From an uncultured virus (IMG/VR IMGVR_UViG_3300007346_007557) (lineage: Duplodnaviria > Heunggongvirae > Uroviricota > Caudoviricetes), in the IMG/VR virus record IMGVR_UViG_3300007346_007557: DNA of 64,000 nucleotides; one strand, given 5' to 3'. The translations under genes and the position numbers were made by a program. Shown one piece after another: positions 1 through 64,000 of this stretch. The notes beneath the pieces are model-generated. The model did not search any database. It was given only the letters and a program-made list of their open reading frames with translations, and was not told the origin of the DNA. The first letter of the stretch is position 1, and each line of letters starts with the position of its first letter.

Positions 1-127
1 TAACATTAGCAGGAATATTATTTTTATATGTTTCATTAGGCATTGCCAACTCGTCTCTAGTTAAACAAGACAGAGTAAAAATAGTGTTGTAACTTGCAAA
101 ATAATTTAAAATATTTTCTTTTACCAT
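1..127 (-). CDS. N-terminal part of a gene running off the window edge (MVKENILNYFASYNTIFTLSCLTRDEL...), probably a baseplate/tail hub protein
   Basis: Not in ORF track; ATG at 125-127 overlaps the TAA of the upstream gp53-like gene (TAATG coupling); frame open to position 1; product inferred from synteny only. Confidence 0.6.
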   Translation of the reverse strand, partial: MVKENILNYFASYNTIFTLSCLTRDELAMPNETYKNNIPANV

Positions 128-429
128 TACAATCCTAGTTCTTGCGCCAAAGATGACGACTTAGGCAAATAAATTTCTACGCCAGGAATCATATCAAATA
201 CCGGATCTTTTAAAATATCCATGTTTCTTTGTGCAAATACCCACCATAGTTTACTTGTCCCATATAAATCAAATGCTAACAGGTCTGGCCTATGGGTATA
301 TTGCGCTTCTATTTTATACAGATAATCGTCGTCTTCTGCAGGAATAGGTCTGATTGTTAAAATATCTAGTTCACCTGACGTTGATATTGTAGTTTTTGAC
401 CAAGGACTGGTTTTTGTATAACTTGCCAT
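127..429 (-). CDS. gp53: Baseplate wedge protein, T4 gp53-like (LysM-related)
   Basis: RPDLLAFDLYG...LWWVFAQRN motif typical of gp53-like proteins; baseplate context. Confidence 0.7.
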   Translation of the reverse strand: MASYTKTSPWSKTTISTSGELDILTIRPIPAEDDDYLYKIEAQYTHRPDLLAFDLYGTSKLWWVFAQRNMDILKDPVFDMIPGVEIYLPKSSSLAQELGL

Positions 430-1208
430 TAGATGTATCCTTCATCAGATAATTGTCCAGCAACAAATTTATCAAAACTAAATTGTTCAACTTTTGATCT
501 GCTGTATGTTGGTTTGAGAGTAAAGTTTAAGATACTACTTGTTGGTACATATTGAGTTTTACCTGCAAAATCTCCTGGTAAAGGTGCAACATTAGTTTCA
601 ATATAATCTACATTATTTGGAAGTTCTATTGTAAAACTAGTGCAAACCACAGGTACATTGTTCAATACATAATCTCCATACCCATTCAATTTACATAATG
701 GAGGCGGACTGCCTTTATTACTTGTTTCACCATATGCCATTTTAGTAATACTTCTACCAAAATGACAAACTGCAAGCCAATATGCTGCATCTTGAGGTGT
801 TTGCACAGGAAATTCACCTGCAACATTTATGTCTTCTGTTCTGCTGTGTTGATACACAGGAAAAGGATAATTATTATGTATAGGAGCCATTTCACCATAC
901 GCAGCCGATGTCACTAATGATATTTGAGGAACTAAAGGAAAAACAACTTGATAATCAGTTGCTGCTAATGGACGCAAAATTTCACTACTTCTAAAGGTGC
1001 TTAGGTAAGGAACACTAATTTTGACTCGCCAATCTGAACTTAATTTATCAGTATTAGCAAATCTTGCTGTAGAAGCATTTACAGAATCGTTTTCTGCACC
1101 TGCAGGACCTGTCCATCTTCTCGATCTACCGTAATCGTTGTAGTTACCTACACTTAGTTTTTGATTATTTTGATCAAATCTTTGTTGTTCTGGATTTCTA
1201 GTAACCAT
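429..1208 (-). CDS. Baseplate/tail-tube initiator-like protein (gp48/gp54-type tube fold)
   Basis: GSPPPLCKLNGYG...NVPVVCTSFTIELP motif of tube-initiator proteins; next to gp53-like gene; late-promoter TAAATA at 1227-1232 (-). Confidence 0.55.
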   Translation of the reverse strand: MVTRNPEQQRFDQNNQKLSVGNYNDYGRSRRWTGPAGAENDSVNASTARFANTDKLSSDWRVKISVPYLSTFRSSEILRPLAATDYQVVFPLVPQISLVTSAAYGEMAPIHNNYPFPVYQHSRTEDINVAGEFPVQTPQDAAYWLAVCHFGRSITKMAYGETSNKGSPPPLCKLNGYGDYVLNNVPVVCTSFTIELPNNVDYIETNVAPLPGDFAGKTQYVPTSSILNFTLKPTYSRSKVEQFSFDKFVAGQLSDEGYI

Positions 1209-1233
1209 GATATCACTCCTATATAGTATTTAG

Positions 1234-1262
1234 TTGACAAAATTATCTACGTATATTATAAT
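1234..1262 (+). promoter_or_regulatory. Consensus sigma70 (early/middle) promoter for the late sigma factor gene
   Basis: TTGACA (1234-1239), 17 bp, TATAAT (1257-1262). Confidence 0.85.
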
Positions 1263-1283
1263 ATTAAAAAGGACTATTTTTTT

Positions 1284-2111
1284 ATGAGAAAAGTTAATTA
1301 TCTTAACAATAAAGACATGCTTGCTGAAATACACAAATCGAAAAGCACGTTTTGTAGTTTTGTAGCACCTGAATATGCTACATACGACATAATTTTACCA
1401 GAAGTAGATAAGATTAATATCAGAACTATAGCAGAAGCAAAGCGTAATAAAGCAAAAAAACAAAGTCAAGCAGCATACGAAGAAGCTAAATCAGCTGGTA
1501 GAAAAGTCAAAATGGCTGATTTTGAAGTAGACTACAGAACAATTGAAAAAAACGAATTAATTTTTAGAATTATGACATTTGAACACGTTCCAGACGAGCC
1601 AGGACGTAAAAAGAATCCGAAATCAGTTGCAGACACTAAAACAAAACTAAACTTTCCGCCTTTTCAGCATTATAAATTTGACGAAGACGATAATTTAATA
1701 TGTGTAGGTAAAAGCCACTGGCAAGGTGGTATGCAAAACGGACATTTTTCAAAAGATCACGGTAAAGCTACAGATAAACTAGCAAGAATGTGGATGAAAT
1801 TATGTGATCGTTATGCAACACGTGGTAATGTACGTGGATACACATATAATGACGAAATGAAAGGACAGGCAATCCTTCAGCTGGCACAAATAGGACTACA
1901 ATTTGATGAATCTAAATCCAATAATCCCTTTGCTTATTATACCGCTGCTGTTACTAATAGCTTTGTGCGTGTTATTAATATAGAAAAACGAAATCAAAAC
2001 ATTAGAGATGACATTTTAGAAATGAATAATATGGATCCTTCATATACAAGGCAAGCTGCCGGAGAATACGAAGCTTCAAAAGCAAGATTTGAGTCTAATG
2101 GCAAAAAATAA
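1284..2111 (+). CDS. gp55: Late-transcription sigma factor, T4 gp55-like
   Basis: YLNNKDML N-terminus and GYTYNDEM...FDESKSNNPFAYYT motif; canonical position upstream of gp47/gp46. Confidence 0.85.
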   Translation: MRKVNYLNNKDMLAEIHKSKSTFCSFVAPEYATYDIILPEVDKINIRTIAEAKRNKAKKQSQAAYEEAKSAGRKVKMADFEVDYRTIEKNELIFRIMTFEHVPDEPGRKKNPKSVADTKTKLNFPPFQHYKFDEDDNLICVGKSHWQGGMQNGHFSKDHGKATDKLARMWMKLCDRYATRGNVRGYTYNDEMKGQAILQLAQIGLQFDESKSNNPFAYYTAAVTNSFVRVINIEKRNQNIRDDILEMNNMDPSYTRQAAGEYEASKARFESNGKK

Positions 2112-2115
2112 CAGG

Positions 2116-2144
2116 TTGATTTCTTAGTATTTTCCTATTATACT
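2116..2144 (+). promoter_or_regulatory. sigma70-like promoter for gp47/gp46 operon
   Basis: TTGATT, 17 bp, TATACT. Confidence 0.6.
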
Positions 2145-2164
2145 AAAAAAAACGGAGTATCCTA

Positions 2165-3178
2165 TTGTTTAAAAAAGCAGCAGTATTTACTGACATACAT
2201 TTAGGTATGAAAGGTAATAGTCGTGTCCATAATCAGGACTGCGAAAGTTATATTGATTGGTATATTGAAACAGCAAAAGCAAATAATTGCGAAACAGGCA
2301 TCTTTTGCGGTGACTGGCATCACAATAGAAATAGTCTCAACCTCACAACCATGGATACAACCATTAGATTGTTAGAGAAACTAGGCGAATCGTTTGATAA
2401 GTTCTATATGTTTGCTGGTAATCACGACTTGTATTACAAAGACAAGCGTGATGTAAAGTCAACTGAGTTTGCAAAACACATACCAGGCATTACTATGGTA
2501 GATGAAATGCAAGTTATTGATGATGTTGCACTAGTTCCGTGGTTAGTAGGCGATGAATGGCGTAGAATCGAGAAATTACAAGCCAAATACCTGTTTGGAC
2601 ACTTCGAACTACCATCGTTTTATATGAATGCTATGGTACAAATGCCAGATCACGGTGAACTAAAGTCGGAACACTTCAAGAATCAAGAGTATGTGTTCAG
2701 TGGCCACTTCCACAAGCGTCAGAAGCAGGGTAAGATCCACTATATCGGTAATGCTTTCCCGCACAACTATGCAGATGCTTGGGATGATGACCGTGGTATG
2801 ATGATATTGGACCGCGAGAACGATGCGGAACCCGAATATGTTAACTGGCCAGAGTGTCCCAAGTACCGTACCGTTAAGTTATCACAACTAATTGACGAAA
2901 AAGATACATTAATCAAACCAAATATGTACTTGAGAGTTACACTTGATATTGATATTAGCTTTGAAGAAGCAACATATATCAAAGAAACATTCATTGACAC
3001 ATATAATTGTAGAGAGATTACACTGATTCCTCAAAAACACATTGAGGAAATTAACACAGACTTGGATATTGAACAATTTGAAAGTGTAGATCAAATTGTT
3101 AGTAACGAGATCCAAGCAATTGACAGCGAACAATTTAATAAGAAATTGTTATTAGACATATACAACGAGCTAGTATGA
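2165..3178 (+). CDS. gp47: Recombination endonuclease subunit (Mre11/SbcD-like metallophosphoesterase)
   Basis: DIHLG, GDWHH, GNHD, GHF, SGHFH phosphoesterase motifs. Confidence 0.92.
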   Translation: MFKKAAVFTDIHLGMKGNSRVHNQDCESYIDWYIETAKANNCETGIFCGDWHHNRNSLNLTTMDTTIRLLEKLGESFDKFYMFAGNHDLYYKDKRDVKSTEFAKHIPGITMVDEMQVIDDVALVPWLVGDEWRRIEKLQAKYLFGHFELPSFYMNAMVQMPDHGELKSEHFKNQEYVFSGHFHKRQKQGKIHYIGNAFPHNYADAWDDDRGMMILDRENDAEPEYVNWPECPKYRTVKLSQLIDEKDTLIKPNMYLRVTLDIDISFEEATYIKETFIDTYNCREITLIPQKHIEEINTDLDIEQFESVDQIVSNEIQAIDSEQFNKKLLLDIYNELV

Positions 3179-4950
3179 TTAAAATTAAAGACTTAACCGT
3201 AAAAAACTTTATGAGTGTGGGTAATGTCACCCAAGCAGTTGACTTTAATAAAGAACAACTTACTTTGGTACTTGGTGAAAACTTAGACCAAGGCGGAGAC
3301 GATACAGGATCACGTAATGGTACTGGTAAAACTACTATTATTAATGCATTATCATATGCATTGTACGGTACAGCATTAACAAACATTAAACGCAATAACT
3401 TAATCAATAAAACTAACAGCAAAGGCATGCTGGTTACCCTTAATTTTGACAAAGGTGGTAACAGCTATCGTATCGAACGCGGTAGATCTCCAAATGTTCT
3501 TAAGTTTTATATTAACGAACACGAACAAGAAGATTTAACAGACGAATCACAAGGCGATAGTCGTAAAACACAAGAAAGTATTAATAATTTATTAGATATG
3601 AGTCACGATATGTTTAAACATGTGGTTGCACTCAACACATACACAGAGCCTTTTCTTAGTATGAGAGCAAATGACCAACGTGCTATCATTGAACAGCTAC
3701 TTGGTATTACTATTCTTACCGAAAAAGCAGATTTGTTAAAAGAAAAAGTTAAACAAACTAAAGATTTTATCACAGAAGAAACTCTAAAGATCAATGCTAT
3801 AGAAGCAAGCAACAAGAAAATTGAATCTAGCATTGAAACACTTGTAGGTAGACAACGTGCTTGGGAATCAAAACGCAGAGACGATGTTAAAAAACTTGAA
3901 ACTGCTATTGAAGAATTAGAAAAACTAGATATTGATACAGAATTAGAAGCACACGACAAACTAACTAATTGGACAGAACTGAATAATCGCATAACTAGTT
4001 TGAATAAAGAAAAAGCAACACTAGAAGCAGCACTTATGAGAGCAACCAAAGGTGTTGACAAAGCAGAAAAGGATATTAAAGAACTTGACGATGCTATTTG
4101 TTACACTTGCGGTCAAACGCTTCATGCGGAAAAGAAAGCAGAAATTGAAACTACAAAACAAAAAGAATTAAGCGATGCACTTGCTTATCAAACAGAAGTT
4201 GCAGACAAATTAGAAGCAACTATGAACTTATTAACAGAAATTGGTGACATCAACGGACGTCCTAACACGTTTTATGAGAGTGCTAAAGAAGCATACGAGC
4301 ATAGAAACAACGTAGATAATTTACGCAATTCGCTGATAAGTAAACAGCAAGAAGAAGATCCATATCTAGCACAAATCGATGACTTAAAAACAACAGCACT
4401 ACAAGAAATCAATTGGCAACCTGTAAATAATCTTACTAACTTGCGTGAACATCAGGAGTTTCTGCTGAAACTTTTGACAAACAAAGACTCGTTCATTCGC
4501 AAAAAGATTATTGATCAGAACTTGGCGTACTTGAACAATAGGCTCACATACTATTTAGACAAACTAGGCTTACCACATCAAGTTGAATTCCAAAACGATT
4601 TGTCAGTTGAGATTACACAGCTAGGACAAGACTTGGACTTTGATAACTTGTCTCGAGGCGAACGCAACAGGCTAATATTAGGCATGAGCTGGGCATTCCG
4701 TGATGTTTGGGAATCGTTGTATCAAGGCATCAACTTGTTGTTCATCGACGAACTTATCGACTCAGGTATGGACACTGCTGGTGTTGAAAATGCGCTCGCT
4801 GTACTCAAAAAGATGGGTAGAGAGCGTAGCAAAAATGTTTTCCTTATCTCACACAAAGACGAACTTGTTGGTAGAGTCAATCATGTAATGAAAGTTATCA
4901 AAGAAAATGGCTTTACTTCATATGAAAACGATATCGATATTGTAGAATGA
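3175..4950 (+). CDS. gp46: Recombination ATPase subunit (Rad50/SbcC-like)
   Basis: Walker A NGTGKTT, coiled coil with CYTC zinc hook, LSRGE signature, LLFIDE Walker B, ISH. Confidence 0.93.
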   Translation: MIKIKDLTVKNFMSVGNVTQAVDFNKEQLTLVLGENLDQGGDDTGSRNGTGKTTIINALSYALYGTALTNIKRNNLINKTNSKGMLVTLNFDKGGNSYRIERGRSPNVLKFYINEHEQEDLTDESQGDSRKTQESINNLLDMSHDMFKHVVALNTYTEPFLSMRANDQRAIIEQLLGITILTEKADLLKEKVKQTKDFITEETLKINAIEASNKKIESSIETLVGRQRAWESKRRDDVKKLETAIEELEKLDIDTELEAHDKLTNWTELNNRITSLNKEKATLEAALMRATKGVDKAEKDIKELDDAICYTCGQTLHAEKKAEIETTKQKELSDALAYQTEVADKLEATMNLLTEIGDINGRPNTFYESAKEAYEHRNNVDNLRNSLISKQQEEDPYLAQIDDLKTTALQEINWQPVNNLTNLREHQEFLLKLLTNKDSFIRKKIIDQNLAYLNNRLTYYLDKLGLPHQVEFQNDLSVEITQLGQDLDFDNLSRGERNRLILGMSWAFRDVWESLYQGINLLFIDELIDSGMDTAGVENALAVLKKMGRERSKNVFLISHKDELVGRVNHVMKVIKENGFTSYENDIDIVE

Positions 4951-5204
4951 CAGACGACACGCATGATAAATTAATGCAAAAGGTACTAGACTACTTGGCT
5001 GCCAGCGAAGACTTTGAACGTTTACCAAGTGAACGCAGTAAAAGACGCATACGCAGAGAACTACGTGAACTAGTTACTTTGTGTAGACAACGAGCTGAAG
5101 AAGCTAAACAGAGATACAAAGAGGAGTTAGCCGAAATACGTGCCAGTGGCAAGTGGGCTGTCAATATTGGCAAGGCTAATCACGAAAGGAAAAAGAAAAA
5201 ATGA
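4947..5204 (+). CDS. Small basic helical hypothetical protein
   Basis: ATGA overlaps with both neighbours. Confidence 0.6.
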   Translation: MTDDTHDKLMQKVLDYLAASEDFERLPSERSKRRIRRELRELVTLCRQRAEEAKQRYKEELAEIRASGKWAVNIGKANHERKKKK

Positions 5205-6844
5205 AAATAACCGTTGTAGGAAGTGGAACAGCAGGCAGTTTAACAAGTGCCTTCTTAGCAAAAGAATTTCCAAATGCAACGGTTGAAATGATACATAGCG
5301 AGAAAGTTGGTATCATTGGGGTTGGTGAAAGTATTACTCCACACTTACCAGGACTACTAGGCGGGCTGGGTGTAGACGAAAAACGTTTTATGAGAGAAAC
5401 TGATGCTGTATTCAAATACGGCAACAATATGGAAGATTGGACAGATACAGCAGACGGTCCTGATGTATTGCGTATGTTTTACTGGAGCAACGGTTTAGAC
5501 AAAGACTTTACTTGGGAAAATGTTACAAGTACATTTCCAAATGAAATCAAAACAACCGACGTATGGTTAGATGTTTTTAAAAATCGCAGCGCACCTGACT
5601 TGGATGTATATCATCACAACGCTGAAGGTTATCAATACTGCAAAAATTTAAAAATGCCTTTTGATGACAATGGTAACTACTTGTTGCCTGCAACAGCAAC
5701 ATATGCATATCATATTGATGCAGAAAAAACTTCACCGTGGATTAGAGAAAATGTTTGTAAAGCATATGGTGTTGTTGAAACTATAGCACATGTTGAAAAA
5801 GTAAACACCAGTGCCGAAGGTATTACCAGTGTGGTACTAGACAATGGACGTGAAGTAACCAGTGACATTTGGGTTGACTGCACAGGGTTGTCAAGAGTTT
5901 TAATTGGAAAATTAACCACCGAGTTCCATACCTATACTGCAAACAAAGTTAATAGTGCCTGGGTATGTCCTATCAAATACGAAGACAAAGAAACAGAACA
6001 AGTAAACTACACTAGAAGTATTAGACGTGACATGGGCTGGCAGTTTAGTATTGCACTTACTAATCGCATCGGTACAGGGCTTGTATACAGCGATGAATAT
6101 TTCAGTGATGATGAAGCACTTGAATATTGGCATAGCATTATCAAAGGCAGACAAATCCGTGAACCACGTAATTTAAAATGGAAGCCAGGTAGATTAAAAA
6201 CACCAAACGTTGGAAATACATTTGCTGTAGGCATGGCTGCAGGATTTATTGATCCTCTTGAAGCAAATGCAGTAGTAAGCAGTATTTCGTGTATGAAACG
6301 TATTGCTTGGATGTTGCAACGTGATTACGATAAAGATTATTATAATCGAAAAGTAACATATTACTTTGATGACATTGCAGATTTTACAGCAGTGCATTAC
6401 ACCTTGAGTAGACGTGGAGACAATCATTTCTGGCAAGACATGAGACGTATTGGACGTGAACTTGATCATAAAGGACTTGTAAAGAAAAAATATTACGAAC
6501 AAGCAAATTGCATGGATAGTGTTGTAGGATACGTTACAGCATTTCCAGATGTAAATTGGTTAGACATTGCTAACAACTGGGTGCAAGACTTAGATGATTG
6601 GCCAACAAAGTCAACACCTGAGCAACAAGAAGCGTACATAAAAAGAATACGTAATGACAAACTACTTCATGAAATTCAAGCATCAAATAATAAAAAATCG
6701 ATTGACAACTTCATGAAAATGTATAACAATGTACAAGAATACGACAAAGGCTTAAACAATTGGCCAACTGAATACTTTAGTAAGATGTTTGGCAGCGCAT
6801 ATATTCATAGGCACAACACAAATTCAAAAAAGGTAAAGGCTTAA
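5201..6844 (+). CDS. Flavin-dependent halogenase family protein (tryptophan halogenase PrnA-like)
   Basis: GSGTAG FAD motif, IGVGES, FKYG (catalytic-Lys position), AYHIDA, DCTG, FIDPLEA; WxWxIP motif altered to WQFSIA. Confidence 0.85.
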   Translation: MKITVVGSGTAGSLTSAFLAKEFPNATVEMIHSEKVGIIGVGESITPHLPGLLGGLGVDEKRFMRETDAVFKYGNNMEDWTDTADGPDVLRMFYWSNGLDKDFTWENVTSTFPNEIKTTDVWLDVFKNRSAPDLDVYHHNAEGYQYCKNLKMPFDDNGNYLLPATATYAYHIDAEKTSPWIRENVCKAYGVVETIAHVEKVNTSAEGITSVVLDNGREVTSDIWVDCTGLSRVLIGKLTTEFHTYTANKVNSAWVCPIKYEDKETEQVNYTRSIRRDMGWQFSIALTNRIGTGLVYSDEYFSDDEALEYWHSIIKGRQIREPRNLKWKPGRLKTPNVGNTFAVGMAAGFIDPLEANAVVSSISCMKRIAWMLQRDYDKDYYNRKVTYYFDDIADFTAVHYTLSRRGDNHFWQDMRRIGRELDHKGLVKKKYYEQANCMDSVVGYVTAFPDVNWLDIANNWVQDLDDWPTKSTPEQQEAYIKRIRNDKLLHEIQASNNKKSIDNFMKMYNNVQEYDKGLNNWPTEYFSKMFGSAYIHRHNTNSKKVKA

Positions 6845-6866
6845 ATTATCCAACGGTACATAATGT

Positions 6867-7292
6867 ATGAGTTGGACATACAAAGGTAAGAAAGTAGAAT
6901 CAATACCAGATGAATACGAAGGCTTTGTATATCTGATTACAAATAAAAAAACAAAACAAAAATACGTAGGCAAAAAACTAGCAAAGTTTAAAACAACCAA
7001 GCCACCACTAAAAGGCAAAAAGAACAAACGCCGAGGCTACAAAGAAAGCGATTGGCGTGAATACTGGGGAAGTTCAGATAGACTGAACGAAGATGTAAAA
7101 CAACTAGGCGAAAAAAATTTTACTCGTGAAATACTTTACTTTTGCAAAAGCAGAGCAGAAATGAGTTATATCGAAGCACGAGAACAATTTGACAGGCGAG
7201 TATTAGAAACAGACGAATACTACAACGGCATCATCAATGTAAGAGTTGGTGGTTCACAAAAACTACGCCAGGCACTACTAGAACACAAATAG
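6867..7292 (+). CDS. Small stand-alone GIY-YIG family endonuclease
   Basis: GFVYLITN...KYVGKK, YWGSS, REIL, E and YYN residues of the GIY-YIG fold; no obvious C-terminal DNA-binding repeats. Confidence 0.8.
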   Translation: MSWTYKGKKVESIPDEYEGFVYLITNKKTKQKYVGKKLAKFKTTKPPLKGKKNKRRGYKESDWREYWGSSDRLNEDVKQLGEKNFTREILYFCKSRAEMSYIEAREQFDRRVLETDEYYNGIINVRVGGSQKLRQALLEHK

Positions 7293-7319
7293 GCTATATA
7301 TTGAGCTCTAAATAAACTC

Positions 7320-7725
7320 CAAGATCCAGCCGAGATAATGCTCGTTGCCGGTGGTGTGGAATGCTCACGTGAAGAAGTATACGATAGGCTTTAAAGGATA
7401 GTGGCTCTGAGAAAAAGCAACCACGTGGTAAGTGTTTTCGCTTGTTAGGGAATAACTGCCTTCCGTTGATATGACGAAGCTAGAGTAGGAGGATACAGGT
7501 CAACCGCCTCCGACAATGTAAATTGAATCTCTTTTAACAAGATGGCTGAAGCGACTCGAATAATGCTCAAAAGCTACCTTCGCCCGGCAACGGGCGAATT
7601 ATGACTTCACAATCTGAATAATACTAAAAGCATATGCTTTGCATATGCCTTATTAATATTGTTATCAAGAACTGATAGTTCGTGTTGAGTGTAACGAAAA
7701 CACAGATGAACGTTAGTTCATCTTA
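7320..7725 (+). ncRNA. Candidate large structured non-coding RNA downstream of GIY-YIG gene (family not recognised)
   Basis: ~460 nt ORF-free gap, more GC-rich than flanks; late-promoter TAAATA 7309-7314; GNRA hairpins (7514-7525, 7579-7598), long-range complementarities. Confidence 0.6.
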
Positions 7726-7763
7726 TAATAACTAAATACATTATACAGCTGGAACACTTGTGG

Positions 7764-9080
7764 ATGAAATTAACTGAACTACTTGACGAAAAAGATAATG
7801 TATTAAATGAAAAGTTTGATCTAGAATCTATTATGAACAGAGGCTTGTTCACTCCTGGTGCAGGTGAACTATCTGGTGGCAAACATGTATTCTTTATGCC
7901 TGATGGAAGAAGTTACATTGAAATGCCTGATTCAAATACTGCAAAATCTTATCAAGCAGCAATGGAATCAATGCAGGCTAGAGGTGCAAGTGCTGATGCT
8001 ATTCAACGTGCATTAACATCTGGTAATTATCCTGAAGGTGTTAGAGTAAATGCTACTGCAAGTAATCCAATAACTACAAACGGTGACATAAAAGCGCCTA
8101 CTAGATTTCAAAGAGGAAATCTAAAAGTTGACATAAAAGAAACTATTGCTAGAAAAAGTAAACCTGGAAGACTTCTAGCTACGCTTCAAAATCAAAGATG
8201 GTTTAGACTGCTTGGTAGAGTTGCAATAGCAGCAGGACTAGTATTTGCTTCTTTTTATGGTGTATTAAATGCAATCGAAGATGTTGAACAAGATATTGAC
8301 AACGGAACTATAGATCAAGATGAAGGTGCTGAAATTGTAAATGTTCTTAAAGCACAACTTGCTTTGTGTTTAATCATGTCTTTAATGGTTATCTTTAGGA
8401 ATGGTGCTTTACTTGGTAAACTAATATCATACATTAGACCTATTATTAGATTAATTGCAGCTGGTGCAACGGTAAGTGTTGTAGGTACCATACCGGGTAT
8501 CATTGCGCTGTTAGCAAATGAAGTTGCTTGGGGTTTAGTTATCTATGCACTAAGTTCACCTACCGTACAACGATCTGTTGCCGAATTCATTGCTGGCTCA
8601 TTATTAGGACCTGTTATAGCAGAAGCTGGAAAATATGCAGGTACAGCAATGCAGTTCTTAAACCAAGCTAGTGAAGAAATGCTTGGTGTTAGCATTAGAG
8701 ACGGTGACTTGTTTGGTTTCGATCAAACTGAAAGAGGTGGTAGAGAAGGAGAATACTATGCAAGTGCTGAATGGGCAAAGCTATTATTCCAAGACATGTT
8801 ATTTCCTCCAGCACAGAAATCAATGTTAGTTCCTTATATTACACCTGCAAGACGTGAAGGACTATTAGAAGAAGCGTTTGGATTAACCAATCCTACACAA
8901 AACCAACCACAAAACCAACAACCGCCAACAACTCAACCTGATGCAACAGATCCTGATGCAACAAGTTCTAATTCAGATGCAGTATCAAGGAAAGCAGATA
9001 TTGAACGCAGTTTACAAAATACAGACTATTATAATAATCCTAGTTACACAAGGGCACAACCTGTTAGTGGACCACGTTAA
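7764..9080 (+). CDS. Hypothetical protein with several hydrophobic (membrane-like) segments; possible ejected/internal virion protein
   Basis: ORF track 7758..9080, ATG at 7764; late promoter TAAATA 7733-7738; hydrophobic runs such as VAIAAGLVFASFYGVL and LALCLIMSLMVIF. Confidence 0.65.
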   Translation: MKLTELLDEKDNVLNEKFDLESIMNRGLFTPGAGELSGGKHVFFMPDGRSYIEMPDSNTAKSYQAAMESMQARGASADAIQRALTSGNYPEGVRVNATASNPITTNGDIKAPTRFQRGNLKVDIKETIARKSKPGRLLATLQNQRWFRLLGRVAIAAGLVFASFYGVLNAIEDVEQDIDNGTIDQDEGAEIVNVLKAQLALCLIMSLMVIFRNGALLGKLISYIRPIIRLIAAGATVSVVGTIPGIIALLANEVAWGLVIYALSSPTVQRSVAEFIAGSLLGPVIAEAGKYAGTAMQFLNQASEEMLGVSIRDGDLFGFDQTERGGREGEYYASAEWAKLLFQDMLFPPAQKSMLVPYITPARREGLLEEAFGLTNPTQNQPQNQQPPTTQPDATDPDATSSNSDAVSRKADIERSLQNTDYYNNPSYTRAQPVSGPR

Positions 9081-9256
9081 AGCAGCGGCATACGAGAATT
9101 TTTTGTATTTTCAATATTATCTTTAATAATTCTACTCATAATTTCTTGATCTTCAATATCAGTATTATATAGCAGGTCGTTATATTGTACGCTGCCTCTC
9201 ATGTACCAGCATATTCTATATGCGCTATCCTTGATTGTTTTTATTTCATTTTCCAT
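9077..9256 (-). CDS. gp51-like baseplate hub assembly protein (59 aa; MENEIKTIKDSAYRICWYMRGSVQYNDLL...)
   Basis: Translated by hand (below the ORF-track cutoff); directly follows the gp26-like gene as gp51 does in T4-like phages. Confidence 0.65.
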   Translation of the reverse strand: MENEIKTIKDSAYRICWYMRGSVQYNDLLYNTDIEDQEIMSRIIKDNIENTKNSRMPLL

Positions 9257-9297
9257 TTCTTTGGCTAACGATAGGATAGCATCGTTATTTAAAGTCG

Positions 9298-10137
9298 TTA
9301 GCCTGTTGCGAAAAAATCTGATGCGTCTAAGCTAACTTTTAATTTACTTTCGTGTTTACACTTTTCGCAAGTAACATCTTCAGTTGGTACTTGCCAAACG
9401 GTTGTGTTATGTTCAATAACTTCTTTTATTTTTGTAAAATATTTGACATCATTTTCATTCATAAACTCAATTATTTCATTGGTATTGCTTTCTTTTTGTC
9501 CGTCAACTTCTACAGATTCAATTTGTCTAAACAAAGTCATTACGGTTAGTTCATTAATTTTTTGAACAATGCTTTGAACAAATTTTTCTTTTTCAGTTTC
9601 ATCTTTGATATTAGCACTTTCTTGAGAAACTGCACGTTGATAAGCTACACTTGTTTTTTGAATGTCTGTCCATTCTTCGTATGTTAATGGACGTAAATTA
9701 AAAATAAAGTCATCAATTTGAACACGATCTTTATACTCTAATGTATGGAAAAAATCTAAATAATTTCTTAAATTAATTTCATAAGCATTATCTTCACCGC
9801 ATCTTATACAATTTTTATGTACGGTCATTGTTTCACCGTAAGTTGCCATTCTAATACCAAGTAATAATGTATCGATGTCTAATACTCTAAGTTTCATTGG
9901 ATTTAAAATAGATGGAACACAACTGCGTATGTTACTAGCTGTGGCTTCTCCGTTTACTAATGCATCAGGAGTTTTAAACAATATTTCATCGCTGGCAGTC
10001 ATACTATAAACTGCTAGATCAGAAACAACACCGTTAGAGACAATCGACTCATTATACCATTTTCCGTTACTAGGTAAGTTTATAAAAAGTTTAGGTTGTC
10101 TACGGTATTTTTTTAAAGGACTTTCTTCGTTTGTCAT
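9298..10137 (-). CDS. gp26: Baseplate hub assembly chaperone, T4 gp26-like
   Basis: PKLFINLPS, MTASDEIL, DIDTLLLGIRMATYGE, two CxxC pairs, C-terminal DFF. Confidence 0.8.
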   Translation of the reverse strand: MTNEESPLKKYRRQPKLFINLPSNGKWYNESIVSNGVVSDLAVYSMTASDEILFKTPDALVNGEATASNIRSCVPSILNPMKLRVLDIDTLLLGIRMATYGETMTVHKNCIRCGEDNAYEINLRNYLDFFHTLEYKDRVQIDDFIFNLRPLTYEEWTDIQKTSVAYQRAVSQESANIKDETEKEKFVQSIVQKINELTVMTLFRQIESVEVDGQKESNTNEIIEFMNENDVKYFTKIKEVIEHNTTVWQVPTEDVTCEKCKHESKLKVSLDASDFFATG

Positions 10138-10155
10138 ACCGGTTTTCCTATTAGG

Positions 10156-10175
10156 TAAATACTATAGCATATTTA
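10156..10175. promoter_or_regulatory. Pair of oppositely oriented late-promoter motifs serving gp26 (-) and tape measure (+)
   Basis: TAAATA at 10156-10161 (+) and TATTTA at 10170-10175 (-). Confidence 0.55.
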
Positions 10176-10203
10176 TTGTTGTATTAACTAGGAGTTTAAT
10201 GAT

Positions 10204-12312
10204 TTGGCAGAAGAAAGCATTTTAAATTTAGAACGCTTTACAAACATACTGCAAGGCACAACACAGACTGCTGTTGGCTTAGGCGGTGCGCTTCTCACTG
10301 GCCAACAAAATATGAGTGCCTACAGCACTGCATTATCTACAACTACAGATGCCTTAGGAGGCATGGGTAAAACACTTGGTAAAGTTGTAAATGGTTTAGT
10401 GCAGTTTGCTGAAGCAAGTTTAAAAGAATATCAAGACCTAAGTGCTATTGGTGCAACCTTTGGCAAAGAAATGGTTGACATTAAAGTTGCTGCTGCTGAA
10501 ATGGGAATGAGTGTTCAAGAAATGACTACATTCCTTGGTCAAAACAACAAGTCTTTACGTGCATTTGGTGGTACAACTGATATGGCTATAAGCCGTTTTA
10601 GAGAGTTGAACAACCTTGTTTTAAACACACAAGAATTAGGAACTGAGCTAAGAAAATTAGGTTATACTACAACTGACATTGCAGAAGGATTAGCATTATA
10701 CGGTGAAATAAGCGATTCAAATGCAAGATCTGATCGCAGGAGCACAGCAGAGCAAGCGGCTAGTGCTAAAGAGTTTATGGTACAGCTTGACGGACTAGCA
10801 AAACTTACAGGTAAGCAAAGAGAACAAATTGCTGACGAAATGAAAGAACGCAGACGTGCAGGTGACATAAATGCATTTTTAATGGGCAAGTCAGAAGAAG
10901 ACCAAGCAGCATTTACTGCACAACTTGCTGAAATCCAAGCAAAGTTAGGTAAAGATGCAGCAGACGCATTTGTTGACTTAACATTACGAGGTGCTCCTAC
11001 TACAGAACAAACTAGAGGTGCCTTACTTGCAATGGGTGGTGGTGCTGAAGAATTGTATGCAGCCGCAAGTGCATTTAATAGCGGTAACATTGATCAATTT
11101 GCAAATTCAATAGATGCAGCAACAGCAAGTGCAATGGAATATCAACGCAGTGAAGATTTTAGAAATACTGCGGTTTTAGGTGGATTAAGCACCGTGTCAA
11201 ACGCATTTAGTAATGCAAGTGCAGCAAGTTACGATTATGCAAATACACTTGAAGGTGCAGCAGAACCTGGCGAAACTGCTGCTCAAACGCAAGCACGATT
11301 ACAAAATCAAATTTTAGATGAACAATATGTTCAAATGAAAACTACCACAGGTATTTTAGATGAAACTATTAGAACACAAGAAGCATTGCGTGATCTAAGT
11401 GTTACTGCTATGGAAACGGTAATGCCTCGTTTAGAAGATGTTGCAATGGCTGGTTTAGAAAAATTTAGAGCAGCTATTCCAAGTTCTGATGAAATTGCAC
11501 AAAAACTTGCAGGTGCTGTAGACGGATTATTTGATATGGCTAGATTAGCTGATAGAGAATCTAGAGATCCTATGAATGTAGTAGTAGATGGACAACAAGA
11601 CTTAAGTCAAGAAAGCACACAACAAGAAGTTGCACAAAGTTTAGGTGCAGAAATAGAAGATTCTAAAGAACGTGATAGTGAAACACAAGCTGCAATACAA
11701 AAAGCACAAGAAGCTGTTGAAGACGCAAAAGTTGCAGTGTTTGACGCAGAAATTCGTGTAAATGAATTACAAGAACAAAAAGCTAATATGTTAGCAACTG
11801 GTTTGCAAGAAACTGATGGTGCAGTTGTAGGTGTTTCGCAGCAGTTAGCTGAAGCAGAAGCAAAACTACAAGCAGCTATTAGAGAACAAGCACAAGCAAG
11901 TGCTGTTGCCGCTAGTCATAGATTAGGTTTAGGTGGTAAACTTTTCCGTGGAGGTAGAGCAGAAGGTGGACCTATTGGTGCTAATGAATTTGCTATGGTC
12001 GGTGAAGCAGGTCCTGAATTTATTAGCGGACCAGCAAATGTAATGAGTGCAAAAACAAGTATGGGCGTAATGCAGAATTTAATGAAAACAATTCGCAACG
12101 TTGAAAGCACCGTTCAAGAAAGCAATAATAATGTAGCACAACAGATAAGTACTAATGCATATAGTGGTAATGCTGAATTAGGTACAAAAATGGATAAAAT
12201 GATTGAGATTTTAAATCAATTAGTGTTTATTGAGGGCAACGCCGTTACCACACAACAAAGAACATACAGAGCTACCAAAGGCTTACAAAGTAACATGATG
12301 AGAGGTTTATAA
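10204..12312 (+). CDS. Tape-measure-like protein
   Basis: Ala/Gly/Gln-rich helical sequence; C-terminal RAEGGPI...MVGEAGPEFI motif common in tape measures; divergent from gp26. Confidence 0.7.
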   Translation: MAEESILNLERFTNILQGTTQTAVGLGGALLTGQQNMSAYSTALSTTTDALGGMGKTLGKVVNGLVQFAEASLKEYQDLSAIGATFGKEMVDIKVAAAEMGMSVQEMTTFLGQNNKSLRAFGGTTDMAISRFRELNNLVLNTQELGTELRKLGYTTTDIAEGLALYGEISDSNARSDRRSTAEQAASAKEFMVQLDGLAKLTGKQREQIADEMKERRRAGDINAFLMGKSEEDQAAFTAQLAEIQAKLGKDAADAFVDLTLRGAPTTEQTRGALLAMGGGAEELYAAASAFNSGNIDQFANSIDAATASAMEYQRSEDFRNTAVLGGLSTVSNAFSNASAASYDYANTLEGAAEPGETAAQTQARLQNQILDEQYVQMKTTTGILDETIRTQEALRDLSVTAMETVMPRLEDVAMAGLEKFRAAIPSSDEIAQKLAGAVDGLFDMARLADRESRDPMNVVVDGQQDLSQESTQQEVAQSLGAEIEDSKERDSETQAAIQKAQEAVEDAKVAVFDAEIRVNELQEQKANMLATGLQETDGAVVGVSQQLAEAEAKLQAAIREQAQASAVAASHRLGLGGKLFRGGRAEGGPIGANEFAMVGEAGPEFISGPANVMSAKTSMGVMQNLMKTIRNVESTVQESNNNVAQQISTNAYSGNAELGTKMDKMIEILNQLVFIEGNAVTTQQRTYRATKGLQSNMMRGL

Positions 12313-14067
12313 ATGAGTTGGAAAAAATATTTTACTCCAGTTCCAACTGCTGACAATAGAAATGGCAGTTATTCGCCATTTTCTATGCGAGGTACAGGTA
12401 ACGTAGGTCCTGCTGCTGCAAATTATTCTTCTCATTTGCCTGACGTATATGTAGGGTCTCCAAATCGTATTGAACGTTATAATCAATACAATACAATGGA
12501 TAGTGATAGTGAAGTTAATGCTGCACTAGATATTCTTGCTGAGTTTTGTTCACAAAAAAACAAACAAAACGATACACATTTTGAAATTGATTTTAAAGGA
12601 TCACCTACTAACAGCGAAGTACAAGTTATAGGGCAATATCTAAAGCAATGGTGTAAATTAAATCAATTTGAAACACGTATGTTTAGAACAATACGTAATG
12701 CATTTAAATATGGCGACCAATTTTTTATTAGAGATCCACAGACACAAAAATGGTATCACGTTGATCCTAGTCAAGTAACAAAAATTATTGTTAACGAAAG
12801 CGAAGGAAAAAAGCCTGAGCAGTATGTTGTTAAAAATTTAAATTTTGCATTTGAAGCACTAGAAGCAACACCTTTAAACACAACTAATAGTTACGGACCT
12901 GGAGGAACAAGTCCAGGATATCAAACGGTTACAAAACAAAGCCAAACAGGTAATCATACACCAAGTGGTAACACAAGTAGATTTGCACAAGAACATGATG
13001 AAACTTATGTAGATGCAAATCATGTTGTACATTTGTCAATGAGTGAAGGACTTGATCAAAACTTTCCATTTGGTAATTCACTATTAGAAAGTATTTTTAA
13101 AGTATACAAACAAAAAGAATTATTAGAAGATGCGATTATTATCTATCGTGTACAACGTGCGCCAGAGCGCAGAGTATTCTACGTTGATGTGGGTAACATG
13201 CCTTCACACCTTGCTATGCAATTTGTGGAGCGTGTAAAAACGGAAATACACCAAAGACGTATCCCATCCAAGACAGGTGGTGGCACAAATGTTATAGACT
13301 CAAGTTATAATCCTCTGTCAATCAACGAAGATTACTTCTTTCCACAAACTGCTGAAGGGCGTGGCTCAAAAGTTGAAACACTTCCGGGTGGTACCAACTT
13401 AGGAGAAATTGATGACCTTAGATACTTTACTAATAAGTTGGTACGCGGCTTACGTATCCCAAGTTCGTACTTACCAACTGGAGCAGATGACGGTGCTTCA
13501 CAATACAATGATGGACGTGTGGGTACTGCCTATATTCAAGAACTTCGCTTTAACAAATACTGCGAACGTTTGCAATCCATGGTTGAAGAAGTATTCAACA
13601 AAGAGTTCAAACTATTCTTAGGTTCAAAAGGTGCAAATATTGATTTTGCAATGTTTGACTTAAGGTTAACACCACCACAAAACTTTGCAGCATATAGACA
13701 AGCAGAACTTGATAACAACAGAATAGGAACGTTTACGCAAATGGCAGGTATACCTTATATCTCAAATAGATTTGCTATGCAACGTTTCTTAGGATTAAGT
13801 GCAGAAGAGATTGCAGAAAACGAACGTTTGTGGAGAGAAGAGAACGACGAAAATCTAGTAGATCTAGTTAACGATGACATGGCAGGTGAAATGCGTGGTG
13901 CAGGCCTTAGCGGTGCTGACCTTGCAGGAGACCTAGGTGGTATGGAAACTGATCTAGAAGGAGACTTGGGCGGCATTGATGGCGGCACTGGAGAAGCACC
14001 GGCAACAAATACAGAAAATGATTTAGGCGGAACACCAGCACCTACTGAAACGGCACAAACTATATAA
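12313..14067 (+). CDS. gp20: Portal vertex protein
   Basis: LLEDAIIIYRVQRAPERRVFYVDVGNMP, EDYFFP, VETLPGG motifs of T4-like portals. Confidence 0.95.
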   Translation: MSWKKYFTPVPTADNRNGSYSPFSMRGTGNVGPAAANYSSHLPDVYVGSPNRIERYNQYNTMDSDSEVNAALDILAEFCSQKNKQNDTHFEIDFKGSPTNSEVQVIGQYLKQWCKLNQFETRMFRTIRNAFKYGDQFFIRDPQTQKWYHVDPSQVTKIIVNESEGKKPEQYVVKNLNFAFEALEATPLNTTNSYGPGGTSPGYQTVTKQSQTGNHTPSGNTSRFAQEHDETYVDANHVVHLSMSEGLDQNFPFGNSLLESIFKVYKQKELLEDAIIIYRVQRAPERRVFYVDVGNMPSHLAMQFVERVKTEIHQRRIPSKTGGGTNVIDSSYNPLSINEDYFFPQTAEGRGSKVETLPGGTNLGEIDDLRYFTNKLVRGLRIPSSYLPTGADDGASQYNDGRVGTAYIQELRFNKYCERLQSMVEEVFNKEFKLFLGSKGANIDFAMFDLRLTPPQNFAAYRQAELDNNRIGTFTQMAGIPYISNRFAMQRFLGLSAEEIAENERLWREENDENLVDLVNDDMAGEMRGAGLSGADLAGDLGGMETDLEGDLGGIDGGTGEAPATNTENDLGGTPAPTETAQTI

Positions 14068-14075
14068 ATAATAAT

Positions 14076-14327
14076 ATGATACTACGAGAACTATATTACT
14101 TCGATAAAGATACAATGGAACCAGTTGAGGACGAAACATACGATCCGCAAGACGACCAAAGTGTGATTAAAGTTGATGATACAAGAAAAAGTAGACTAAC
14201 ATTAAAAGATATAAACAAAGCCCGCAAAGCCAGTGATGCACATAGAAAAGAGTCAATGAAAGATCTAAACTACATTAGACAAATGTACGGATTAGCAGCT
14301 CAAGCAGCACTTGGCGGAGGCGTATGA
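14076..14327 (+). CDS. Small hypothetical head-region protein
   Basis: TATAAATA late promoter at 14063-14070; between portal and core genes. Confidence 0.6.
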   Translation: MILRELYYFDKDTMEPVEDETYDPQDDQSVIKVDDTRKSRLTLKDINKARKASDAHRKESMKDLNYIRQMYGLAAQAALGGGV

Positions 14328-14929
14328 TAAAAAGAGCATTTGTTTTAGGTAACGGTGTCAGCAGAAAAAAAATCCATCCAAACTACTTAAAGGAAATAGG
14401 CAAAGTCTATGGATGTAATGCCTTGTATAGAGAATTTGCTCCTGATCATTTAGTTTGTGTAGACACTAAAATGATTATAGAATTATCTCAAACTGAATAT
14501 TACAAAAATAATAGTGTTTGGAGTAATTCAAATAAAGTTACAAAAGGTTTACCTCAAATTAATATTATGAATCCAAACAAAGGATGGAGTAGTGGACCTA
14601 CTGCATTACTTTTAGCTAGTCAACATTCATATGACGAAATTTACATTTTAGGTTTTGATTATGAAGGAATTGGAAAAGATAAGCAATTTGTTAATAACAT
14701 ATATGCTGGATCGCAAAATTATAAAAGAACAGAAGACAGAGCAACTTATTTTGGAAATTGGACAAGACAAACTATGATGTGTATAAATCAGTTTCCAAAA
14801 ACTAAATACTATCGAATAATAGAAAATGAAGGATTTATACCAGATCATTTAAAAGATTTACCCAATCTAACACATATAGATGTTGAAAATTTTGTAGAAA
14901 AATTCAACATCACCACTTCAATACACTAA
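14324..14929 (+). CDS. DUF115/Maf-like (sialyltransferase-like) glycosyltransferase-family protein
   Basis: FVLGNGVSR, YGCNALYR, PDHLVCVD, SSGPTA, IYILGFD motifs. Confidence 0.6.
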   Translation: MIKRAFVLGNGVSRKKIHPNYLKEIGKVYGCNALYREFAPDHLVCVDTKMIIELSQTEYYKNNSVWSNSNKVTKGLPQINIMNPNKGWSSGPTALLLASQHSYDEIYILGFDYEGIGKDKQFVNNIYAGSQNYKRTEDRATYFGNWTRQTMMCINQFPKTKYYRIIENEGFIPDHLKDLPNLTHIDVENFVEKFNITTSIH

Positions 14930-15015
14930 AATACGCTGTTTTGACCCCATTTTACACGTATATTTTCTAAAAAGTGTAAATATAACTGACAGCCTTGACA
15001 ATAAAGGAGAATGAC

Positions 15016-16002
15016 ATGACTGATCGCAATAAGTTTGAAGAAATGCTTGAGCGTCTCGTCAATGAAGACAGAGAAGGTGCAGAAGCATTGTTCCACGAAA
15101 TCGTGGTAGAAAAATCAAGAGATATTTACGAATCACTACTTGAAGATGAAGAAGAAGTAGAAGAAACAACTGATGAAGAAGTTGATGAAGCTACAGATGA
15201 AGAAGTAGATGAATCAGAAGAAGACCTAGATGAAGCAACTGATGAAGAAGTAGACGAAGCTGCTGATGAAGATTTAGATGAATCTGATGAAGAAGTTGAA
15301 GAAATGTTTGATGTTGCAGAAGGTGACCCAGTAGACGACATGATGGGCGACATTGCAATGGACGGTGGCGACGACATGGATATGGAACCAGAAATGGGTG
15401 ACGACGACATGGGTATGGGTGACGAAGAAGGCGATGTAGAAGATCGTGTTGCTGACCTAGAAGACGAATTAGAAGCTCTAAAAGCAGAATTTGAAGCTAT
15501 GATGGGCGACGAAGAGCCAGGTGATGAAGAGCCAGGTGATGAAATGCCAATGGACATGGATTCAGAAGAAGGCGACGACGAAGAAGAAGCCGAAGAAGAA
15601 TCATATGCTTTTGAAGACGAAGAAGTAGATGAAGCAGCTGACGAAGAAGTTGAAGAGTCAAAATCAGCAAAATCACATGCAGAGATTATGCGTGAATACA
15701 CAGATAAAGTGTCAGCAACAATGGGTGACAATGGCGCAAATGCAAAATCACCAGTAGCAAAGCCAAACAACATGGGCGGCACATCAGCAAACATCGCAAA
15801 AGGCGGTTCAGCTGACGAAAGCGGTACAGGTGCAAGTGCTCCAAAAGAAGATAACGCTGGTAACGTAAACGTTCCTGGCGCGAAAGGTGCTACTAAGTTA
15901 GCATCACAACCTGGCCACGGCGCTGAGAAAAAGGGCAAGCCAGAGACAGCCGATAAAGGTGCAGGTTCACCTCTAAACGGTGCTCCAAAAAGAGCGAAGT
16001 AA
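15016..16002 (+). CDS. Highly acidic prohead core/scaffold protein
   Basis: AAGGAG RBS before ATG 15016; D/E-rich repeats (DEEVDEA); directly upstream of the prohead protease. Confidence 0.7.
   Translation: MTDRNKFEEMLERLVNEDREGAEALFHEIVVEKSRDIYESLLEDEEEVEETTDEEVDEATDEEVDESEEDLDEATDEEVDEAADEDLDESDEEVEEMFDVAEGDPVDDMMGDIAMDGGDDMDMEPEMGDDDMGMGDEEGDVEDRVADLEDELEALKAEFEAMMGDEEPGDEEPGDEMPMDMDSEEGDDEEEAEEESYAFEDEEVDEAADEEVEESKSAKSHAEIMREYTDKVSATMGDNGANAKSPVAKPNNMGGTSANIAKGGSADESGTGASAPKEDNAGNVNVPGAKGATKLASQPGHGAEKKGKPETADKGAGSPLNGAPKRAK
15140..15660 (+). repeat. Low-complexity tandem coding repeats (GATGAAGAAGT(A/T)GA(T/C)GAAGC-type; GAAGAGCCAGGTGAT x2)
   Basis: Visible in DNA and as DEEVDEA / DEEPG repeats in the protein. 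Confidence 0.75.
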
Positions 16003-16012
16003 GGACTGACGT

Positions 16013-16636
16013 ATGAGACTACTGAACGAACATTTGAGCTTTGATGCTGCTAAAATGGTTGTTGAGTCTGCCAACGAAGGCAAAGATCTTTACATGAAAG
16101 GTATTTGCATTCAAGGCGGAGTACGCAACGCAAATCAGCGTGTTTATCCCGTTAACGAGATTGGCAGGGCTGTCACCACACTCAACGAACAAATTAGTGG
16201 TGGCTACTCAGTGTTAGGCGAAGTAGATCATCCAGATGGACTTAATATTAACTTAGATCGTGTAAGCCATATGATTACAGAAATGTGGATGGATGGCCCA
16301 AACGGTTACGGTAAACTAAAAGTACTACCAACTCCGATGGGACAATTAGTTAAAACAATGCTAGAAAGCGGCGTTAAACTAGGTGTTTCATCGAGAGGTA
16401 GTGGTAATGTAAGCGAAAGCGGTAACGGTGAAGTATCAGATTTTGAAATTATTACCGTAGACGTTGTGGCGCAGCCAAGTGCGCCAGGCGCATACCCAAC
16501 ACCGATATACGAACACCTTATGAACACCCGAGGAGGGTATAAGGCGTTCCAAACATCAAGGGAAGTTCAAGGCGACAAACAGGCACAAAAATATTTAAAA
16601 GAGAGCTTATTAGATGTAATAAGCAAACTCCGCTAA
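16013..16636 (+). CDS. gp21: Prohead protease
   Basis: NANQRVYP, LGEVDHP, VSSRGSG, DVVAQPSAPGA motifs. Confidence 0.93.
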   Translation: MRLLNEHLSFDAAKMVVESANEGKDLYMKGICIQGGVRNANQRVYPVNEIGRAVTTLNEQISGGYSVLGEVDHPDGLNINLDRVSHMITEMWMDGPNGYGKLKVLPTPMGQLVKTMLESGVKLGVSSRGSGNVSESGNGEVSDFEIITVDVVAQPSAPGAYPTPIYEHLMNTRGGYKAFQTSREVQGDKQAQKYLKESLLDVISKLR

Positions 16637-16653
16637 CTAGGAGAGGATATAAA

Positions 16654-17745
16654 ATGTTAGATGCACTAAAATCACTCTTCGAAAACACTGCACTATCGGA
16701 AGAAGTGCGCTCAGAACTAGAAGAAGCATGGAACGCAAAGGTGAAAGAAAATCGCCTTCAGGTCACTGCGGAACTACGTGAAGAATTTGCTAAAAAGTAT
16801 GAGCATGATAAAGACACAATGGTTGAAGCCATTGATGCTATGATGACTGAGAAACTTAGCGAAGAAATTGCAGAATTCCAAGAAGATCGTAAGCAATTAG
16901 CTGAAGCAAAAGCAAAATTTGCTATTGCACAGCGTAAAAATGCTAATCTAATGAAATCATTTGTTAGTGAACAACTAGCAAAAGAAATCAAAGAACTACA
17001 CTCAGATCAAAAAGCAATGGCTGACAAGTTTGTTGCTCTAGAAGAGTTTGTAGTTGAGTCGCTTGCAAAAGAACTTGCAGAGTTTTATGAAGACAAAAAA
17101 GATCTTGCTGAAACAAAAGTACGTCTTGTACGTGAAGGCAAAGCTCATGTCAATAAAGTTAAAAAAGACTTTATTGAAAAAAGTGCAGCGTTGGTATCTG
17201 AAACCGTGTCAAAAGGTCTTAAAAAAGAGATCTCGGCACTTAAAGAAGATATTGATCAAGCACGTAAAAATGATTTCGGTCGTAAATTATTCGAAGCATT
17301 TGCTAACGAATATTCACATAGCTATTTAAATGAGAAATCAGAAACAGCTAAACTTTTAAAAGTTATTGACGCAAAAGACAAGCAACTTTCAGAAGCTAAA
17401 AATGTGGCGGCGAAAGCAGTAAAACTTGTGGAAAACAAAGAATCGCAAATTAAAACAATTAACGAATCGGTGGCCCGCAAAGAAACAATTAGCGGTCTAA
17501 TCTCACCATTGAGCAAAGACCAACAATCAATTATGATGGATTTACTGGAATCAGTTCAAACAGCAAAACTACGTTCTGCTTTTGATAAGTATCTACCGGC
17601 AGTATTAGACGGTAAAGGTCCAGCAAAACAAAAGGCAGTATTAGCAGAGGCAAAAGAAGTAACAGGCAACAGAACACAAAATGACGTAAAAGCAGACGTA
17701 GATCACAATGTGATTGATATAAAACGTCTAGCTGGATTAAATTAA
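16654..17745 (+). CDS. gp22: Prohead scaffolding protein
   Basis: Coiled-coil, E/K-rich, between protease and major capsid gene. Confidence 0.8.
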   Translation: MLDALKSLFENTALSEEVRSELEEAWNAKVKENRLQVTAELREEFAKKYEHDKDTMVEAIDAMMTEKLSEEIAEFQEDRKQLAEAKAKFAIAQRKNANLMKSFVSEQLAKEIKELHSDQKAMADKFVALEEFVVESLAKELAEFYEDKKDLAETKVRLVREGKAHVNKVKKDFIEKSAALVSETVSKGLKKEISALKEDIDQARKNDFGRKLFEAFANEYSHSYLNEKSETAKLLKVIDAKDKQLSEAKNVAAKAVKLVENKESQIKTINESVARKETISGLISPLSKDQQSIMMDLLESVQTAKLRSAFDKYLPAVLDGKGPAKQKAVLAEAKEVTGNRTQNDVKADVDHNVIDIKRLAGLN

Positions 17746-17755
17746 GGAGAAACCT

Positions 17756-18928
17756 ATGTCAGAACTACTAGAAAGTCGCTGGCAAGATACAAAAACAGCA
17801 CTTCTTGAAGGCCTATCAGGCAATAAGAAAGCAGTAATGGCTTCAACATTAGAAAATACTCGCAAGTATTTGGCTGAAACTGCAACTGCTGGTGCTACAT
17901 CTGCCGGTAACATCGCAACACTTAACCGTGTTATCCTACCAGTGATTAGACGTGTTATGCCAACCGTCATCGCTAATGAAATCGTTGGTGTTCAACCAAT
18001 GACTGGACCAGTTGGTCAAATTCACACACTACGTGTTCGCTACAGCGACACAGCAGGCTCAGGCGCAGCAGGCGCAGTAGCTGGTGAAGAAGCACTATCA
18101 CCATTCAAAATCGCAGAAGCATATTCAGGTAATGCTACAACAGCAAAAGCTGATGCAACTGCGGCACTAGAAGGTGCAGCTGGTAACAGACTAAGCATCC
18201 AGATCTTGAAACAGACCGTGGAAGCTAAATCACGTAAGCTATCAGCACGTTGGACATTTGAAGCGGCACAAGACGCTCAAGCACAACACGGTATCGACGT
18301 AGAAGCAGAAATCATGGCTGCACTAGCACAAGAGATTACTGCAGAAATCGACCAAGAGATTCTAGCATCTCTAAACACACTAGCAGGAACAGGTACAGAC
18401 ACATTTAACCAAGCGGCTGTATCAGGTACTGCAACATTCGTTGGTGACGAACATGCTGCACTAGCAGTATTAGTTAACCGCGCAGCAAACCGCATCGCAC
18501 AGCGTACACGCCGTGGTGCAGGTAACTGGGCTGTTGTTTCACCAGCAATCCTAACCGTACTACAAAGTGCAACTACATCAGCATTTGCACGTACTACAGA
18601 GGGTACATTTGAAGCACCGACAAACACAAAAATGGTTGGTACATTGAACAATGCAATGAAAGTATATGTAAACACATATGCAGCAGACGACGATGTACTA
18701 GTTGGTTACAAAGGTACTAGCGAATCAGACGCAGCAGCGTTCTACTGCCCATACATCCCATTGATGAGCAGTGGCGTTGTACTAGATCCGACATCATTCG
18801 AACCAGTTGTGAGCTTCATGACACGTTACGGATATGTTGAGCTATCAAACACAGCATCGTCGCTAGGTAACGCAGCTGACTACCTAGAAAAGGTAGAAGT
18901 AAACAGCGGAAACCTAAGCTTCAGCTAA
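17756..18928 (+). CDS. gp23: Major capsid protein
   Basis: VGVQPMTGPVGQI, VEAKSRKLSARWTFE, FYCPYIPL, FMTRYG motifs; strong RBS, biased codons. Confidence 0.97.
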   Translation: MSELLESRWQDTKTALLEGLSGNKKAVMASTLENTRKYLAETATAGATSAGNIATLNRVILPVIRRVMPTVIANEIVGVQPMTGPVGQIHTLRVRYSDTAGSGAAGAVAGEEALSPFKIAEAYSGNATTAKADATAALEGAAGNRLSIQILKQTVEAKSRKLSARWTFEAAQDAQAQHGIDVEAEIMAALAQEITAEIDQEILASLNTLAGTGTDTFNQAAVSGTATFVGDEHAALAVLVNRAANRIAQRTRRGAGNWAVVSPAILTVLQSATTSAFARTTEGTFEAPTNTKMVGTLNNAMKVYVNTYAADDDVLVGYKGTSESDAAAFYCPYIPLMSSGVVLDPTSFEPVVSFMTRYGYVELSNTASSLGNAADYLEKVEVNSGNLSFS

Positions 18929-18948
18929 GTTTAAACTTATATGATTTT

Positions 18949-18977
18949 AAAATAGGCCCTACGGGGCCTATTTTTTT
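18949..18977 (+). terminator. Rho-independent terminator after capsid gene
   Basis: AATAGGCCC-TACG-GGGCCTATT followed by T-run. Confidence 0.85.
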
Positions 18978-18990
18978 GGTATATATTACA

Positions 18991-19830
18991 ATGAAGTTTA
19001 ATGTTAATAAACATATTGAATATAGAAACAATCGATTTACCAAAGTATCAATATCTAATCCTAAGTTATTAGGATTAGCTACAATAGAAATTAATCCAAC
19101 AGAATTATGCAACAGAACTTGTAGTTTTTGTCCTAGAGTTAATCCTTTATTATATCCAAATCGTAATTTAAATATGACAATAGAAACAGCTCAATTAATT
19201 GTTGAACAATTATTAGATGCTGAGTATAATGGAGATATTAATATTACAGGATTTGGCGAACCATTATTAAATAAAGACATTGTACAAATATGTACTATAT
19301 TTTCTAAACATTATCATACTGAATTAATAACAAACGGCGATAATATTTTAAATGGTAAAATTACTTTACAAGATTTAGAATTCTTAGATTTATTAATTAT
19401 TGATTGTTACGATGGCAAAGAACAAGTAAAAAAATTTAAAAATTTACTTAAAAATAAAAAAAATAAATTTATATTGCGTCCACATTATGACACTGGAGAT
19501 CCTGCATTAATTAATCAATATGGATTTAACAACAGAGGTGGATTATTATACAAAAAATCTAACAGCAATCCTTGTTATATGCCGTCATATAAAGGATTTA
19601 TAGATTGGAATGGAGATGTAAGACTTTGTTGTAATGATTGGAGTAGGAAGCAATTACCATTTGGAAATATACATAATAATACATTTTCAAAAATATGGAT
19701 GAATAATAATTTTGTAAAATTAAGACAAGAATTATACAACGGTAATAGAAATTTTAGTAATGCTTGCGAGACTTGTGATGTATGTGGTACAAAAGTAGGA
19801 AAAAATAGTGCTGAATTATTTTTAAGCTAA
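18991..19830 (+). CDS. Radical SAM protein with C-terminal SPASM/twitch domain
   Basis: CNRTCSFC motif, GFGEPLL, TNG; C-terminal C...CCND...CETC; very AT-rich. Confidence 0.85.
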   Translation: MKFNVNKHIEYRNNRFTKVSISNPKLLGLATIEINPTELCNRTCSFCPRVNPLLYPNRNLNMTIETAQLIVEQLLDAEYNGDINITGFGEPLLNKDIVQICTIFSKHYHTELITNGDNILNGKITLQDLEFLDLLIIDCYDGKEQVKKFKNLLKNKKNKFILRPHYDTGDPALINQYGFNNRGGLLYKKSNSNPCYMPSYKGFIDWNGDVRLCCNDWSRKQLPFGNIHNNTFSKIWMNNNFVKLRQELYNGNRNFSNACETCDVCGTKVGKNSAELFLS

Positions 19831-19837
19831 GTACATA

Positions 19838-20539
19838 ATGGATATTAGTATTGAAAAAACTCCAAAACAAAAGTTAAGTAAATATGCAATTGATACTGCA
19901 AGCGGTATTAGTATTACTCATTTGCCTAACACAAGTCTTTCAAAGGTAAAAGATGCAGCAATAGAAATTAATGATTTAGCTGGAAGTTCAAAAGCTATGG
20001 CACATATTGCTGCACGTAATATACAAAGTGAAACTGAACTACATGAAAATTGTATTGCAATGCGCAAAGCAGGTGTTGATAAAGTTTTACTTATTGGAGG
20101 CAGTACGTATCATGGAAAAGTTTTTCAAACATTTTATGAAGTAAGAGATGCTATAGAATCATATGGCTTTGATATGTATTGTGGTGTATATCCACAAAGT
20201 GAAACTTACTCTAACATGGCATACACAAAGTATTTGCATTTTAAAGGAGGAATAAGTCAACTATGTTTCAATCCTAAAATGTTAAATACTTGGGAAAAGA
20301 AGACACGGTACGGTGTTGCAACTAACTGCTCTCTAGACGGTTTATGGAAATATGCAAAAATTTGTGGAATAACAGATAGTGTTGCTTATGCATTAGGCAA
20401 TTTAAGAGGATTAACATACGTTACTATGAAAGGATTTAACACGGTAAAGTTTGTAAAAGATTTAAGAAATGACAATCCTATACATCTTTATAATTTTGGA
20501 AAGTTAGATCAAACACTATTACAATTGGAGATGATGTAA
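19838..20539 (+). CDS. Methylenetetrahydrofolate reductase-like (MetF-type FAD TIM barrel), short form
   Basis: ITHLP, HIAARN, VLLIGG, GVYP, ISQLCF resemble MTHFR motifs. Confidence 0.6.
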   Translation: MDISIEKTPKQKLSKYAIDTASGISITHLPNTSLSKVKDAAIEINDLAGSSKAMAHIAARNIQSETELHENCIAMRKAGVDKVLLIGGSTYHGKVFQTFYEVRDAIESYGFDMYCGVYPQSETYSNMAYTKYLHFKGGISQLCFNPKMLNTWEKKTRYGVATNCSLDGLWKYAKICGITDSVAYALGNLRGLTYVTMKGFNTVKFVKDLRNDNPIHLYNFGKLDQTLLQLEMM

Positions 20540-20736
20540 TGCCAACAGGAACAATTTACAAATATAATAAAAATAGAAAGTTTAGTGTTATTAGACCTGA
20601 TAACTGGAAAACAGGATTAATTGATGTACTATTTGAAACAATTACTTTTGATGCAAAACTAGGTGATCGTGTTGAATACGATCAAATACAAATAAAAAGT
20701 AAAAGATATGCACAAAATCTTAAAAAAATAGGTTGA
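20539..20736 (+). CDS. Cold-shock-domain-like (OB-fold) protein, degenerate RNP motifs
   Basis: 65 aa; TGTIYKYN...FSVIRPD...DVLF...GDRVEY pattern follows the CspA layout. Confidence 0.6.
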   Translation: MPTGTIYKYNKNRKFSVIRPDNWKTGLIDVLFETITFDAKLGDRVEYDQIQIKSKRYAQNLKKIG

Positions 20737-20761
20737 CCTTTGTGTATTCTTTTGCTATATT
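20733..20761 (+). promoter_or_regulatory. sigma70-like promoter pointing into a non-coding region
   Basis: TTGACC, 17 bp, TATATT. Confidence 0.7.
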
Positions 20762-20769
20762 AAGAACAT

Positions 20770-20970
20770 AACAAAGACGACGGTCCGAGTTAGATAGTGC
20801 AAGGAAACGCTGCTTGGTAGAGGCAGTAACTTGGCTAGTAGTTGTAGTGACAGCGCATGAGCAAGGAGACTTGAAGATGTGTTTTTGGAAGTAACTATCC
20901 GATGCTAGGCTTCGCTTTTATGGAAGGATCTACAAAGGCGATTGTTGGTAATCCTTAATCCAACCTATCA
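20770..20970 (+). ncRNA. Candidate stand-alone pseudoknotted ncRNA (family not recognised)
   Basis: Own promoter and terminator, no ORF, dense nested and crossing helices. Confidence 0.65.
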
Positions 20971-21017
20971 TATATTATTAATCGTAATACGCGATGCTGA
21001 ACCTCGATTAATAAATT

Positions 21018-21047
21018 AAAAAGGTCTACTCTGGTAGGCCTTTTTTT
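21018..21047 (+). terminator. Rho-independent terminator closing the ncRNA unit
   Basis: AGGTCTAC-TCTG-GTAGGCCT followed by T-run. Confidence 0.85.
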
Positions 21048-21077
21048 GTGAACATAATAACCCATTTTTATGTTTTT

Positions 21078-21177
21078 GATAAATACTTATGTTAAGGTAA
21101 CGAGCCTCAACGAGGACTTATGAGGACCCAACCTCGTAGACCATAGAACGGCAAATGATTAAAAAAAGGAGAAAATC
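21078..21177 (+). promoter_or_regulatory. Late promoter plus structured 5' leader
   Basis: GATAAATA 21078-21085; GC-rich alternative helices 21096-21142; AAGGAG RBS. Confidence 0.5.
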
Positions 21178-21543
21178 ATGGGACGCCCAGTAAACAAAAG
21201 AAACTTCGGTACAACCGGTGTAGACGCAACACCAAAGGTGCCAATTAGATTCCACGACGGATCAAGTTTAATTGAAGGATATATTCTTTCACAAAGAGGA
21301 ACAAATAAATTTAATTGTTCAAACGACGGTGACACAATCACAAGAGTATGCAGACTTACATCAGACGGTTCAGCACCAAACGCAAATTTCGAATGTCAAC
21401 TAATTGGTATCGGTGCAGGCGGCGGTGCAATTGCAATTAAGAAATTGTTCAACAGAACAGCAGTAGATTACAATAACAATCGTTATACATGGACAACAGA
21501 AGACGACTCTACAGAATCATTGCTAAGATTAACTGCAATTTAA
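21178..21543 (+). CDS. Hypothetical virion structural protein
   Basis: Late promoter, strong RBS, first gene of the fibre operon. Confidence 0.6.
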   Translation: MGRPVNKRNFGTTGVDATPKVPIRFHDGSSLIEGYILSQRGTNKFNCSNDGDTITRVCRLTSDGSAPNANFECQLIGIGAGGGAIAIKKLFNRTAVDYNNNRYTWTTEDDSTESLLRLTAI

Positions 21544-21554
21544 GGAGTTAAACT

Positions 21555-22562
21555 ATGGGTATCTTTGTTAATCGAATAGGTGGTAACTACTACAAATTAC
21601 AAGTTGATACAGGCGGAGATATTATTCTTGATGTCGGTACAACGGGTAAAGTTACCATTGACGGTGACTTAGATGTGTTAGGTGAACAAACCAGTGTTGG
21701 ATCCACTCAACTTGTTGTAGACGATAATACTATTACCGTTAACAACGGAGAGACTGGAAATGGTATAACACTAGGAACTGCCGGACTTATTATGGATCGC
21801 GGTACTGATGATGATGCTCACTTCTTTTTTGATGAATCATTAGTCGGTAAAGGTGCTGAAATTGATGGTGCATTTGTAACAAGAATTGCCACAGGCGATT
21901 TAGTTAGCTTATACACCAATGCAATATTAACAAACGGCGAGACACTATATTTGGTAGGTACTGGTACAGGACTTGCAACGGTAACTGGTACAACTGATTA
22001 TGAAAAACAAATTTGGAATTACACAGGCGATAACATTAACTTAGAACCTTTAAATCCAGATGGATTAGTTGCACCTAACGATGACGATGCTTTACTCAAT
22101 GTAAAAGGTTTACAGGACTATGTCCGAGACTATTTTGCAATTAACTTTCAAGAAAAAATTACCACAGGAACTTTAACTCCTACAAGAGTTGAAGCATTTG
22201 ATACAGAAACTGGTGGAGTTACAAGTAGAGTTGAAATTAGTGTAGATGATACAATAATTGCAACTTTTTATGAAACTAGAGTAGAATTTGAAAATTTAAG
22301 ATTTGACGATGACACTATTACTAGTAACGGAATCAACGGTGATGTTGTGCTAAGAGCAGCAGGAACTGGATTTATTAAAATGGATGATTACACAAATTAT
22401 ACCATTCAAACAGATCCAGCTAGTCCTCCAACAGAAGGCACATTATTGTATAGTAAAACATTAGGAGATGGTGGTACAGGTTTGTATTTTAAAAATGAAG
22501 ACGGGACATCAGACGAATTGGTTAGTAGGAATAAAGCATTACTTTATAGTATTATATTTTAA
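21555..22562 (+). CDS. Virion structural (fibre/collar-associated) protein
   Basis: G/T/D-rich beta-strand repeats (GKVTIDGDLDVLG, LVVDDNTITVN) shared with the fibre proteins. Confidence 0.6.
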   Translation: MGIFVNRIGGNYYKLQVDTGGDIILDVGTTGKVTIDGDLDVLGEQTSVGSTQLVVDDNTITVNNGETGNGITLGTAGLIMDRGTDDDAHFFFDESLVGKGAEIDGAFVTRIATGDLVSLYTNAILTNGETLYLVGTGTGLATVTGTTDYEKQIWNYTGDNINLEPLNPDGLVAPNDDDALLNVKGLQDYVRDYFAINFQEKITTGTLTPTRVEAFDTETGGVTSRVEISVDDTIIATFYETRVEFENLRFDDDTITSNGINGDVVLRAAGTGFIKMDDYTNYTIQTDPASPPTEGTLLYSKTLGDGGTGLYFKNEDGTSDELVSRNKALLYSIIF

Positions 22563-22573
22563 GGATAAACAAC

Positions 22574-22906
22574 ATGGCAATAGTAAACGCAGCAATAGCA
22601 ACAACAGATACGACACTACTTACCGTGCCAGCAGGCAAGAAGTATGCTATCACTACTTTGCTTGTTTGTAATACTGCTACAGATGATGGTACAGGTGCAG
22701 GAGACACTAAGTTTGATTGTCACGTCATACCTGATGGACAAAGTAAAGCAACAACAAATTTAATCATTAATGATTTAGAAGTTGCAGCAGCAGATACTTT
22801 TACGTTTGCAGCTGAAAGATTAATTTTAGAAGAAGGTGATAGAGTTGTAGTTGTTGGAACAACACCTACAAATTTAAGCGCCACACTTAGTTATTTGGAA
22901 GTTTAA
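22574..22906 (+). CDS. Small beta-rich structural protein
   Basis: Jelly-roll-like pattern (LLTVPAGK...LILEEGDRVVV); in the fibre operon. Confidence 0.55.
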   Translation: MAIVNAAIATTDTTLLTVPAGKKYAITTLLVCNTATDDGTGAGDTKFDCHVIPDGQSKATTNLIINDLEVAAADTFTFAAERLILEEGDRVVVVGTTPTNLSATLSYLEV

Positions 22907-25900
22907 ATGAGTTTTATTAAGAAGCAGTCATTACACAAAAGAAAAGTAGGAGATAAGTCATTTATTCTTACTGCCGACGGCAACATTGAGATGAATCTTG
23001 CTGCCGGTAAAACATTTACGGTAGATGCAGATTTCATAGCAACTGGAGATGTATCAGGTCCAAAAACAGAAAATGTTTTTTATGTTACAAAAGATGGTAG
23101 TGATGATAATGACGGCCGAAGTTCTGACGGTAAAGGTGCATTTGCAACAATTAAAAAAGCAGCTGAAGTAGCACCTTCTGGCTCAACAATCATTGTTGCA
23201 CCAGGCGATTATTTTGAAGAAAATCCTATTACACTTAAAGACTTTGTAACCATTACAGGACAAGGTGAATTACGTAATACAAGATTATTTCCAAAAAATA
23301 ATACATCAGACTTCTTCTATATGGGTAATGGCTGTTACTTGTATCAACTTACATTTAGGGCACTTCGTGCGCCAGGATGGTGTGTAAAGATTAGACCAGG
23401 TGCATTGGTTACAACATCTCCTTATGTACAAAACTGCACAAATATGAACGGTCCTTGGTTAAACGACGGTACTGAATTTATACCGTTTGAAACCGTTCAA
23501 ATTGAAGGAATTGAACCGGGCGCAAGACCACTAACGTTAGCAGATAATCCAAGTCTTCCATTTGACAAACAAGTAAACTTAACCGGTGGCGGTGGCGGGA
23601 TGTTTGTCGACGGCGACGAATATGATCCAGCATCACTTGTGTTTTCATTTGTTGCAGACGCATTTACACAAATTGCTCAAGGTGGTCCAGGATTTGAAGT
23701 TACTAACTTTGGTTATACTCAGATTGTTAGTTGCTTCTCTGTTTTCTGTTCAACAGGATTCAAAACAACAAAAGGCGGCTATTTAAGTATCTCTAACTCG
23801 GTATCTGACTTTGGTACATTTGGTTGTGTTGCAGATGGATTTTATCCAATTGCATATACACAAGCTGTGCCAACTGAAGATTATTTTAGTACCGTTGGTA
23901 GTATTACAATCAATCAACCAGGAGTTGGATATACCAGCAATCCTACAATTACAATCGAATCCCCAGACGGTGCAGGTGGTGTAACAGCTACCGCTACTGG
24001 ACAAGTCGACCTTACCACAGGACAATTAGCTGCTATTACAATCACAAATAATGGTAGTGGATATACATCAGTACCAACCGTTACAATTACAGGCGGTGGC
24101 GCAACTATTCAAGCAGAAGGTACCGTAAACTTAACAACAAATAGTGTTATATCATTAGCAAGTTTACGAGATAAACCACAAACTGGTAGTATTATAAAAT
24201 TTGATGACGACGATACATATTACTACATTACAGCAAACTCAATTACAAAGACGCCATTTAATTATAATGAAGAAACTTGTAAAAGAGATGTAAGACGTAT
24301 TGTTGATGCTGTAACAGGTGATATTGTTTTAGGAACATATTATCAAACAACAGCAGCCGCTACTAGCTATTTACGTAGTACATCAACAAAGGTTATTTTA
24401 GATCAATTAGAACCTACAATATATGCAATTGAAGCTGCTAGAGATCAAATGAAAGCAAGAACAACAAATCTTGCAATGAAAGAAGAAATTGATCAGCGTT
24501 TTAATATTATTACAACAACTTTAGCAGCAGGTGACAGCACTGAAACAGAATTTGTTGGTAGTGACTTTGTAAATGCATTAAATGATATTAATAGTATTGA
24601 TAATGAAATAATTGAAGCAAAAAATAACATTCTTGCTAATAGAGATTTTATTATAGAAGAACTTACTGCTTATATTAATGATCAGTTTACAGAACTAAGT
24701 TATAACCAAACAAAATATACTAGTGAAATGTCAGAATTTATTACAAGTATGGCATACTACGTAGGCTTTAATGGAAGCGATCATAAAGTTTTAAGGGCTG
24801 CTCGCGAATGGAGCAATAGTAGAGCAAGATTTAATGATATGATGATATCTAGCTTTAGATATTTACAACAACGTTTCCTTGCATTATCTGAAGTACAAGC
24901 AAGTGCAGTTGCAGTTACAAATGTTAATGAAGCATTTGAACAACTTGCAAACATTATTGACGAAGGCGATAGTGCAGGTATTACTACAGAATTTCCGGCA
25001 GCAGTTGGTACTAATCAAAATGAAATTGATGCTAGAGATCAATTAATTGCAAATATGGATTTCTTGAAAGCAGAATTTATTGCATATCTTGATAGCATTA
25101 ACTCAACTATAAGTTATACTCAAAGTAAGTTTGAACAAGATGTTGAAAATGCTGTAAATAGTGTAATTTACGATATTATGTACGGAGGTAATACTGCAAC
25201 TAAAAAAGAAGCTGATTATTACTTCAATAGCGAAACTTGGAGTTCTAATTATACTCAAGTTGAAAGACAAGCTATTATTGACTCATGGGCAAGAACACGT
25301 TTTGCAATGCAACGTATTGTAAGAGGATTGTCAATTACTCCAACTACTGGTAATGCGCAAACACAAGATTTTACAAGTGGCACTGCAACTCAAATCGAAG
25401 CAAATATTGCTGATAGCTTGATTCAGTATTACGAAACCGTTTTGACCGATTTAGCATTAACTAATCTACCACTTGATGTTTTACCGTTATACGATGATGA
25501 ATCTGTATTACAACAAGCAGCAGCAAATACTATTTTAGCACAAAGAGATAATTTCATTGAGGATGCAATTGCTTATAATTTAGCAAACAACCCAACTCTA
25601 ACATATGATGTATCAAAATGTAAAAGAGATGTAGAATATATTATAGATGCAATATACAGCGATGCACAATTAGGCACAAACCATCGCAGTATTACTGCTG
25701 GTTTAGCTTACCAGAGAGCTAATGTTGCTTATTTGAATACAGAACAAAAACCTGCTACAATTATTGCTATGCGTGAAGCAAAACGTTTGTTAGTTGCAGC
25801 GGCAAATGGTAATTCAACATTCCAAACTGATGTAAGCAATTTGTTCGATGTAGTGCTTGACATTATTGAATTTAATCAATTACCAAGTGAAGGAACCGTG

Positions 25901-28900
25901 TATCCTGAACCAGGGCCTGCAAGTACTGAATTAATTAATTCAACAAATCAACTAATTGCAAACAAAGATTTTTTAGTAGCTGAAGTTATTGCAAAGATTG
26001 CAGTAGATAACTTTGTTTATGATCAAGCAAAGTGCGAAAGAGATACTGGAATCATACTAGATGGTGTATATTATGATGCAGCATTTGGAACCAATTATAA
26101 TGCAGTGACAAGCGGTCTTGCATATCAAAGAGGTAATAGTGCAAAAGTAATTAGTGATCAAATTACAGAAACCGTTGGTGCATTAACATTTGCAAAAGGT
26201 GAAGCAGCAACAGCTTTAGTATCTAATACTACCGCAGTGTCTAGAAGTAATGCAGCATTTGATGAAATTATTGATATTATTCAAAATGGAGCCGAAGGTA
26301 CAGATCAAGCAGCAGATCCTTTAACGTTTCCTAATCCAACAAGTGCAACCGCAGCACAAATTGCTGCAAAAGAACAACTACAGAATAACAGAGACTTCTT
26401 AGCAGCGGAAGCAGTATCTTACATTCAAAATAACTATCAAAACTTTACTTATAATAGTGAAAAGTGTGAACGTGATGTTGGATTAATCATGGATGCTGTT
26501 GCACTTGATGTTGTATTAGGAACAAACTTTAATGCAGTTACAGCAGGTTTAGCATATCAACGTGCAAGCAATGACTACTTACAAGACAATCAAAAAATAC
26601 AAACACTTAGTGCTTTACGTCAACTTAAAAAAGAAATAGTAGAAATTGGATTAAGTGACGATGCTGAACCATTAGCTGAAGCAGCTATGGACGAAGTTAT
26701 TGATATTTTAGAAAATGGTGTAATTAGTACTGATACAGCCGCGGACGCACTAGTATTTCCTGCACCTAGTAGTCTACCAACTGCAAATGCAGTTGAAGCA
26801 AAAGATCAACTTGTTGCAAACAAAGAGTTTATTAAAGACGAAATAATTGCATGGATTGGTGTAAACTATCCTGCTTTAACATATGATGCAGTAAAATGTG
26901 AACGTGATGTTGGATATATTATTGATGCATTATGTCATGACATTTTATACGGTGGAAATAGTGCCACTAAAATTGCAGCAGAAAGTTACTTTGTTGGTGC
27001 TGCAAGTCAACTAGGATCAGGTCAACAAGCTGCGACCGTAGCAGCATATCAGAGACTAAAAGATGTTGTTGGTGACGTAGTTATGGAATTATCTGTTGTT
27101 AAATCAGCAGGTAATGCGTTAAATCAAGATACTTCAGGAACACCAGCAAGTTCTACTGAAGCAGATGATGTAGAAGGTTTAGTTCAAATAATTGAAGATG
27201 TAATTGCAGCAGGAAACATAAGCGGGTTACCTGCAACACAATATCCATCTTTAACTTGGGCTGCAAATGATTTACAAGAAGCATATAGTCAAATTAAAGG
27301 AAATAAAGAATTTGTACAAGAGCGTATATTAATTCATATTGCAAATAATTTCCAAAGTTTTGATTATGATGAAGTAAAATGTCGTAGAGATGTAGGAATT
27401 ATGATAGAAGCAGTTGCTTATGATGCAGCAATTGGTACAAATTACAATTCTGTAACAGCAGGTCTAGCCTATCAAAGAGCAAATAGTTCATATGTTTTAA
27501 GTGGACAAAACTTACAAACGGTGCTGGCAATTAGATATCTAAGAGATCAAATTGCAGCTAACGGAACTTTACAAAGTAGTTTTAGAAGTGCTACAACTGC
27601 TGGGTTTAATGAAATAATTGATATTATCGAAAATGGTGTAGTAAGCACAGATACAGCAGCTGACGCTCTTGTATTTCCAGATCCTGGTATAGATGCAAAT
27701 CAAGTCAATGCAAAAGATAGAATGATTGCTAACAAAGAATATGCAGCAAAAGAAACTTCTGCATTTGTTACAAATAACTATCCAGCGGTAGTTTTTGATA
27801 GCACAAAATGTGAAAGAGACGTAAAATATATCATTGATGCATTATGTTATGATATTATGTATGGCGGCAATCTTGCAACTAAGCAAGCCGCAGAAAGTTA
27901 CTTTGTTGGTGCTGCAAGTCAGTTAGGTGCTGGACAAGCTACCGCTACCGTTGCTGCATACAACGAATTAGCAAACTTGCTATCAGATATTGTTCAAAAC
28001 ATTGCTCATGCAAGTAACGAACAAGTTGTTGTAACACAAGACACAAGCGGAAGCGCATCAGATGCAGGTACTGGTGGTGAAATACAAGACTTGTTACAAA
28101 TAATTGAAGATGTTATTGCAGCAGGAAATATTACTAATATTCCAGCAGATTCTAACACTGATATTACTTGGACTAGCGTATTAAATCAAGATAATTTTAC
28201 TTCATTGGTTGCTACTACAAGTGATTATCAAAATTTAGTTATAAACTATATAGAAAGAACATTTACAAGAACATTTACATTTAATGCTACAAAATGTAAT
28301 AGAGATACCAAGTACATTGTTGATGCTTTAACATATGATATTATTTACGGTGGTAATGCTGCAACACTTGATGCTGCTAGAAGCTATTATGTTGGAACAA
28401 CAAGTCAAGTTACAGGACAACAACAAGAAACAGCAAATGCTCTTGGATGGATTAAAACTTTATTAGGTGATGTGTTATTAGATGTTGCAGTTGCCGATCC
28501 AGAACAAACTGCCGAAACACAAGATGTTACAGCAGGTGCAGCAAGTGCAACTGAAGTTACTAGAGCAGAAACATTATTACAAATTATTCAAGATGTTATT
28601 ACTGATGGTTTAGATCAACTGCCAACAGAAACATTCCCTTCTACAGGGTGGATTTCTGCAGGAATTCAAACTGCAATTGATAACTTAGTAAGTGAAAAAA
28701 CAACAATTGTTAATGATACTATAAGTTACATTGAAACAACATATAATGGCTTCAGTTATGATATTGATAAGTGTTCAAGAGATACAGGATACATTATTGA
28801 TGCTGTTACACACGATTTACTTTATCAAGGCAACATTGCGACACTTATTGCAACTAGAGCTTATTTCTTAGGTACAGCTAATTATTTGCCAGATGAACAA

Positions 28901-31900
28901 AAAGATATAACCGTTGCAGCATATGAACATTTAGCTCAAGTTGCAGCTGATTGTATAGAAGGTACAGCAGTTACTCCGTCTGTAGGAAACACAGAACCAC
29001 AAGTTCTTGGCGGAGCATATGGTACATCTACAGAATCAGGTCAAGCTGTATTATTGTTTAGAATTCCAAAAAATGCAATTGACAACGGAACACTTGTAGG
29101 TACACCTGCTGAAATACAACCAGATTTTGCTTGGTTGCCAGCAACTATAAAATCAGCAGCAACAGACATGTTAGCTCAAAAAGTTAATATTCAAAACGGT
29201 GTTATTTCTTATATTACAGATAATTTAATTGATTTTGAATATAATATTGTAAAGTGTAAAAGAGATACAGGATACATTATTGAAGCATTAATATATGATT
29301 TAATGTATGGTGGTAACAAACAAACACGTAGAGCTGCACAAGCATATTACAATGGTGCAATTTTAGGAGCAGCAAAAGTTGGTAATGCAGATCAAGTTTT
29401 AGTTACAGCATATTCATATTACTACTTAGGTGATATATTAGCAAAAGTTGCAAAGAACGAAACGGTTACAAAAAGTTACAACAATACTGAAGTACAGGTA
29501 ATTACAACACCCGATAGTGATGATACAACAGCAACTAGAATTGAATTGTTAATTGATAGAATAGCTTTAAGTGTTCTTGAAGGATACACAACAGGTTGGC
29601 AAGAGAATAATCATAACTACGAATTAGGTAGTGGTGCTTACTTAACTGAAAGAAACACTATATTAGCAGACTTAGAAAGTATTGTAACAACAACAATTGA
29701 CGACTTAAATGCTGAATACGGTGGTGAAGCAACTATTACTATCTTCCCAGGTGTTATTAGTGTAACACAAGATAAAAAGGCAAATCTTTATAATGTTAGT
29801 ACAATTTCTACATCGGGACATGCATTTGAATATGTAGGTGCAGGTGTTGATTATAATGCTCTACCTTTCTTTGGCGGCACAGCAATTTCAGAAAACGAAA
29901 TTGTACAACTTAACCAAGGTAAAGTATTTGCTGGTGGTACGGTTGACCAAATTGGTAACTTTAGAGTTGGTGACTTATTTGCAGTTAATGCTCTAACAGG
30001 TGCGATTGATCTAAATGCTAACCAAATTAGTTTAGAAGGCTTGACAAGTGTTGGTCCGTTTATTAGAAATGGTATTCCAGTTGGTGTCGAATTAAAAGAG
30101 GTTAGCGACAATACTAACTTACTTGCAAGTACAGGTACTCAAGACTTCCAAACTGCTCCTACACAAAGAGCTGTTGGAATTTATGTAGAAAATAGATATC
30201 TAAACAAATTAACTGGTGGTACGGTTACTGGTAATATTGTATTGAACGGTGACTTTGATGTTAACGGTGATGTTATTAGTACTGATACAAGTGGTACATT
30301 TAACCTACTTAATACAAGTGCTACTACTATAGAAGCATTTGGTGATGCAACTACCATTAACATGGGTGCGCCTACAGGTACATTTACAATTAATCCAGAT
30401 TTAGTTGTAGAAGGTGATTTAACCGTTAATGGTGATATTGTACTTACAGGTGATTACTCACTAAACATTCCAGATGAGAGCTTACAAGCGTATAGCATCA
30501 GTACTGAAGGTAGCTTAGACTACGTTAGTATTAACACAAGAACAGACGAAGAAAAAATTACTTTTGGAGAAAGACCACAAGTTGAAATTCAAAATCTAAT
30601 AGAGTCTACAAGCACTACAACAGGTGCATTAGTAGTTGATGGCGGTGTTGGAATAGCAAAAAGTTTGTATGTAGGTATTGATTTTACTGCTAATGGTAAT
30701 GTTATTCTTGGCGATGATAGAGCAGTTGACACTCTTGATATTAATGCTACAACAGATATTGATGTTCCAGATAACGCAACCGATGTGTTTAGAATTCATG
30801 AAAATATTAATGATTACATTAGTATAAACACAACAGATAATTCAGAAGTTGTAGAATTTGGCGCAACTCCTAATGTAATAATTCTAAATGCAGATGATGC
30901 TACTGATAATGTAACTGGTGCATTACAAGTTACAGGTGGTATTAGCACTCAAGTTAACGTTCATGCAGGACAAGATATTGTTGCTGACAGAGACATAATT
31001 GCAGACAGAGATATTGAAGTAAATGGTACTAATATCATTACTGACGAAACTGGAACATTTAATGTCTTTAACACAAACGCAACTACAATCAATGCATTTG
31101 GCGATGCTACTGCAATCAACATTGGTGCAGATACCGGTACATTAACCGTTGCAAACGAAATAACAATTTTTGATAGTGTGGAAGCAATCCAAATTCCAGT
31201 CGGTACTGATTTAGAACGTCCAACAGAAGCAACAGGTCAAATACGTTTTAACACTGACAGCACAAGTTTTGAAGGCTATGACGGAACAGCGTGGGGTAGC
31301 TTAGGCGGAGTAAGAGATGTTGATCAAGATACATTTATTAGACCAGAATCTACTCCAGGTGCAGACGAAGATACTATTACATTCCATACAAACGATGTTC
31401 AAAGGATGTCATTAGGCAATACTTTGTTAAACATTGATGCTACCGTAAAAGTAACAATAGATAGCACAGAAGTATCATCTAATTATAACACAGGCGCATT
31501 AGTAGTAGCCGGAGGTGTTGGTATTGCTAAAGACTTGTATGTTCAAGGATTTATTAGTGGTAATAATTCGGGTGTGTTACAGCTAACAGATCTTGCAAGT
31601 GACAAGATTTTAATCAAAGCTGACACAATTGAATCTCCAGAATCTATTAAATGGATATCAAATGCACCTGATAGTGCAGCAGATGATATTGTTTATCCAA
31701 TCAGTTTAGCACACCATAGTGTAAGCGGATCGCCAGCTGTTGGAAGCGGTACAGGACTAAGATTTGAACTTGAAACATCAAACAGCAATTATGAAATTGG
31801 CGGACAAATTGATTCAATTGTGCAAGACATAACTGGAAACCAAGAAGACTTTGACATGGTATTCAGCACTATGAATTCTGGTTCTGTTACTGAAAAGTTT

Positions 31901-32296
31901 AGACTGAGTGAAAATACAGCAACAATTACAACAAGTTTACAAGTTAATCAAAACTTAACCGTAACAGGATTGTTAGACGCAGCAAGTATTACAGCAAGTA
32001 TATATTCAGATGATAGTACTGAAATGCTTGATGCAATTAACAATAGACTTATTGTAACTACAGGTCAAATTGGTGAACTAACACTTACAACAGATCTTGA
32101 AGTACAATACGGTGGTACTGGTGTAAGCACATTTACAACAAATGGTATACTTTATGGTAACACAGCAGATCCAGTACAAGTTACAGATGCAGCAGGTACA
32201 AGTGATGCAAGCGAATCGTTCCAAATACTTACCGTAACAAGTGATGTTGATGCAACACCAGTTTGGACAGATACTATCGACGGTGGTAGCTTTTAA
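22907..32296 (+). CDS. Giant fibre/structural protein 1 (3129 aa): beta-helix-like N-domain, 12 helical CxRD-type repeats, beta-rich fibre C-terminus
   Basis: FYVTKDGSDDNDG...ATIKKA start of a pectin-lyase-like region; repeats YxxxKCxRD; GALVVxGGVGI fibre motifs; ends IDGGSF. Confidence 0.75.
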   Translation: MSFIKKQSLHKRKVGDKSFILTADGNIEMNLAAGKTFTVDADFIATGDVSGPKTENVFYVTKDGSDDNDGRSSDGKGAFATIKKAAEVAPSGSTIIVAPGDYFEENPITLKDFVTITGQGELRNTRLFPKNNTSDFFYMGNGCYLYQLTFRALRAPGWCVKIRPGALVTTSPYVQNCTNMNGPWLNDGTEFIPFETVQIEGIEPGARPLTLADNPSLPFDKQVNLTGGGGGMFVDGDEYDPASLVFSFVADAFTQIAQGGPGFEVTNFGYTQIVSCFSVFCSTGFKTTKGGYLSISNSVSDFGTFGCVADGFYPIAYTQAVPTEDYFSTVGSITINQPGVGYTSNPTITIESPDGAGGVTATATGQVDLTTGQLAAITITNNGSGYTSVPTVTITGGGATIQAEGTVNLTTNSVISLASLRDKPQTGSIIKFDDDDTYYYITANSITKTPFNYNEETCKRDVRRIVDAVTGDIVLGTYYQTTAAATSYLRSTSTKVILDQLEPTIYAIEAARDQMKARTTNLAMKEEIDQRFNIITTTLAAGDSTETEFVGSDFVNALNDINSIDNEIIEAKNNILANRDFIIEELTAYINDQFTELSYNQTKYTSEMSEFITSMAYYVGFNGSDHKVLRAAREWSNSRARFNDMMISSFRYLQQRFLALSEVQASAVAVTNVNEAFEQLANIIDEGDSAGITTEFPAAVGTNQNEIDARDQLIANMDFLKAEFIAYLDSINSTISYTQSKFEQDVENAVNSVIYDIMYGGNTATKKEADYYFNSETWSSNYTQVERQAIIDSWARTRFAMQRIVRGLSITPTTGNAQTQDFTSGTATQIEANIADSLIQYYETVLTDLALTNLPLDVLPLYDDESVLQQAAANTILAQRDNFIEDAIAYNLANNPTLTYDVSKCKRDVEYIIDAIYSDAQLGTNHRSITAGLAYQRANVAYLNTEQKPATIIAMREAKRLLVAAANGNSTFQTDVSNLFDVVLDIIEFNQLPSEGTVYPEPGPASTELINSTNQLIANKDFLVAEVIAKIAVDNFVYDQAKCERDTGIILDGVYYDAAFGTNYNAVTSGLAYQRGNSAKVISDQITETVGALTFAKGEAATALVSNTTAVSRSNAAFDEIIDIIQNGAEGTDQAADPLTFPNPTSATAAQIAAKEQLQNNRDFLAAEAVSYIQNNYQNFTYNSEKCERDVGLIMDAVALDVVLGTNFNAVTAGLAYQRASNDYLQDNQKIQTLSALRQLKKEIVEIGLSDDAEPLAEAAMDEVIDILENGVISTDTAADALVFPAPSSLPTANAVEAKDQLVANKEFIKDEIIAWIGVNYPALTYDAVKCERDVGYIIDALCHDILYGGNSATKIAAESYFVGAASQLGSGQQAATVAAYQRLKDVVGDVVMELSVVKSAGNALNQDTSGTPASSTEADDVEGLVQIIEDVIAAGNISGLPATQYPSLTWAANDLQEAYSQIKGNKEFVQERILIHIANNFQSFDYDEVKCRRDVGIMIEAVAYDAAIGTNYNSVTAGLAYQRANSSYVLSGQNLQTVLAIRYLRDQIAANGTLQSSFRSATTAGFNEIIDIIENGVVSTDTAADALVFPDPGIDANQVNAKDRMIANKEYAAKETSAFVTNNYPAVVFDSTKCERDVKYIIDALCYDIMYGGNLATKQAAESYFVGAASQLGAGQATATVAAYNELANLLSDIVQNIAHASNEQVVVTQDTSGSASDAGTGGEIQDLLQIIEDVIAAGNITNIPADSNTDITWTSVLNQDNFTSLVATTSDYQNLVINYIERTFTRTFTFNATKCNRDTKYIVDALTYDIIYGGNAATLDAARSYYVGTTSQVTGQQQETANALGWIKTLLGDVLLDVAVADPEQTAETQDVTAGAASATEVTRAETLLQIIQDVITDGLDQLPTETFPSTGWISAGIQTAIDNLVSEKTTIVNDTISYIETTYNGFSYDIDKCSRDTGYIIDAVTHDLLYQGNIATLIATRAYFLGTANYLPDEQKDITVAAYEHLAQVAADCIEGTAVTPSVGNTEPQVLGGAYGTSTESGQAVLLFRIPKNAIDNGTLVGTPAEIQPDFAWLPATIKSAATDMLAQKVNIQNGVISYITDNLIDFEYNIVKCKRDTGYIIEALIYDLMYGGNKQTRRAAQAYYNGAILGAAKVGNADQVLVTAYSYYYLGDILAKVAKNETVTKSYNNTEVQVITTPDSDDTTATRIELLIDRIALSVLEGYTTGWQENNHNYELGSGAYLTERNTILADLESIVTTTIDDLNAEYGGEATITIFPGVISVTQDKKANLYNVSTISTSGHAFEYVGAGVDYNALPFFGGTAISENEIVQLNQGKVFAGGTVDQIGNFRVGDLFAVNALTGAIDLNANQISLEGLTSVGPFIRNGIPVGVELKEVSDNTNLLASTGTQDFQTAPTQRAVGIYVENRYLNKLTGGTVTGNIVLNGDFDVNGDVISTDTSGTFNLLNTSATTIEAFGDATTINMGAPTGTFTINPDLVVEGDLTVNGDIVLTGDYSLNIPDESLQAYSISTEGSLDYVSINTRTDEEKITFGERPQVEIQNLIESTSTTTGALVVDGGVGIAKSLYVGIDFTANGNVILGDDRAVDTLDINATTDIDVPDNATDVFRIHENINDYISINTTDNSEVVEFGATPNVIILNADDATDNVTGALQVTGGISTQVNVHAGQDIVADRDIIADRDIEVNGTNIITDETGTFNVFNTNATTINAFGDATAINIGADTGTLTVANEITIFDSVEAIQIPVGTDLERPTEATGQIRFNTDSTSFEGYDGTAWGSLGGVRDVDQDTFIRPESTPGADEDTITFHTNDVQRMSLGNTLLNIDATVKVTIDSTEVSSNYNTGALVVAGGVGIAKDLYVQGFISGNNSGVLQLTDLASDKILIKADTIESPESIKWISNAPDSAADDIVYPISLAHHSVSGSPAVGSGTGLRFELETSNSNYEIGGQIDSIVQDITGNQEDFDMVFSTMNSGSVTEKFRLSENTATITTSLQVNQNLTVTGLLDAASITASIYSDDSTEMLDAINNRLIVTTGQIGELTLTTDLEVQYGGTGVSTFTTNGILYGNTADPVQVTDAAGTSDASESFQILTVTSDVDATPVWTDTIDGGSF

Positions 32297-32313
32297 TTAA
32301 GCTACTACTTTTT
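32283..32313 (+). terminator. Terminator-like hairpin overlapping the stop of fibre gene 1
   Basis: GTGGTAGCTT / AAGCTACTAC stem followed by TTTTT. Confidence 0.6.
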
Positions 32314-32405
32314 CTCCTATGATAAATAACATTACAGCGATTTCTATCGTGTAGTTTTGGGCGTCTATATAGACCTGACCCGTACCTAAATAGGAGGCAT
32401 GCCGA

Positions 32406-35400
32406 ATGGCAACAACAATTAGACACAAGCGAAGTGCGGTCGCGGGTAAGCAACCGTTAGTTTCTCAATTAGAATCAGGCGAATTAGCAATTAATACAGC
32501 AGATGGTAAAGTATACCTATTGCGTGATGATAATACCGTACAAGATATTACTAAAAGAATTTTTGAAGGTAACTCAGAAGTAAAAGTTGATGACCTTGGC
32601 GATAGTACGGTAGCTCAAATTAGTGCTACGGTTAATGGTAATGAAGCATTAACAATCACTAATGCAGGATTTAATTTTAAAAATAATATAGATATTGAAA
32701 ATGCAGGTACCTTAACTTTTAGAGAACTTACAGCTTCAGGTGAAGACGGTGTAACTTTACAGCCTCCAAGTACACTAGACGCAGGTTATACTTTAACATT
32801 GCCACCTAACAAAGGTTCAGTAGGACAAATTTTAGCAGTTAATGCTAGTGGAGAATTGTTTTTTAATGACGCAGATATTTTTGGCGGAAACGTTCTCTAT
32901 GTTTCGCAAGAGCAAGGTGACGATGAAAACGATGGACAAAGTGCTCCAGTTAAAACGGTTAAACGTGCATGTCAAATTGCCTCAGGACTAGTTTATAATT
33001 CAGATGGTAGTATCAACTTCCGTAGAATCAACATCAAAGTTGCGGTTGGCGATTATACTGAACAAAACCCAATCATTGTTCCTGATAACACGGTTATTAA
33101 AGGTGATGGTTTGCGTGGTTGTATTATTCGCCCTGCAAACGCTAACTTAGATATTCTACGTGTCAGAAACGCTTGTTACTTTGGTGAATTTACTTTCCGT
33201 GATGGTGTCGACGATAACTTCGTGCCATTGATTACAGGTGATTATTGTGTTGCATTTGATGATCCGGATGCAGTAGATGTGACAGATAGAAATACCTATC
33301 CAAACTTACCTAATACTAAACCAACTATTACAACATCACCATATATTCAAAACTGCTCTATTCTTTCTTTCCTTGGGTTAAATGGTGCTAAGATCGATGG
33401 TAGTAAAGTTGAATCTCCTAACGTTCCTGTTAACCAAATTGAAGCAGAAAATCCAGTTGTTGGCGCAATACCTGAACAAGGTAAATCGATGGTTGCCAAC
33501 GCATTTACCATGCTTTCGTTTGGTGGTACTGGGTGGCGACTAACTAACGATGCTTATGCACAGATCGTTTCGTGTTTCCAAATTTTCTTGCTTAACGGTG
33601 TGTATACACAATCAGGTGGTTATTGTTCAATTACTAACTCTGCTACAAACTTTGGTTTGTATGCTCTACGTTCAAGTGGTTATTCTCCAAAAGCATTCTC
33701 TTTTGACCGTTCGTTTGTAACTCAAACTGGTTCTAGTGAAGGTAAACAAACGGTTAGTGTTGTTGGTATTAATAGAGATGCTCCTGTTGAAGAATTTATT
33801 TTACGTTTTAGAGATCCAGATTATAAAACTGCTCATGATTTACTTCTTTCAAATAAACTATCTATTGCAGAAGATACGGTAACATGGATTAATGCACAAA
33901 TTGCAGCTTCATCACCTAGTATATGGGCTGGATTTACATATAATGAAGACAAGTGTCGTAGAGATACTAGACTATTAGTTGATTCTATTAGATATGATAT
34001 TATTTTTAATAGCAATTATAGAACAATCAGTTCTGCACTTCGTTATTTTAGTGGAAGTTTTACAAATTTTGCAGACCAAAAAGATCAACATATTGCAGCG
34101 TTTGCACAAGCAAAAGCATACACAGCAAATATATTAAATGATGCAACTGCAACAAGTAGATCAAATGCACTTTGGGATGAAATTATTGACATTTTAACAA
34201 ATGGTGATGCAAATACCGTTCCAGGCGATGCTGTTGCTGATGCTTATAGTTTTCCTGATCCGACTAACTATAACACATCTTACCTAGTAGGATATGGTGA
34301 TGCAAGAGATCAACTGCAAGCAAACAAACAATTTATTATTGATGAAATAACAGCTTGGATCGCTGTTCAAGTTGCTGCTGAAACTCCTCCTTTTGCTGGT
34401 TCATTTACATATGACGCAGCAAAATGTGAAAGAGACGTAGGATTAATTATAGACGCATTAATTTATGATATTACATATGGCGGCAACTTACAAACAAAAC
34501 GTGCAGCAGAAGCATACTTTGTTGGCACAACTGCACAATACGGAGCAAACCAAAAAGAAGAAACTATTGCAGCTTACGAAAGACTTAGAGACGTAATAGC
34601 TGATGTTATTTTAGAAGTAGCAGTTACTAAATCAACAGGTAATGCTCAAACACAAGATACAAGTAATACAGCAGGTAGTGCAGCAAGTAAAACATTTGCA
34701 GTGGCTAGAATTCAAGAAATTATTGATTTTATTGATGGTGGTGGTGTAAACGAAGTAACAACTATCGAGCCAGGCACAGATTGGGTTTCAGGTAATAATG
34801 AATTTGAAGCATATAATAGACTTAACAACGAGGGTGCTGTTAATATTGCTCAAAATACAACTGAATGGATCAATGAACAAATTCAAGCCAATATTTGGTA
34901 TGGATTTACATACGATCAATCTAAGTGTCAACGTGATACACAATTGATTGTTGAAGCTGTTGCAAAAGATACTTGGGATACTGGTAACAGATATTCACGT
35001 AGTGCTGGCCTATCTTATTATACACAAAACTTACAAGACTCGACTAGAATAAGCATTAGTGGACAAGAATTACAAACAATTGCAGCTATTGATCAAGCAG
35101 CAGTATATGCTAACACGTACATTACTAGTACAAGTATTGCTGTACAAGATTTTGTTAATACTAGATTTGGAATTGTTACAACGGTTATTAATGATCCAAA
35201 TGATTTACCACAACCAACTGAAGTAAGTAGTGAAGGTGATATTACAAACTCTTACAAAACAACACCAACAGAAACAACGTTTAATGCTGCTACAAACGTA
35301 AACGCTGATACAAATATTTTTACTATTACTAGTCATGGATTTACTAATGGACAAAAATTAATTTATGATTCTGATGGTAATACTCCTATTGTTGGACTTG

Positions 35401-38400
35401 ATAACGAACAAACATATTATGTTAAAATTTTAGATGCAAACGAGTTTACTCTTACGTTTGACGAATCAGGAGATTTTGATGTTGATATTAGAGCAGTAGG
35501 TGCAAATACTCACAAGTTCTTCTCAAATGTTATTGAATTTTTTGTTGAAGAAGTTTTAAGTTCACATCAAACATATCAAACACTTATATTAGAATCGGGC
35601 GCAGAAAGTTATAACTTTGTTCCAGGTAGACAAATTTCAGGTACTACAGGTGCTAACAACAATAGTGCTCTTGTTTATGAATGGGAACCAAGAGATCGCA
35701 GACTTGTTGTAAGTGTTGAAGAAGTAAGTGTTGGTGCGTCTACATTACGAGTTCAATTTGACGAAACAAGTATTATTAATAGTGACCATTCACCAAGTCC
35801 TAACAACACAATTTCAATTAACGAAGTTGCTGCTAAAACTGGTTTAGGTACAGCAACATTTAGTATTACAGCTACAGATGGTAGTGCAAGTTTAACTAAT
35901 CTAGTTAACTTGCCAGAAAAACAATGTTGGTTCCATAGACCAAGTATTGTTAACTCATCATCGCATACTTGGGAATATGCAGGTTCGGGTACAGACTATA
36001 ACGCTCTACCACAGAACGGTGGTAATACAAAAGAAGAATTTGAACAATTCGAAGAACTGCCAGGGCGTGTGTACTCATCAGGTACAAACGAACTTGGTGA
36101 CTTTAAAGTTGGTGACTTTATTACAGCGTTCAACAGAACTGGTAACATTACATTTAGAAACAAAGTTCAGGTGGATGAACTTGATGCTTTGAGACTGAGC
36201 TTGTCAGATGTTGCTATTGAAGAAATCTCAACAAGTGTTAACTTAGGTGACGACGAACTTGGTGGCCCGAGTGATTCACGCATGGTTACTCAGCTTGCTG
36301 TTAGATCGTTTATTTCCAACAGACTAGGTGGCTTTGTTGATAAGTCAGTTTCAACTGCGGCTGTTCCTGGTGCTATTGTTCAATTGAATACAAACGGTCA
36401 GCTTAATCCTGACTTGATTCCAGCAACACGTCAGTTTACAAACACAAACTCAAATGGTTATTTAAGTAGACTACTATTGATTAACACTATTCCTGCAACA
36501 GACTTAAAAGCTGGTGATATTGGTACTGAAAATTATGAACAAGTTGAATTAATTCTTAGTGGAAACATCACAGCAGCTGATGGTGCCACAATCACACAAC
36601 CTGGTGTTGACGGTGCAATTGGTTATGCTAAAGGTTCGTATAGTGCTAGTGGAAACATTCTTGTTGCAACAATCGGCGAAGCATGGGATGCCAACGAAGA
36701 TAGTACAGGCGATCCATGGGAAGTAAGCGCAGGAAACTTATTTGTGAATGGCGTAGACAGCGGTGTAAATATAAGTTCAAAAGGCGTTAGTAGTGAAATT
36801 ATTGACAATTTCTTCTTACGTAGTAGTAATTCAAGTCAGTATCTAGTATTAGATGTAGACGACACATATAACTTTACTACAGGAGTTACTATCAGTAACT
36901 TGGCAAGAACTAGTAATGTTGTTACCGTAACAACTAGCACTGCTCATGGATTTAAAATTGGAAACGTGGCTAGAGTTTATACTAGCGACGACGAAACATT
37001 CATACAAAACGGAGAAGTTTTAACCGTTCCTACTAGTACTTCATTTACAATTGCAAATACAGGTATAGATGTTAGTAGTTTTGCAGTTACAGATGGAAAG
37101 GTTTACACAATTGTTACATCTGCTGATGGAAATGCTCAAGGTGCTGTTACAGAATCTAGATTTGGCGTATTAACTAATATTGATAATACAAGCATCACAG
37201 CTGGTAGTGGTTATCTACCATCTGGAGGTACTCTAGTGTACAAAGATGTTCCTTTGACTGCAAACACAGGCGTAGGAACTGGTGCTACAGCTGATATTAC
37301 GGTTACAGCAGGAGCTGTTACAGATGTTGATATTGCAACTGGTGGTAGTGGATATGCAGTAGGAGATTTATTAAGTGCAAATAATTCTAATTTAGGAGGC
37401 GCAGGCTCTGGCTTCGAATGTGAAGTTGTAAGTGTAGAAAAACGTGCATATGTTGATATTTTAGGAGGTGAATTATTTGTTGCTAGTGCATCAAGTATTG
37501 ACTTTGTTGAAGATAATGATAGTGTTGACACAAAGAAAACTATTAACCTAGATGATACAAGAGGATTTAATTTCTTAGCAGGTACTACAGGCGGCGGCGG
37601 TGCTGTTGACTATATTGATTACAGAATTAATATTCCAAATCATGGATTTACAAGCGGTGATCCTTTAAAATATGATACATTAGGCAATGTTGCAATTGGT
37701 GGGTTGTTGAATGGAAATGTATATTATGCAAAAAGTATCGACGCAAATAATATAGAATTATACGAAGGATTTTCTCTTTTAAACAAAGTTGAATTTACTA
37801 GTACACCTGCAAACAACAACCATAATTTGACTAGATATGTAGTTAATGTTGTTGATAATAGTATTTTAGTTGAAGGACATGGATTAACAACAGGCGATGC
37901 TATCAGAATTGAAAGTTTAGACGACGGTTCTAGTGCAAATGTTCTTCCTGATATCACAGGAGACGCAATTACTAGTGGTAGTAGATTCTTTGTAGGATCT
38001 GTAACAACTAATTCATTTACTTTGCACGAACTTAGAAGTGATGCATTGAGCAGTATTAATGACCTAGTAACAAACGCTAAAGATATCGACGATGTAGGTG
38101 TAGGTAGTGCAGATATTATTGCAAACAACGTTAGTGTACAGGCAGTTGTAAACACATCGAGTAAAACAAAAGATAACTGGAGTACACTTGCTGTCACAAA
38201 CATTGATGCAGAAAATATTATTTCAGGTACTATTTCTCCATCACGCTTAGGTGCAAGTGGTACACCAAACAGCGATACAGCATTATTTGGTGATAGTGGA
38301 TACAAGGTTGTTGTGCAAACACTGAAAAAAGCAACAACAACAGACAATCCAATTACACTTACAGGCTCAAGTATAGGTGCAGAATTCTATGGTGATCCTG

Positions 38401-41400
38401 TAAACATTGGTATTGCAAACGTTGATTTTGATGCACTTGCAACATTCTCAAAACTAGGTACAGCAAGATTCTTACAAACACAATTTGATGTTGCAAGTGA
38501 TGGTAGCGGACAAGTGTTTATCAAAGACGGTGTAGTAGATGCTGGTACACTTGACGGACTTGATAGTAGTTATTTCTTAAACCCTGCTAACTTAACTAGC
38601 CTTGTACCAGTTACAAGAGGTGGTACTGCTATCGGTACATATGCTATAGGTGATATACTTTATGCACAATCTTCAGGTTCATTAAATACTCTAAATATAG
38701 GTAGAGCAAATAACTTCTTAAAGTCAAATGGTACTACACCAGAATGGGGTACAGCACTTGACTTGTCAGAAGGTTTGGACGTTGGATCTGCAAAACTAAG
38801 CTCAACTAGTACAGGTACAGGTAGCTTATATAATGAAAATGTAACAAGTTTAGATATTGGCGGCGCAGCAACAAATATTAAAATTGGTAGTGTTGATGTA
38901 ACTAGAAACTTGTTACCATTTATTGATGGGTACGAAGCTACTATTTCTCAAAGTGTTGTTGTTAATTTAGGAAGTTTAACTGCTAACACAAATGATCCAG
39001 TAGCCAACGGTGAAACTGAAGTTCCAATGGCAGACACAAGCTCAATACTTGTTGGTATGCTTGTTACTGGCAGTGGTAGTATTCCTGCAAATACAACGGT
39101 TAGTGGTGTTACAGATGATTACATTTACTTGAGTGCAAATACAACAGGAACTATCTTTAGTGGTACTACACTAACCTTTACTTATACACCGTTTACAATT
39201 GGTGTACGTGATGGTGATACTATCAACTTAAACGGCACAACGGTAACTAATTTAGACGGTAGCTGGCCTGTAATTGGTGCAACAAGTATTGCTACATCAT
39301 TTACAATTAGAACAACATCTAATGTGACAGCTGATCCTAATGATGTTGTACAAGGTACAGCTACTATTGATGCTAACATGGTTATTAAAACACCAAAAGT
39401 TATTATTGGTGCTGCTGAAGCAAGTACAAGTCCAACAAATGCATCACTAGAAGGTAGTGATGGTATTGGTACTGATGTTGCTGGCGGATCTATGACAATT
39501 GAAGCAGGTATCGGTACAGGTAATTCAACAGGCGCAGATATTATCTTTAAAACAGGTGAAGTTTCTACTACAAGCAATAATCCTCAAACATCAACAGAAC
39601 GTTTGAGAATTGATACTAGTGGTAAAGCAACCTTCACTGGTGAAGTAGAAGTTAACAACACTATTAGTACAACTGAAACCACGGTTGCTCTTTTAGACGA
39701 TACTGCAACTACAATTAATATGGGCGGCGCTGCAACTACCGTCGAAATTGGTGCAGCTACAGGTACAACTACAATCCATAACAATGTTGATATTGATTTA
39801 GATTTAAATGTAGATGGTAGTGATATAACAACTAATCAAACAGGTACATTTAATCTGATTAATACAAACGCTACAACACTTAACATAGGTGGTGCAGCTA
39901 CAACAATTAACATGGGTACAGGTGGTGATGGCGGTGGTACTACTACTATTGGACATGATTTAGTTGTTACAGGCGATCTTACCGTAAACGGCAATACAAC
40001 AACAATCAATAGTACAACATTGACCGTTGATGACTTGAATATCGTTATAGCAAGTGGTGCTGCAAGTGCAGCAGCAGCTAATGGTGCTGGACTAACAATT
40101 GATGGTGCAAATGTAACATTTACATATGACAGCGGTCAAGATAGAATGGATCTTAATGAAGATCTAAACTTAGAATCTGGTAACGCATTCTTTATAAATG
40201 ATCAAAGTGTGTTAAATGCCACAACACTTGGTGCAGCAGTAGTAAACTCTAGTTTACAAACTCTAGGTACAATTAGTACAGGTATATGGCAAGGTACAAT
40301 TATTTCTCCAACCTACGGTGGTACAGGAATAAACAATGGTACTAAAACTATTACTTTAGGCGGAAATTTAACAACAAGTGGTGCATTTAATAGTACATTT
40401 ACTATGACAGGTGCAACAAGTGTTACATTCCCAACAAGCGGTACACTTGCAATTACAGGTAATCCGTTAAGTCAGTTTGCGTCTACAACAAGTGCTCAAT
40501 TACGTGGAGTGTTAAGTGACGAAACAGGTACAGGTGTTGCAGTGTTTGGTACAAGTCCAACATTTACAACAGGTATTAATGCTGCAAGCACAACTATGGC
40601 ATTGTTTGATACAACAGCAACTACATTAAACTTAGCTAGAGCTGCAACATCAATTACAATAGGTGCTACAACAGGTACTACAAACATTAGACATAACTTA
40701 AATGTTACAGGCGATCTAGACATAGATGGTGGTGACTTAACATTTAGTGATGCAAGTATTAATATTGCAAACACTACACCAACTACAATTACCATGGGTA
40801 ATGCAGCAACAGCATTTACATTAGGTGCTACAACAGGTACTTTAACCGTTAGAAATGCTACTACAACACTTAATGGTAATTTGAACGTTAACGGAAACAC
40901 AATTGATACTGACGAAACAGGTACATTTAATCTTGTAAAAGATAACGTAACAACGTTAGCATTTGCACAAGCAGCAACTGAAATAGTTGTTGGCGAAACC
41001 AAAGCAGCAGCAGATCTTGCTGGTGCGCTAGGTGAAATGGTTGTTAGACTAGATTTACGAACCAATAACGACATGTACATTGATGGTGATCTATTTGTTA
41101 GCCAAATTAACAACACACCAATTGGTAACGTAACTCCGAGTACAGGTGCATTTACTACACTTGCTGCAAATAACTTTGTAACATTCACTGATGCAACAAA
41201 TGCAACAGGTGCAACATTTGCAACAGGAACAGCAGCAGTAAAAATTACAGGCGGGTTGTACGTTGCAAAAGATATACGTGCAGATAATTTTATTGGTGAT
41301 ATGGATGCTAGTTACTTAACAAGTGGTATAATTCCAGATGCACGTATTCAATCAAGTGGTGTTACACAGCACCAATTGGATATCACAGGTACTGGTGCGC

Positions 41401-43259
41401 TAAACGCAGGTAGTATTACAAGTGGCTTTGGCAACATCAACATTGGTACAAGTATCTTCTCAGGTAATGGTAGTGGATTAACAACGCTAAATGCAAGCAA
41501 CTTATCAAGTGGTACCGTTGCAGATGCACGTATTCAATCAAGCAGTATTACACAACACCAAGGAGATATCACAGGTACTGGCGCACTAAACAGCGGTAGT
41601 ATTACAAATGGATTTGGTAGCATTGATATTGGTACTGACATATTTACTGGTAATGGTAGCGGACTTACAACTCTAAATGCAAGTAACTTGTCAAGCGGTA
41701 CCGTAAGCGGTAGTAGACTTGGTGGAAATCAGTCAATGGCAGGTGTAAAAACATTTAGCGACACAACTGCTTCTACAAGTACTACAACAGGTGCAGTAAA
41801 AATTGCAGGCGGTTTAGGTGTTGCAGGCGACTTATATGCAGGTACACTTAACGGTAATGGTGCCGGATTAACCAGTCTAAATGCTTCTAATTTAGGTAGT
41901 GGAACCGTGCCTAACGCACGTATCAGTGGTACATACAGCAACATAACTGGTACAGGTGCTCTTAATGCAGGTGAGATTACAAGCGGCTTTGGTAACATCA
42001 ATATTGGTACAAGTACATTTACTGGTAACGGTAGTGGATTGACCAGCGTTAATGCTGCTACACTTGATGGCATTGATAGTTTAAGTTTCCTACGTAGTGA
42101 CCAAGCAGACACAATGACCGGACTACTTACACTTAATCATGCTGGTAATGAAATGTTACGTATGCAAGATACTGCTGCTGATGGATCGCCATATATTACA
42201 TGGTATCAAGCAGGAACACGTAGAGGTTACATCCAATATGTTGACGGCGGTGATAGAATGTATATTGCTAACGAAGGTGGAAGTACTGCTATCGATCTTG
42301 ACGGAGGTGTTAACGGACTTATCTTTAGAAATGGCGCAAATGCCTACACCGTTTGGCACAGCGGTAACGATGGTGCAGGTAGCGGACTAAGTGCTGATAA
42401 CCTAGATGGTATTAGTTCAGGTAGTTTCTTACGCAGTGATGCTGATGATAGTTTCTCAGGAACACTTAGTGGTGCCGGTGCTATCAATATTACAGGTAAC
42501 GTAACTGCTAATGCATTTAGTGGTGACGGTAGTGGACTTACTGGTATTAGTGCAGACGATGCTAATACACTAGACGGTATTGATAGCAGTCAGTTCTTAC
42601 GTAGCGATCAAAGTGACACAATGGATGCAGGAGTCAACACTACACTAACTATTTTGTCAGACGACACCGGTGCGTCAACTATTCAGTTGTACGGAAACAG
42701 CCAAGGTACTGGTAGAGTTTATGTAGGACAAAGTAGTGCATACGGTGGTGGTATTGAATACAACGGTGATAACTCTCCAGCAACAACTGGCGCTGGTAGT
42801 GATTACATCACACTATGGCGTAGAGATAACGGCACAGATAGTTGGACAGGTAGAAACCAGTATAACAGCAACAACTGGGAGTTTAGAGGCGAAGTTACAG
42901 CGTATGCGTCAGATGCTAGACTCAAAGATGTTACAGGCAATATTGATAATGCTATAGAAAAAGTCAAAGCACTAAACGGTGTAATTTATACTTGGAATGA
43001 TACTGCATATGAAAAAGGTTTAAAAACTTACGCAGATGATAAAGCACCAGAAGCTGGTTTGCTTGCCCAAGAAGTTCAAAAAGTATTACCAGAAGTAGTT
43101 GTACCTGCTCCGTTTGATAAAGAATACCTAACTATCAAATATGAGCGTGTTGTACCACTACTTGTTGAAGCAATCAAAGAGCAACAAGCACAGATTGATG
43201 CTCAAGCAACGGAGATTGCAGAACTACGTGAAATGGTACAAAAACTACTGGATAAATAA
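32406..43259 (+). CDS. Giant fibre protein 2 (3617 aa), paralog of fibre 1, with C-terminal intramolecular chaperone (peptidase S74-like)
   Basis: N-terminal IRHKRS...GELAINTADGK; same beta-helix blocks as fibre 1; 3 CxRD repeats; HGFxxG domains; SDARLK...W...GLLAQEV...coiled coil at the C-terminus. Confidence 0.8.
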   Translation: MATTIRHKRSAVAGKQPLVSQLESGELAINTADGKVYLLRDDNTVQDITKRIFEGNSEVKVDDLGDSTVAQISATVNGNEALTITNAGFNFKNNIDIENAGTLTFRELTASGEDGVTLQPPSTLDAGYTLTLPPNKGSVGQILAVNASGELFFNDADIFGGNVLYVSQEQGDDENDGQSAPVKTVKRACQIASGLVYNSDGSINFRRINIKVAVGDYTEQNPIIVPDNTVIKGDGLRGCIIRPANANLDILRVRNACYFGEFTFRDGVDDNFVPLITGDYCVAFDDPDAVDVTDRNTYPNLPNTKPTITTSPYIQNCSILSFLGLNGAKIDGSKVESPNVPVNQIEAENPVVGAIPEQGKSMVANAFTMLSFGGTGWRLTNDAYAQIVSCFQIFLLNGVYTQSGGYCSITNSATNFGLYALRSSGYSPKAFSFDRSFVTQTGSSEGKQTVSVVGINRDAPVEEFILRFRDPDYKTAHDLLLSNKLSIAEDTVTWINAQIAASSPSIWAGFTYNEDKCRRDTRLLVDSIRYDIIFNSNYRTISSALRYFSGSFTNFADQKDQHIAAFAQAKAYTANILNDATATSRSNALWDEIIDILTNGDANTVPGDAVADAYSFPDPTNYNTSYLVGYGDARDQLQANKQFIIDEITAWIAVQVAAETPPFAGSFTYDAAKCERDVGLIIDALIYDITYGGNLQTKRAAEAYFVGTTAQYGANQKEETIAAYERLRDVIADVILEVAVTKSTGNAQTQDTSNTAGSAASKTFAVARIQEIIDFIDGGGVNEVTTIEPGTDWVSGNNEFEAYNRLNNEGAVNIAQNTTEWINEQIQANIWYGFTYDQSKCQRDTQLIVEAVAKDTWDTGNRYSRSAGLSYYTQNLQDSTRISISGQELQTIAAIDQAAVYANTYITSTSIAVQDFVNTRFGIVTTVINDPNDLPQPTEVSSEGDITNSYKTTPTETTFNAATNVNADTNIFTITSHGFTNGQKLIYDSDGNTPIVGLDNEQTYYVKILDANEFTLTFDESGDFDVDIRAVGANTHKFFSNVIEFFVEEVLSSHQTYQTLILESGAESYNFVPGRQISGTTGANNNSALVYEWEPRDRRLVVSVEEVSVGASTLRVQFDETSIINSDHSPSPNNTISINEVAAKTGLGTATFSITATDGSASLTNLVNLPEKQCWFHRPSIVNSSSHTWEYAGSGTDYNALPQNGGNTKEEFEQFEELPGRVYSSGTNELGDFKVGDFITAFNRTGNITFRNKVQVDELDALRLSLSDVAIEEISTSVNLGDDELGGPSDSRMVTQLAVRSFISNRLGGFVDKSVSTAAVPGAIVQLNTNGQLNPDLIPATRQFTNTNSNGYLSRLLLINTIPATDLKAGDIGTENYEQVELILSGNITAADGATITQPGVDGAIGYAKGSYSASGNILVATIGEAWDANEDSTGDPWEVSAGNLFVNGVDSGVNISSKGVSSEIIDNFFLRSSNSSQYLVLDVDDTYNFTTGVTISNLARTSNVVTVTTSTAHGFKIGNVARVYTSDDETFIQNGEVLTVPTSTSFTIANTGIDVSSFAVTDGKVYTIVTSADGNAQGAVTESRFGVLTNIDNTSITAGSGYLPSGGTLVYKDVPLTANTGVGTGATADITVTAGAVTDVDIATGGSGYAVGDLLSANNSNLGGAGSGFECEVVSVEKRAYVDILGGELFVASASSIDFVEDNDSVDTKKTINLDDTRGFNFLAGTTGGGGAVDYIDYRINIPNHGFTSGDPLKYDTLGNVAIGGLLNGNVYYAKSIDANNIELYEGFSLLNKVEFTSTPANNNHNLTRYVVNVVDNSILVEGHGLTTGDAIRIESLDDGSSANVLPDITGDAITSGSRFFVGSVTTNSFTLHELRSDALSSINDLVTNAKDIDDVGVGSADIIANNVSVQAVVNTSSKTKDNWSTLAVTNIDAENIISGTISPSRLGASGTPNSDTALFGDSGYKVVVQTLKKATTTDNPITLTGSSIGAEFYGDPVNIGIANVDFDALATFSKLGTARFLQTQFDVASDGSGQVFIKDGVVDAGTLDGLDSSYFLNPANLTSLVPVTRGGTAIGTYAIGDILYAQSSGSLNTLNIGRANNFLKSNGTTPEWGTALDLSEGLDVGSAKLSSTSTGTGSLYNENVTSLDIGGAATNIKIGSVDVTRNLLPFIDGYEATISQSVVVNLGSLTANTNDPVANGETEVPMADTSSILVGMLVTGSGSIPANTTVSGVTDDYIYLSANTTGTIFSGTTLTFTYTPFTIGVRDGDTINLNGTTVTNLDGSWPVIGATSIATSFTIRTTSNVTADPNDVVQGTATIDANMVIKTPKVIIGAAEASTSPTNASLEGSDGIGTDVAGGSMTIEAGIGTGNSTGADIIFKTGEVSTTSNNPQTSTERLRIDTSGKATFTGEVEVNNTISTTETTVALLDDTATTINMGGAATTVEIGAATGTTTIHNNVDIDLDLNVDGSDITTNQTGTFNLINTNATTLNIGGAATTINMGTGGDGGGTTTIGHDLVVTGDLTVNGNTTTINSTTLTVDDLNIVIASGAASAAAANGAGLTIDGANVTFTYDSGQDRMDLNEDLNLESGNAFFINDQSVLNATTLGAAVVNSSLQTLGTISTGIWQGTIISPTYGGTGINNGTKTITLGGNLTTSGAFNSTFTMTGATSVTFPTSGTLAITGNPLSQFASTTSAQLRGVLSDETGTGVAVFGTSPTFTTGINAASTTMALFDTTATTLNLARAATSITIGATTGTTNIRHNLNVTGDLDIDGGDLTFSDASINIANTTPTTITMGNAATAFTLGATTGTLTVRNATTTLNGNLNVNGNTIDTDETGTFNLVKDNVTTLAFAQAATEIVVGETKAAADLAGALGEMVVRLDLRTNNDMYIDGDLFVSQINNTPIGNVTPSTGAFTTLAANNFVTFTDATNATGATFATGTAAVKITGGLYVAKDIRADNFIGDMDASYLTSGIIPDARIQSSGVTQHQLDITGTGALNAGSITSGFGNINIGTSIFSGNGSGLTTLNASNLSSGTVADARIQSSSITQHQGDITGTGALNSGSITNGFGSIDIGTDIFTGNGSGLTTLNASNLSSGTVSGSRLGGNQSMAGVKTFSDTTASTSTTTGAVKIAGGLGVAGDLYAGTLNGNGAGLTSLNASNLGSGTVPNARISGTYSNITGTGALNAGEITSGFGNINIGTSTFTGNGSGLTSVNAATLDGIDSLSFLRSDQADTMTGLLTLNHAGNEMLRMQDTAADGSPYITWYQAGTRRGYIQYVDGGDRMYIANEGGSTAIDLDGGVNGLIFRNGANAYTVWHSGNDGAGSGLSADNLDGISSGSFLRSDADDSFSGTLSGAGAINITGNVTANAFSGDGSGLTGISADDANTLDGIDSSQFLRSDQSDTMDAGVNTTLTILSDDTGASTIQLYGNSQGTGRVYVGQSSAYGGGIEYNGDNSPATTGAGSDYITLWRRDNGTDSWTGRNQYNSNNWEFRGEVTAYASDARLKDVTGNIDNAIEKVKALNGVIYTWNDTAYEKGLKTYADDKAPEAGLLAQEVQKVLPEVVVPAPFDKEYLTIKYERVVPLLVEAIKEQQAQIDAQATEIAELREMVQKLLDK
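41335..42620 (+). repeat. Intragenic repeats in distal fibre 2
   Basis: Three copies of ITGTGALN(A/S)GxIT(S/N)GFGxIxIGTxxFxGNGSGLT and three of LDGIxSxxFLRSD, also recognisable at DNA level. Confidence 0.8.
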
Positions 43260-43264
43260 AATTA

Positions 43265-43320
43265 AGATAGCCGGATTTTTCGGCTATCTATTTGACACAA
43301 TGTAAATAGTATGTTATTAT
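43265..43320 (+). promoter_or_regulatory. Hairpin (probable terminator) followed by a sigma70-like promoter
   Basis: AGATAGCCGG/TCGGCTATCT stem; TTGACA 43292-43297, 17 bp, TATTAT 43315-43320; TAAATA at 43325-43330. Confidence 0.6.
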
Positions 43321-43339
43321 AGAGTAAATAGGAAATAAT

Positions 43340-43519
43340 ATGGCACTACCAGCAACTGGATCTACGATTAGTATGACAAACATCAACAATTATTTTGTTG
43401 CTGGTGGTTTTACATCTTCTTTTGTTTTAAGTGTATTAGGTACATACATCGGAATTTCTGCTGGTACTACAATAAGTATGAGTAGTTCGTTTGGTGGTTA
43501 TTATTTCCCAGCAACTTAG
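43340..43519 (+). CDS. 59-aa fibre-associated protein (MALPATGSTISMTNINNYF...ISMSSSFGGYYFPAT)
   Basis: Translated by hand (below cutoff); MALPxxGxISM N-terminus resembles small proteins that follow fibre genes. Confidence 0.65.
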   Translation: MALPATGSTISMTNINNYFVAGGFTSSFVLSVLGTYIGISAGTTISMSSSFGGYYFPAT

Positions 43520-43527
43520 GAGTTACA

Positions 43528-43908
43528 ATGAAATCTTTATACGAAGTGTTAAACATTGATTTAGCACAAGAATATACTAAAACTAGAAAACTAGCAAAAT
43601 TACAAACACTAGAAATCAGCGATGCTCAACTAGAAATTGAAGTTAAAAAAGCAATTGATAGCATGGATATTCCAGACGACGACGATCGTTATCATTGGAT
43701 TCAAAAACTAGGTCACGCAGCAGGTGCAGATTTGCTTACTATTGGTAAAGTACAACCTGAAAATATGCTTGCAATGGCAGCATTAAATGCTGATGATTTT
43801 CAAGAAGCAGTAAAAGTAGCTACAGGTACTGCACGTAATTGGAACAAACAAACTATTGAAGCTGAAAAGCAACTAGCAGAAGAATCTATGCCAACAACTA
43901 TCTTGTAA
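43528..43908 (+). CDS. Hypothetical protein
   Basis: AGGAG RBS; coupled to the next gene. Confidence 0.6.
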   Translation: MKSLYEVLNIDLAQEYTKTRKLAKLQTLEISDAQLEIEVKKAIDSMDIPDDDDRYHWIQKLGHAAGADLLTIGKVQPENMLAMAALNADDFQEAVKVATGTARNWNKQTIEAEKQLAEESMPTTIL

Positions 43909-44492
43909 TGAAACTAGCAATTTGTGTTCCAACAAGAGACACGGTACATACATTATTTGCAGTAAGTTTGTGTAATCTTACAAACACACTTACAAAAAAC
44001 AATATAGATTTTAATGTCCATATTGTTGCAGGAAGTGTAATATGCAATAGTCGAACTAGATTAGCCAAAGAAGCATTAGAAACAGGTGCAACACATTTGC
44101 TTTGGTTAGATAGTGATATGGCTTTTGCATCAAATGTTGTAGAACAACTACTAAACCACAACAAAGACATAGTGGCTGCAAATTACAGCACACGGTATGC
44201 TCCTTATCAAAGTGTTGCTTTTGTAGACCCTGACGATATGGATTGTAGATTAAATGCAACCAATGGTTTACATAAAGTTTGGGCTGTAGGCATGGGTTGT
44301 ATGCTTGTAAAATCACAAGTTTACAAAGATTTACCAAAGCCTTGGTTTGATCACGAATATAATAAAAAATTAGACAACTTCAGCGGCGAGGATATATATT
44401 TTTGTAATCAGGCGATGCATCACGGTTATGAAGTATATGTTGATGCAGATGTAAAATTATCGCATATAGGAATAAAGGCAAACACATTATGA
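43908..44492 (+). CDS. Glycosyltransferase, GT-A fold (family 2-like)
   Basis: LAICVP, LLWLDSD (DxD), GMGCMLV, GEDIYFC, H. Confidence 0.8.
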   Translation: MKLAICVPTRDTVHTLFAVSLCNLTNTLTKNNIDFNVHIVAGSVICNSRTRLAKEALETGATHLLWLDSDMAFASNVVEQLLNHNKDIVAANYSTRYAPYQSVAFVDPDDMDCRLNATNGLHKVWAVGMGCMLVKSQVYKDLPKPWFDHEYNKKLDNFSGEDIYFCNQAMHHGYEVYVDADVKLSHIGIKANTL

Positions 44493-47122
44493 CAACAGCT
44501 TTTTCAGTTTTTGATAAATTTCAAACTAATCTTCACAATGGACAAGATTATTTAAAAAATCACATATTTGATAAATTTCCTATTTTATATACAGATAATC
44601 CAAATGATTTAACACAAGTTTGGGATAGAAATCTTGATACTGAATATGTTTGGCTTGTTGATAAAAACATAAAAATTTATGATAGTTTTCCTTGGTTTTT
44701 TAGACCAAAGCCTGATGCACAAGTAGCAATTCATGCCTATCCATATGTTTATAAAAAAAGTAGAGATGTTAAAGACTGGAACAGAGTAAGATTAGTTCCT
44801 ACAAAACCAGGAGAATATGAAGTAACTCAACATCCTCACATTTGTGGACATTATGATCCATACAAAGGTGTTGACAAGTTTGATATCTTTTACATTGGAA
44901 AAAACAAAGACAATTTAAAGCAACTTGAAGAAAGAGGTTTGAGTATACAGGTTGTTGAAGACTATGAATCTGCTAGACAACAAAGTTATACTGATATGTT
45001 TTGGATTGTTTATGATGACACCGTTGTAAGAGAAACTTTTAAATTTAGTTATACACCTGACGAATGGAGCACAGATTTTGTTCATGTGTTTGGAAATGGT
45101 GATATTGATACATTAGATGGAATTGCTCTGTGTCCAAAAAGTTACAATCCTAGCAAAAAAGAATTAGACAATAGATTTTTTATTAATAAAAAAGAAATAA
45201 GAATTTTAGCAAGTAATCCAAGAAAATACGATAAGTTTGAAATGGACAACTATCAATCATATCTACATATGATGCGTCATAGTACCACAGATTTATTTTG
45301 GGGAATTCCTAAGGATATTGTAATTGATGATAATTTTAAATTTGATTTTTATATTCCATATCACAATGTTGCAGATAAAAAACAAAATCATGCTTGGCTA
45401 AATGGTAACAAATATGACGGAATTTATTTGTTCAGCAAAGAAGCAATCATTACAGAAAATGAATTTAACTATAGATTTTTAGTTAATAAAATTGAACATG
45501 ATGTTGTAGCAAGTAAACCAAAAGACTTTGAAAGATTTACAATCGATACTTACGAACAATATAGAAGTGCAATTGAAAGCTGCGGTACAAGTATGTTTTG
45601 GGCTATCCCTAGTGACGTAAAAGTATCACCGGATTTTGCTTGGGATGAATATATTAACAATCTTGATAGTTTAGATAGAAGTACTAACCATGTATTTTTA
45701 AACGGTGATAGTTACGATGGTATTGTGTTAATGAACACAAAAGAATTTGTAAATGATAAAGAAATTAGACATAGATTTTATACCAATAAAAAAGAACATG
45801 AAGTAATTGCAAGTACACCAAAACCTTACGATAAATTTACAATTGATACATACGAAGATTACACTACAGCATTGTATCATACAGAATCTGAAATGTTTTG
45901 GGGTGTCCCTAGTGATGTTAATGTTGCTGAAGATTTTGACTTTAGTTTATATTTTAGCTATCATAATCAATACGATCGTAATATGAATCACGTGTTTTTA
46001 AATGGAGAAAATTATGATGGTATTGTTTTATATAGTAAAAACTTATTAGTTAGTGAAAAAGAAATTGAACATAGGTTCTACATTAAGAAAAAAGAATGGG
46101 AAGTAATTGCAAGTAATCCTAAACCTTTCCCTGTGTATACAATTAATGATTATGAAGATTATTTGAATGTAAAAAATGAAACTAGTGCTGATATGTTTTA
46201 TATGATTAATGATAATATAAATTTGAAAGATGAATTTAATTTTGATTTGTATATTAGTCATCATAATCAGTACGAACGTAAAATTAATCATGTTTGGAAA
46301 AATGGAGAATTTTATGATGGTGTTGCACTTACAAGTAAACACATCAATTTAAGTCAAAGAGAAATTGATTATAGATTTTATGCTGTAAAAAAAGAATACG
46401 AAGAAATTGCAAGTTTACCTGTGCCTTATGATATTGTTTTTATTCAAAACGGTGAGCCAAATGCTGACGAAAACTATGCTACACTTTTACAAAGATTTCC
46501 CCGTGCTAAACGTGTTCAAAACATCAAAGGTATACACCAAGCACACCAACGAGCAGCAGAACTTGTTGACACTGAAATGTTTTGGGTTGTAGACGCAGAT
46601 GCAGAAATATTAGAAGAATTTGATTTTAATTATTATGTTCCTGCATACGATATTGATGGTAAGGATACCGTACATGTATGGCGTAGTTTCAACCCTGTTA
46701 ACGGATTGGTATACGGGTATGGTGGAGTTAAATTATTGCCAACAAGGCTAACACGTACAATGGATATGACTACAACTGACATGACTACAAGTATCAGTGA
46801 TAAGTTTAAAAGTATTCCTGCAATGAGTAATGTTACAAACTTTAATACAGATGCCTATAGTGCATGGCGCAGCGGATTTAGAGAATGCGCAAAGTTAGCA
46901 AGTAAAACAATTGCAAGACAGGAAGACGACGAAACTGAATTTAGACTTAATGCTTGGTGTACCAGAGGCGACGATAAACCGTTTGGTAGAGCAGCAATTG
47001 CTGGTGCAAAAGCAGGTCGAGAATTTGGCGAAACTTACAAAGACAATAAAGAAGAATTAGAAAAAATTAACAATTTTCATTGGTTACACGACCAGTTTAT
47101 AAAATTATATCAATCAACTTAA
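44489..47122 (+). CDS. Glycosyltransferase-like protein made of tandem ~100-aa degenerate GT-A units
   Basis: Repeated MFWxxxxD...NHVFLNG..YDG...RF...KE...AS; last unit has MFWVVDAD and YGYGGVKL. Confidence 0.7.
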   Translation: MTTAFSVFDKFQTNLHNGQDYLKNHIFDKFPILYTDNPNDLTQVWDRNLDTEYVWLVDKNIKIYDSFPWFFRPKPDAQVAIHAYPYVYKKSRDVKDWNRVRLVPTKPGEYEVTQHPHICGHYDPYKGVDKFDIFYIGKNKDNLKQLEERGLSIQVVEDYESARQQSYTDMFWIVYDDTVVRETFKFSYTPDEWSTDFVHVFGNGDIDTLDGIALCPKSYNPSKKELDNRFFINKKEIRILASNPRKYDKFEMDNYQSYLHMMRHSTTDLFWGIPKDIVIDDNFKFDFYIPYHNVADKKQNHAWLNGNKYDGIYLFSKEAIITENEFNYRFLVNKIEHDVVASKPKDFERFTIDTYEQYRSAIESCGTSMFWAIPSDVKVSPDFAWDEYINNLDSLDRSTNHVFLNGDSYDGIVLMNTKEFVNDKEIRHRFYTNKKEHEVIASTPKPYDKFTIDTYEDYTTALYHTESEMFWGVPSDVNVAEDFDFSLYFSYHNQYDRNMNHVFLNGENYDGIVLYSKNLLVSEKEIEHRFYIKKKEWEVIASNPKPFPVYTINDYEDYLNVKNETSADMFYMINDNINLKDEFNFDLYISHHNQYERKINHVWKNGEFYDGVALTSKHINLSQREIDYRFYAVKKEYEEIASLPVPYDIVFIQNGEPNADENYATLLQRFPRAKRVQNIKGIHQAHQRAAELVDTEMFWVVDADAEILEEFDFNYYVPAYDIDGKDTVHVWRSFNPVNGLVYGYGGVKLLPTRLTRTMDMTTTDMTTSISDKFKSIPAMSNVTNFNTDAYSAWRSGFRECAKLASKTIARQEDDETEFRLNAWCTRGDDKPFGRAAIAGAKAGREFGETYKDNKEELEKINNFHWLHDQFIKLYQST

Positions 47123-47531
47123 ACAAATCTAATAATTTAGTTCTATTTCTTTTAACACGTAATGTATTTTGTAATCCGTGATGCAATGGCTTTGGCCACT
47201 TATCAAATGAAGTCCAAGCATATCCATCGTGTTCTCCGTTTAGCTTAGGCATAAATTCTTCTTGCACTATACACAAATATGTGTGAAAATGGAAGTGTTC
47301 GTCATTACTAATAAATGTTTCTAATGGAATAGTTTTTTTAATATTAGGTATAAAAGATATTTCTTCTTGTATTTCACGTTTCAATCCTTCCCAAGGTGTT
47401 TCGGTTCCTTCGTTAGTACCGCCAACTAATCCCCATAGGTTTTTTGCTTTACCCTGAGTACGATGTAAAAATAAAAAACGTTTTGTTTCTAATGAATAAA
47501 ATAGTGCACCACTACAAATAATTTTCTGCAT
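47097..47531 (-). CDS. Nudix hydrolase
   Basis: Nudix box GGTNEGTETPWEGLKREIQEEI; likely start MQKIIC at 47531. Confidence 0.85.
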   Translation of the reverse strand: MQKIICSGALFYSLETKRFLFLHRTQGKAKNLWGLVGGTNEGTETPWEGLKREIQEEISFIPNIKKTIPLETFISNDEHFHFHTYLCIVQEEFMPKLNGEHDGYAWTSFDKWPKPLHHGLQNTLRVKRNRTKLLDLFKLIDIIL

Positions 47532-47544
47532 AAAAATAATTATT

Positions 47545-49251
47545 TTATAATTGTATACGCCATGTTCCTCTTGGATAATATCCATCTACACTGCTTTGCC
47601 AATAATATTGATTCCAATAATATTGTTGTCCATTATCTAAATTAGTAATATATGTTTTTCCAGATTCACTAGCATCAAAAACAATATTCCATTTTGATCC
47701 GTCCCATTCGATAATGTCATTCGCATCTGCTACAAAGTCAGAGTTGTCTAAATTTTTCCACGCATCTGCTCCATCTTCGTTTAAGTTTAAGATGTAAACA
47801 ATTTTGTCATCAACTGATGGCATTTCGTCTAAGTCTATTACAAACTTATCATCAATATTACGTGACGTTGAAGAAACAGGAATATCATTAATAACAACTT
47901 GCCAACTTGTTACCGTGTCTGCTCTGCGTCCAGGAGTTGACCCTGATGCAGATTCAGCAACATAATAATCTATATCTGTATCAATTCTTGTTGATGCTGT
48001 TTCTACGGTAAAGCGTCTTTCAACTTTGAAACCAATTGGATCTAGTGTAAGTAATCTATAACCAGCAGTTTTTGTAGATGGATTGAATACTTTAGGATTA
48101 ATAATTTTGTTAATACTTCCTGATGTAGTAACCGGACCTTCTATAATAGTGTCGCTAGGTAAAGTGTCAACATCCCATATTATATCAATTAGTTTATCAT
48201 TATCAGCATTTAATGTAAATGTTCCTACAATTTCATTTATTAATTCAGCACGTTTTAATCTAAGCTGACTAATACCAGGTTGGTATCTTGCTGGCAATTC
48301 TGCTTCTAAAATATTAAGCCAACTAATATCTCCAACACGCAAACTTCTGTTTTTAGCAATTTTACCTGTTTCGTCTTCTACAATTAAGTCAAAATTTCTA
48401 TAACTTACAACGATAGGATTATTCAAATCAAATCTGCCATCTTGTCCTGTTGCTACAATTGTATTCAATCTAATTCCATCTTCGTTTACTAGAGTTCCAT
48501 CTGGTAATACGGTTACTCCACTTGCTGCCCCAACATTGTTATCTGTTGAAGGATTAAATCCTTCTAAACTAATTGTACCTGCGTCTTGGTTAAAAATACT
48601 TGTAATAATATCTGTAATGATTCCAAGTTTTTTAACTTTGACAGGTGGCGAAATGTAAACAGGCGCAGTAAATCCAAGTGTTGCAACATCAATTTCAGTT
48701 TCGGTTCCTGTAGGAATAGTTCTATTACTAAAGTTAATATTTTCTAATTGTAATACGCTTAAACTTGTCCAATCGATATAATTGTCTGTGGTTTGAAATT
48801 CTAAGTCAGGATTAAACAACATAAAAATTTGTTCAAGTATTTGTAGTTTTTGATCAGTACTTGTACTCCAAACATCTACATTGACACTTAATGTATATGG
48901 TGTTGGATGCAATCTTTCTACGGTATATCCTTTTGCTTGTTCGGTTGAATACTCACCTGTGGCAGTATCATAAGCTCTTTCTCTAAGATTAATTTTGCTT
49001 ACATAACTGCTATCACTTAGTCTAGATCTATCCATCTGGAAGCCAGTAATATAAACACCCATACGCGGAGCACTTGGCAGTTTGTTTTCGCTGTTGTCTC
49101 TAATTATACTTGCTACTTGTCTAGTTATATCACCATACATAACAGGAACTTCACGTAAATCCCCATCAGCATCTTTGTAACTGAATTTACTAAATGCTCT
49201 TACAATTTGAGTTATATACCTACGTATTTGTCCGTCATAAAAATATTGCAT
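47545..49251 (-). CDS. gp15: Tail terminator / sheath stabiliser, T4 gp15-like, with long C-terminal extension
   Basis: YFYDGQIRRY, VPVMYG, PRMGV, PTPY, QILEQI...FNP motifs. Confidence 0.8.
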   Translation of the reverse strand: MQYFYDGQIRRYITQIVRAFSKFSYKDADGDLREVPVMYGDITRQVASIIRDNSENKLPSAPRMGVYITGFQMDRSRLSDSSYVSKINLRERAYDTATGEYSTEQAKGYTVERLHPTPYTLSVNVDVWSTSTDQKLQILEQIFMLFNPDLEFQTTDNYIDWTSLSVLQLENINFSNRTIPTGTETEIDVATLGFTAPVYISPPVKVKKLGIITDIITSIFNQDAGTISLEGFNPSTDNNVGAASGVTVLPDGTLVNEDGIRLNTIVATGQDGRFDLNNPIVVSYRNFDLIVEDETGKIAKNRSLRVGDISWLNILEAELPARYQPGISQLRLKRAELINEIVGTFTLNADNDKLIDIIWDVDTLPSDTIIEGPVTTSGSINKIINPKVFNPSTKTAGYRLLTLDPIGFKVERRFTVETASTRIDTDIDYYVAESASGSTPGRRADTVTSWQVVINDIPVSSTSRNIDDKFVIDLDEMPSVDDKIVYILNLNEDGADAWKNLDNSDFVADANDIIEWDGSKWNIVFDASESGKTYITNLDNGQQYYWNQYYWQSSVDGYYPRGTWRIQL

Positions 49252-50405
49252 TAATTATTAGCCTTTGCTCTAAGTGCTTTACTCAATGATTGTCTCTCGA
49301 CAACTTCTTCTCCAGCAATGGTATTTACATTTGTATTGTTTATAAACGAACCTTTTAGAGTATCTTTGTCTTTTGTTGGTGTTAGTGTTGTTCTCACTTT
49401 ATCCTCTACCTTTCTCCAACTATTTCCATCATATCTAAATAATCTATTTGGAGATAAATCTATACGTAAAAAATAATCACCCTCGCCTGCTTGCGATGGA
49501 AAGCCTGTTCCCTGTCCGTACAATGCACCATTTGGTGGAATACCGTCACCAACTAAATAACCAATATATCCTGTTCCGTTAGGACTTTCAAAAACTTGAT
49601 CAGATGTTATAAGTTCGTCAGAAATTAATGTTTCTTGGTCAACGGTAACAATAGCCATTTCTCCATCTTCTGTAACACTTAATGTGTAAAATTGTGTTGT
49701 TTCATAACCACTGAGTCTTGCATTTTCTTCTGCTTGTTGGATGATAGCTTCGTTTATTTGCATTTCTTTTTCGTAAGTGCTTAAAACATCACGTAAAGTA
49801 TTACTACTACCTTCTTCTGCAGGTAAATCTAAAATATCTTTGTATTCTTGTGAATCCATTATTTGTTTGCATTTTAGTCGATACAAATGCAGATACCAAG
49901 TTTGTGAAAATCCTTCTGCTGCTCGTGTAACATCTTCTACAACATAAAATCTTTTTAACGCAACACTGAAGTCATTTAAAGCATATTCATCAATCATATG
50001 TGGTAATTCTATAACATCGCCACTCATTATTTTTCTGCCTAAAGTTTTTACACTGCTGGCAATATGTATTGTCAAAAATATTGTATCATTTTGTAAAAAT
50101 AAGCCAAATTGACTTAAATCAAAATCAGTATCTTGAACATTATAATGACCTCTGAGTGTGTAAATATCGTTGTCATATTTTCTATCTCTGTTTTCTAGAA
50201 ATAACAAGTCTTGAATGTTTGTTTCTGAAATTACATCGTATATAGGTTGTTCGATAGTTGCATCATCTGCTGATACATTCTTTGGACCGATATATTTGTG
50301 TATATTTAAATCTGTACCGCCAACCGTGAATTGTTCATAGATAATACTATCTAAAAAGTCAAAGTCTTTGGATTTTTCCGGTCTATATAAACTTAATCTA
50401 GGCAT
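49251..50405 (-). CDS. gp14: Neck protein, T4 gp14-like
   Basis: LSQFGLFL...GDVIELP...YRLKC pattern; between gp13 and gp15. Confidence 0.7.
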   Translation of the reverse strand: MPRLSLYRPEKSKDFDFLDSIIYEQFTVGGTDLNIHKYIGPKNVSADDATIEQPIYDVISETNIQDLLFLENRDRKYDNDIYTLRGHYNVQDTDFDLSQFGLFLQNDTIFLTIHIASSVKTLGRKIMSGDVIELPHMIDEYALNDFSVALKRFYVVEDVTRAAEGFSQTWYLHLYRLKCKQIMDSQEYKDILDLPAEEGSSNTLRDVLSTYEKEMQINEAIIQQAEENARLSGYETTQFYTLSVTEDGEMAIVTVDQETLISDELITSDQVFESPNGTGYIGYLVGDGIPPNGALYGQGTGFPSQAGEGDYFLRIDLSPNRLFRYDGNSWRKVEDKVRTTLTPTKDKDTLKGSFINNTNVNTIAGEEVVERQSLSKALRAKANN

Positions 50406-50410
50406 ATGTA

Positions 50411-50431
50411 TATTTATCGTTACGATAAATA
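50411..50431. promoter_or_regulatory. Perfectly palindromic divergent late promoter pair
   Basis: TATTTATCGT-T-ACGATAAATA gives GATAAATA on both strands, between divergent gp14 and gp13. Confidence 0.75.
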
Positions 50432-50446
50432 CTAGTGGAGAACAAT

Positions 50447-51208
50447 ATGGCAGACTTGACTACTGAAAAACAAGAAATTTTTGATTACGTAAATGCATTC
50501 CTCGGCGGAGGCATGGTAGATGTTGAACTTGATCCAATACACTACGAAACAGCACTTGTAAAAAGTTTAAGTAAATTTAGACAAAGAAGTGAAAATAGTG
50601 TAGAAGAAAGTTATTTGGTAATTGCACTAAATCCAGATCAAAACGAATATACATTGCCAAATGAAGTTATCGAAGTTAGACAACTATTTAGACGCAATGT
50701 AGGTAGTAGATTAGGTGCTAGTGCTGATGGCGGCAGTTTGTTTGAACCATTTAACTTAGCTTACACAAATACATATTTGTTAGCAGGTAGCGGCATCGGT
50801 GGTCTAGCAACTTATGATTTCTTTGCACAACAACAAGAACTAGTAGGTCGTATGTTTGGTAGTTTTCTTGAATTTTATTGGAATACTAGTACAAAAAAAT
50901 TAACTATATTACAACGTCCTAGAGCCGATGAAGAAATTTTAGCATATTGCTATAATCATAGACCTGACTTTGAACTATTCAAAGATTACAAAGCATATCA
51001 GTGGATTAAAGATTATACTTTAGCTAACTGCAAATATATGTTAGGTGAAGCACGTAGCAAATTTGCAACCATAGCTGGACCAGGAGGTGGTACTACACTG
51101 AATGGCGATACATTAAAAGCCGAAGCACAAGCCGAAATGGAAAAATTAGAAAAAGAACTAGATACAGCAGTTGCAGGCGGTACAGGTTATACGTTCTTAA
51201 TTGGCTAA
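50447..51208 (+). CDS. gp13: Neck protein, T4 gp13-like
   Basis: LGGGMVDVEL, WIKDYTLA..K..LG..RSKF...PGGGTTLNG motifs. Confidence 0.85.
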   Translation: MADLTTEKQEIFDYVNAFLGGGMVDVELDPIHYETALVKSLSKFRQRSENSVEESYLVIALNPDQNEYTLPNEVIEVRQLFRRNVGSRLGASADGGSLFEPFNLAYTNTYLLAGSGIGGLATYDFFAQQQELVGRMFGSFLEFYWNTSTKKLTILQRPRADEEILAYCYNHRPDFELFKDYKAYQWIKDYTLANCKYMLGEARSKFATIAGPGGGTTLNGDTLKAEAQAEMEKLEKELDTAVAGGTGYTFLIG

Positions 51209-51480
51209 AGATCGTTATCGTGAATGTACAATTGAATTAATGCATAATGCAAAATTTTCATTAAATCTTTTCGAGCATCTTCTGCTGTACCTTTTTTTCC
51301 ATAGCGATTAGAATACTTGTCAACATTGCCCATGCAAAAACCAGTTCCGTGTCCTCTATCAATAATTACTTCAGTTGATTGAAATTTATTGGTACTATAA
51401 TGTCCATCATATGTTTTGTCAATGTATGCTTGGAATTCATCAATGTATTTTTTTTCGTCAAATTTATAATCAATGCTCAT
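51205..51480 (-). CDS. DUF3310-like protein
   Basis: HY...GFCMGNVDKY..RYGKK...DLMK..HYA; sigma70-like promoter TTGACT-17-TATTAT at 51527..51499 (-). Confidence 0.7.
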   Translation of the reverse strand: MSIDYKFDEKKYIDEFQAYIDKTYDGHYSTNKFQSTEVIIDRGHGTGFCMGNVDKYSNRYGKKGTAEDARKDLMKILHYALIQLYIHDNDL

Positions 51481-51621
51481 AGTAAATCCTTTTCTATTAT
51501 AATACATGATACAAGTTGTAAAGTCAATAATAAAATGCGCACATAACGGCTAAAACCCCCTATTTTCTACCATAAGTAGATAAATATTATTGATAGACAT
51601 AATCCATAGGAGAAATAAAAA

Positions 51622-54600
51622 ATGGCATTAACATCACCAGGCGTAGAGGTCAGCGTAATTGACGAGAGTTTTTACACTCCGGCTGAACCAGGTACAACAC
51701 CTATTATTTTTGTTGCAACAGCAGAAAATAAACTAAATGGTGCAGGCACAGGAATAGCACCAGGAACAACCGCAGCAAATGCGGGTAAAGTATATCTAAT
51801 GACATCACAACGTGACTTAGTAGAAACATTTGGTGATCCATTATTTTATACAGATACAAATAATAATCCAATACATGGCGGAGAACAGAACGAATATGGC
51901 TTACAAGCCGCATATTCATATCTAGGTGTAAGTAACAGAGCATGGGTAGTTAGAGCTGATATTGATTTATCAGCATTGAATGCAAGTTCAACTGCAACAG
52001 CAGCAGATCCTGAAAATGGTACATACTGGTTAGATACACAAACTACATCATGGGGTGTATTTGAATGGAACGGAAGTGCGCTATCAACTTCAAATACATC
52101 AGGACAAACATTTACTAACAAGGCTCCTATTGTTATTACTGATTCAACAAAAGTTGCAAGTTCAAGTCCTTACACACCAAATGGTAGTGTAGGTCAGCCA
52201 GGTGAATATGCTATCGTTGCAATTTCAACAATACCACGTTTATGGTACAAAAACTCAAGTGGTACTTGGGTGCAAGTAGGAAGTGCAAACTGGAAGGCAT
52301 CATGGCCTTCAGTAAGTAGTTCAGGTTCGACTGCACCAGGCGCAGGCGAAGACTTTACTCTAAATGGTGCAACTATCACAACATCTGGTACAACATTCAC
52401 AACACTTGCTAGTGATATTGAAGGTGCAGGCGTTACCGGTGTAACAGCAGCAGTAGTAGATGGTGTATTAGAAATATACAATGACGGAACTGGAACTGAT
52501 AGTATTATCCTTGTTGACGGTACAGGAACACCGTTAGCAGATGCAGGTATTTCAGCAGGCACATATTATGCTCCTAAGTTACAAGCATCAAAACATACTA
52601 GTGTTCCAGAATACAAAACATCAGATTCAAATCCTCGTCCAACTGGAAGTATTTGGGTTAAAACAACAGAACCAAACTCAGGCGCACGTTGGAGAACCAA
52701 AGTATGGAACGGCGATACAGCAACATGGGATGCAGTTGATGCACCAATTTTTGATAATGGCGCAAGTGCAATTTATGAATTAGACAAAGCAGGTGGTGGT
52801 GCTAACTTACTTCCAGCAAATCTTTATGTAAAAACAAACGTAACTGAAGCAGCAACTAATCTTGCTAATTTTACAATTTACAAAAGAGCAGCAGCAGGCC
52901 GCACAAAAATTGTAGGTACAGCAGTAAGTTCTGTTGCAGTAGCAACATATAGTGTAACAATCCAAGAAACTATTAAAAATTCAGCTGCTTATGCATCAGC
53001 ACGTACGGTATCAATCACAACTACAGGTGCATCAACAGATGCGGAAGTAGTTGCAACACAAATTAACGCAGCAGGTTTTGCTAACATTGTTGCAAGTGTT
53101 GATAGCACAAACAGAGTTGTAATTGAACATACCTTAGGTGGAGAAATTCGTATTACTGATACAGATGGACTACTACCATTAATTGGTTTTACAAAATACA
53201 ACTACTCAACTAAAGCTGGAACAGCAAACTTATATGCTTGGCCAGGTGCAAGTTCTAACCAATATGAAGCAAGTTTGTGGACTGAATTAACATACACAGC
53301 AAGCAATGATGCACCAACTGCTCTTGCAGCACAAGGAGCATTATGGTATAGTAGTGTTGTTGATGAAGTAGATATGCTTGTACACGATGGCACTAAGTGG
53401 GTTGGGCTATTACATAGCGATTCTCCATACTATGCAGGTGGTGTAGCAGCTGATCAACCAGATCCAAAAGGTCCAATTGTAAGTGCAACTGAGCCAGATG
53501 AGCAATCAGACGGTACAGCACTTAAAACAGGCGATATTTGGATTAGCACAGCAGATTTAGATAATTATCCAACAATTTATCGTTACAATGGTAACTTAGC
53601 ATCTTGGATTTTACTAGACGCTACAGATCAAACAACTGAAAACGGTGTACTATTTGCAGATGCACGTTGGAGTATTAACGGCGGTTCATCGTCAGCACAT
53701 GAAGCAGGAACTATTGCCGATCTGTTAACAAGTTCTTTTGTTGATCCAGATGCTCCAGATCCAGCACTATATCCAAAAGGTATGTTGTTATGGAACCTAC
53801 GTAGAAGTGGCTTTAACGTAAAACGTTTTGAGCGCAACTATATTGATTTAACAGCTGACAACACACGCTTTGGCGACGAAGATATGTCAACATATTATCC
53901 ACATCGTTGGGTAACAGAATCAGCTAACGAATCAGACGGTAAAGGTAGTTTTGGACGTAAGGCACAGCGTAAAGTTGTTGTACAAAAATTACAATCATTA
54001 CTAAATGAAAATCAAGACATACGTGATGACGAATCAAGAACATTTAACTTGATTGCAACACCAGGTTATCCTGAACTAATTGGTGAAATGATCACACTTA
54101 ACTATGACAGAGGCTTAACAGCATTTGTTGTTGGTGATTCGCCGATGCGTTTAACAAGCGATGCAACTTCATTAAACGAATGGGCAACAAACGTTAACAC
54201 AGCAGTTGAAGACAACGATAATGGATTAGTAAGTAGAGATGAATATCTAGGCGTTTACTATCCAAGTGGTTTTACAAGTGACAACGCAGGTAACAATGTA
54301 GTTGTTCCGGCTTCACATATGGTGCTAAGAACTATTGCACTTAATGACCAAGTTGCTTATCCATGGTTTGCACCAGCAGGTACAAGACGTGGTGGCGTAA
54401 CAAACGCAACTTCAACAGGTTACATTAACAGCGAAGGCGAATTTGTTGCAGCAGCACTTAACGAAGGCACAAGAGATACATTGTATCAAAACAATGTAAA
54501 CCCAATTACATTCTTGAGCGGAGCAGGCTTAGTTGTGTTTGGACAGAAAACTCGTGCAAGAAATGCAAGTGCATTAGACAGAGTTAACGTAGCTAGACTT

Positions 54601-54894
54601 GTAATTTACTTACGTAGTCAACTTAACACACTAGCTAAACCATACTTGTTTGAACCAAATGATAAGATTACCCGTGATGAAATTAAACAACAGGTAGAAA
54701 GTTTAATGGTTGAACTAGTTGGTTTAAGAGCACTATATGACTTCCTAGTTGTATGTGACGAAACAAACAACACTCCTGCTAGAATTGATAGAAATGAGCT
54801 TTATGTAGATATTGCTATTGAACCAGTCAAAGCAGTTGAATTTATTTACATTCCGCTACGTATCAAGAACACAGGAGAGATCGCAGGTCTATAA
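51622..54894 (+). CDS. gp18: Tail sheath protein with large inserted domains (1090 aa)
   Basis: LTSPGVEV, FGDP, WFAPAG..RG, LYQNNVNPI, GQKT, LDRVNVARL, FEPND, EFIYI motifs. Confidence 0.95.
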   Translation: MALTSPGVEVSVIDESFYTPAEPGTTPIIFVATAENKLNGAGTGIAPGTTAANAGKVYLMTSQRDLVETFGDPLFYTDTNNNPIHGGEQNEYGLQAAYSYLGVSNRAWVVRADIDLSALNASSTATAADPENGTYWLDTQTTSWGVFEWNGSALSTSNTSGQTFTNKAPIVITDSTKVASSSPYTPNGSVGQPGEYAIVAISTIPRLWYKNSSGTWVQVGSANWKASWPSVSSSGSTAPGAGEDFTLNGATITTSGTTFTTLASDIEGAGVTGVTAAVVDGVLEIYNDGTGTDSIILVDGTGTPLADAGISAGTYYAPKLQASKHTSVPEYKTSDSNPRPTGSIWVKTTEPNSGARWRTKVWNGDTATWDAVDAPIFDNGASAIYELDKAGGGANLLPANLYVKTNVTEAATNLANFTIYKRAAAGRTKIVGTAVSSVAVATYSVTIQETIKNSAAYASARTVSITTTGASTDAEVVATQINAAGFANIVASVDSTNRVVIEHTLGGEIRITDTDGLLPLIGFTKYNYSTKAGTANLYAWPGASSNQYEASLWTELTYTASNDAPTALAAQGALWYSSVVDEVDMLVHDGTKWVGLLHSDSPYYAGGVAADQPDPKGPIVSATEPDEQSDGTALKTGDIWISTADLDNYPTIYRYNGNLASWILLDATDQTTENGVLFADARWSINGGSSSAHEAGTIADLLTSSFVDPDAPDPALYPKGMLLWNLRRSGFNVKRFERNYIDLTADNTRFGDEDMSTYYPHRWVTESANESDGKGSFGRKAQRKVVVQKLQSLLNENQDIRDDESRTFNLIATPGYPELIGEMITLNYDRGLTAFVVGDSPMRLTSDATSLNEWATNVNTAVEDNDNGLVSRDEYLGVYYPSGFTSDNAGNNVVVPASHMVLRTIALNDQVAYPWFAPAGTRRGGVTNATSTGYINSEGEFVAAALNEGTRDTLYQNNVNPITFLSGAGLVVFGQKTRARNASALDRVNVARLVIYLRSQLNTLAKPYLFEPNDKITRDEIKQQVESLMVELVGLRALYDFLVVCDETNNTPARIDRNELYVDIAIEPVKAVEFIYIPLRIKNTGEIAGL

Positions 54895-54926
54895 AAATTG
54901 GGGTCAAGGAAACTTGGCCCTAATTT
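54895..54926 (+). terminator. Hairpin after sheath gene
   Basis: AAATTGGGGTCAAG-GAAA-CTTGGCCCTAATTT; late promoter GATAAATA follows at 54927-54934. Confidence 0.65.
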
Positions 54927-54958
54927 GATAAATACTTGTGTATTAAGGAGAACAATAG

Positions 54959-55597
54959 ATGGCAATCTCAACACTATTAAATTTAACGGTACCATTAGCT
55001 AATGATACAACATCAAGCTCACAAGGCTTGTTGATGCCTAAGCTACAATATCGTTTCCGTGTTACATTAGAAAACTTTGGTATTTCAGGTGACACTCAAG
55101 AACTTACAAAACAAGTTATTGATGCTACTCGTCCTACTTTGAGTTTTGATCCAATTGTACTTGAAGTGTACAACTCAAAAATTCATATGGCGGGTAAACA
55201 CACATGGAACACCGTGTCATTAAACTTACGTGATGATGTAAGTGGTAATGTGCAAAAACTAGTTGGTGAACAACTACAGAAACAATTTGACTTTTTTGAA
55301 CAAGCAAGCGCAGCTACTGGCCAAGATTACAAATTCTTACAAAGAATTGAAGTCCTTGATGGTGGTAACGGTACAAACACTCCAGCAGTGCTTGAAACTT
55401 GGGAACTATATGGATGTTTCCTAACACAAGTTGATTACGGCAGCATGTCATATGGTGAATCAAACCCAATGACGGTTGCACTAACAATTCAATACGATAA
55501 TGCAGTGCAACTTGATCAAGGTGTTGGTACACCAAATGGGTTCCAAGATAGAACCATTGATAGCGGCACTGGTGCAACAGGCGCAGCAGCTCTTTAA
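54959..55597 (+). CDS. gp19: Tail tube protein
   Basis: PKLQYRFRV, AGKHTW, WELYGCF, LTIQYD; follows the sheath gene. Confidence 0.85.
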   Translation: MAISTLLNLTVPLANDTTSSSQGLLMPKLQYRFRVTLENFGISGDTQELTKQVIDATRPTLSFDPIVLEVYNSKIHMAGKHTWNTVSLNLRDDVSGNVQKLVGEQLQKQFDFFEQASAATGQDYKFLQRIEVLDGGNGTNTPAVLETWELYGCFLTQVDYGSMSYGESNPMTVALTIQYDNAVQLDQGVGTPNGFQDRTIDSGTGATGAAAL

Positions 55598-55619
55598 TAA
55601 TTAAATGAGATTGTCTTAA

Positions 55620-55650
55620 ATAAGGAGTCTTTACGGCTCCTTATTTTTTT
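55620..55650 (+). terminator. Rho-independent terminator after tube gene
   Basis: ATAAGGAGTC / GGCTCCTTAT stem plus T-run. Confidence 0.8.
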
Positions 55651-55663
55651 GGATAAATACTAT

Positions 55664-56971
55664 ATGGCAAGTAAACTTTATGATAATTTTAGTGGTAGAG
55701 GAAATCCTAAAGGTATTTTAGGAGACTTTCAACATGCTGCCGAGCTTTATAGAAAAAATAACTTTAGACTAAGTCCTAAAGTTAAATTTTTATATCACGT
55801 TGTATTGAATATAAATCCAATTGCACTTGCATCGTTAGGATCGAGTATACAAAGTGCTTTAAGTACAAGAGAGATAAATCTACTTGCACAAACCGTTGAC
55901 TTGCCAACATATACAACTCAAATGGAAACAAAGAATCAATACAACAGAAAAAAACTTGTGCAAACAAAACTTAATTATGATCCTGTGTCTTTAATTTTCC
56001 ATGATGATAATGCAGGATTAACTACACTACTCTGGGAAGCATATTACAGATATTATTTTCAAGATGGCAACTATTCTACTAGAACATCAACAGGTAGACC
56101 AAATTCCTATCGTGTTGGACTATATGATCCTGAACCATTAAACTTGTATAGGCACGGTCTTGATAGATATAATTTTACAGAAGCACCGTTTTTTGATAGC
56201 ATAGTTATACATCAACTACATCCGCAAAATGAAATATCAAAATTTACAAGTTATACACTTGTTAATCCATTAATTGAAAGTCATAGACATGATACTTTAG
56301 ATCAAACATCCGGAAGTGGATTAATGAAAAACACAATGTCTATTCAATATGAAACCGTGCTGTATAATAGAGGTACTACTACACAAGATAATCCTGCAGG
56401 ATTTGGAGATGATGCACATTATGATACAACACCAAGTCCATATGCTTATAGCTCGGCTAACGAAAGCGATGTAACACCTTTTGAAAATAACAGCATAAGT
56501 TTAGAGGGTTGGGCAGGAATATTTTTTGATGCTGTGTTAAAAACAATTACACAATCTGATTTACAAAATCAACGTAGTGTAATTGACAAGCAAGCAATTA
56601 CACCTCCTATAACAACTAATCAACCATTGAGTTTGTTTAATAATGTTATTGTTCCTAGACCAGATACAATAACAGGCACAACTCAAACATCTGCAACAAA
56701 TACAAACTGGGCATCAGTACTTAATGGCATAGCAAAAGACAAAAACACTTTAACTAATCAGCAAAAATTAAATGATTTTAGTAGAGTAGCATTTGGACTA
56801 GCAGACAACGATAGCGGTAGAAGTATATTTGAAAGTAAACTTGCATATGATAATCTTTCAGACGCTGCTACTTTACAAGTTCAAACAGCAGTTACTTTAA
56901 ATGCAAACGAAATTGCAAACGGTAATGTACAAGGACTTAGAAACGATTTACAAAAACTAGGAATATTATAA
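55664..56971 (+). CDS. Tail-tube-fold protein (gp19/gp54 paralog) with C-terminal extension
   Basis: VDLP...QYNRK...YDPVSLIFHDD...W..Y, MSIQYE; late promoter 55652-55659. Confidence 0.65.
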   Translation: MASKLYDNFSGRGNPKGILGDFQHAAELYRKNNFRLSPKVKFLYHVVLNINPIALASLGSSIQSALSTREINLLAQTVDLPTYTTQMETKNQYNRKKLVQTKLNYDPVSLIFHDDNAGLTTLLWEAYYRYYFQDGNYSTRTSTGRPNSYRVGLYDPEPLNLYRHGLDRYNFTEAPFFDSIVIHQLHPQNEISKFTSYTLVNPLIESHRHDTLDQTSGSGLMKNTMSIQYETVLYNRGTTTQDNPAGFGDDAHYDTTPSPYAYSSANESDVTPFENNSISLEGWAGIFFDAVLKTITQSDLQNQRSVIDKQAITPPITTNQPLSLFNNVIVPRPDTITGTTQTSATNTNWASVLNGIAKDKNTLTNQQKLNDFSRVAFGLADNDSGRSIFESKLAYDNLSDAATLQVQTAVTLNANEIANGNVQGLRNDLQKLGIL

Positions 56972-56972
56972 T

Positions 56973-57347
56973 ATGAGTTCAGTAACAGATGCAAGTATTA
57001 ATCCATCAACAGATAGTGCAAGTGAAATAAAACAATTCTTTGATCAGTATTTTTCTAATCCAATACAATATTCTAGTAACGAAGTTGATAGTGTTGTAGG
57101 ATTTTTTACAAAACGTGGTTTTGATCAACAAGCCAGTATCAGTGTAGCAACTACATTATTACAACAAGCAAAAGTAGAAAAGAAACCAATCTTTCAATTA
57201 TTAGATACACTGAAAGGTTTAGATAGTATACAATTAAGTAAATTAATTGCAGCAATACTTAATAGTAATCGTAGTTATACAAGTGCTTTAGGATATGTTA
57301 ATAATGAAAATGGTGAAACAACCGAAAGTAGGAACATTATTGTTTAA
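56973..57347 (+). CDS. Hypothetical structural-region protein
   Basis: Tightly packed ORF, coupled to gp4. Confidence 0.6.
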   Translation: MSSVTDASINPSTDSASEIKQFFDQYFSNPIQYSSNEVDSVVGFFTKRGFDQQASISVATTLLQQAKVEKKPIFQLLDTLKGLDSIQLSKLIAAILNSNRSYTSALGYVNNENGETTESRNIIV

Positions 57348-57784
57348 TGGCACGCTTTGCACAAGGAAAGTATACTTTAAAAAATCCTTCTAAGTACATT
57401 GGTGGTAGAACACCGACTTATAGAAGTAGTTGGGAATTTGCTTTCATGCGTATGTGTGATACTAATGAAAGTATTACAAAATGGGCCAGTGAAGCAATAA
57501 AGATTCCATACAGAAATCCTTTAAGTGGAAAATTTACAATCTACGTTCCAGATTTTTTTGTTGTTTACACTGATAGAAATGGCAAGCAACATGTAGAACT
57601 TATAGAAGTAAAACCTAGTAATCACACTCTTAAAGAAAAAACTGGCCGCAGTAGAACTAACCAATTACATTTTGCAGTTAATCAAGCCAAATGGACTGCT
57701 GCTAGAGCATATTGTAAACAAAAAGGTATGACGTTTAGAATAGTTACTGAAAATGAAATGTTTCACCAAGGTAAAAGAAGATGA
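57347..57784 (+). CDS. gp4: Head completion nuclease, T4 gp4-like (TnsA-type PD-(D/E)xK)
   Basis: NPSKY, YRSSWE, WASE..IPY, YVPDF, IEVKP, NQAKW.AA. Confidence 0.88.
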   Translation: MARFAQGKYTLKNPSKYIGGRTPTYRSSWEFAFMRMCDTNESITKWASEAIKIPYRNPLSGKFTIYVPDFFVVYTDRNGKQHVELIEVKPSNHTLKEKTGRSRTNQLHFAVNQAKWTAARAYCKQKGMTFRIVTENEMFHQGKRR

Positions 57785-58347
57785 AAATAGCATTTGTTCA
57801 TATTCCTAAAACAGGAGGTGCAAGTGTTTATCGTTGGTGGTATAAAAATTTAAGAAATTCTAACTTTCAATTTGTAAGAAACGGACATGAATTCATAGGA
57901 AACATAAAAGAAGATTACGATAAAAGTTTTACAATAACAAGAAATACATGGAATAGATTAATAAGTCTTTATGTATTTCAAGAACAAAAATGTTATCAAA
58001 AAATAAGAAAAAATCACAAAGTAGATTTTTATAAAGATATTTTAAATGCATGGAATAAAGGAATAGAATACTATATTGAATATAGTCTTGACAATAATTT
58101 TAATGGAACACATTGTCAAATAGAATATACAAAAGGTGTAGAACATATATTTTCAACTGAAAACTTGAAACAAGATTTTGCTACTATACAACAATGGGCC
58201 GATTGTTATATTCCTTTAGAAAAAAATGTGCATGTTGGAAAATATAATAAAAAAGAATTTATGACAAAAAAATTTATAGACTTTGTGGGTAATAAATTTC
58301 AAAAAGAAATAGAATACTTTTCCTATGCTCCTATACTAGATAAATAA
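57781..58347 (+). CDS. Sulfotransferase-family protein
   Basis: FVHIPKTGGAS 5'-PSB motif and RN...RLIS 3'-PB motif; very AT-rich. Confidence 0.75.
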   Translation: MKIAFVHIPKTGGASVYRWWYKNLRNSNFQFVRNGHEFIGNIKEDYDKSFTITRNTWNRLISLYVFQEQKCYQKIRKNHKVDFYKDILNAWNKGIEYYIEYSLDNNFNGTHCQIEYTKGVEHIFSTENLKQDFATIQQWADCYIPLEKNVHVGKYNKKEFMTKKFIDFVGNKFQKEIEYFSYAPILDK

Positions 58348-58372
58348 TAGTAGCATATAATGGATAACTACT

Positions 58373-58864
58373 ATGACAAAAAAATTAGAAGAATTGTTAA
58401 ATTTACCTGATAACCAAGACATTGTTGATGAACAACAAGAAAAAGCAGAAGCAGCAGTTATTTCACATGAAGATACATTCCGTGATATTGCAGAGTTTGA
58501 CAAAATAGCAAGTGCATTGCCTGCTGTAAAAGGTTTAGGTGATTTGGCAGACAAAGAACTAAATGAAGTTGCTGACAAAGCAATGACTGCATATGACGAC
58601 CTAATGGACCTGGGTATGAATGTTGAAAGTCGTTATAGTGGCAGAGTTTTTGAAGTTGCAGGTACTATGTTAAAAACCAGTCTTGATGCAAAAGTTGCAA
58701 AACTAGATAAAAAACTTAAAATGGTAGAACTACAACTTAAAAAAGAAAAAATGGATAGAGACAGCGGATCCGGTGATGGCGGTATTACTGAAGGCGAAGG
58801 GTTTGTAGTTACAGATAGAAATAGTCTTTTACAAAAGCTAAAAGGACTTGATAATGATAAATAG
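58373..58864 (+). CDS. Terminase small subunit-like protein
   Basis: Helical; GRVFEVAGTMLK resembles the gp16 RxxEV motif; upstream of the large terminase; late promoter 58339-58346. Confidence 0.55.
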   Translation: MTKKLEELLNLPDNQDIVDEQQEKAEAAVISHEDTFRDIAEFDKIASALPAVKGLGDLADKELNEVADKAMTAYDDLMDLGMNVESRYSGRVFEVAGTMLKTSLDAKVAKLDKKLKMVELQLKKEKMDRDSGSGDGGITEGEGFVVTDRNSLLQKLKGLDNDK

Positions 58865-58886
58865 TAGTATAGTTTAGGATACGACA

Positions 58887-59441
58887 ATGAAAAAATTTGC
58901 AGATTATTTAATTGAATCTAAAAAAACATATGAATTTAAAATCGGAGTTGCTGGCGAGCTGCCTGAAGATTTTGAAAACCGCATGGAAACTGCACTACAA
59001 AAGTTTGCTTGTACAAAGATGAGTGCAGGTAAAAAAACACCTATTCAAGAACGTCCGTTGGACTTTCCTCAATTACAAAATACAGACGTTACCTACTATG
59101 AAGTAGAATGTTCATATCCTACAACAATACAAGTTTTACAAGAATACATTGGTAGTTGCTGTGCTATTCCTCAAAGCCACATTATTGTACGTAATCCAAA
59201 CGAACCACAAGAACTATATCAGCAAGAAGATACAAAAGACGAATATGTAGCAAAACTTACACAAGAAGACATGGGCGGAGAAAGCGCACAAGAAGATGCA
59301 GGCAGCGCTCGTGTTATGAATTTGTTGAAAGAATTAGAAACAGCCCGTAAAGAAAGATCAAACGATTATGTTGGTGAGGCTCCTGCAGGAGAGAGCAAAG
59401 ATATCAGCGATGCTGAAAACAGCAAGGCAGTGTTATCATGA
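58887..59441 (+). CDS. Hypothetical protein, possible internal head protein
   Basis: N-terminus MKKFADYLIE resembles the T4 capsid-targeting sequence; late promoter 58856-58863. Confidence 0.6.
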   Translation: MKKFADYLIESKKTYEFKIGVAGELPEDFENRMETALQKFACTKMSAGKKTPIQERPLDFPQLQNTDVTYYEVECSYPTTIQVLQEYIGSCCAIPQSHIIVRNPNEPQELYQQEDTKDEYVAKLTQEDMGGESAQEDAGSARVMNLLKELETARKERSNDYVGEAPAGESKDISDAENSKAVLS

Positions 59442-60892
59442 AACGTAAAGAAATCCTAACAGAAAATCCTCTAGCAATTGCACTTATGGGCGCACTAGTT
59501 GGTATGGGACTAGAAAAAGAAAAAGCAAAAAAAGCAGCAGCACAAGCTGTAAATCAAGCACAATCAGGTAAAGCAGCACCAGCAGCAGCAACAGCACCAC
59601 AGGGTGCAGATTATAATCAAATTATGAAACGTGGCAGTAGAGGCGAAGGTGTTAAGCAACTACAAATAAACTTAGGTATGACAGGTCCAGAAGTTGATGG
59701 TATTTTTGGTCCTGCTACAGAAAAAGCAGTTAAAACATTTCAACAAAATTCAGGTGCAAAGGTTGATGGTATTGTTGGTCCAGAAACTAGAGGCATGATT
59801 GAAAAATATGCAGGTAATAATGATGAACCAGCAGCAAGTTCTCCTCCACAAAGTACAACCCCAAGTTCAACAAAGCCGTGGAGAGCTGTAAATCCTCAAC
59901 CACCAGGTTATGGACGTCAAGTAAATAAAATTCTAATTACAGATGGTAGTAGATATTATTATGTAGGTGCCGAACCAGAAAATGGAAAATATACAGGCGG
60001 TGGACCAGTAAAGATAGGTGCCGACGGCAAACCAACTGGTATTGAAAATTTAAAAGGATTTCAAACTGATGCTGATAACGTAGACATGAGCGGGGTAAAG
60101 GAGTCAATTATGACAGACAAAAAACAATTAGACGAAGCAAGCATTAACATTAATGGTGCTGATGCAAGTGAAGTAGCAGAAATACTACGTATGATGCAAC
60201 TAGCAGGAGCACCGGGTGCAAAAGTAGTTGAACCAGACGATATTAATCCAGGTCCAAAACCTTGCCCAATATGCGGAAAGATTCACGGTCCAAGTCAACC
60301 AATGGGCGGGTGTGGTGCAAAACCAAAAGAGCCAGGCATGGGCGATATGATCAAATTAATGGCCCCAGAAGAAGCAGTTGCAGAAGGCGAAGATAAAATA
60401 AACAATCCAGCATATTTAGATATAATAAAAAATTTACTAATGCGAGCAAAAAGCACTGAAGAATTTAAAGATTATCTAAACAATGAAATGGACGAAGATC
60501 CTAAATTTGGACAATGGATGAATTATTATGCAAAACACACTCCACTAGGTAAAAGAGCAATAAACGTTTATTTCGGTCGTGACGTAATAGGCGAAGAAGA
60601 AGATTATGACGGTGATTTTCAAGATGCTAGTACAGAACCAGATGAAACATATATGAATGATGTTAGTGCTAGTATTCCAGCAGGAAATGACATGCACAAA
60701 GAAAAAGGATCATACCCAGCAACAGCAGGTGGTGACAATCCTATGAATACCAAAGAAAGCATCAAGGCAAGATTGTTACAAGCTCTTTCAGAAAAGAAAG
60801 CAAAACCAGATTATATTGATATTGACGGTGACGGTGACAAAAAAGAGCCAATGAAAAAAGCCATCAAAGATAAAGAGAAAAAGAAGGACTAA
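59438..60892 (+). CDS. Peptidoglycan-binding-domain protein (PG_binding_1) with low-complexity regions
   Basis: MKRGSRGEGVKQLQ..LG...DGIFGPATEKAVKTFQ...VDGIVGPET. Confidence 0.75.
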   Translation: MKRKEILTENPLAIALMGALVGMGLEKEKAKKAAAQAVNQAQSGKAAPAAATAPQGADYNQIMKRGSRGEGVKQLQINLGMTGPEVDGIFGPATEKAVKTFQQNSGAKVDGIVGPETRGMIEKYAGNNDEPAASSPPQSTTPSSTKPWRAVNPQPPGYGRQVNKILITDGSRYYYVGAEPENGKYTGGGPVKIGADGKPTGIENLKGFQTDADNVDMSGVKESIMTDKKQLDEASININGADASEVAEILRMMQLAGAPGAKVVEPDDINPGPKPCPICGKIHGPSQPMGGCGAKPKEPGMGDMIKLMAPEEAVAEGEDKINNPAYLDIIKNLLMRAKSTEEFKDYLNNEMDEDPKFGQWMNYYAKHTPLGKRAINVYFGRDVIGEEEDYDGDFQDASTEPDETYMNDVSASIPAGNDMHKEKGSYPATAGGDNPMNTKESIKARLLQALSEKKAKPDYIDIDGDGDKKEPMKKAIKDKEKKKD

Positions 60893-60910
60893 TTCATCCC
60901 CCCAGAACTC

Positions 60911-60937
60911 AATAGCGCCTTAGGGCGCTATTTTTTT
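60911..60937 (+). terminator. Rho-independent terminator
   Basis: AATAGCGCC-TTAG-GGCGCTATT plus T-run. Confidence 0.85.
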
Positions 60938-60950
60938 GGTTAAATACAAC

Positions 60951-62531
60951 ATGAGTAAAAGTTTAGACGGTGTATTAACAAAAAAAGCAAATCAGAAAGA
61001 AACATATACAGAAACACAAATTCAAGATCTATTGAATTGTATGGATCCTGATGAAGGTTACTTGTATTTTGCAAAACGATTTGCACACATTCAGCATCCA
61101 GTAAAAGGAAAACTTTTGTTTGATCCTTACGAATATCAGTTGAGGTTGATGCATTCGTATCATAATTTTAGATTTAATATTAATATGATGCCTAGACAAA
61201 CAGGTAAAACTACATGTGCTAGTATATATTTGTGTTGGTATGCAATGTTCAATCCAGATCAAACTATTCTTATTGCAGCACACAAATACACAGGTGCGCA
61301 GGAGATTATGCAGCGTATACGCTATGTATATGAACTATGTCCTGATTACATAAGAGCAGGTGTAACTAGTTATAATAAAGGTAGTATTGAGTTTGAAAAT
61401 GGGTCACGTATTATCAGTCAAACAACAACAGGCACTACTGGACGTGGTTTGTCTATCTCGCTACTATATTGTGACGAGTTTGCGTTTGTGCAACCAAACA
61501 TTGCTGAAGAATTTTGGACTTCAATTTCGCCTACACTAGCAACAGGTGGTAGAGCTATTATTACAAGCACACCAAACTCAGACGAAGATACATTTGCAGT
61601 TATATGGAAACAAGCTGAACAAAAGTTTGATGAGCATGGAAATGAACAAGAAATTGGTATAAATGGTTTTCACGCTTATAGAGCTCATTGGAGTGAACAC
61701 CCCGACCGTGACGACGAATGGAAAGTTAATGAAATAGGTCGTATTGGTGAAGAAATGTTTCGTAGAGAATATGGCTGTGAATTTTTAATCTTTGATGAAA
61801 CACTGATCAATAGTATAAAACTTGCTGCAATGGAAGGCATTGAACCTACATTGCATATGGGTCAAGTGCGATGGTACAAAAAACCTGATGCAAAAAAATC
61901 TTATGTTATAGGATTAGATCCTGCTATGGGAACAGGTGGAGATTTTGCTGCTATACAAGTGATAGAACTGCCTACATATGAACAAGTTGCTGAGTGGCAA
62001 CATAACACTACAGCTATTCCAGGACAAATTAGGGTTTTGCGAGATATTTGTAGTTATATTGCAGAAGAAACAAAAACTACTTCTAATATTTATTGGAGCG
62101 TTGAAAACAATGGTATAGGAGAAGCAGCACTACTTGTAATACAAGATTTTGGCGAAGAAAACATTCCTGGATTATTCATTAGTGAACCAATACGAAAAGG
62201 TCATGTAAGAAAATTTAGAAAAGGTTTTAATACTACACATGGAAGTAAAACTACAAGTTGTGCTAGATTAAAAACAATGATTGAAAATGATAAACTAATA
62301 TTAAAAAGTAAGCCTTGTATTAGTGAACTTAAAGCATACATAGCAGCAGGTAGTAGTTTTCAAGCAAAACCAGGACATCATGATGATTTAATTAGCAGTT
62401 TAATTTTAACATTAAGAATAATGAGCGTTATGAAAGATTGGGATCCTACGGTTTATAATACGTTTAGCCAAATTGAAGCAGATGAAGAATATGAAATGCC
62501 CATGCCTATCTTCGTAAGTAGCAGTTATTGA
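60951..62531 (+). CDS. gp17: Terminase large subunit
   Basis: PRQTGKT Walker A, LYCDEFAF Walker B, ITSTPN, GLDPA RNase-H domain, HDDL. Confidence 0.95.
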   Translation: MSKSLDGVLTKKANQKETYTETQIQDLLNCMDPDEGYLYFAKRFAHIQHPVKGKLLFDPYEYQLRLMHSYHNFRFNINMMPRQTGKTTCASIYLCWYAMFNPDQTILIAAHKYTGAQEIMQRIRYVYELCPDYIRAGVTSYNKGSIEFENGSRIISQTTTGTTGRGLSISLLYCDEFAFVQPNIAEEFWTSISPTLATGGRAIITSTPNSDEDTFAVIWKQAEQKFDEHGNEQEIGINGFHAYRAHWSEHPDRDDEWKVNEIGRIGEEMFRREYGCEFLIFDETLINSIKLAAMEGIEPTLHMGQVRWYKKPDAKKSYVIGLDPAMGTGGDFAAIQVIELPTYEQVAEWQHNTTAIPGQIRVLRDICSYIAEETKTTSNIYWSVENNGIGEAALLVIQDFGEENIPGLFISEPIRKGHVRKFRKGFNTTHGSKTTSCARLKTMIENDKLILKSKPCISELKAYIAAGSSFQAKPGHHDDLISSLILTLRIMSVMKDWDPTVYNTFSQIEADEEYEMPMPIFVSSSY

Positions 62532-62544
62532 TAAATAGTATACA

Positions 62545-64000
62545 ATGAGAAATTTAAATACCGTAGCAGAACAATTATTTAATGAAATTAGAGGACGTTA
62601 TTCAAGCGTGTCAATCGGCGATGCTGATGGTAACATTACCAATGAACCTAAGCAAGCAAGATTTTATGAATTTGATTTTAAATCAGGAATGCAGGATTTA
62701 GGAAAAGTAAGTGTAACACTTGACGAAGAATCTGGTGTTACAATTATGTATAATAATAATTTTACAGAAAATGCACTAGTAAGTGAAAAACAAGATTGGT
62801 ATAATTTTTTAAAAAATATTAGAATGTTTGCAAAAAAACGTTTATTAAATTTCGAAGTAAGAGATATTAATAAATCAAATCTAACTAAACGTGATTATTC
62901 TTATCTAGCTAAAAATCGTAGCGGAGATCAAACTATGGCTGAGTCTAAAATGTACGGCAGTAATAAAACAAGTTTTCAAAAAATTGGTAATGCAAAATTA
63001 TCAATTAAACATACAAAACCTATGGAAGAAAGTGAAAGTAGAACAAAAAATATTGGTTCTATTTACATCGAAAATAACCAAGGTGAAAAATTTAAATATC
63101 CTTACAAACATCTTAGTGGTGCAAGAGCTTTAGCTATGCATGTTAGCGAAGGTGGCAATCCTTATGACGACTTTGGTAAACACATTACAGGTTTAAGTGA
63201 AGAACTATCTAATCTCCGCAAGTTCAAAACTTATATGGGCCGTAGCAGTGTAATGGCAGAAAGCCTTGCTGAACATATGGATATTGTTAATGAAAGAATT
63301 GCAACAATTAAAAAGTCTATACAAAATCTTCAAAAGGAATCTCATTACAAACAAGCATTTGAAGAATTTGTACCAATTGAAGACATAGAAGTACCAGAAG
63401 ATATATCAGCTAATTGGATCGACCAATTAACCGTAAAACAATTTAATGAAGAATTAAAAGATGTATTTCCATACATTTACAATTTAGTTAGTGAAAATAC
63501 AAAACCAGAAGAAATAACTTTTGAAGACATTTTTTATGAAGCAAAAGATACAATGATAAAAACACAACCTGGTGAAGATTCTGTATCGCAAGTTGCACAA
63601 AGATTCAGAGTGCCTGCAGAAAAAATGAAAGATTTTATTCAAGACGTCATCGAAGTTAATGGGTTAGATAGTGACAAACTACAACCAGGAATAGATTTAG
63701 TTATACCAGCAGGTTATATTCCTGGTAATGTATCATCGAGTCCAAGACCGCAAATGAGACCAACTAATAATACAAATATCGGCAGTACAGAAATAGCACC
63801 AAATGGTCAAGTTACAGGCAGCACAAGAGGCTTCAATACAGAGTCTGCAATTGATGCTGCATTTGATAAATTGTTAGGACAATTTGCAGATAATTTTAGT
63901 GCGCAAGTAGAAGGCGATACAGATGAAGGCAACGCATACGCACATGCTGTAAGACAAGCAAAAATGAATGGCGCTAAAAAAGGCGACAAAATAGATCATC
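62545..64000 (+). CDS. Large hypothetical protein, truncated at window end, containing a LysM-like domain
   Basis: Not in ORF track (no stop in window); MRNLNTVAEQLFNEIRGR...; late promoter GATAAATA 62530-62537; QPGEDSVSQVAQRF...EVNGLDSDKLQPGIDLVIP at ~63556-63710. Confidence 0.75.
   Translation, partial: MRNLNTVAEQLFNEIRGRYSSVSIGDADGNITNEPKQARFYEFDFKSGMQDLGKVSVTLDEESGVTIMYNNNFTENALVSEKQDWYNFLKNIRMFAKKRLLNFEVRDINKSNLTKRDYSYLAKNRSGDQTMAESKMYGSNKTSFQKIGNAKLSIKHTKPMEESESRTKNIGSIYIENNQGEKFKYPYKHLSGARALAMHVSEGGNPYDDFGKHITGLSEELSNLRKFKTYMGRSSVMAESLAEHMDIVNERIATIKKSIQNLQKESHYKQAFEEFVPIEDIEVPEDISANWIDQLTVKQFNEELKDVFPYIYNLVSENTKPEEITFEDIFYEAKDTMIKTQPGEDSVSQVAQRFRVPAEKMKDFIQDVIEVNGLDSDKLQPGIDLVIPAGYIPGNVSSSPRPQMRPTNNTNIGSTEIAPNGQVTGSTRGFNTESAIDAAFDKLLGQFADNFSAQVEGDTDEGNAYAHAVRQAKMNGAKKGDKIDH

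What the first reader, a model, noticed from the sequence alone, without database searches (positions are those of the whole stretch)
6867..7725. Compact GIY-YIG nuclease followed by a large structured RNA: candidate nuclease-RNA system
Seen: a 141-aa GIY-YIG protein with a basic insert (KPPLKGKKNKRR) and no DNA-binding tail. It is followed by ~460 nt without an ORF in an otherwise gene-dense genome. A late-promoter motif (7309-7314) precedes many helices. Local helices: CGAG/CTCG 7331-7344, GTGG/CCAC 7401-7424, GGAGG/CCTCC 7488-7511, CAAT-GTAA-ATTG 7514-7525 and TTCGCCCG-GCAA-CGGGCGAA 7579-7598 (the last two with GNRA loops). Long-range or crossing pairs: CAGCC 7327/GGCTG 7544, CTTGTTA 7441/TAACAAG 7535, GGCTTT 7387/AAAGCT 7570, GTGAAG 7369/CTTCAC 7605. 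Known: compact nuclease plus adjacent structured RNA is the layout of OMEGA/HEARO systems, but those use RuvC/HNH nucleases. Inference: this may be an undescribed ribonucleoprotein (possibly RNA-guided) or ribozyme-like RNA. An origin of replication or packaging element is the alternative.
Basis: partly seen in the sequence, partly recalled or inferred. Interest (0 to 1): 0.85.

Follow-up and report, generated by a model that had tools for sequence, protein, structure and literature searches.

The report
New structured RNA in aquatic phages
The gene-free stretch after a small nuclease gene of this freshwater T4-like phage holds a conserved, folded non-coding RNA that matches no catalogued RNA family, but the evidence does not show that it works together with the nuclease.

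Summary
A 141-aa GIY-YIG-domain-only gene (6867-7292) is followed by about 465 nt without a plausible ORF, and all nine complementary segments lie at the stated coordinates.

The gap is a real RNA element on the + strand. Its sequence is conserved downstream of 22 near relatives at 81-96% identity, while the next gene is only 24-44% identical in protein. It belongs to a modular family found in more than 100 viral contigs. The commoner "B" form has strong covariation: 19 of 33 pairs have double changes, against 9.7±1.2 in shuffles. There is no Rfam, tRNA or tmRNA match.

An odd hallmark is two 7-10-nt direct repeats, 56-67 nt apart around a hairpin. They are identical within each phage but differ between lineages.

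The nuclease-RNA system reading is only partly supported. The adjacency (70 of 72 loci) lies within one syntenic clade. The RNA occurs without the gene in three other phage contexts. The gene occurs without the RNA or a long gap in four named phages.

Function is unknown. My best guess (about 0.35) is a base-pairing RNA that shows two identical seeds. The window's "A" form has little covariation of its own.

The parts
6867..7292 (+). GIY-YIG-domain-only gene (141 aa). It is a conserved syntenic gene of this phage clade, placed after gp46.
   Evidence: ORF. Pfam PF19835 E 5.7e-33, phrog_447 E 8.3e-37. 84-98% aa identity in 80 loci. Invariant residues include Y22, Y33, G35, R55, E88 and N120.
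7318..7627 (+). Core of the structured RNA, 'A' form. The 5' boundary is approximate. The 3' boundary is just past repeat X2.
   Evidence: 81-96% identity in 22 loci. Conservation profile. Alignment A2. Pairing counts. RNA-library contigs cover 6630-7552.
7319..7359 (+). 5' hairpin module of the A form, including CGAG/CTCG 7331-7344.
   Evidence: RNAalifold. The same module is 90% identical over 41 nt in L156 and over 31 nt in L328, where it is joined to a B-form 3' domain.
7369..7381 (+). 5' strand of the likely closing helix. GTGAAG pairs with CTTCAC 7605-7610. TATA 7378-7381 pairs with TATG at about 7600-7603.
Evidence: One column changes UG to CG in 7 of 15 sequences. No double change.
7401..7424 (+). 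Hairpin P5 (GTGG/CCAC) with a conserved A-rich loop.
   Evidence: 3 of 15 sequences carry double changes at two pairs. The homologous B-form hairpin has double changes at all four outer pairs.
7488..7511 (+). Hairpin P6a (GGAGG/CCTCC) whose loop contains AGGTCA.
   Evidence: Aligned with the B-form GGG...AAAGGTCAGAG...CCC hairpin. G-U/A-U alternation within the A form.
7514..7525 (+). Variable hairpin (CAAT-GTAA-ATTG).
   Evidence: Replaced by hairpins with 35-45 nt of inserted sequence in 9 of 15 A-form sequences.
7558..7564 (+). Direct repeat X1 (GAATAAT), in the loop of a weak hairpin.
   Evidence: Identical to X2 in every sequence examined, with different words in different lineages. RNA-library contigs of 3 of 4 runs end at 7548-7552, just upstream.
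7579..7598 (+). Hairpin P7: an 8-bp GC-rich stem with a GCAA loop, lying between the two repeats.
   Evidence: one double change. The B-form counterpart of 9 bp is 98.4% paired in 87 sequences.
7616..7622 (+). Direct repeat X2 (GAATAAT), single-stranded, between the closing helix and the terminator-like hairpin.
   Evidence: X1-X2 spacing is 58 nt here and 56-67 nt across loci.
7627..7651 (+). Terminator-like hairpin.
   Evidence: Consensus scan. In B-form loci a hairpin at the same place is followed by a T run on the + strand.
7682..7723 (+). 'Element 2': hairpin 7682-7703 with a conserved loop of type GAGYG-NA-(G)CGAA, then hairpin 7704-7723. It travels with the RNA.
   Evidence: Stems differ between loci (GTTT/AAAC, GTTC/GAAC, GTGTT/AACAC) while the loop is kept. 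90-95% identity to B-form loci. Also present after the RNA in L115 and L124.

Best explanation
The gap 7293-7757 encodes a non-coding, structured RNA on the + strand. It is the 'A' variant of a modular RNA family of aquatic T4-like phages. The family consists of a variable 5' hairpin module, a conserved multi-helix core, a hairpin (P7) flanked by two identical 7-10-nt words (X1 and X2), a terminator-like hairpin, and a small second hairpin element just before the next gene.

It appears to be transcribed with or right after the GIY-YIG gene as the tail of that transcription unit. It is not a dedicated partner of that nuclease.

Shown: conservation, covariation, strand, and absence from Rfam. 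Inferred: how it works.

My preferred mechanism (about 0.35) is a base-pairing RNA. The folded scaffold displays the same short 'seed' twice, once in a hairpin loop and once in a single-stranded 3' segment next to the terminator. Both copies must then match one external partner in phage or host nucleic acid, and that shared constraint is why they change together. The 3' part (X1-P7-X2-terminator, about 100 nt) may be released as a small RNA.

The confidence of 0.6 is for the identity claims: a real structured RNA family that is not specifically tied to the nuclease.
For: Conservation. The gap is 81-96% identical over at least 409 nt in 22 loci, while the downstream protein is 24-44% identical. 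All 60 downstream regions are linked by similarity.

Structure, B form, full length (17 sequences). 95.8% of cells are paired. 20 of 62 pairs have double changes, against 13.4±1.8 in shuffles (0 of 500 as high) and 3-8 in slid controls.

Structure, 3' domain (87 distinct sequences). 97.0% of cells are paired. 19 of 33 pairs have double changes, against 9.7±1.2 (0 of 500) and 7-14 in slid controls.

Strand. Many G-U pairs would be A-C mismatches on the other strand. In B loci a T run follows the terminal hairpin on the + strand.

Same family as the window. Same position. A-form 5' module fused to a B-form 3' domain in L156 and L328. Shared element 2.

Repeats. X1 equals X2 in 75 of 75 parsed sequences, with 15 different words. 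The 6 that failed parsing also show the repeat. A-form variant L033 changed both copies to GAATGAT. Spacing is 56-67 nt. In B loci X1 sits in a loop closed by a short stem whose sequence differs between lineages (by eye).

Not in catalogues. Rfam gave 0 matches. ARAGORN gave none.

Transcription. Contigs from 4 RNA libraries cover the gene and the RNA up to 7485-7552.

Independence from the nuclease.
Against: The window's own A form has little variation. Only 6 of 48 reader pairs show a double change, so its fold rests largely on analogy.

The B-form model does not detect the A form (best 5.2 bits). Family membership therefore rests on synteny, chimeras and short shared motifs.

The single-sequence fold is more stable on the minus strand (z -4.62 against -2.06).

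No partner complementary to X was found within the RNA or within 3 kb on either side, so the seed idea has no target.

The RNA-library data are assembled contigs. They give no strand, cannot prove a single transcript, and come from runs that were chosen because they hold this stretch.

The A6 alignment was fitted to the model structure, and both structures were derived from the same sequences. This inflates the pairing percentages.
Confidence: 0.6

Rival explanations
1. Cis-acting boundary element. The RNA acts on its own transcript at the junction between an early/middle unit and late genes, controlling termination, read-through, processing or stability of the message. The repeats would mark two equivalent processing or pausing sites.
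For: In every context the RNA is co-oriented with, and directly upstream of, the next gene block. That block is a terS-like gene in L326 and L327, a head protease in L328, and a structural-module gene here. A terminator-like hairpin, element 2 and TATAAATA-like motifs follow it. RNA-library contigs of 3 of 4 runs stop at 7548-7552, just before X1.
Against: A 300-450-nt multi-helix RNA is far larger than known antitermination or attenuator elements (recalled). Contig ends are only a weak hint. Nothing explains why the two repeats must be identical.
Confidence: 0.25
2. Ribonucleoprotein with the GIY-YIG protein. The domain-only nuclease lacks a DNA-binding module, and the RNA supplies targeting, with X1 and X2 as short guides.
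For: The gene is adjacent in 70 of 72 loci that have enough upstream DNA. RNA-library contigs span both. The protein is only the catalytic domain, with conserved active-site-type residues. A lineage-variable segment sits in a conserved scaffold.
Against: The RNA occurs on three contigs with no homologue of the gene, in 8.6, 8.2 and 14 kb examined. Homologues in Melnitz, P-HM1, phiN3 and S-SRM01 have no long gap, and the Melnitz genome has no model match. The gene is a conserved T4-like cluster gene (record note). 7-10 nt is short for a guide. X does not track the gene's start region.
Confidence: 0.1
3. Self-processing ribozyme. The core cleaves, or cleaves and joins, at or near the two repeated sites and releases the P7 segment.
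For: A large conserved core with invariant single-stranded stretches. Two equivalent sites 56-67 nt apart. RNA-library contigs end just 5' of X1.
Against: No match to any ribozyme family in Rfam. No joint across X1 and X2 was seen in the contigs (table 5). No biochemical evidence.
Confidence: 0.1
4. DNA-level element, such as a replication origin, packaging site or recombination site. The hairpins would be DNA structures and the direct repeats protein-binding or crossover sites.
For: Direct repeats flanking a GC-rich palindrome. Position next to terS-like genes in two contexts. Hairpins score as terminators on both strands.
Against: More than 10 helices covary, with abundant G-U pairs on one strand only. 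The element is covered in RNA libraries. Identity of 7-10-nt repeats across more than 12 variants is not explained by a conserved binding protein.
Confidence: 0.07

Closest known systems
OMEGA/HEARO systems (IscB or TnpB with their omega RNA)
   Same: A compact nuclease gene lies next to a long structured non-coding RNA. The conserved scaffold carries a variable segment.
   Different: The nuclease here is GIY-YIG, not RuvC/HNH. There is no Rfam HEARO match. No transposon ends were seen. The RNA and the gene occur apart. The variable segment is only 7-10 nt and is present twice.
Large orphan structured RNAs linked to phages and environmental bacteria (GOLLD, ROOL; Rfam families)
   Same: Long, multi-helix, strongly covarying RNAs of unknown function, often on phage DNA (recalled; the title and abstract of 10.1101/2024.12.08.627333 appeared in the listing).
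   Different: No sequence or structure match at any threshold tried. This RNA is smaller, about 310 nt here and 330-450 nt in the B form. It has co-varying direct repeats and swappable 5' modules.
Seg-type free-standing GIY-YIG homing endonucleases of T4 (SegA-G)
   Same: The protein matches the SegE GIY-YIG catalytic-domain profile end to end.
   Different: There is no C-terminal DNA-binding part. It holds a fixed syntenic place and is 84-98% identical across 80 loci, unlike sporadic homing genes. In cyanophage records it is labelled a T4-like gene cluster.
Leader or late-region RNAs of phages, such as lambda 6S/tR' and HK022 put (recalled)
   Same: A structured transcript ending at a terminator directly upstream of late or packaging genes.
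   Different: This RNA is several times larger. No homology. No evidence of antitermination.
Unnamed candidate structured RNAs from IMG/VR (Fremin et al. 2023, PMC10690425)
   Same: Same data source and same kind of object. That screen lists over ten thousand phage candidates (title, abstract and passages seen).
   Different: I could not tell whether this RNA is among them. Contig identifiers gave no hit in the files searched, and two archives could not be read.

Membership tests
GIY-YIG nuclease superfamily (Pfam PF19835, SegE_GIY-YIG) | Profile match above the curated cut-off | tested here: met
   114.2 bits against a cut-off of 25, E 5.7e-33, residues 3-123 on profile positions 1-123.
GIY-YIG nuclease superfamily (Pfam PF19835, SegE_GIY-YIG) | Conserved GIY and YIG tyrosines, plus Arg, Glu and Asn of the active site | tested here: met
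   F20-V21-Y22, Y33-x-G35, R55, E88 and N120 are invariant in 8 sequences down to 36% identity. Assigning them to catalytic roles is by recall of I-TevI, not by a structure.
Seg-type homing endonuclease | C-terminal DNA-binding domain and sporadic, mobile distribution | tested here: not met
   141 aa, catalytic domain only. Fixed position after gp46 in 77 of 80 loci; the other 3 begin too close to the gene to tell.
OMEGA/HEARO nuclease-RNA system | RuvC or HNH nuclease with a cognate omega RNA family | tested here: not met
   The protein is GIY-YIG. No Rfam match in the window or in related loci.
OMEGA/HEARO nuclease-RNA system | Obligate co-occurrence of RNA and nuclease | tested here: not met
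   RNA without the gene on L326, L327 and L328. Gene without the RNA in Melnitz and without a long gap in three more phages. The contigs are fragments, so absence from the whole genome is not proven.
Group I intron | Match to the intron core model and an interrupted host gene | tested here: not met
   No Rfam match at E up to 10. The flanking genes are complete, with their own stops and starts.
tmRNA / tRNA | tRNA-like domain and tag frame | tested here: not met
   ARAGORN found 0 genes in the window and in 6 loci. No Rfam tmRNA match.
Evolutionarily conserved structured RNA (generic) | Compensatory base changes beyond controls | tested here: met
   B form: (0 of 500 shuffles reach the observed values). 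A form, which is the window's own: weak, 6 pairs against 3.8±1.0, with 20 of 500 shuffles as high.
Intrinsic terminator at the RNA's 3' end | GC-containing hairpin followed by a T run on the coding strand | tested here: inconclusive
   Hairpin 7630-7648 is followed by CTTATTAATA in the window. B-form loci have clearer T runs.

The most novel reading that the evidence does not exclude
The two co-varying 7-10-nt words are programmable specificity determinants. The folded RNA would present the same short guide twice to direct an effector to matching nucleic acid. The effector could be the neighbouring DNA-binding-domain-less GIY-YIG nuclease in this clade, or another enzyme elsewhere. This would be a new class of RNA-guided system in abundant aquatic phages.
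Probability: 0.12. Interest if true: 0.9.

Novelty: new variant of a known kind. Interest (0 to 1): 0.6.

Why it matters
T4-like phages of streamlined aquatic bacteria are among the most abundant viruses. The two papers on them that I searched (passages of PMC7029224 and PMC9004378) describe no RNA like this one.

A large, modular RNA with more than ten covarying helices, kept more strictly than the neighbouring protein genes, implies an important function. It could be expressed and probed directly.

The concerted change of two direct repeats is unusual for a structured RNA. It gives a concrete handle: something else must read that word.

This work also corrects an attractive over-reading. A compact nuclease next to a structured RNA is not by itself evidence of an RNA-guided system.

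Tried and rejected
- **Rfam.** At gathering and at permissive thresholds there was nothing in the gap.
- **blastn of the gap against named phage genomes.** No match.
- **tmRNA or tRNA.** None found. The two-piece tmRNA and glutamine riboswitch reported for Melnitz and some relatives lie elsewhere in that genome (passages of PMC9004378).
- **A full-length covariance model.** That model does not see the A form.
- **A 16-mer scan of bacterial and archaeal genomes.** The pattern was too short. 119 of the 120 loci returned are chance matches, and one (L205) is a phage-like contig binned in a MAG.
- **A partner complementary to X in cis.** There were only scattered wobble-rich matches after hairpin P6a, absent in many sequences. 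Nothing was conserved within 3 kb on either side.
- **X as a copy or complement of the gene's start region.** Not significant (p = 0.11).
- **X-like word elsewhere in the 64-kb window.** Only X1 itself matched the pattern.
- **Weak PDB sequence hit of the protein to T4 gene 33 protein (E 0.13).** Taken as chance.
- **Protein search in the nearest held record G001.** It found nothing, but that record is a 50-kb fragment, so the result is uninformative.
- **Parts of the window with no RNA-library contigs (for example 6022-6432 and 7553-7755).** Holes in contig cover prove nothing.
- **Earlier scan notes.** Nothing relevant.
- **Supplements of PMC10690425.** No identifier match. Files 1 and 2 were unreadable.
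- **Literature searches.** Searches for pelagimyophage with noncoding RNA, and for GIY-YIG with RNA-guided, found no description of this element.

Full report
**What is in the window.**
The window is part of a T4-like phage. A gp46/SbcC-like gene lies at 3175-4950, followed by an 85-aa ORF and a tryptophan-halogenase-like gene at 5201-6844. The 141-aa ORF lies at 6867-7292. After it comes a gap, a 440-aa ORF of no known family from 7758, and a baseplate-hub gene on the other strand.
- The 141-aa protein matches the SegE GIY-YIG catalytic-domain profile from end to end (E 5.7e-33) and nothing else.
- Its closest named relative, at 68% identity, is in Methylophilales phage Melnitz.
- DNA runs that hold the stretch are labelled freshwater metagenomes.

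**The observation.**
- The gap has no + strand ORF of 30 aa or more.
- Its G+C (0.45-0.465) stands above the flanks.
- As a single sequence it folds only modestly better than shuffles on the + strand (z -2.06) and better on the - strand (z -4.62). Single-sequence evidence alone would not carry the claim.
- The TAAATA at 7309-7314 is not conserved in relatives.

**Relatives of the gene.**
A scan of viral contigs found 598 confirmed relatives among 600 candidate stretches. The best 80 were kept, at 84-98% aa identity.
- In 77 of the 80 a gp46 homologue lies upstream. The other three begin too close to the gene to tell.
- The halogenase is present in only 5 of the 80.
- The gap sequence is found at 81-96% identity over at least 409 nt in 22 loci. 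Three more are cut by contig ends, and in four only the last third matches.
- In these loci the downstream protein is only 24-44% identical. The non-coding stretch is therefore kept far better than the next gene.
- Of the 80 loci, 59 have at least 300 nt of downstream DNA. Together with the window, all 60 downstream regions join into one similarity cluster.
- In five loci an extra 86-102-aa ORF sits between the gene and the RNA.

**A modular family.**
Most relatives carry a different-looking 'B' form.
- There are at least three 5' module types, and there are chimeras. The window's 5' hairpin module is 90% identical over 41 nt in L156 and over 31 nt in L328, both of which have a B-form 3' domain.
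- The hairpin element after the terminator is 90-95% identical between the window and B-form loci.
- A covariance model of the B-form 3' domain does not score the window's A form (5.2 bits). Family membership of the window's RNA therefore rests on position, chimeras and aligned motifs, not on a model hit.

**Structure.**
- RNAalifold on 24 B-form sequences gave 51 pairs, 16 of them with double changes.
- I drew a 62-pair structure from the alignment and tested it on a MAFFT alignment of 17 sequences. It is paired in 95.8% of cells. 20 pairs have double changes, against 13.4±1.8 in shuffles (0 of 500) and 3-8 when the partners are slid.
- The 3'-domain model hit 100 of 100 B-form sources. On the resulting alignment of 87 distinct rows, 97.0% of cells are paired. 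19 of 33 pairs have double changes, against 9.7±1.2 (0 of 500) and 7-14 in slid controls.
- Both structures were derived from these sequences, and the second alignment is fitted to the model. The percentages are therefore generous, but the compensatory changes are many and spread over most helices.
- Frequent G-U pairs fix the strand as +.
- For the A form itself (15 sequences, 87% mean identity) most pairs never vary. Double changes occur at GTGG/CCAC, at the variable hairpin and once in P7.
- RNAalifold also picks GTGAAG/CTTCAC and extends it, but it offers local alternatives to CAGCC/GGCTG and GGCTTT/AAAGCT.

**The repeats.**
On both sides of hairpin P7 the same word occurs twice, 56-67 nt apart.
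- It was identical within each of 75 parsed sequences, with 15 different words overall. The six sequences my anchor missed show the same thing.
- The A form has GAATAAT at 7558-7564 and 7616-7622, and one A relative has GAATGAT at both places.
- Independent drift cannot keep two copies identical through that many changes. Either both are read by one partner or they are homogenised.
- I found no complementary partner in the RNA or within 3 kb on either side. I found no tie to the gene's start region.

**Is it a nuclease-RNA system?**
Among 72 pattern-found loci with enough upstream DNA, 70 have the gene just upstream. But these phages also share gp46 upstream, so this may be plain synteny.

The two exceptions belong to other phages.
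- On their whole contigs (8.6 and 8.2 kb) no homologue of the gene is found. The RNA sits upstream of a small ORF and a terS-like gene.
- A third context, L328, places it before a head protease, again without the gene in the 14 kb read.

Conversely, homologues of the gene in Melnitz, P-HM1, phiN3 and S-SRM01 are followed by other genes within 0-150 nt. The whole Melnitz genome has no model match.

The contigs are fragments, so co-occurrence elsewhere in those genomes is not excluded. Even so, the simplest reading is two independent, conserved features that are neighbours in one clade.

**Expression.**
Six RNA-library runs hold half or more of the sampled words.
- In the four I laid, contigs cover 6630-7552, 6707-7404 plus 7389-7548, 6742-7317 plus 7391-7552, and 6757-7485.
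- Three of the four therefore end at 7548-7552, just 5' of X1.
- These are assembled contigs from runs chosen for holding this stretch. They give no strand and no proof of a single transcript, and the shared end is only a hint of a 3' end or cleavage.

**Novelty and literature.**
- No Rfam family matches.
- Passages of the pelagimyophage survey (PMC7029224) report a riboswitch scan that found none in either group of phages.
- The Melnitz paper (PMC9004378, passages) describes a tmRNA and a glutamine riboswitch elsewhere in that genome.
- A 2023 screen of IMG/VR lists over ten thousand unnamed candidates (PMC10690425). I could not establish whether this RNA is one of them.
- Searches pairing pelagimyophage with noncoding RNA, and GIY-YIG with RNA-guided, found no description of it.

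**Verdict.**
This is a real and apparently undescribed structured RNA family with an unusual pair of co-varying repeats. Its function is unknown. The proposed partnership with the GIY-YIG protein is not supported, but it is not excluded.

Noticed in passing
window 7682-7723; also L115, L124 and many B-form loci: A second small element follows the terminator-like hairpin. It is a hairpin whose stem differs between loci, with a conserved loop of type GAGYG-NA-(G)CGAA, then another hairpin. In several loci a TATAAATA-like late-promoter motif follows. It travels with the RNA even in unrelated phage contexts.
   Followed up: partly
window 5201-6844: A tryptophan-halogenase-like gene (Pfam PF04820, E 2e-77) sits between the gp46 region and the GIY-YIG gene. 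It is present in only 5 of the 80 related loci, so it looks like an accessory insertion.
   Followed up: partly
window 6845-6866 and the same place in L001-L080: Directly before the ATG of the GIY-YIG gene there is a conserved motif (GGTAAGTA... in most loci, TACATAATGT in the window's group) and no obvious Shine-Dalgarno sequence. It could be a promoter giving a near-leaderless message.
   Followed up: no
L040, L041, L044, L048, L079 (and L094, L119, L135 by eye): An extra ORF of about 86-102 aa lies between the GIY-YIG gene and the RNA. In L094 and L119 it has paired Cys motifs suggesting a zinc ribbon.
   Followed up: no
B-form loci, 5-15 nt upstream of the RNA (for example L085, L094, L115, L124): A conserved word (A)CA(G/A)(C/A)ACATAAGG precedes the first helix, even in contexts without the GIY-YIG gene. 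It may be the RNA's own promoter or its 5' end.
   Followed up: no
L205 and L328 (two contigs of one Crocinitomicaceae MAG): Both carry the RNA and phage genes. They are probably phage contigs binned into a bacterial MAG.
   Followed up: partly
window 7758-9080: The 440-aa ORF downstream has no Pfam or PHROG match and is only 24-44% identical among close relatives. It is far more variable than the RNA beside it.
   Followed up: no

Follow-up and report, generated by a model that had tools for sequence, protein, structure and literature searches.

According to profile annotation, the window analysed here, i.e. the whole 64-kb stretch of DNA, stems from a phage with T4-type core genes, among them those for a portal (12313–14067), a prohead protease (16013–16636), a Gp23-type capsid protein (17756–18928) and a large terminase (60936–62531). 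The capsid protein shares 64–69% identity with its counterparts in the giant phages GAP32, PA5oct, Vibrio phage 2.275.O and Phosso. The nearest related record (G001), which also carries both RNA elements described below, manA and freshwater-2, is a 50-kb fragment with a completeness rating of 14%, so that the genome would be several hundred kb in size. The manA-bearing genome is that of an uncultured giant phage. A scan of the 64-kb window for tRNAs and tmRNA found none.

The region of interest is a 441-nt gap (20737–21177) between two small genes on the plus strand, in which the ORF listing holds no ORF of more than 36 aa, as an earlier, sequence-only reading of the same DNA had said of the unit it described. 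The upstream ORF (65 aa, 20539..20736) has a stop codon that falls within the manA promoter's −35 hexamer, and the downstream ORF (121 aa, 21178..21543), which belongs to no known family, is the first gene of a block of late virion genes. The sequence-only reading had called the upstream gene cold-shock-like. At E≤1e-3 the 65-aa ORF has no PHROG or Pfam match; it does align with the Pfam CSD family over the full domain length, at a sub-threshold E-value of 0.061 (13.6 bits, cut-off 27), and it is to this match, and to nothing beyond it, that the description can appeal. A relative of the 65-aa ORF lies upstream in 15 of 23 manA copies as well as at four loci without manA, i.e. either element is found without the other.

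A diverged member of the manA family

Positions 20765..20976 of the plus strand form a manA-type RNA core, which is delimited by an Rfam match, by a match to a covariance model of our own and by the pair counts and loop permutations given below. The Rfam model RF01745 (manA) aligns with 20774–20974 over its full length (1–192), with 39.2 bits and an E-value of 1.3e-6 for the 64-kb window. This score lies below the gathering score of 55.2 bits, and both manA and freshwater-2 were found in the window by scanning Rfam in E-value mode alone. An Rfam search that included manA was among the checks that the sequence-only reading had itself proposed; its outcome gives a family name to what that reading had described as a compact, tertiary-folded phage ncRNA.

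The match is embedded in a series of related copies. Sampling comprised 64 viral-contig loci with relatives of the 121-aa protein and eight obtained with the 65-aa protein; duplicates that shared an identical 460-nt upstream stretch were removed, and 47 records were scanned. A manA match at E≤0.01, in each case over the full model, was obtained in 22 of these 47 records, with eight exceeding the RF01745 cut-off and the best reaching 89.3 bits. All 20 matches whose coordinates were converted lie about 140–160 nt 5′ of the same 121-aa gene, and the window copy is tied to the other copies by intermediates that are 71–99% identical (blastn). R1, a covariance model that we derived from 13 close copies, gives a single match in the window, with 231 bits, and detects 24 of the 46 loci besides the window. 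Three loci (L014, L023 and L063) are matched by R1 and missed by Rfam, while the reverse holds for L029. Taken together, the two models place the element in 25 of the 46 loci, with two copies cut by contig ends; as eight of the 25 score above the Rfam cut-off, about two thirds of the copies in this lineage of phages go undetected at that threshold. Among five records of cultured relatives and cyanophages that were scanned, P-SSM2 has the sole manA match, and none was seen at E≤0.01 in Vibrio phage 2.275.O, Sinorhizobium phage Phosso, Syn9 and S-PM2.

Consensus nucleotides that align in the window copy include GACG, AGUG, UAA, GGUA..UAAUCC and CCU-AUC; GUAGUG in the window aligns with GUGGUG, and UAACUA with uaACCA, of the manA consensus. 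A new family, i.e. a novel ribozyme or anti-defence RNA with no tie to catalogued motifs, might be suggested by the Rfam scan of the window at gathering thresholds, which reported nothing, and by a blastn search of 20500–21600 against 50,697 phage records, which gave no match. Against it stand the full-length RF01745 alignment with its low E-value, the unbroken series of copies at the same position with scores rising to the maximum just given, and nine helices, both pseudoknots and conserved loop sequences in common with the 2010 seed alignment and P-SSM2. As to family, the continuous manA series and the shared fold refute this idea, to which we give next to no credence. By alignment and fold, 20765–20976 is a diverged member of the manA family RF01745 rather than the founder of a new one.

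A covarying fold of nine helices

Relative to shuffled sequences, the plus strand folds with a z-score of −2.46 (four of 200 shuffles fold as well), whereas folding of the minus strand is not better than that of shuffles (z-score −1.14). All nested helices of the 2010 seed alignment (SS_cons of RF01745) are present in the window, where we number them P1 to P9 in 5′-to-3′ order on the plus strand. In the seed, a 5′ hairpin, a closing helix and the P3 hairpin are followed by a four-way domain comprising three hairpins and by two more hairpins at the 3′ end. P1 (20769–92) is a 5′ hairpin with a GACG loop, P2 (GAUAG 20793–97 with CUAUC 20965–69) closes the whole domain, P3 (20800–33) is a further hairpin and P4 pairs 20835–40 with 20903–08. 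P5 (20841–42 with 20850–51) consists of G20841–C20851 and U20842–A20850 and bears loop L5 (20843–49); P6 (20853–82) is capped by the GNRA loop GAGA (20866–69), P7 (20885–902) by L7 (20890–97), P8 (20912–41) by L8 with AGGA at 20925–28, and P9 (20944–64) by L9 (20949–59).

Comparison with relatives supports this architecture. In 13 close sequences aligned with MAFFT, 87.4% of the cells are paired, versus 29–43% with the partners slid, and 28 pairs change on both sides, versus 3–11 when slid, a number reached by none of 500 shuffles. MAFFT alone misaligned divergent subgroups, and a covariance-model alignment was used in its place for 22 sequences; here 93.2% of the cells are paired (35–40% slid) and double-sided changes occur in 59 of 73 pairs (21–27 slid), in an alignment that is fitted to the nested structure and therefore leans toward the model, with the loop–loop helices lying outside that model. 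Even the two-pair helix P5 contributes, with U20842–A20850 replaced by C–G in nine relatives. Comparison with the 22 relatives thus supports a nine-helix manA architecture for the RNA predicted from the window.

Seen against this fold, the helices proposed by the sequence-only reading fall into two groups. Every string that it quoted does occur where it had been placed, and covariation in relatives backs the CTGCTT/AGGCAG, CAAG-GAGA-CTTG and CTAGT(A)/(T)GCTAG helices as well as the two 3′ hairpins, TCGCTTT/AAGGCGA and GTTGG/CCAAC. The other four, i.e. CCGAGTTA/TAACTTGG, GATAGT/ACTATC, CAAGGAAAC/GTTTTTG and GTTGT/ACAGC, together yield one pair that changes on both sides in 13 sequences, and 396–469 of 500 shuffles do as well, which led us to reject them. 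Two of these mispaired helices are the crossing ones that had been described as pseudoknots. A better partner for ACUA at 20894–97 is UAGU at 20845–48 rather than GATAGT, and we think that GATAGT/ACTATC is the L5–L7 pseudoknot given the wrong partner. The broader description as a multiply pseudoknotted, structured RNA holds, by virtue of the covarying nested fold and of two loop–loop pairs.

Two loop–loop pairs

Both loop–loop pairings were already annotated in the 2010 seed alignment (PMC2864571, supplement file 5), as SS_cons_1 and SS_cons_2. On the plus strand of the window, the former corresponds to L5–L7 (UAGU 20845–48 with ACUA 20894–97) and the latter to L8–L9 (AGGA 20925–28 with UCCU 20952–55). 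The kissing loop AAGGAT/ATCCTT of the sequence-only reading is this annotated L8–L9 pair, with AGGA/UCCU as the core that covaries in relatives.

When loop partners are swapped among sequence classes—a permutation that ignores relatedness—the longest Watson–Crick duplex between L8 and L9 averages 3.92 bp for the true partners and 2.82 bp for the permuted ones, with none of 5000 permutations reaching the true value. For L5–L7 the signal is modest (3.64 versus 3.10 bp; 12 of 5000 permutations reach it). In a fixed register, 93.7% and 78.4% of the cells of the two loop–loop helices are paired in the 22 sequences. The relatives display the L8/L9 classes AGGA/UCCU, AUGA/UCAU, CAGA/UCUG, UGAU/AUCA, GUGG/UCAC (with a G–U pair) and GGU(A)/(U)ACC; for L5/L7, UAGU/ACUA alternates with UGGU/ACCA. 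One of the relatives compared, L076, is an exception in having no convincing L8–L9 match. Such covariation fits pairing within one molecule and pairing between copies equally.

An optional cassette bounded by promoter and terminator

Directly in front of the RNA lies a sigma70-type promoter (20733..20761, plus strand) with a −35 element TTGACC at 20733–38, a TG at 20753–54 and a −10 element TATATT at 20756–61. The promoter scan found it as TTGACC-17-TATATT with TG, an A-rich tract lies upstream of it, and it is one of two strict TTGAC-N17-19-TATAWT sites in 64 kb. Behind the RNA, an intrinsic terminator (21018..21047, plus strand) has the form A5-GGUCUAC-UCUG-GUAGGCC-U7, with a 12-bp stem in the minimum free energy (MFE) fold. 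The terminator scan of the window did not list this hairpin, probably because the A/T extension of the stem uses up the T-run.

Flanks were compared for 23 copies, i.e. the window and 22 loci; L020, which is identical to L016, and L006 and L069, which are cut by contig ends, were left out. All 23 share the pattern ggTTGACy, a freely differing spacer of 16–17 nt and tGyTATATT (TATTAT in two), and in all 23 the promoter ends 4–7 nt ahead of the RNA and 2–4 nt ahead of the model match. Equally constant, in 23 of 23 copies, is a hairpin that is rich in GC (−11.6 to −27 kcal/mol), lies 0–15 nt 3′ of manA and is followed by a T-rich tail; its stems vary in a compensatory way (GGTCTGC/GCAGGCC, GGTCTAC/GTAGGCC, AGCTCG/CGAGCT, GCCCGA/TCGGGC and GGCATG/CATGCC). 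The promoter and the strong terminator which the sequence-only reading had recognized are thus conserved features of this element. What sets the window apart is an AT-rich hairpin of 40 nt between the manA core and the terminator (20975..21014, plus strand; 10-bp stem and 20-nt loop in the MFE fold), an insertion that occurs in the window and a near-identical record alone and is absent from the other 22 copies.

Behind the terminator there follow, in order, a conserved CATTATAACCCATTTT, a (G/C)ATAAATAC box, the freshwater-2 leader, and a ribosome-binding site with the ATG of the 121-aa gene. We take the (G/C)ATAAATAC box to resemble the T4 late-promoter consensus. In the window this late-promoter-like box reads GATAAATAC (21078..21086, plus strand), which we liken to a T4-type late promoter with the consensus TATAAATA; it would serve the downstream message, is conserved with and without manA, and its copies in the window number four, versus 1.07 expected. 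The freshwater-2 leader (RF02980; 21104..21180, plus strand) ends with the ribosome-binding site and start codon (ATG) of the 121-aa gene and was matched in E-value mode over model positions 1–84 with 44.9 bits, compared with a cut-off of 49.9. Freshwater-2 is present in 46 of the 47 related records, in 27 of them above the cut-off. The motif reportedly goes back to a 2017 survey of 224 motifs, and the full-text matches listed for it were all unrelated. In 16 loci without manA, the upstream gene or its terminator is followed directly by a similarly built leader and the 121-aa gene; nine of these 16 have the exact ATAAATA box, and L068 differs. The freshwater-2 leader is not part of the manA unit.

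The presence or absence of the cassette is independent of its flanks, i.e. it occurs in the 25 of 46 loci named above while leader and 121-aa gene remain constant. Since the 121-aa gene has its own expression signals, with or without manA, the predicted unit of promoter, manA and terminator is here a separate, optional cassette and not the 5′ leader that has been published.

One could nevertheless imagine a cis-acting riboswitch or attenuator, in which the state of a ligand determines whether transcription stops at 21018–21047 or continues past it into the 121-aa gene and on through the virion genes. Promoter, structured RNA, terminator and gene do lie on one strand in the classic order, manA is named a 5′-UTR riboswitch candidate in the passages devoted to it in the literature (PMC2864571; PMC7657543), and the P-SSM2 copy directly precedes a gene. 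Yet the late-type box and freshwater-2 lie between terminator and gene whether or not manA is present, manA comes and goes while the gene and its leader stay, the terminator has long, GC-rich stems with a covariation of their own, and the window tolerates the 40-nt insertion between core and terminator with both elements kept. Inspection of the 23 copies by eye also revealed no conserved pairing of the 3′ part of manA with the terminator arms. Given a promoter and a leader that belong to the gene itself, a cassette that the phage can do without and no sign of a conserved anti-terminator pairing in these copies, such gating is very unlikely at this locus.

Traces in environmental RNA

Parts of 20700–21300 occur in 24 public metatranscriptome runs, and for four of these runs, from four freshwater studies, Logan contigs were compared with 20400–21600. 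In all four, the manA stretch forms a short contig of its own, of 205–222 nt and with 0 differences from the window (20786–21007, 20786–20992, 20798–21008 and 20798–21002), and the 121-aa gene is found on other, long contigs that begin at 21101–21112. The manA contigs begin 18–30 nt past the predicted start, run into the AT-rich hairpin and, ending at 20992–21008, stop short of the terminator hairpin. Contigs show neither transcript ends nor strand nor level, and where they end is a weak hint at most; it is as a weak hint of a separate RNA that we read the separate contigs. No contig in the four runs joins manA to either neighbour, and 20687–20768 and 21015–21096 are without contig cover in these runs; such gaps carry no evidential weight, and the same caveat applies to the missing joins. 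The upstream region 20400–20686 is covered in one of the four runs. In one contig an adapter abuts 20783, which marks the end of a library fragment rather than a start of transcription.

Two of the runs contain, in addition, a variant manA contig. Among its differences are U20842C with A20850G, A20864U with U20871A, and U20880C, each of which falls on a paired position. The independent transcription unit of the sequence-only reading thus finds agreement on two sides, in start and stop signals that are kept in 23 of 23 copies and in separate RNA contigs in four of four metatranscriptomes.

A free-standing RNA that may self-assemble

Since 2010, manA has been an orphan 'riboswitch candidate'. 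Its occurrence in 23 copies as a self-contained gene, coming and going independently of its neighbours, argues for an RNA that acts in trans or on itself and against a cis regulator. Three lines of evidence lead to this view, i.e. the promoter and terminator of its own, a presence that does not depend on the gene behind it and an own contig in environmental RNA. Overall, we consider it probable that the locus is a free-standing manA RNA gene, the product of which would be made by host polymerase, would act as a free RNA and may enter pentamer-based assemblies by way of its loops. Of this joint reading, we observe that the RNA belongs to the manA family and has its fold, that its start and stop signals are conserved and that it does not depend on the gene downstream; the following steps are what we propose. 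The sigma70-type promoter would start a transcript near 20767–20769, at the foot of the first hairpin, and the intrinsic terminator would end it, giving a predicted RNA of about 280 nt in the window and of about 240 nt in relatives without the extra AT-rich hairpin. To judge by the type of promoter, host polymerase would make this RNA early. The RNA would then act free rather than in cis, and its loop complementarities may work between molecules to build closed oligomers from pentamers, as they do in the cryo-EM structures of other manA RNAs.

The alternative that deserves most attention accepts the free-standing gene but sees its product as a compact monomer, with the loop–loop pairs formed inside one molecule and with a protein or small ligand bound in trans, so that the RNA would serve as a decoy, sponge or sensor. 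The 2010 alignment treats both loop pairs as pseudoknots of one molecule, the covariation suits this arrangement just as well, a single multi-helix junction bears both L5 and L7, and the weakly CSD-like 65-aa ORF that lies upstream of 15 of the 23 copies could supply a protein partner. Set against this are the solved manA RNAs, in which L5–L7′ and L8–L9′ contacts are made between molecules in the structures that the preprint describes (10.64898/2026.07.01.735769). Moreover, P8 with about 12 bp is much longer than P9 with 5 bp, and 2 nt connect the two, so that an intramolecular L8–L9 contact appears awkward; there are also loci that have the 65-aa gene but not manA, and the reverse. A monomer of this kind is a real possibility, if not the outcome that we expect. 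Weighing the intermolecular loop contacts of the preprint together with the two covarying loop pairs of the window, we would tentatively favour self-assembly over an intramolecular knot, in a choice that comes close to an even one.

Going further, one may speculate that the manA RNA self-assembles in infected cells into a closed, RNA-only shell or ring and that the entire manA family is wrongly classed with the riboswitches, a proposal which we regard as rather doubtful at present. If true, this phage-encoded RNA nanostructure would have its own function, e.g. to sequester a defence sensor or some host factor, and the 65-aa cold-shock-like protein would perhaps help the RNA shell. Together with the six L8/L9 classes seen in its relatives, the locus provides a compact, natural test case for whether cages form and matter during infection.

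Relation to known RNAs and phage cassettes

Close structural counterparts are those manA RNAs for which a cryo-EM preprint of 2026 describes pentamer-based decamers, octamers and an icosahedral cage of 60 subunits (10.64898/2026.07.01.735769). The same text describes these assemblies as made in vitro and held by intermolecular L5–L7′ and L8–L9′ kissing loops, in one manA RNA also by a contact between a GNRA loop L6 and its receptor, and it still terms manA a 5′-UTR element. The RNA predicted from the window resembles the self-assembling RNAs in its L5–L7 and L8–L9 complementarity and in its GNRA loop L6, if the preprint's names L5 to L9 are mapped onto the helices of the window by helix order and by the GNRA loop of the sixth helix, as we infer. 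A paper describing a free-standing manA, or one reporting manA from this group of phages, was not found in our search of the literature, in which the supplements of the preprint, which may bear on this point, were not covered.

With the manA motif as catalogued in RF01745, the window copy has in common the nine helices, the GACG loop in the first hairpin, AGUG after the closing helix, UAA after P3, GU(A/G)GUG in L5, UAAC(U/C)A in L7, GGUA...UAAUCC in P9, a GNRA loop on P6 and both loop–loop pairings. It differs from the motif in that P6 is lengthened by an internal loop and a CAAG-GAGA-CUUG tip, with GAGA in place of the gaaa of the Rfam consensus, and in that L8/L9 read AGGA/UCCU rather than the family's CUGU/ACAG. 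It also lies in a giant phage and not in a cyanophage, and it is followed by a terminator instead of a gene, i.e. it does not occupy a 5′-UTR position. As a free-standing gene, the layout departs from the published description of manA, in which the RNA is a riboswitch candidate in 5′ UTRs in those parts of the two papers that deal with it (PMC2864571; PMC7657543).

How far such layouts can diverge within one family is illustrated by the manA copy of Prochlorococcus phage P-SSM2 (NC_006883, 142837–143034, 181.6 bits). There, too, the first hairpin lies a few nucleotides behind a promoter with TG, TTGACA-17-TATAAT, and the same helices and loop complementarities as in the window are present, the loops being UGGU/ACCA and CUGUA/UACAG and the P6 loop GCAA. 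The ATG of the next gene (annotated as purL), however, follows manA after about 15 nt, with no terminator hairpin, which is the arrangement published for manA as a 5′ leader (PMC2864571), whereas in the window a terminator, a further promoter and a further leader RNA separate the two. The P-SSM2 layout indicates that a role in cis exists or is possible elsewhere in the manA family.

The genetic organization in the window is reminiscent of phage morons, i.e. insertions between two phage genes that come with their own promoter and terminator. Like these, the manA cassette is optional, being present in about half of the relatives, has its own sigma70-type promoter and intrinsic terminator, and sits between capsid-side genes and a late operon. 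It differs from morons in its cargo, which is a structured RNA and not a protein gene.

Late-type signals and leader of the 121-aa gene

The gene for the 121-aa protein, with which the downstream block of late virion genes begins, is preceded by a match to the freshwater-2 leader (RF02980) at 21104-21180 (+), which, at 44.9 bits, stays below the cut-off of 49.9 and whose 3' end comprises the ribosome-binding site and ATG of this gene. The same leader occurs in 46 of 47 related records, exceeding the cut-off in 27 of these, and the metatranscriptome contigs covering the gene start at 21101-21112, although contig ends give only a weak hint of transcript ends. Upstream of the leader lies a late-promoter-like box, GATAAATAC (21078-21086, +). 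Three further copies are found on the same strand at 50424, 54927 and 55652, i.e. four in the window compared with 1.07 expected, and the + strand ORFs at 50435 and 54959 are each directly preceded by one of these three. Both number and placement are compatible with the box being a late-promoter motif in this phage. Two very large + strand ORFs follow beyond the late block, one of 3129 aa with repeated segments (22907-32296) and one of 3617 aa (32406-43259); their products are presumably fibres or virion proteins of another kind.

A conserved block, CATTATAACCCATTTT, at 21049-21077 (+) separates the late box from the manA terminator. It is kept in most relatives with manA and is missing or altered in the most divergent manA-bearing loci (L022, L050, L063, L066 and L016/17). 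Between manA core and terminator, an AT-rich hairpin (20975-21014, +; 10-bp stem TTATTAATCG/CGATTAATAA, 20-nt loop) represents an insertion that, apart from the window, occurs only in the record nearly identical to it; RNA contigs extend into this hairpin.

Variable surroundings upstream of manA

The stretch from the capsid gene to the manA cassette (18976-20539 in the window) differs among relatives. Here it encodes a radical-SAM/SPASM protein of 284 aa (18976-19830, +) and a 233-aa protein of no known family (19838-20539, +); in many relatives, the capsid gene is followed almost directly by the 65-aa ORF or manA. In three related loci (L016, L017 and L020), a weak second match to R1, the manA covariance model built from 13 close copies, lies directly upstream of the manA promoter (2110-2178 in the coordinates of these loci, +; 20.2 bits); this is probably just the terminator or a hairpin of the capsid gene. 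Further upstream in the window, a tryptophan-halogenase-family ORF (5201-6844, +; Pfam E 2.2e-77) has phage replication and repair genes as neighbours.

The 65-aa ORF itself (20539-20736, +) matches the Pfam cold-shock domain along the entire domain, at a sub-threshold E of 0.061. A relative is located directly upstream of manA in 15 of the 23 copies, and loci L072-L075 carry one without manA. The product of the 65-aa ORF may be an RNA-binding partner.
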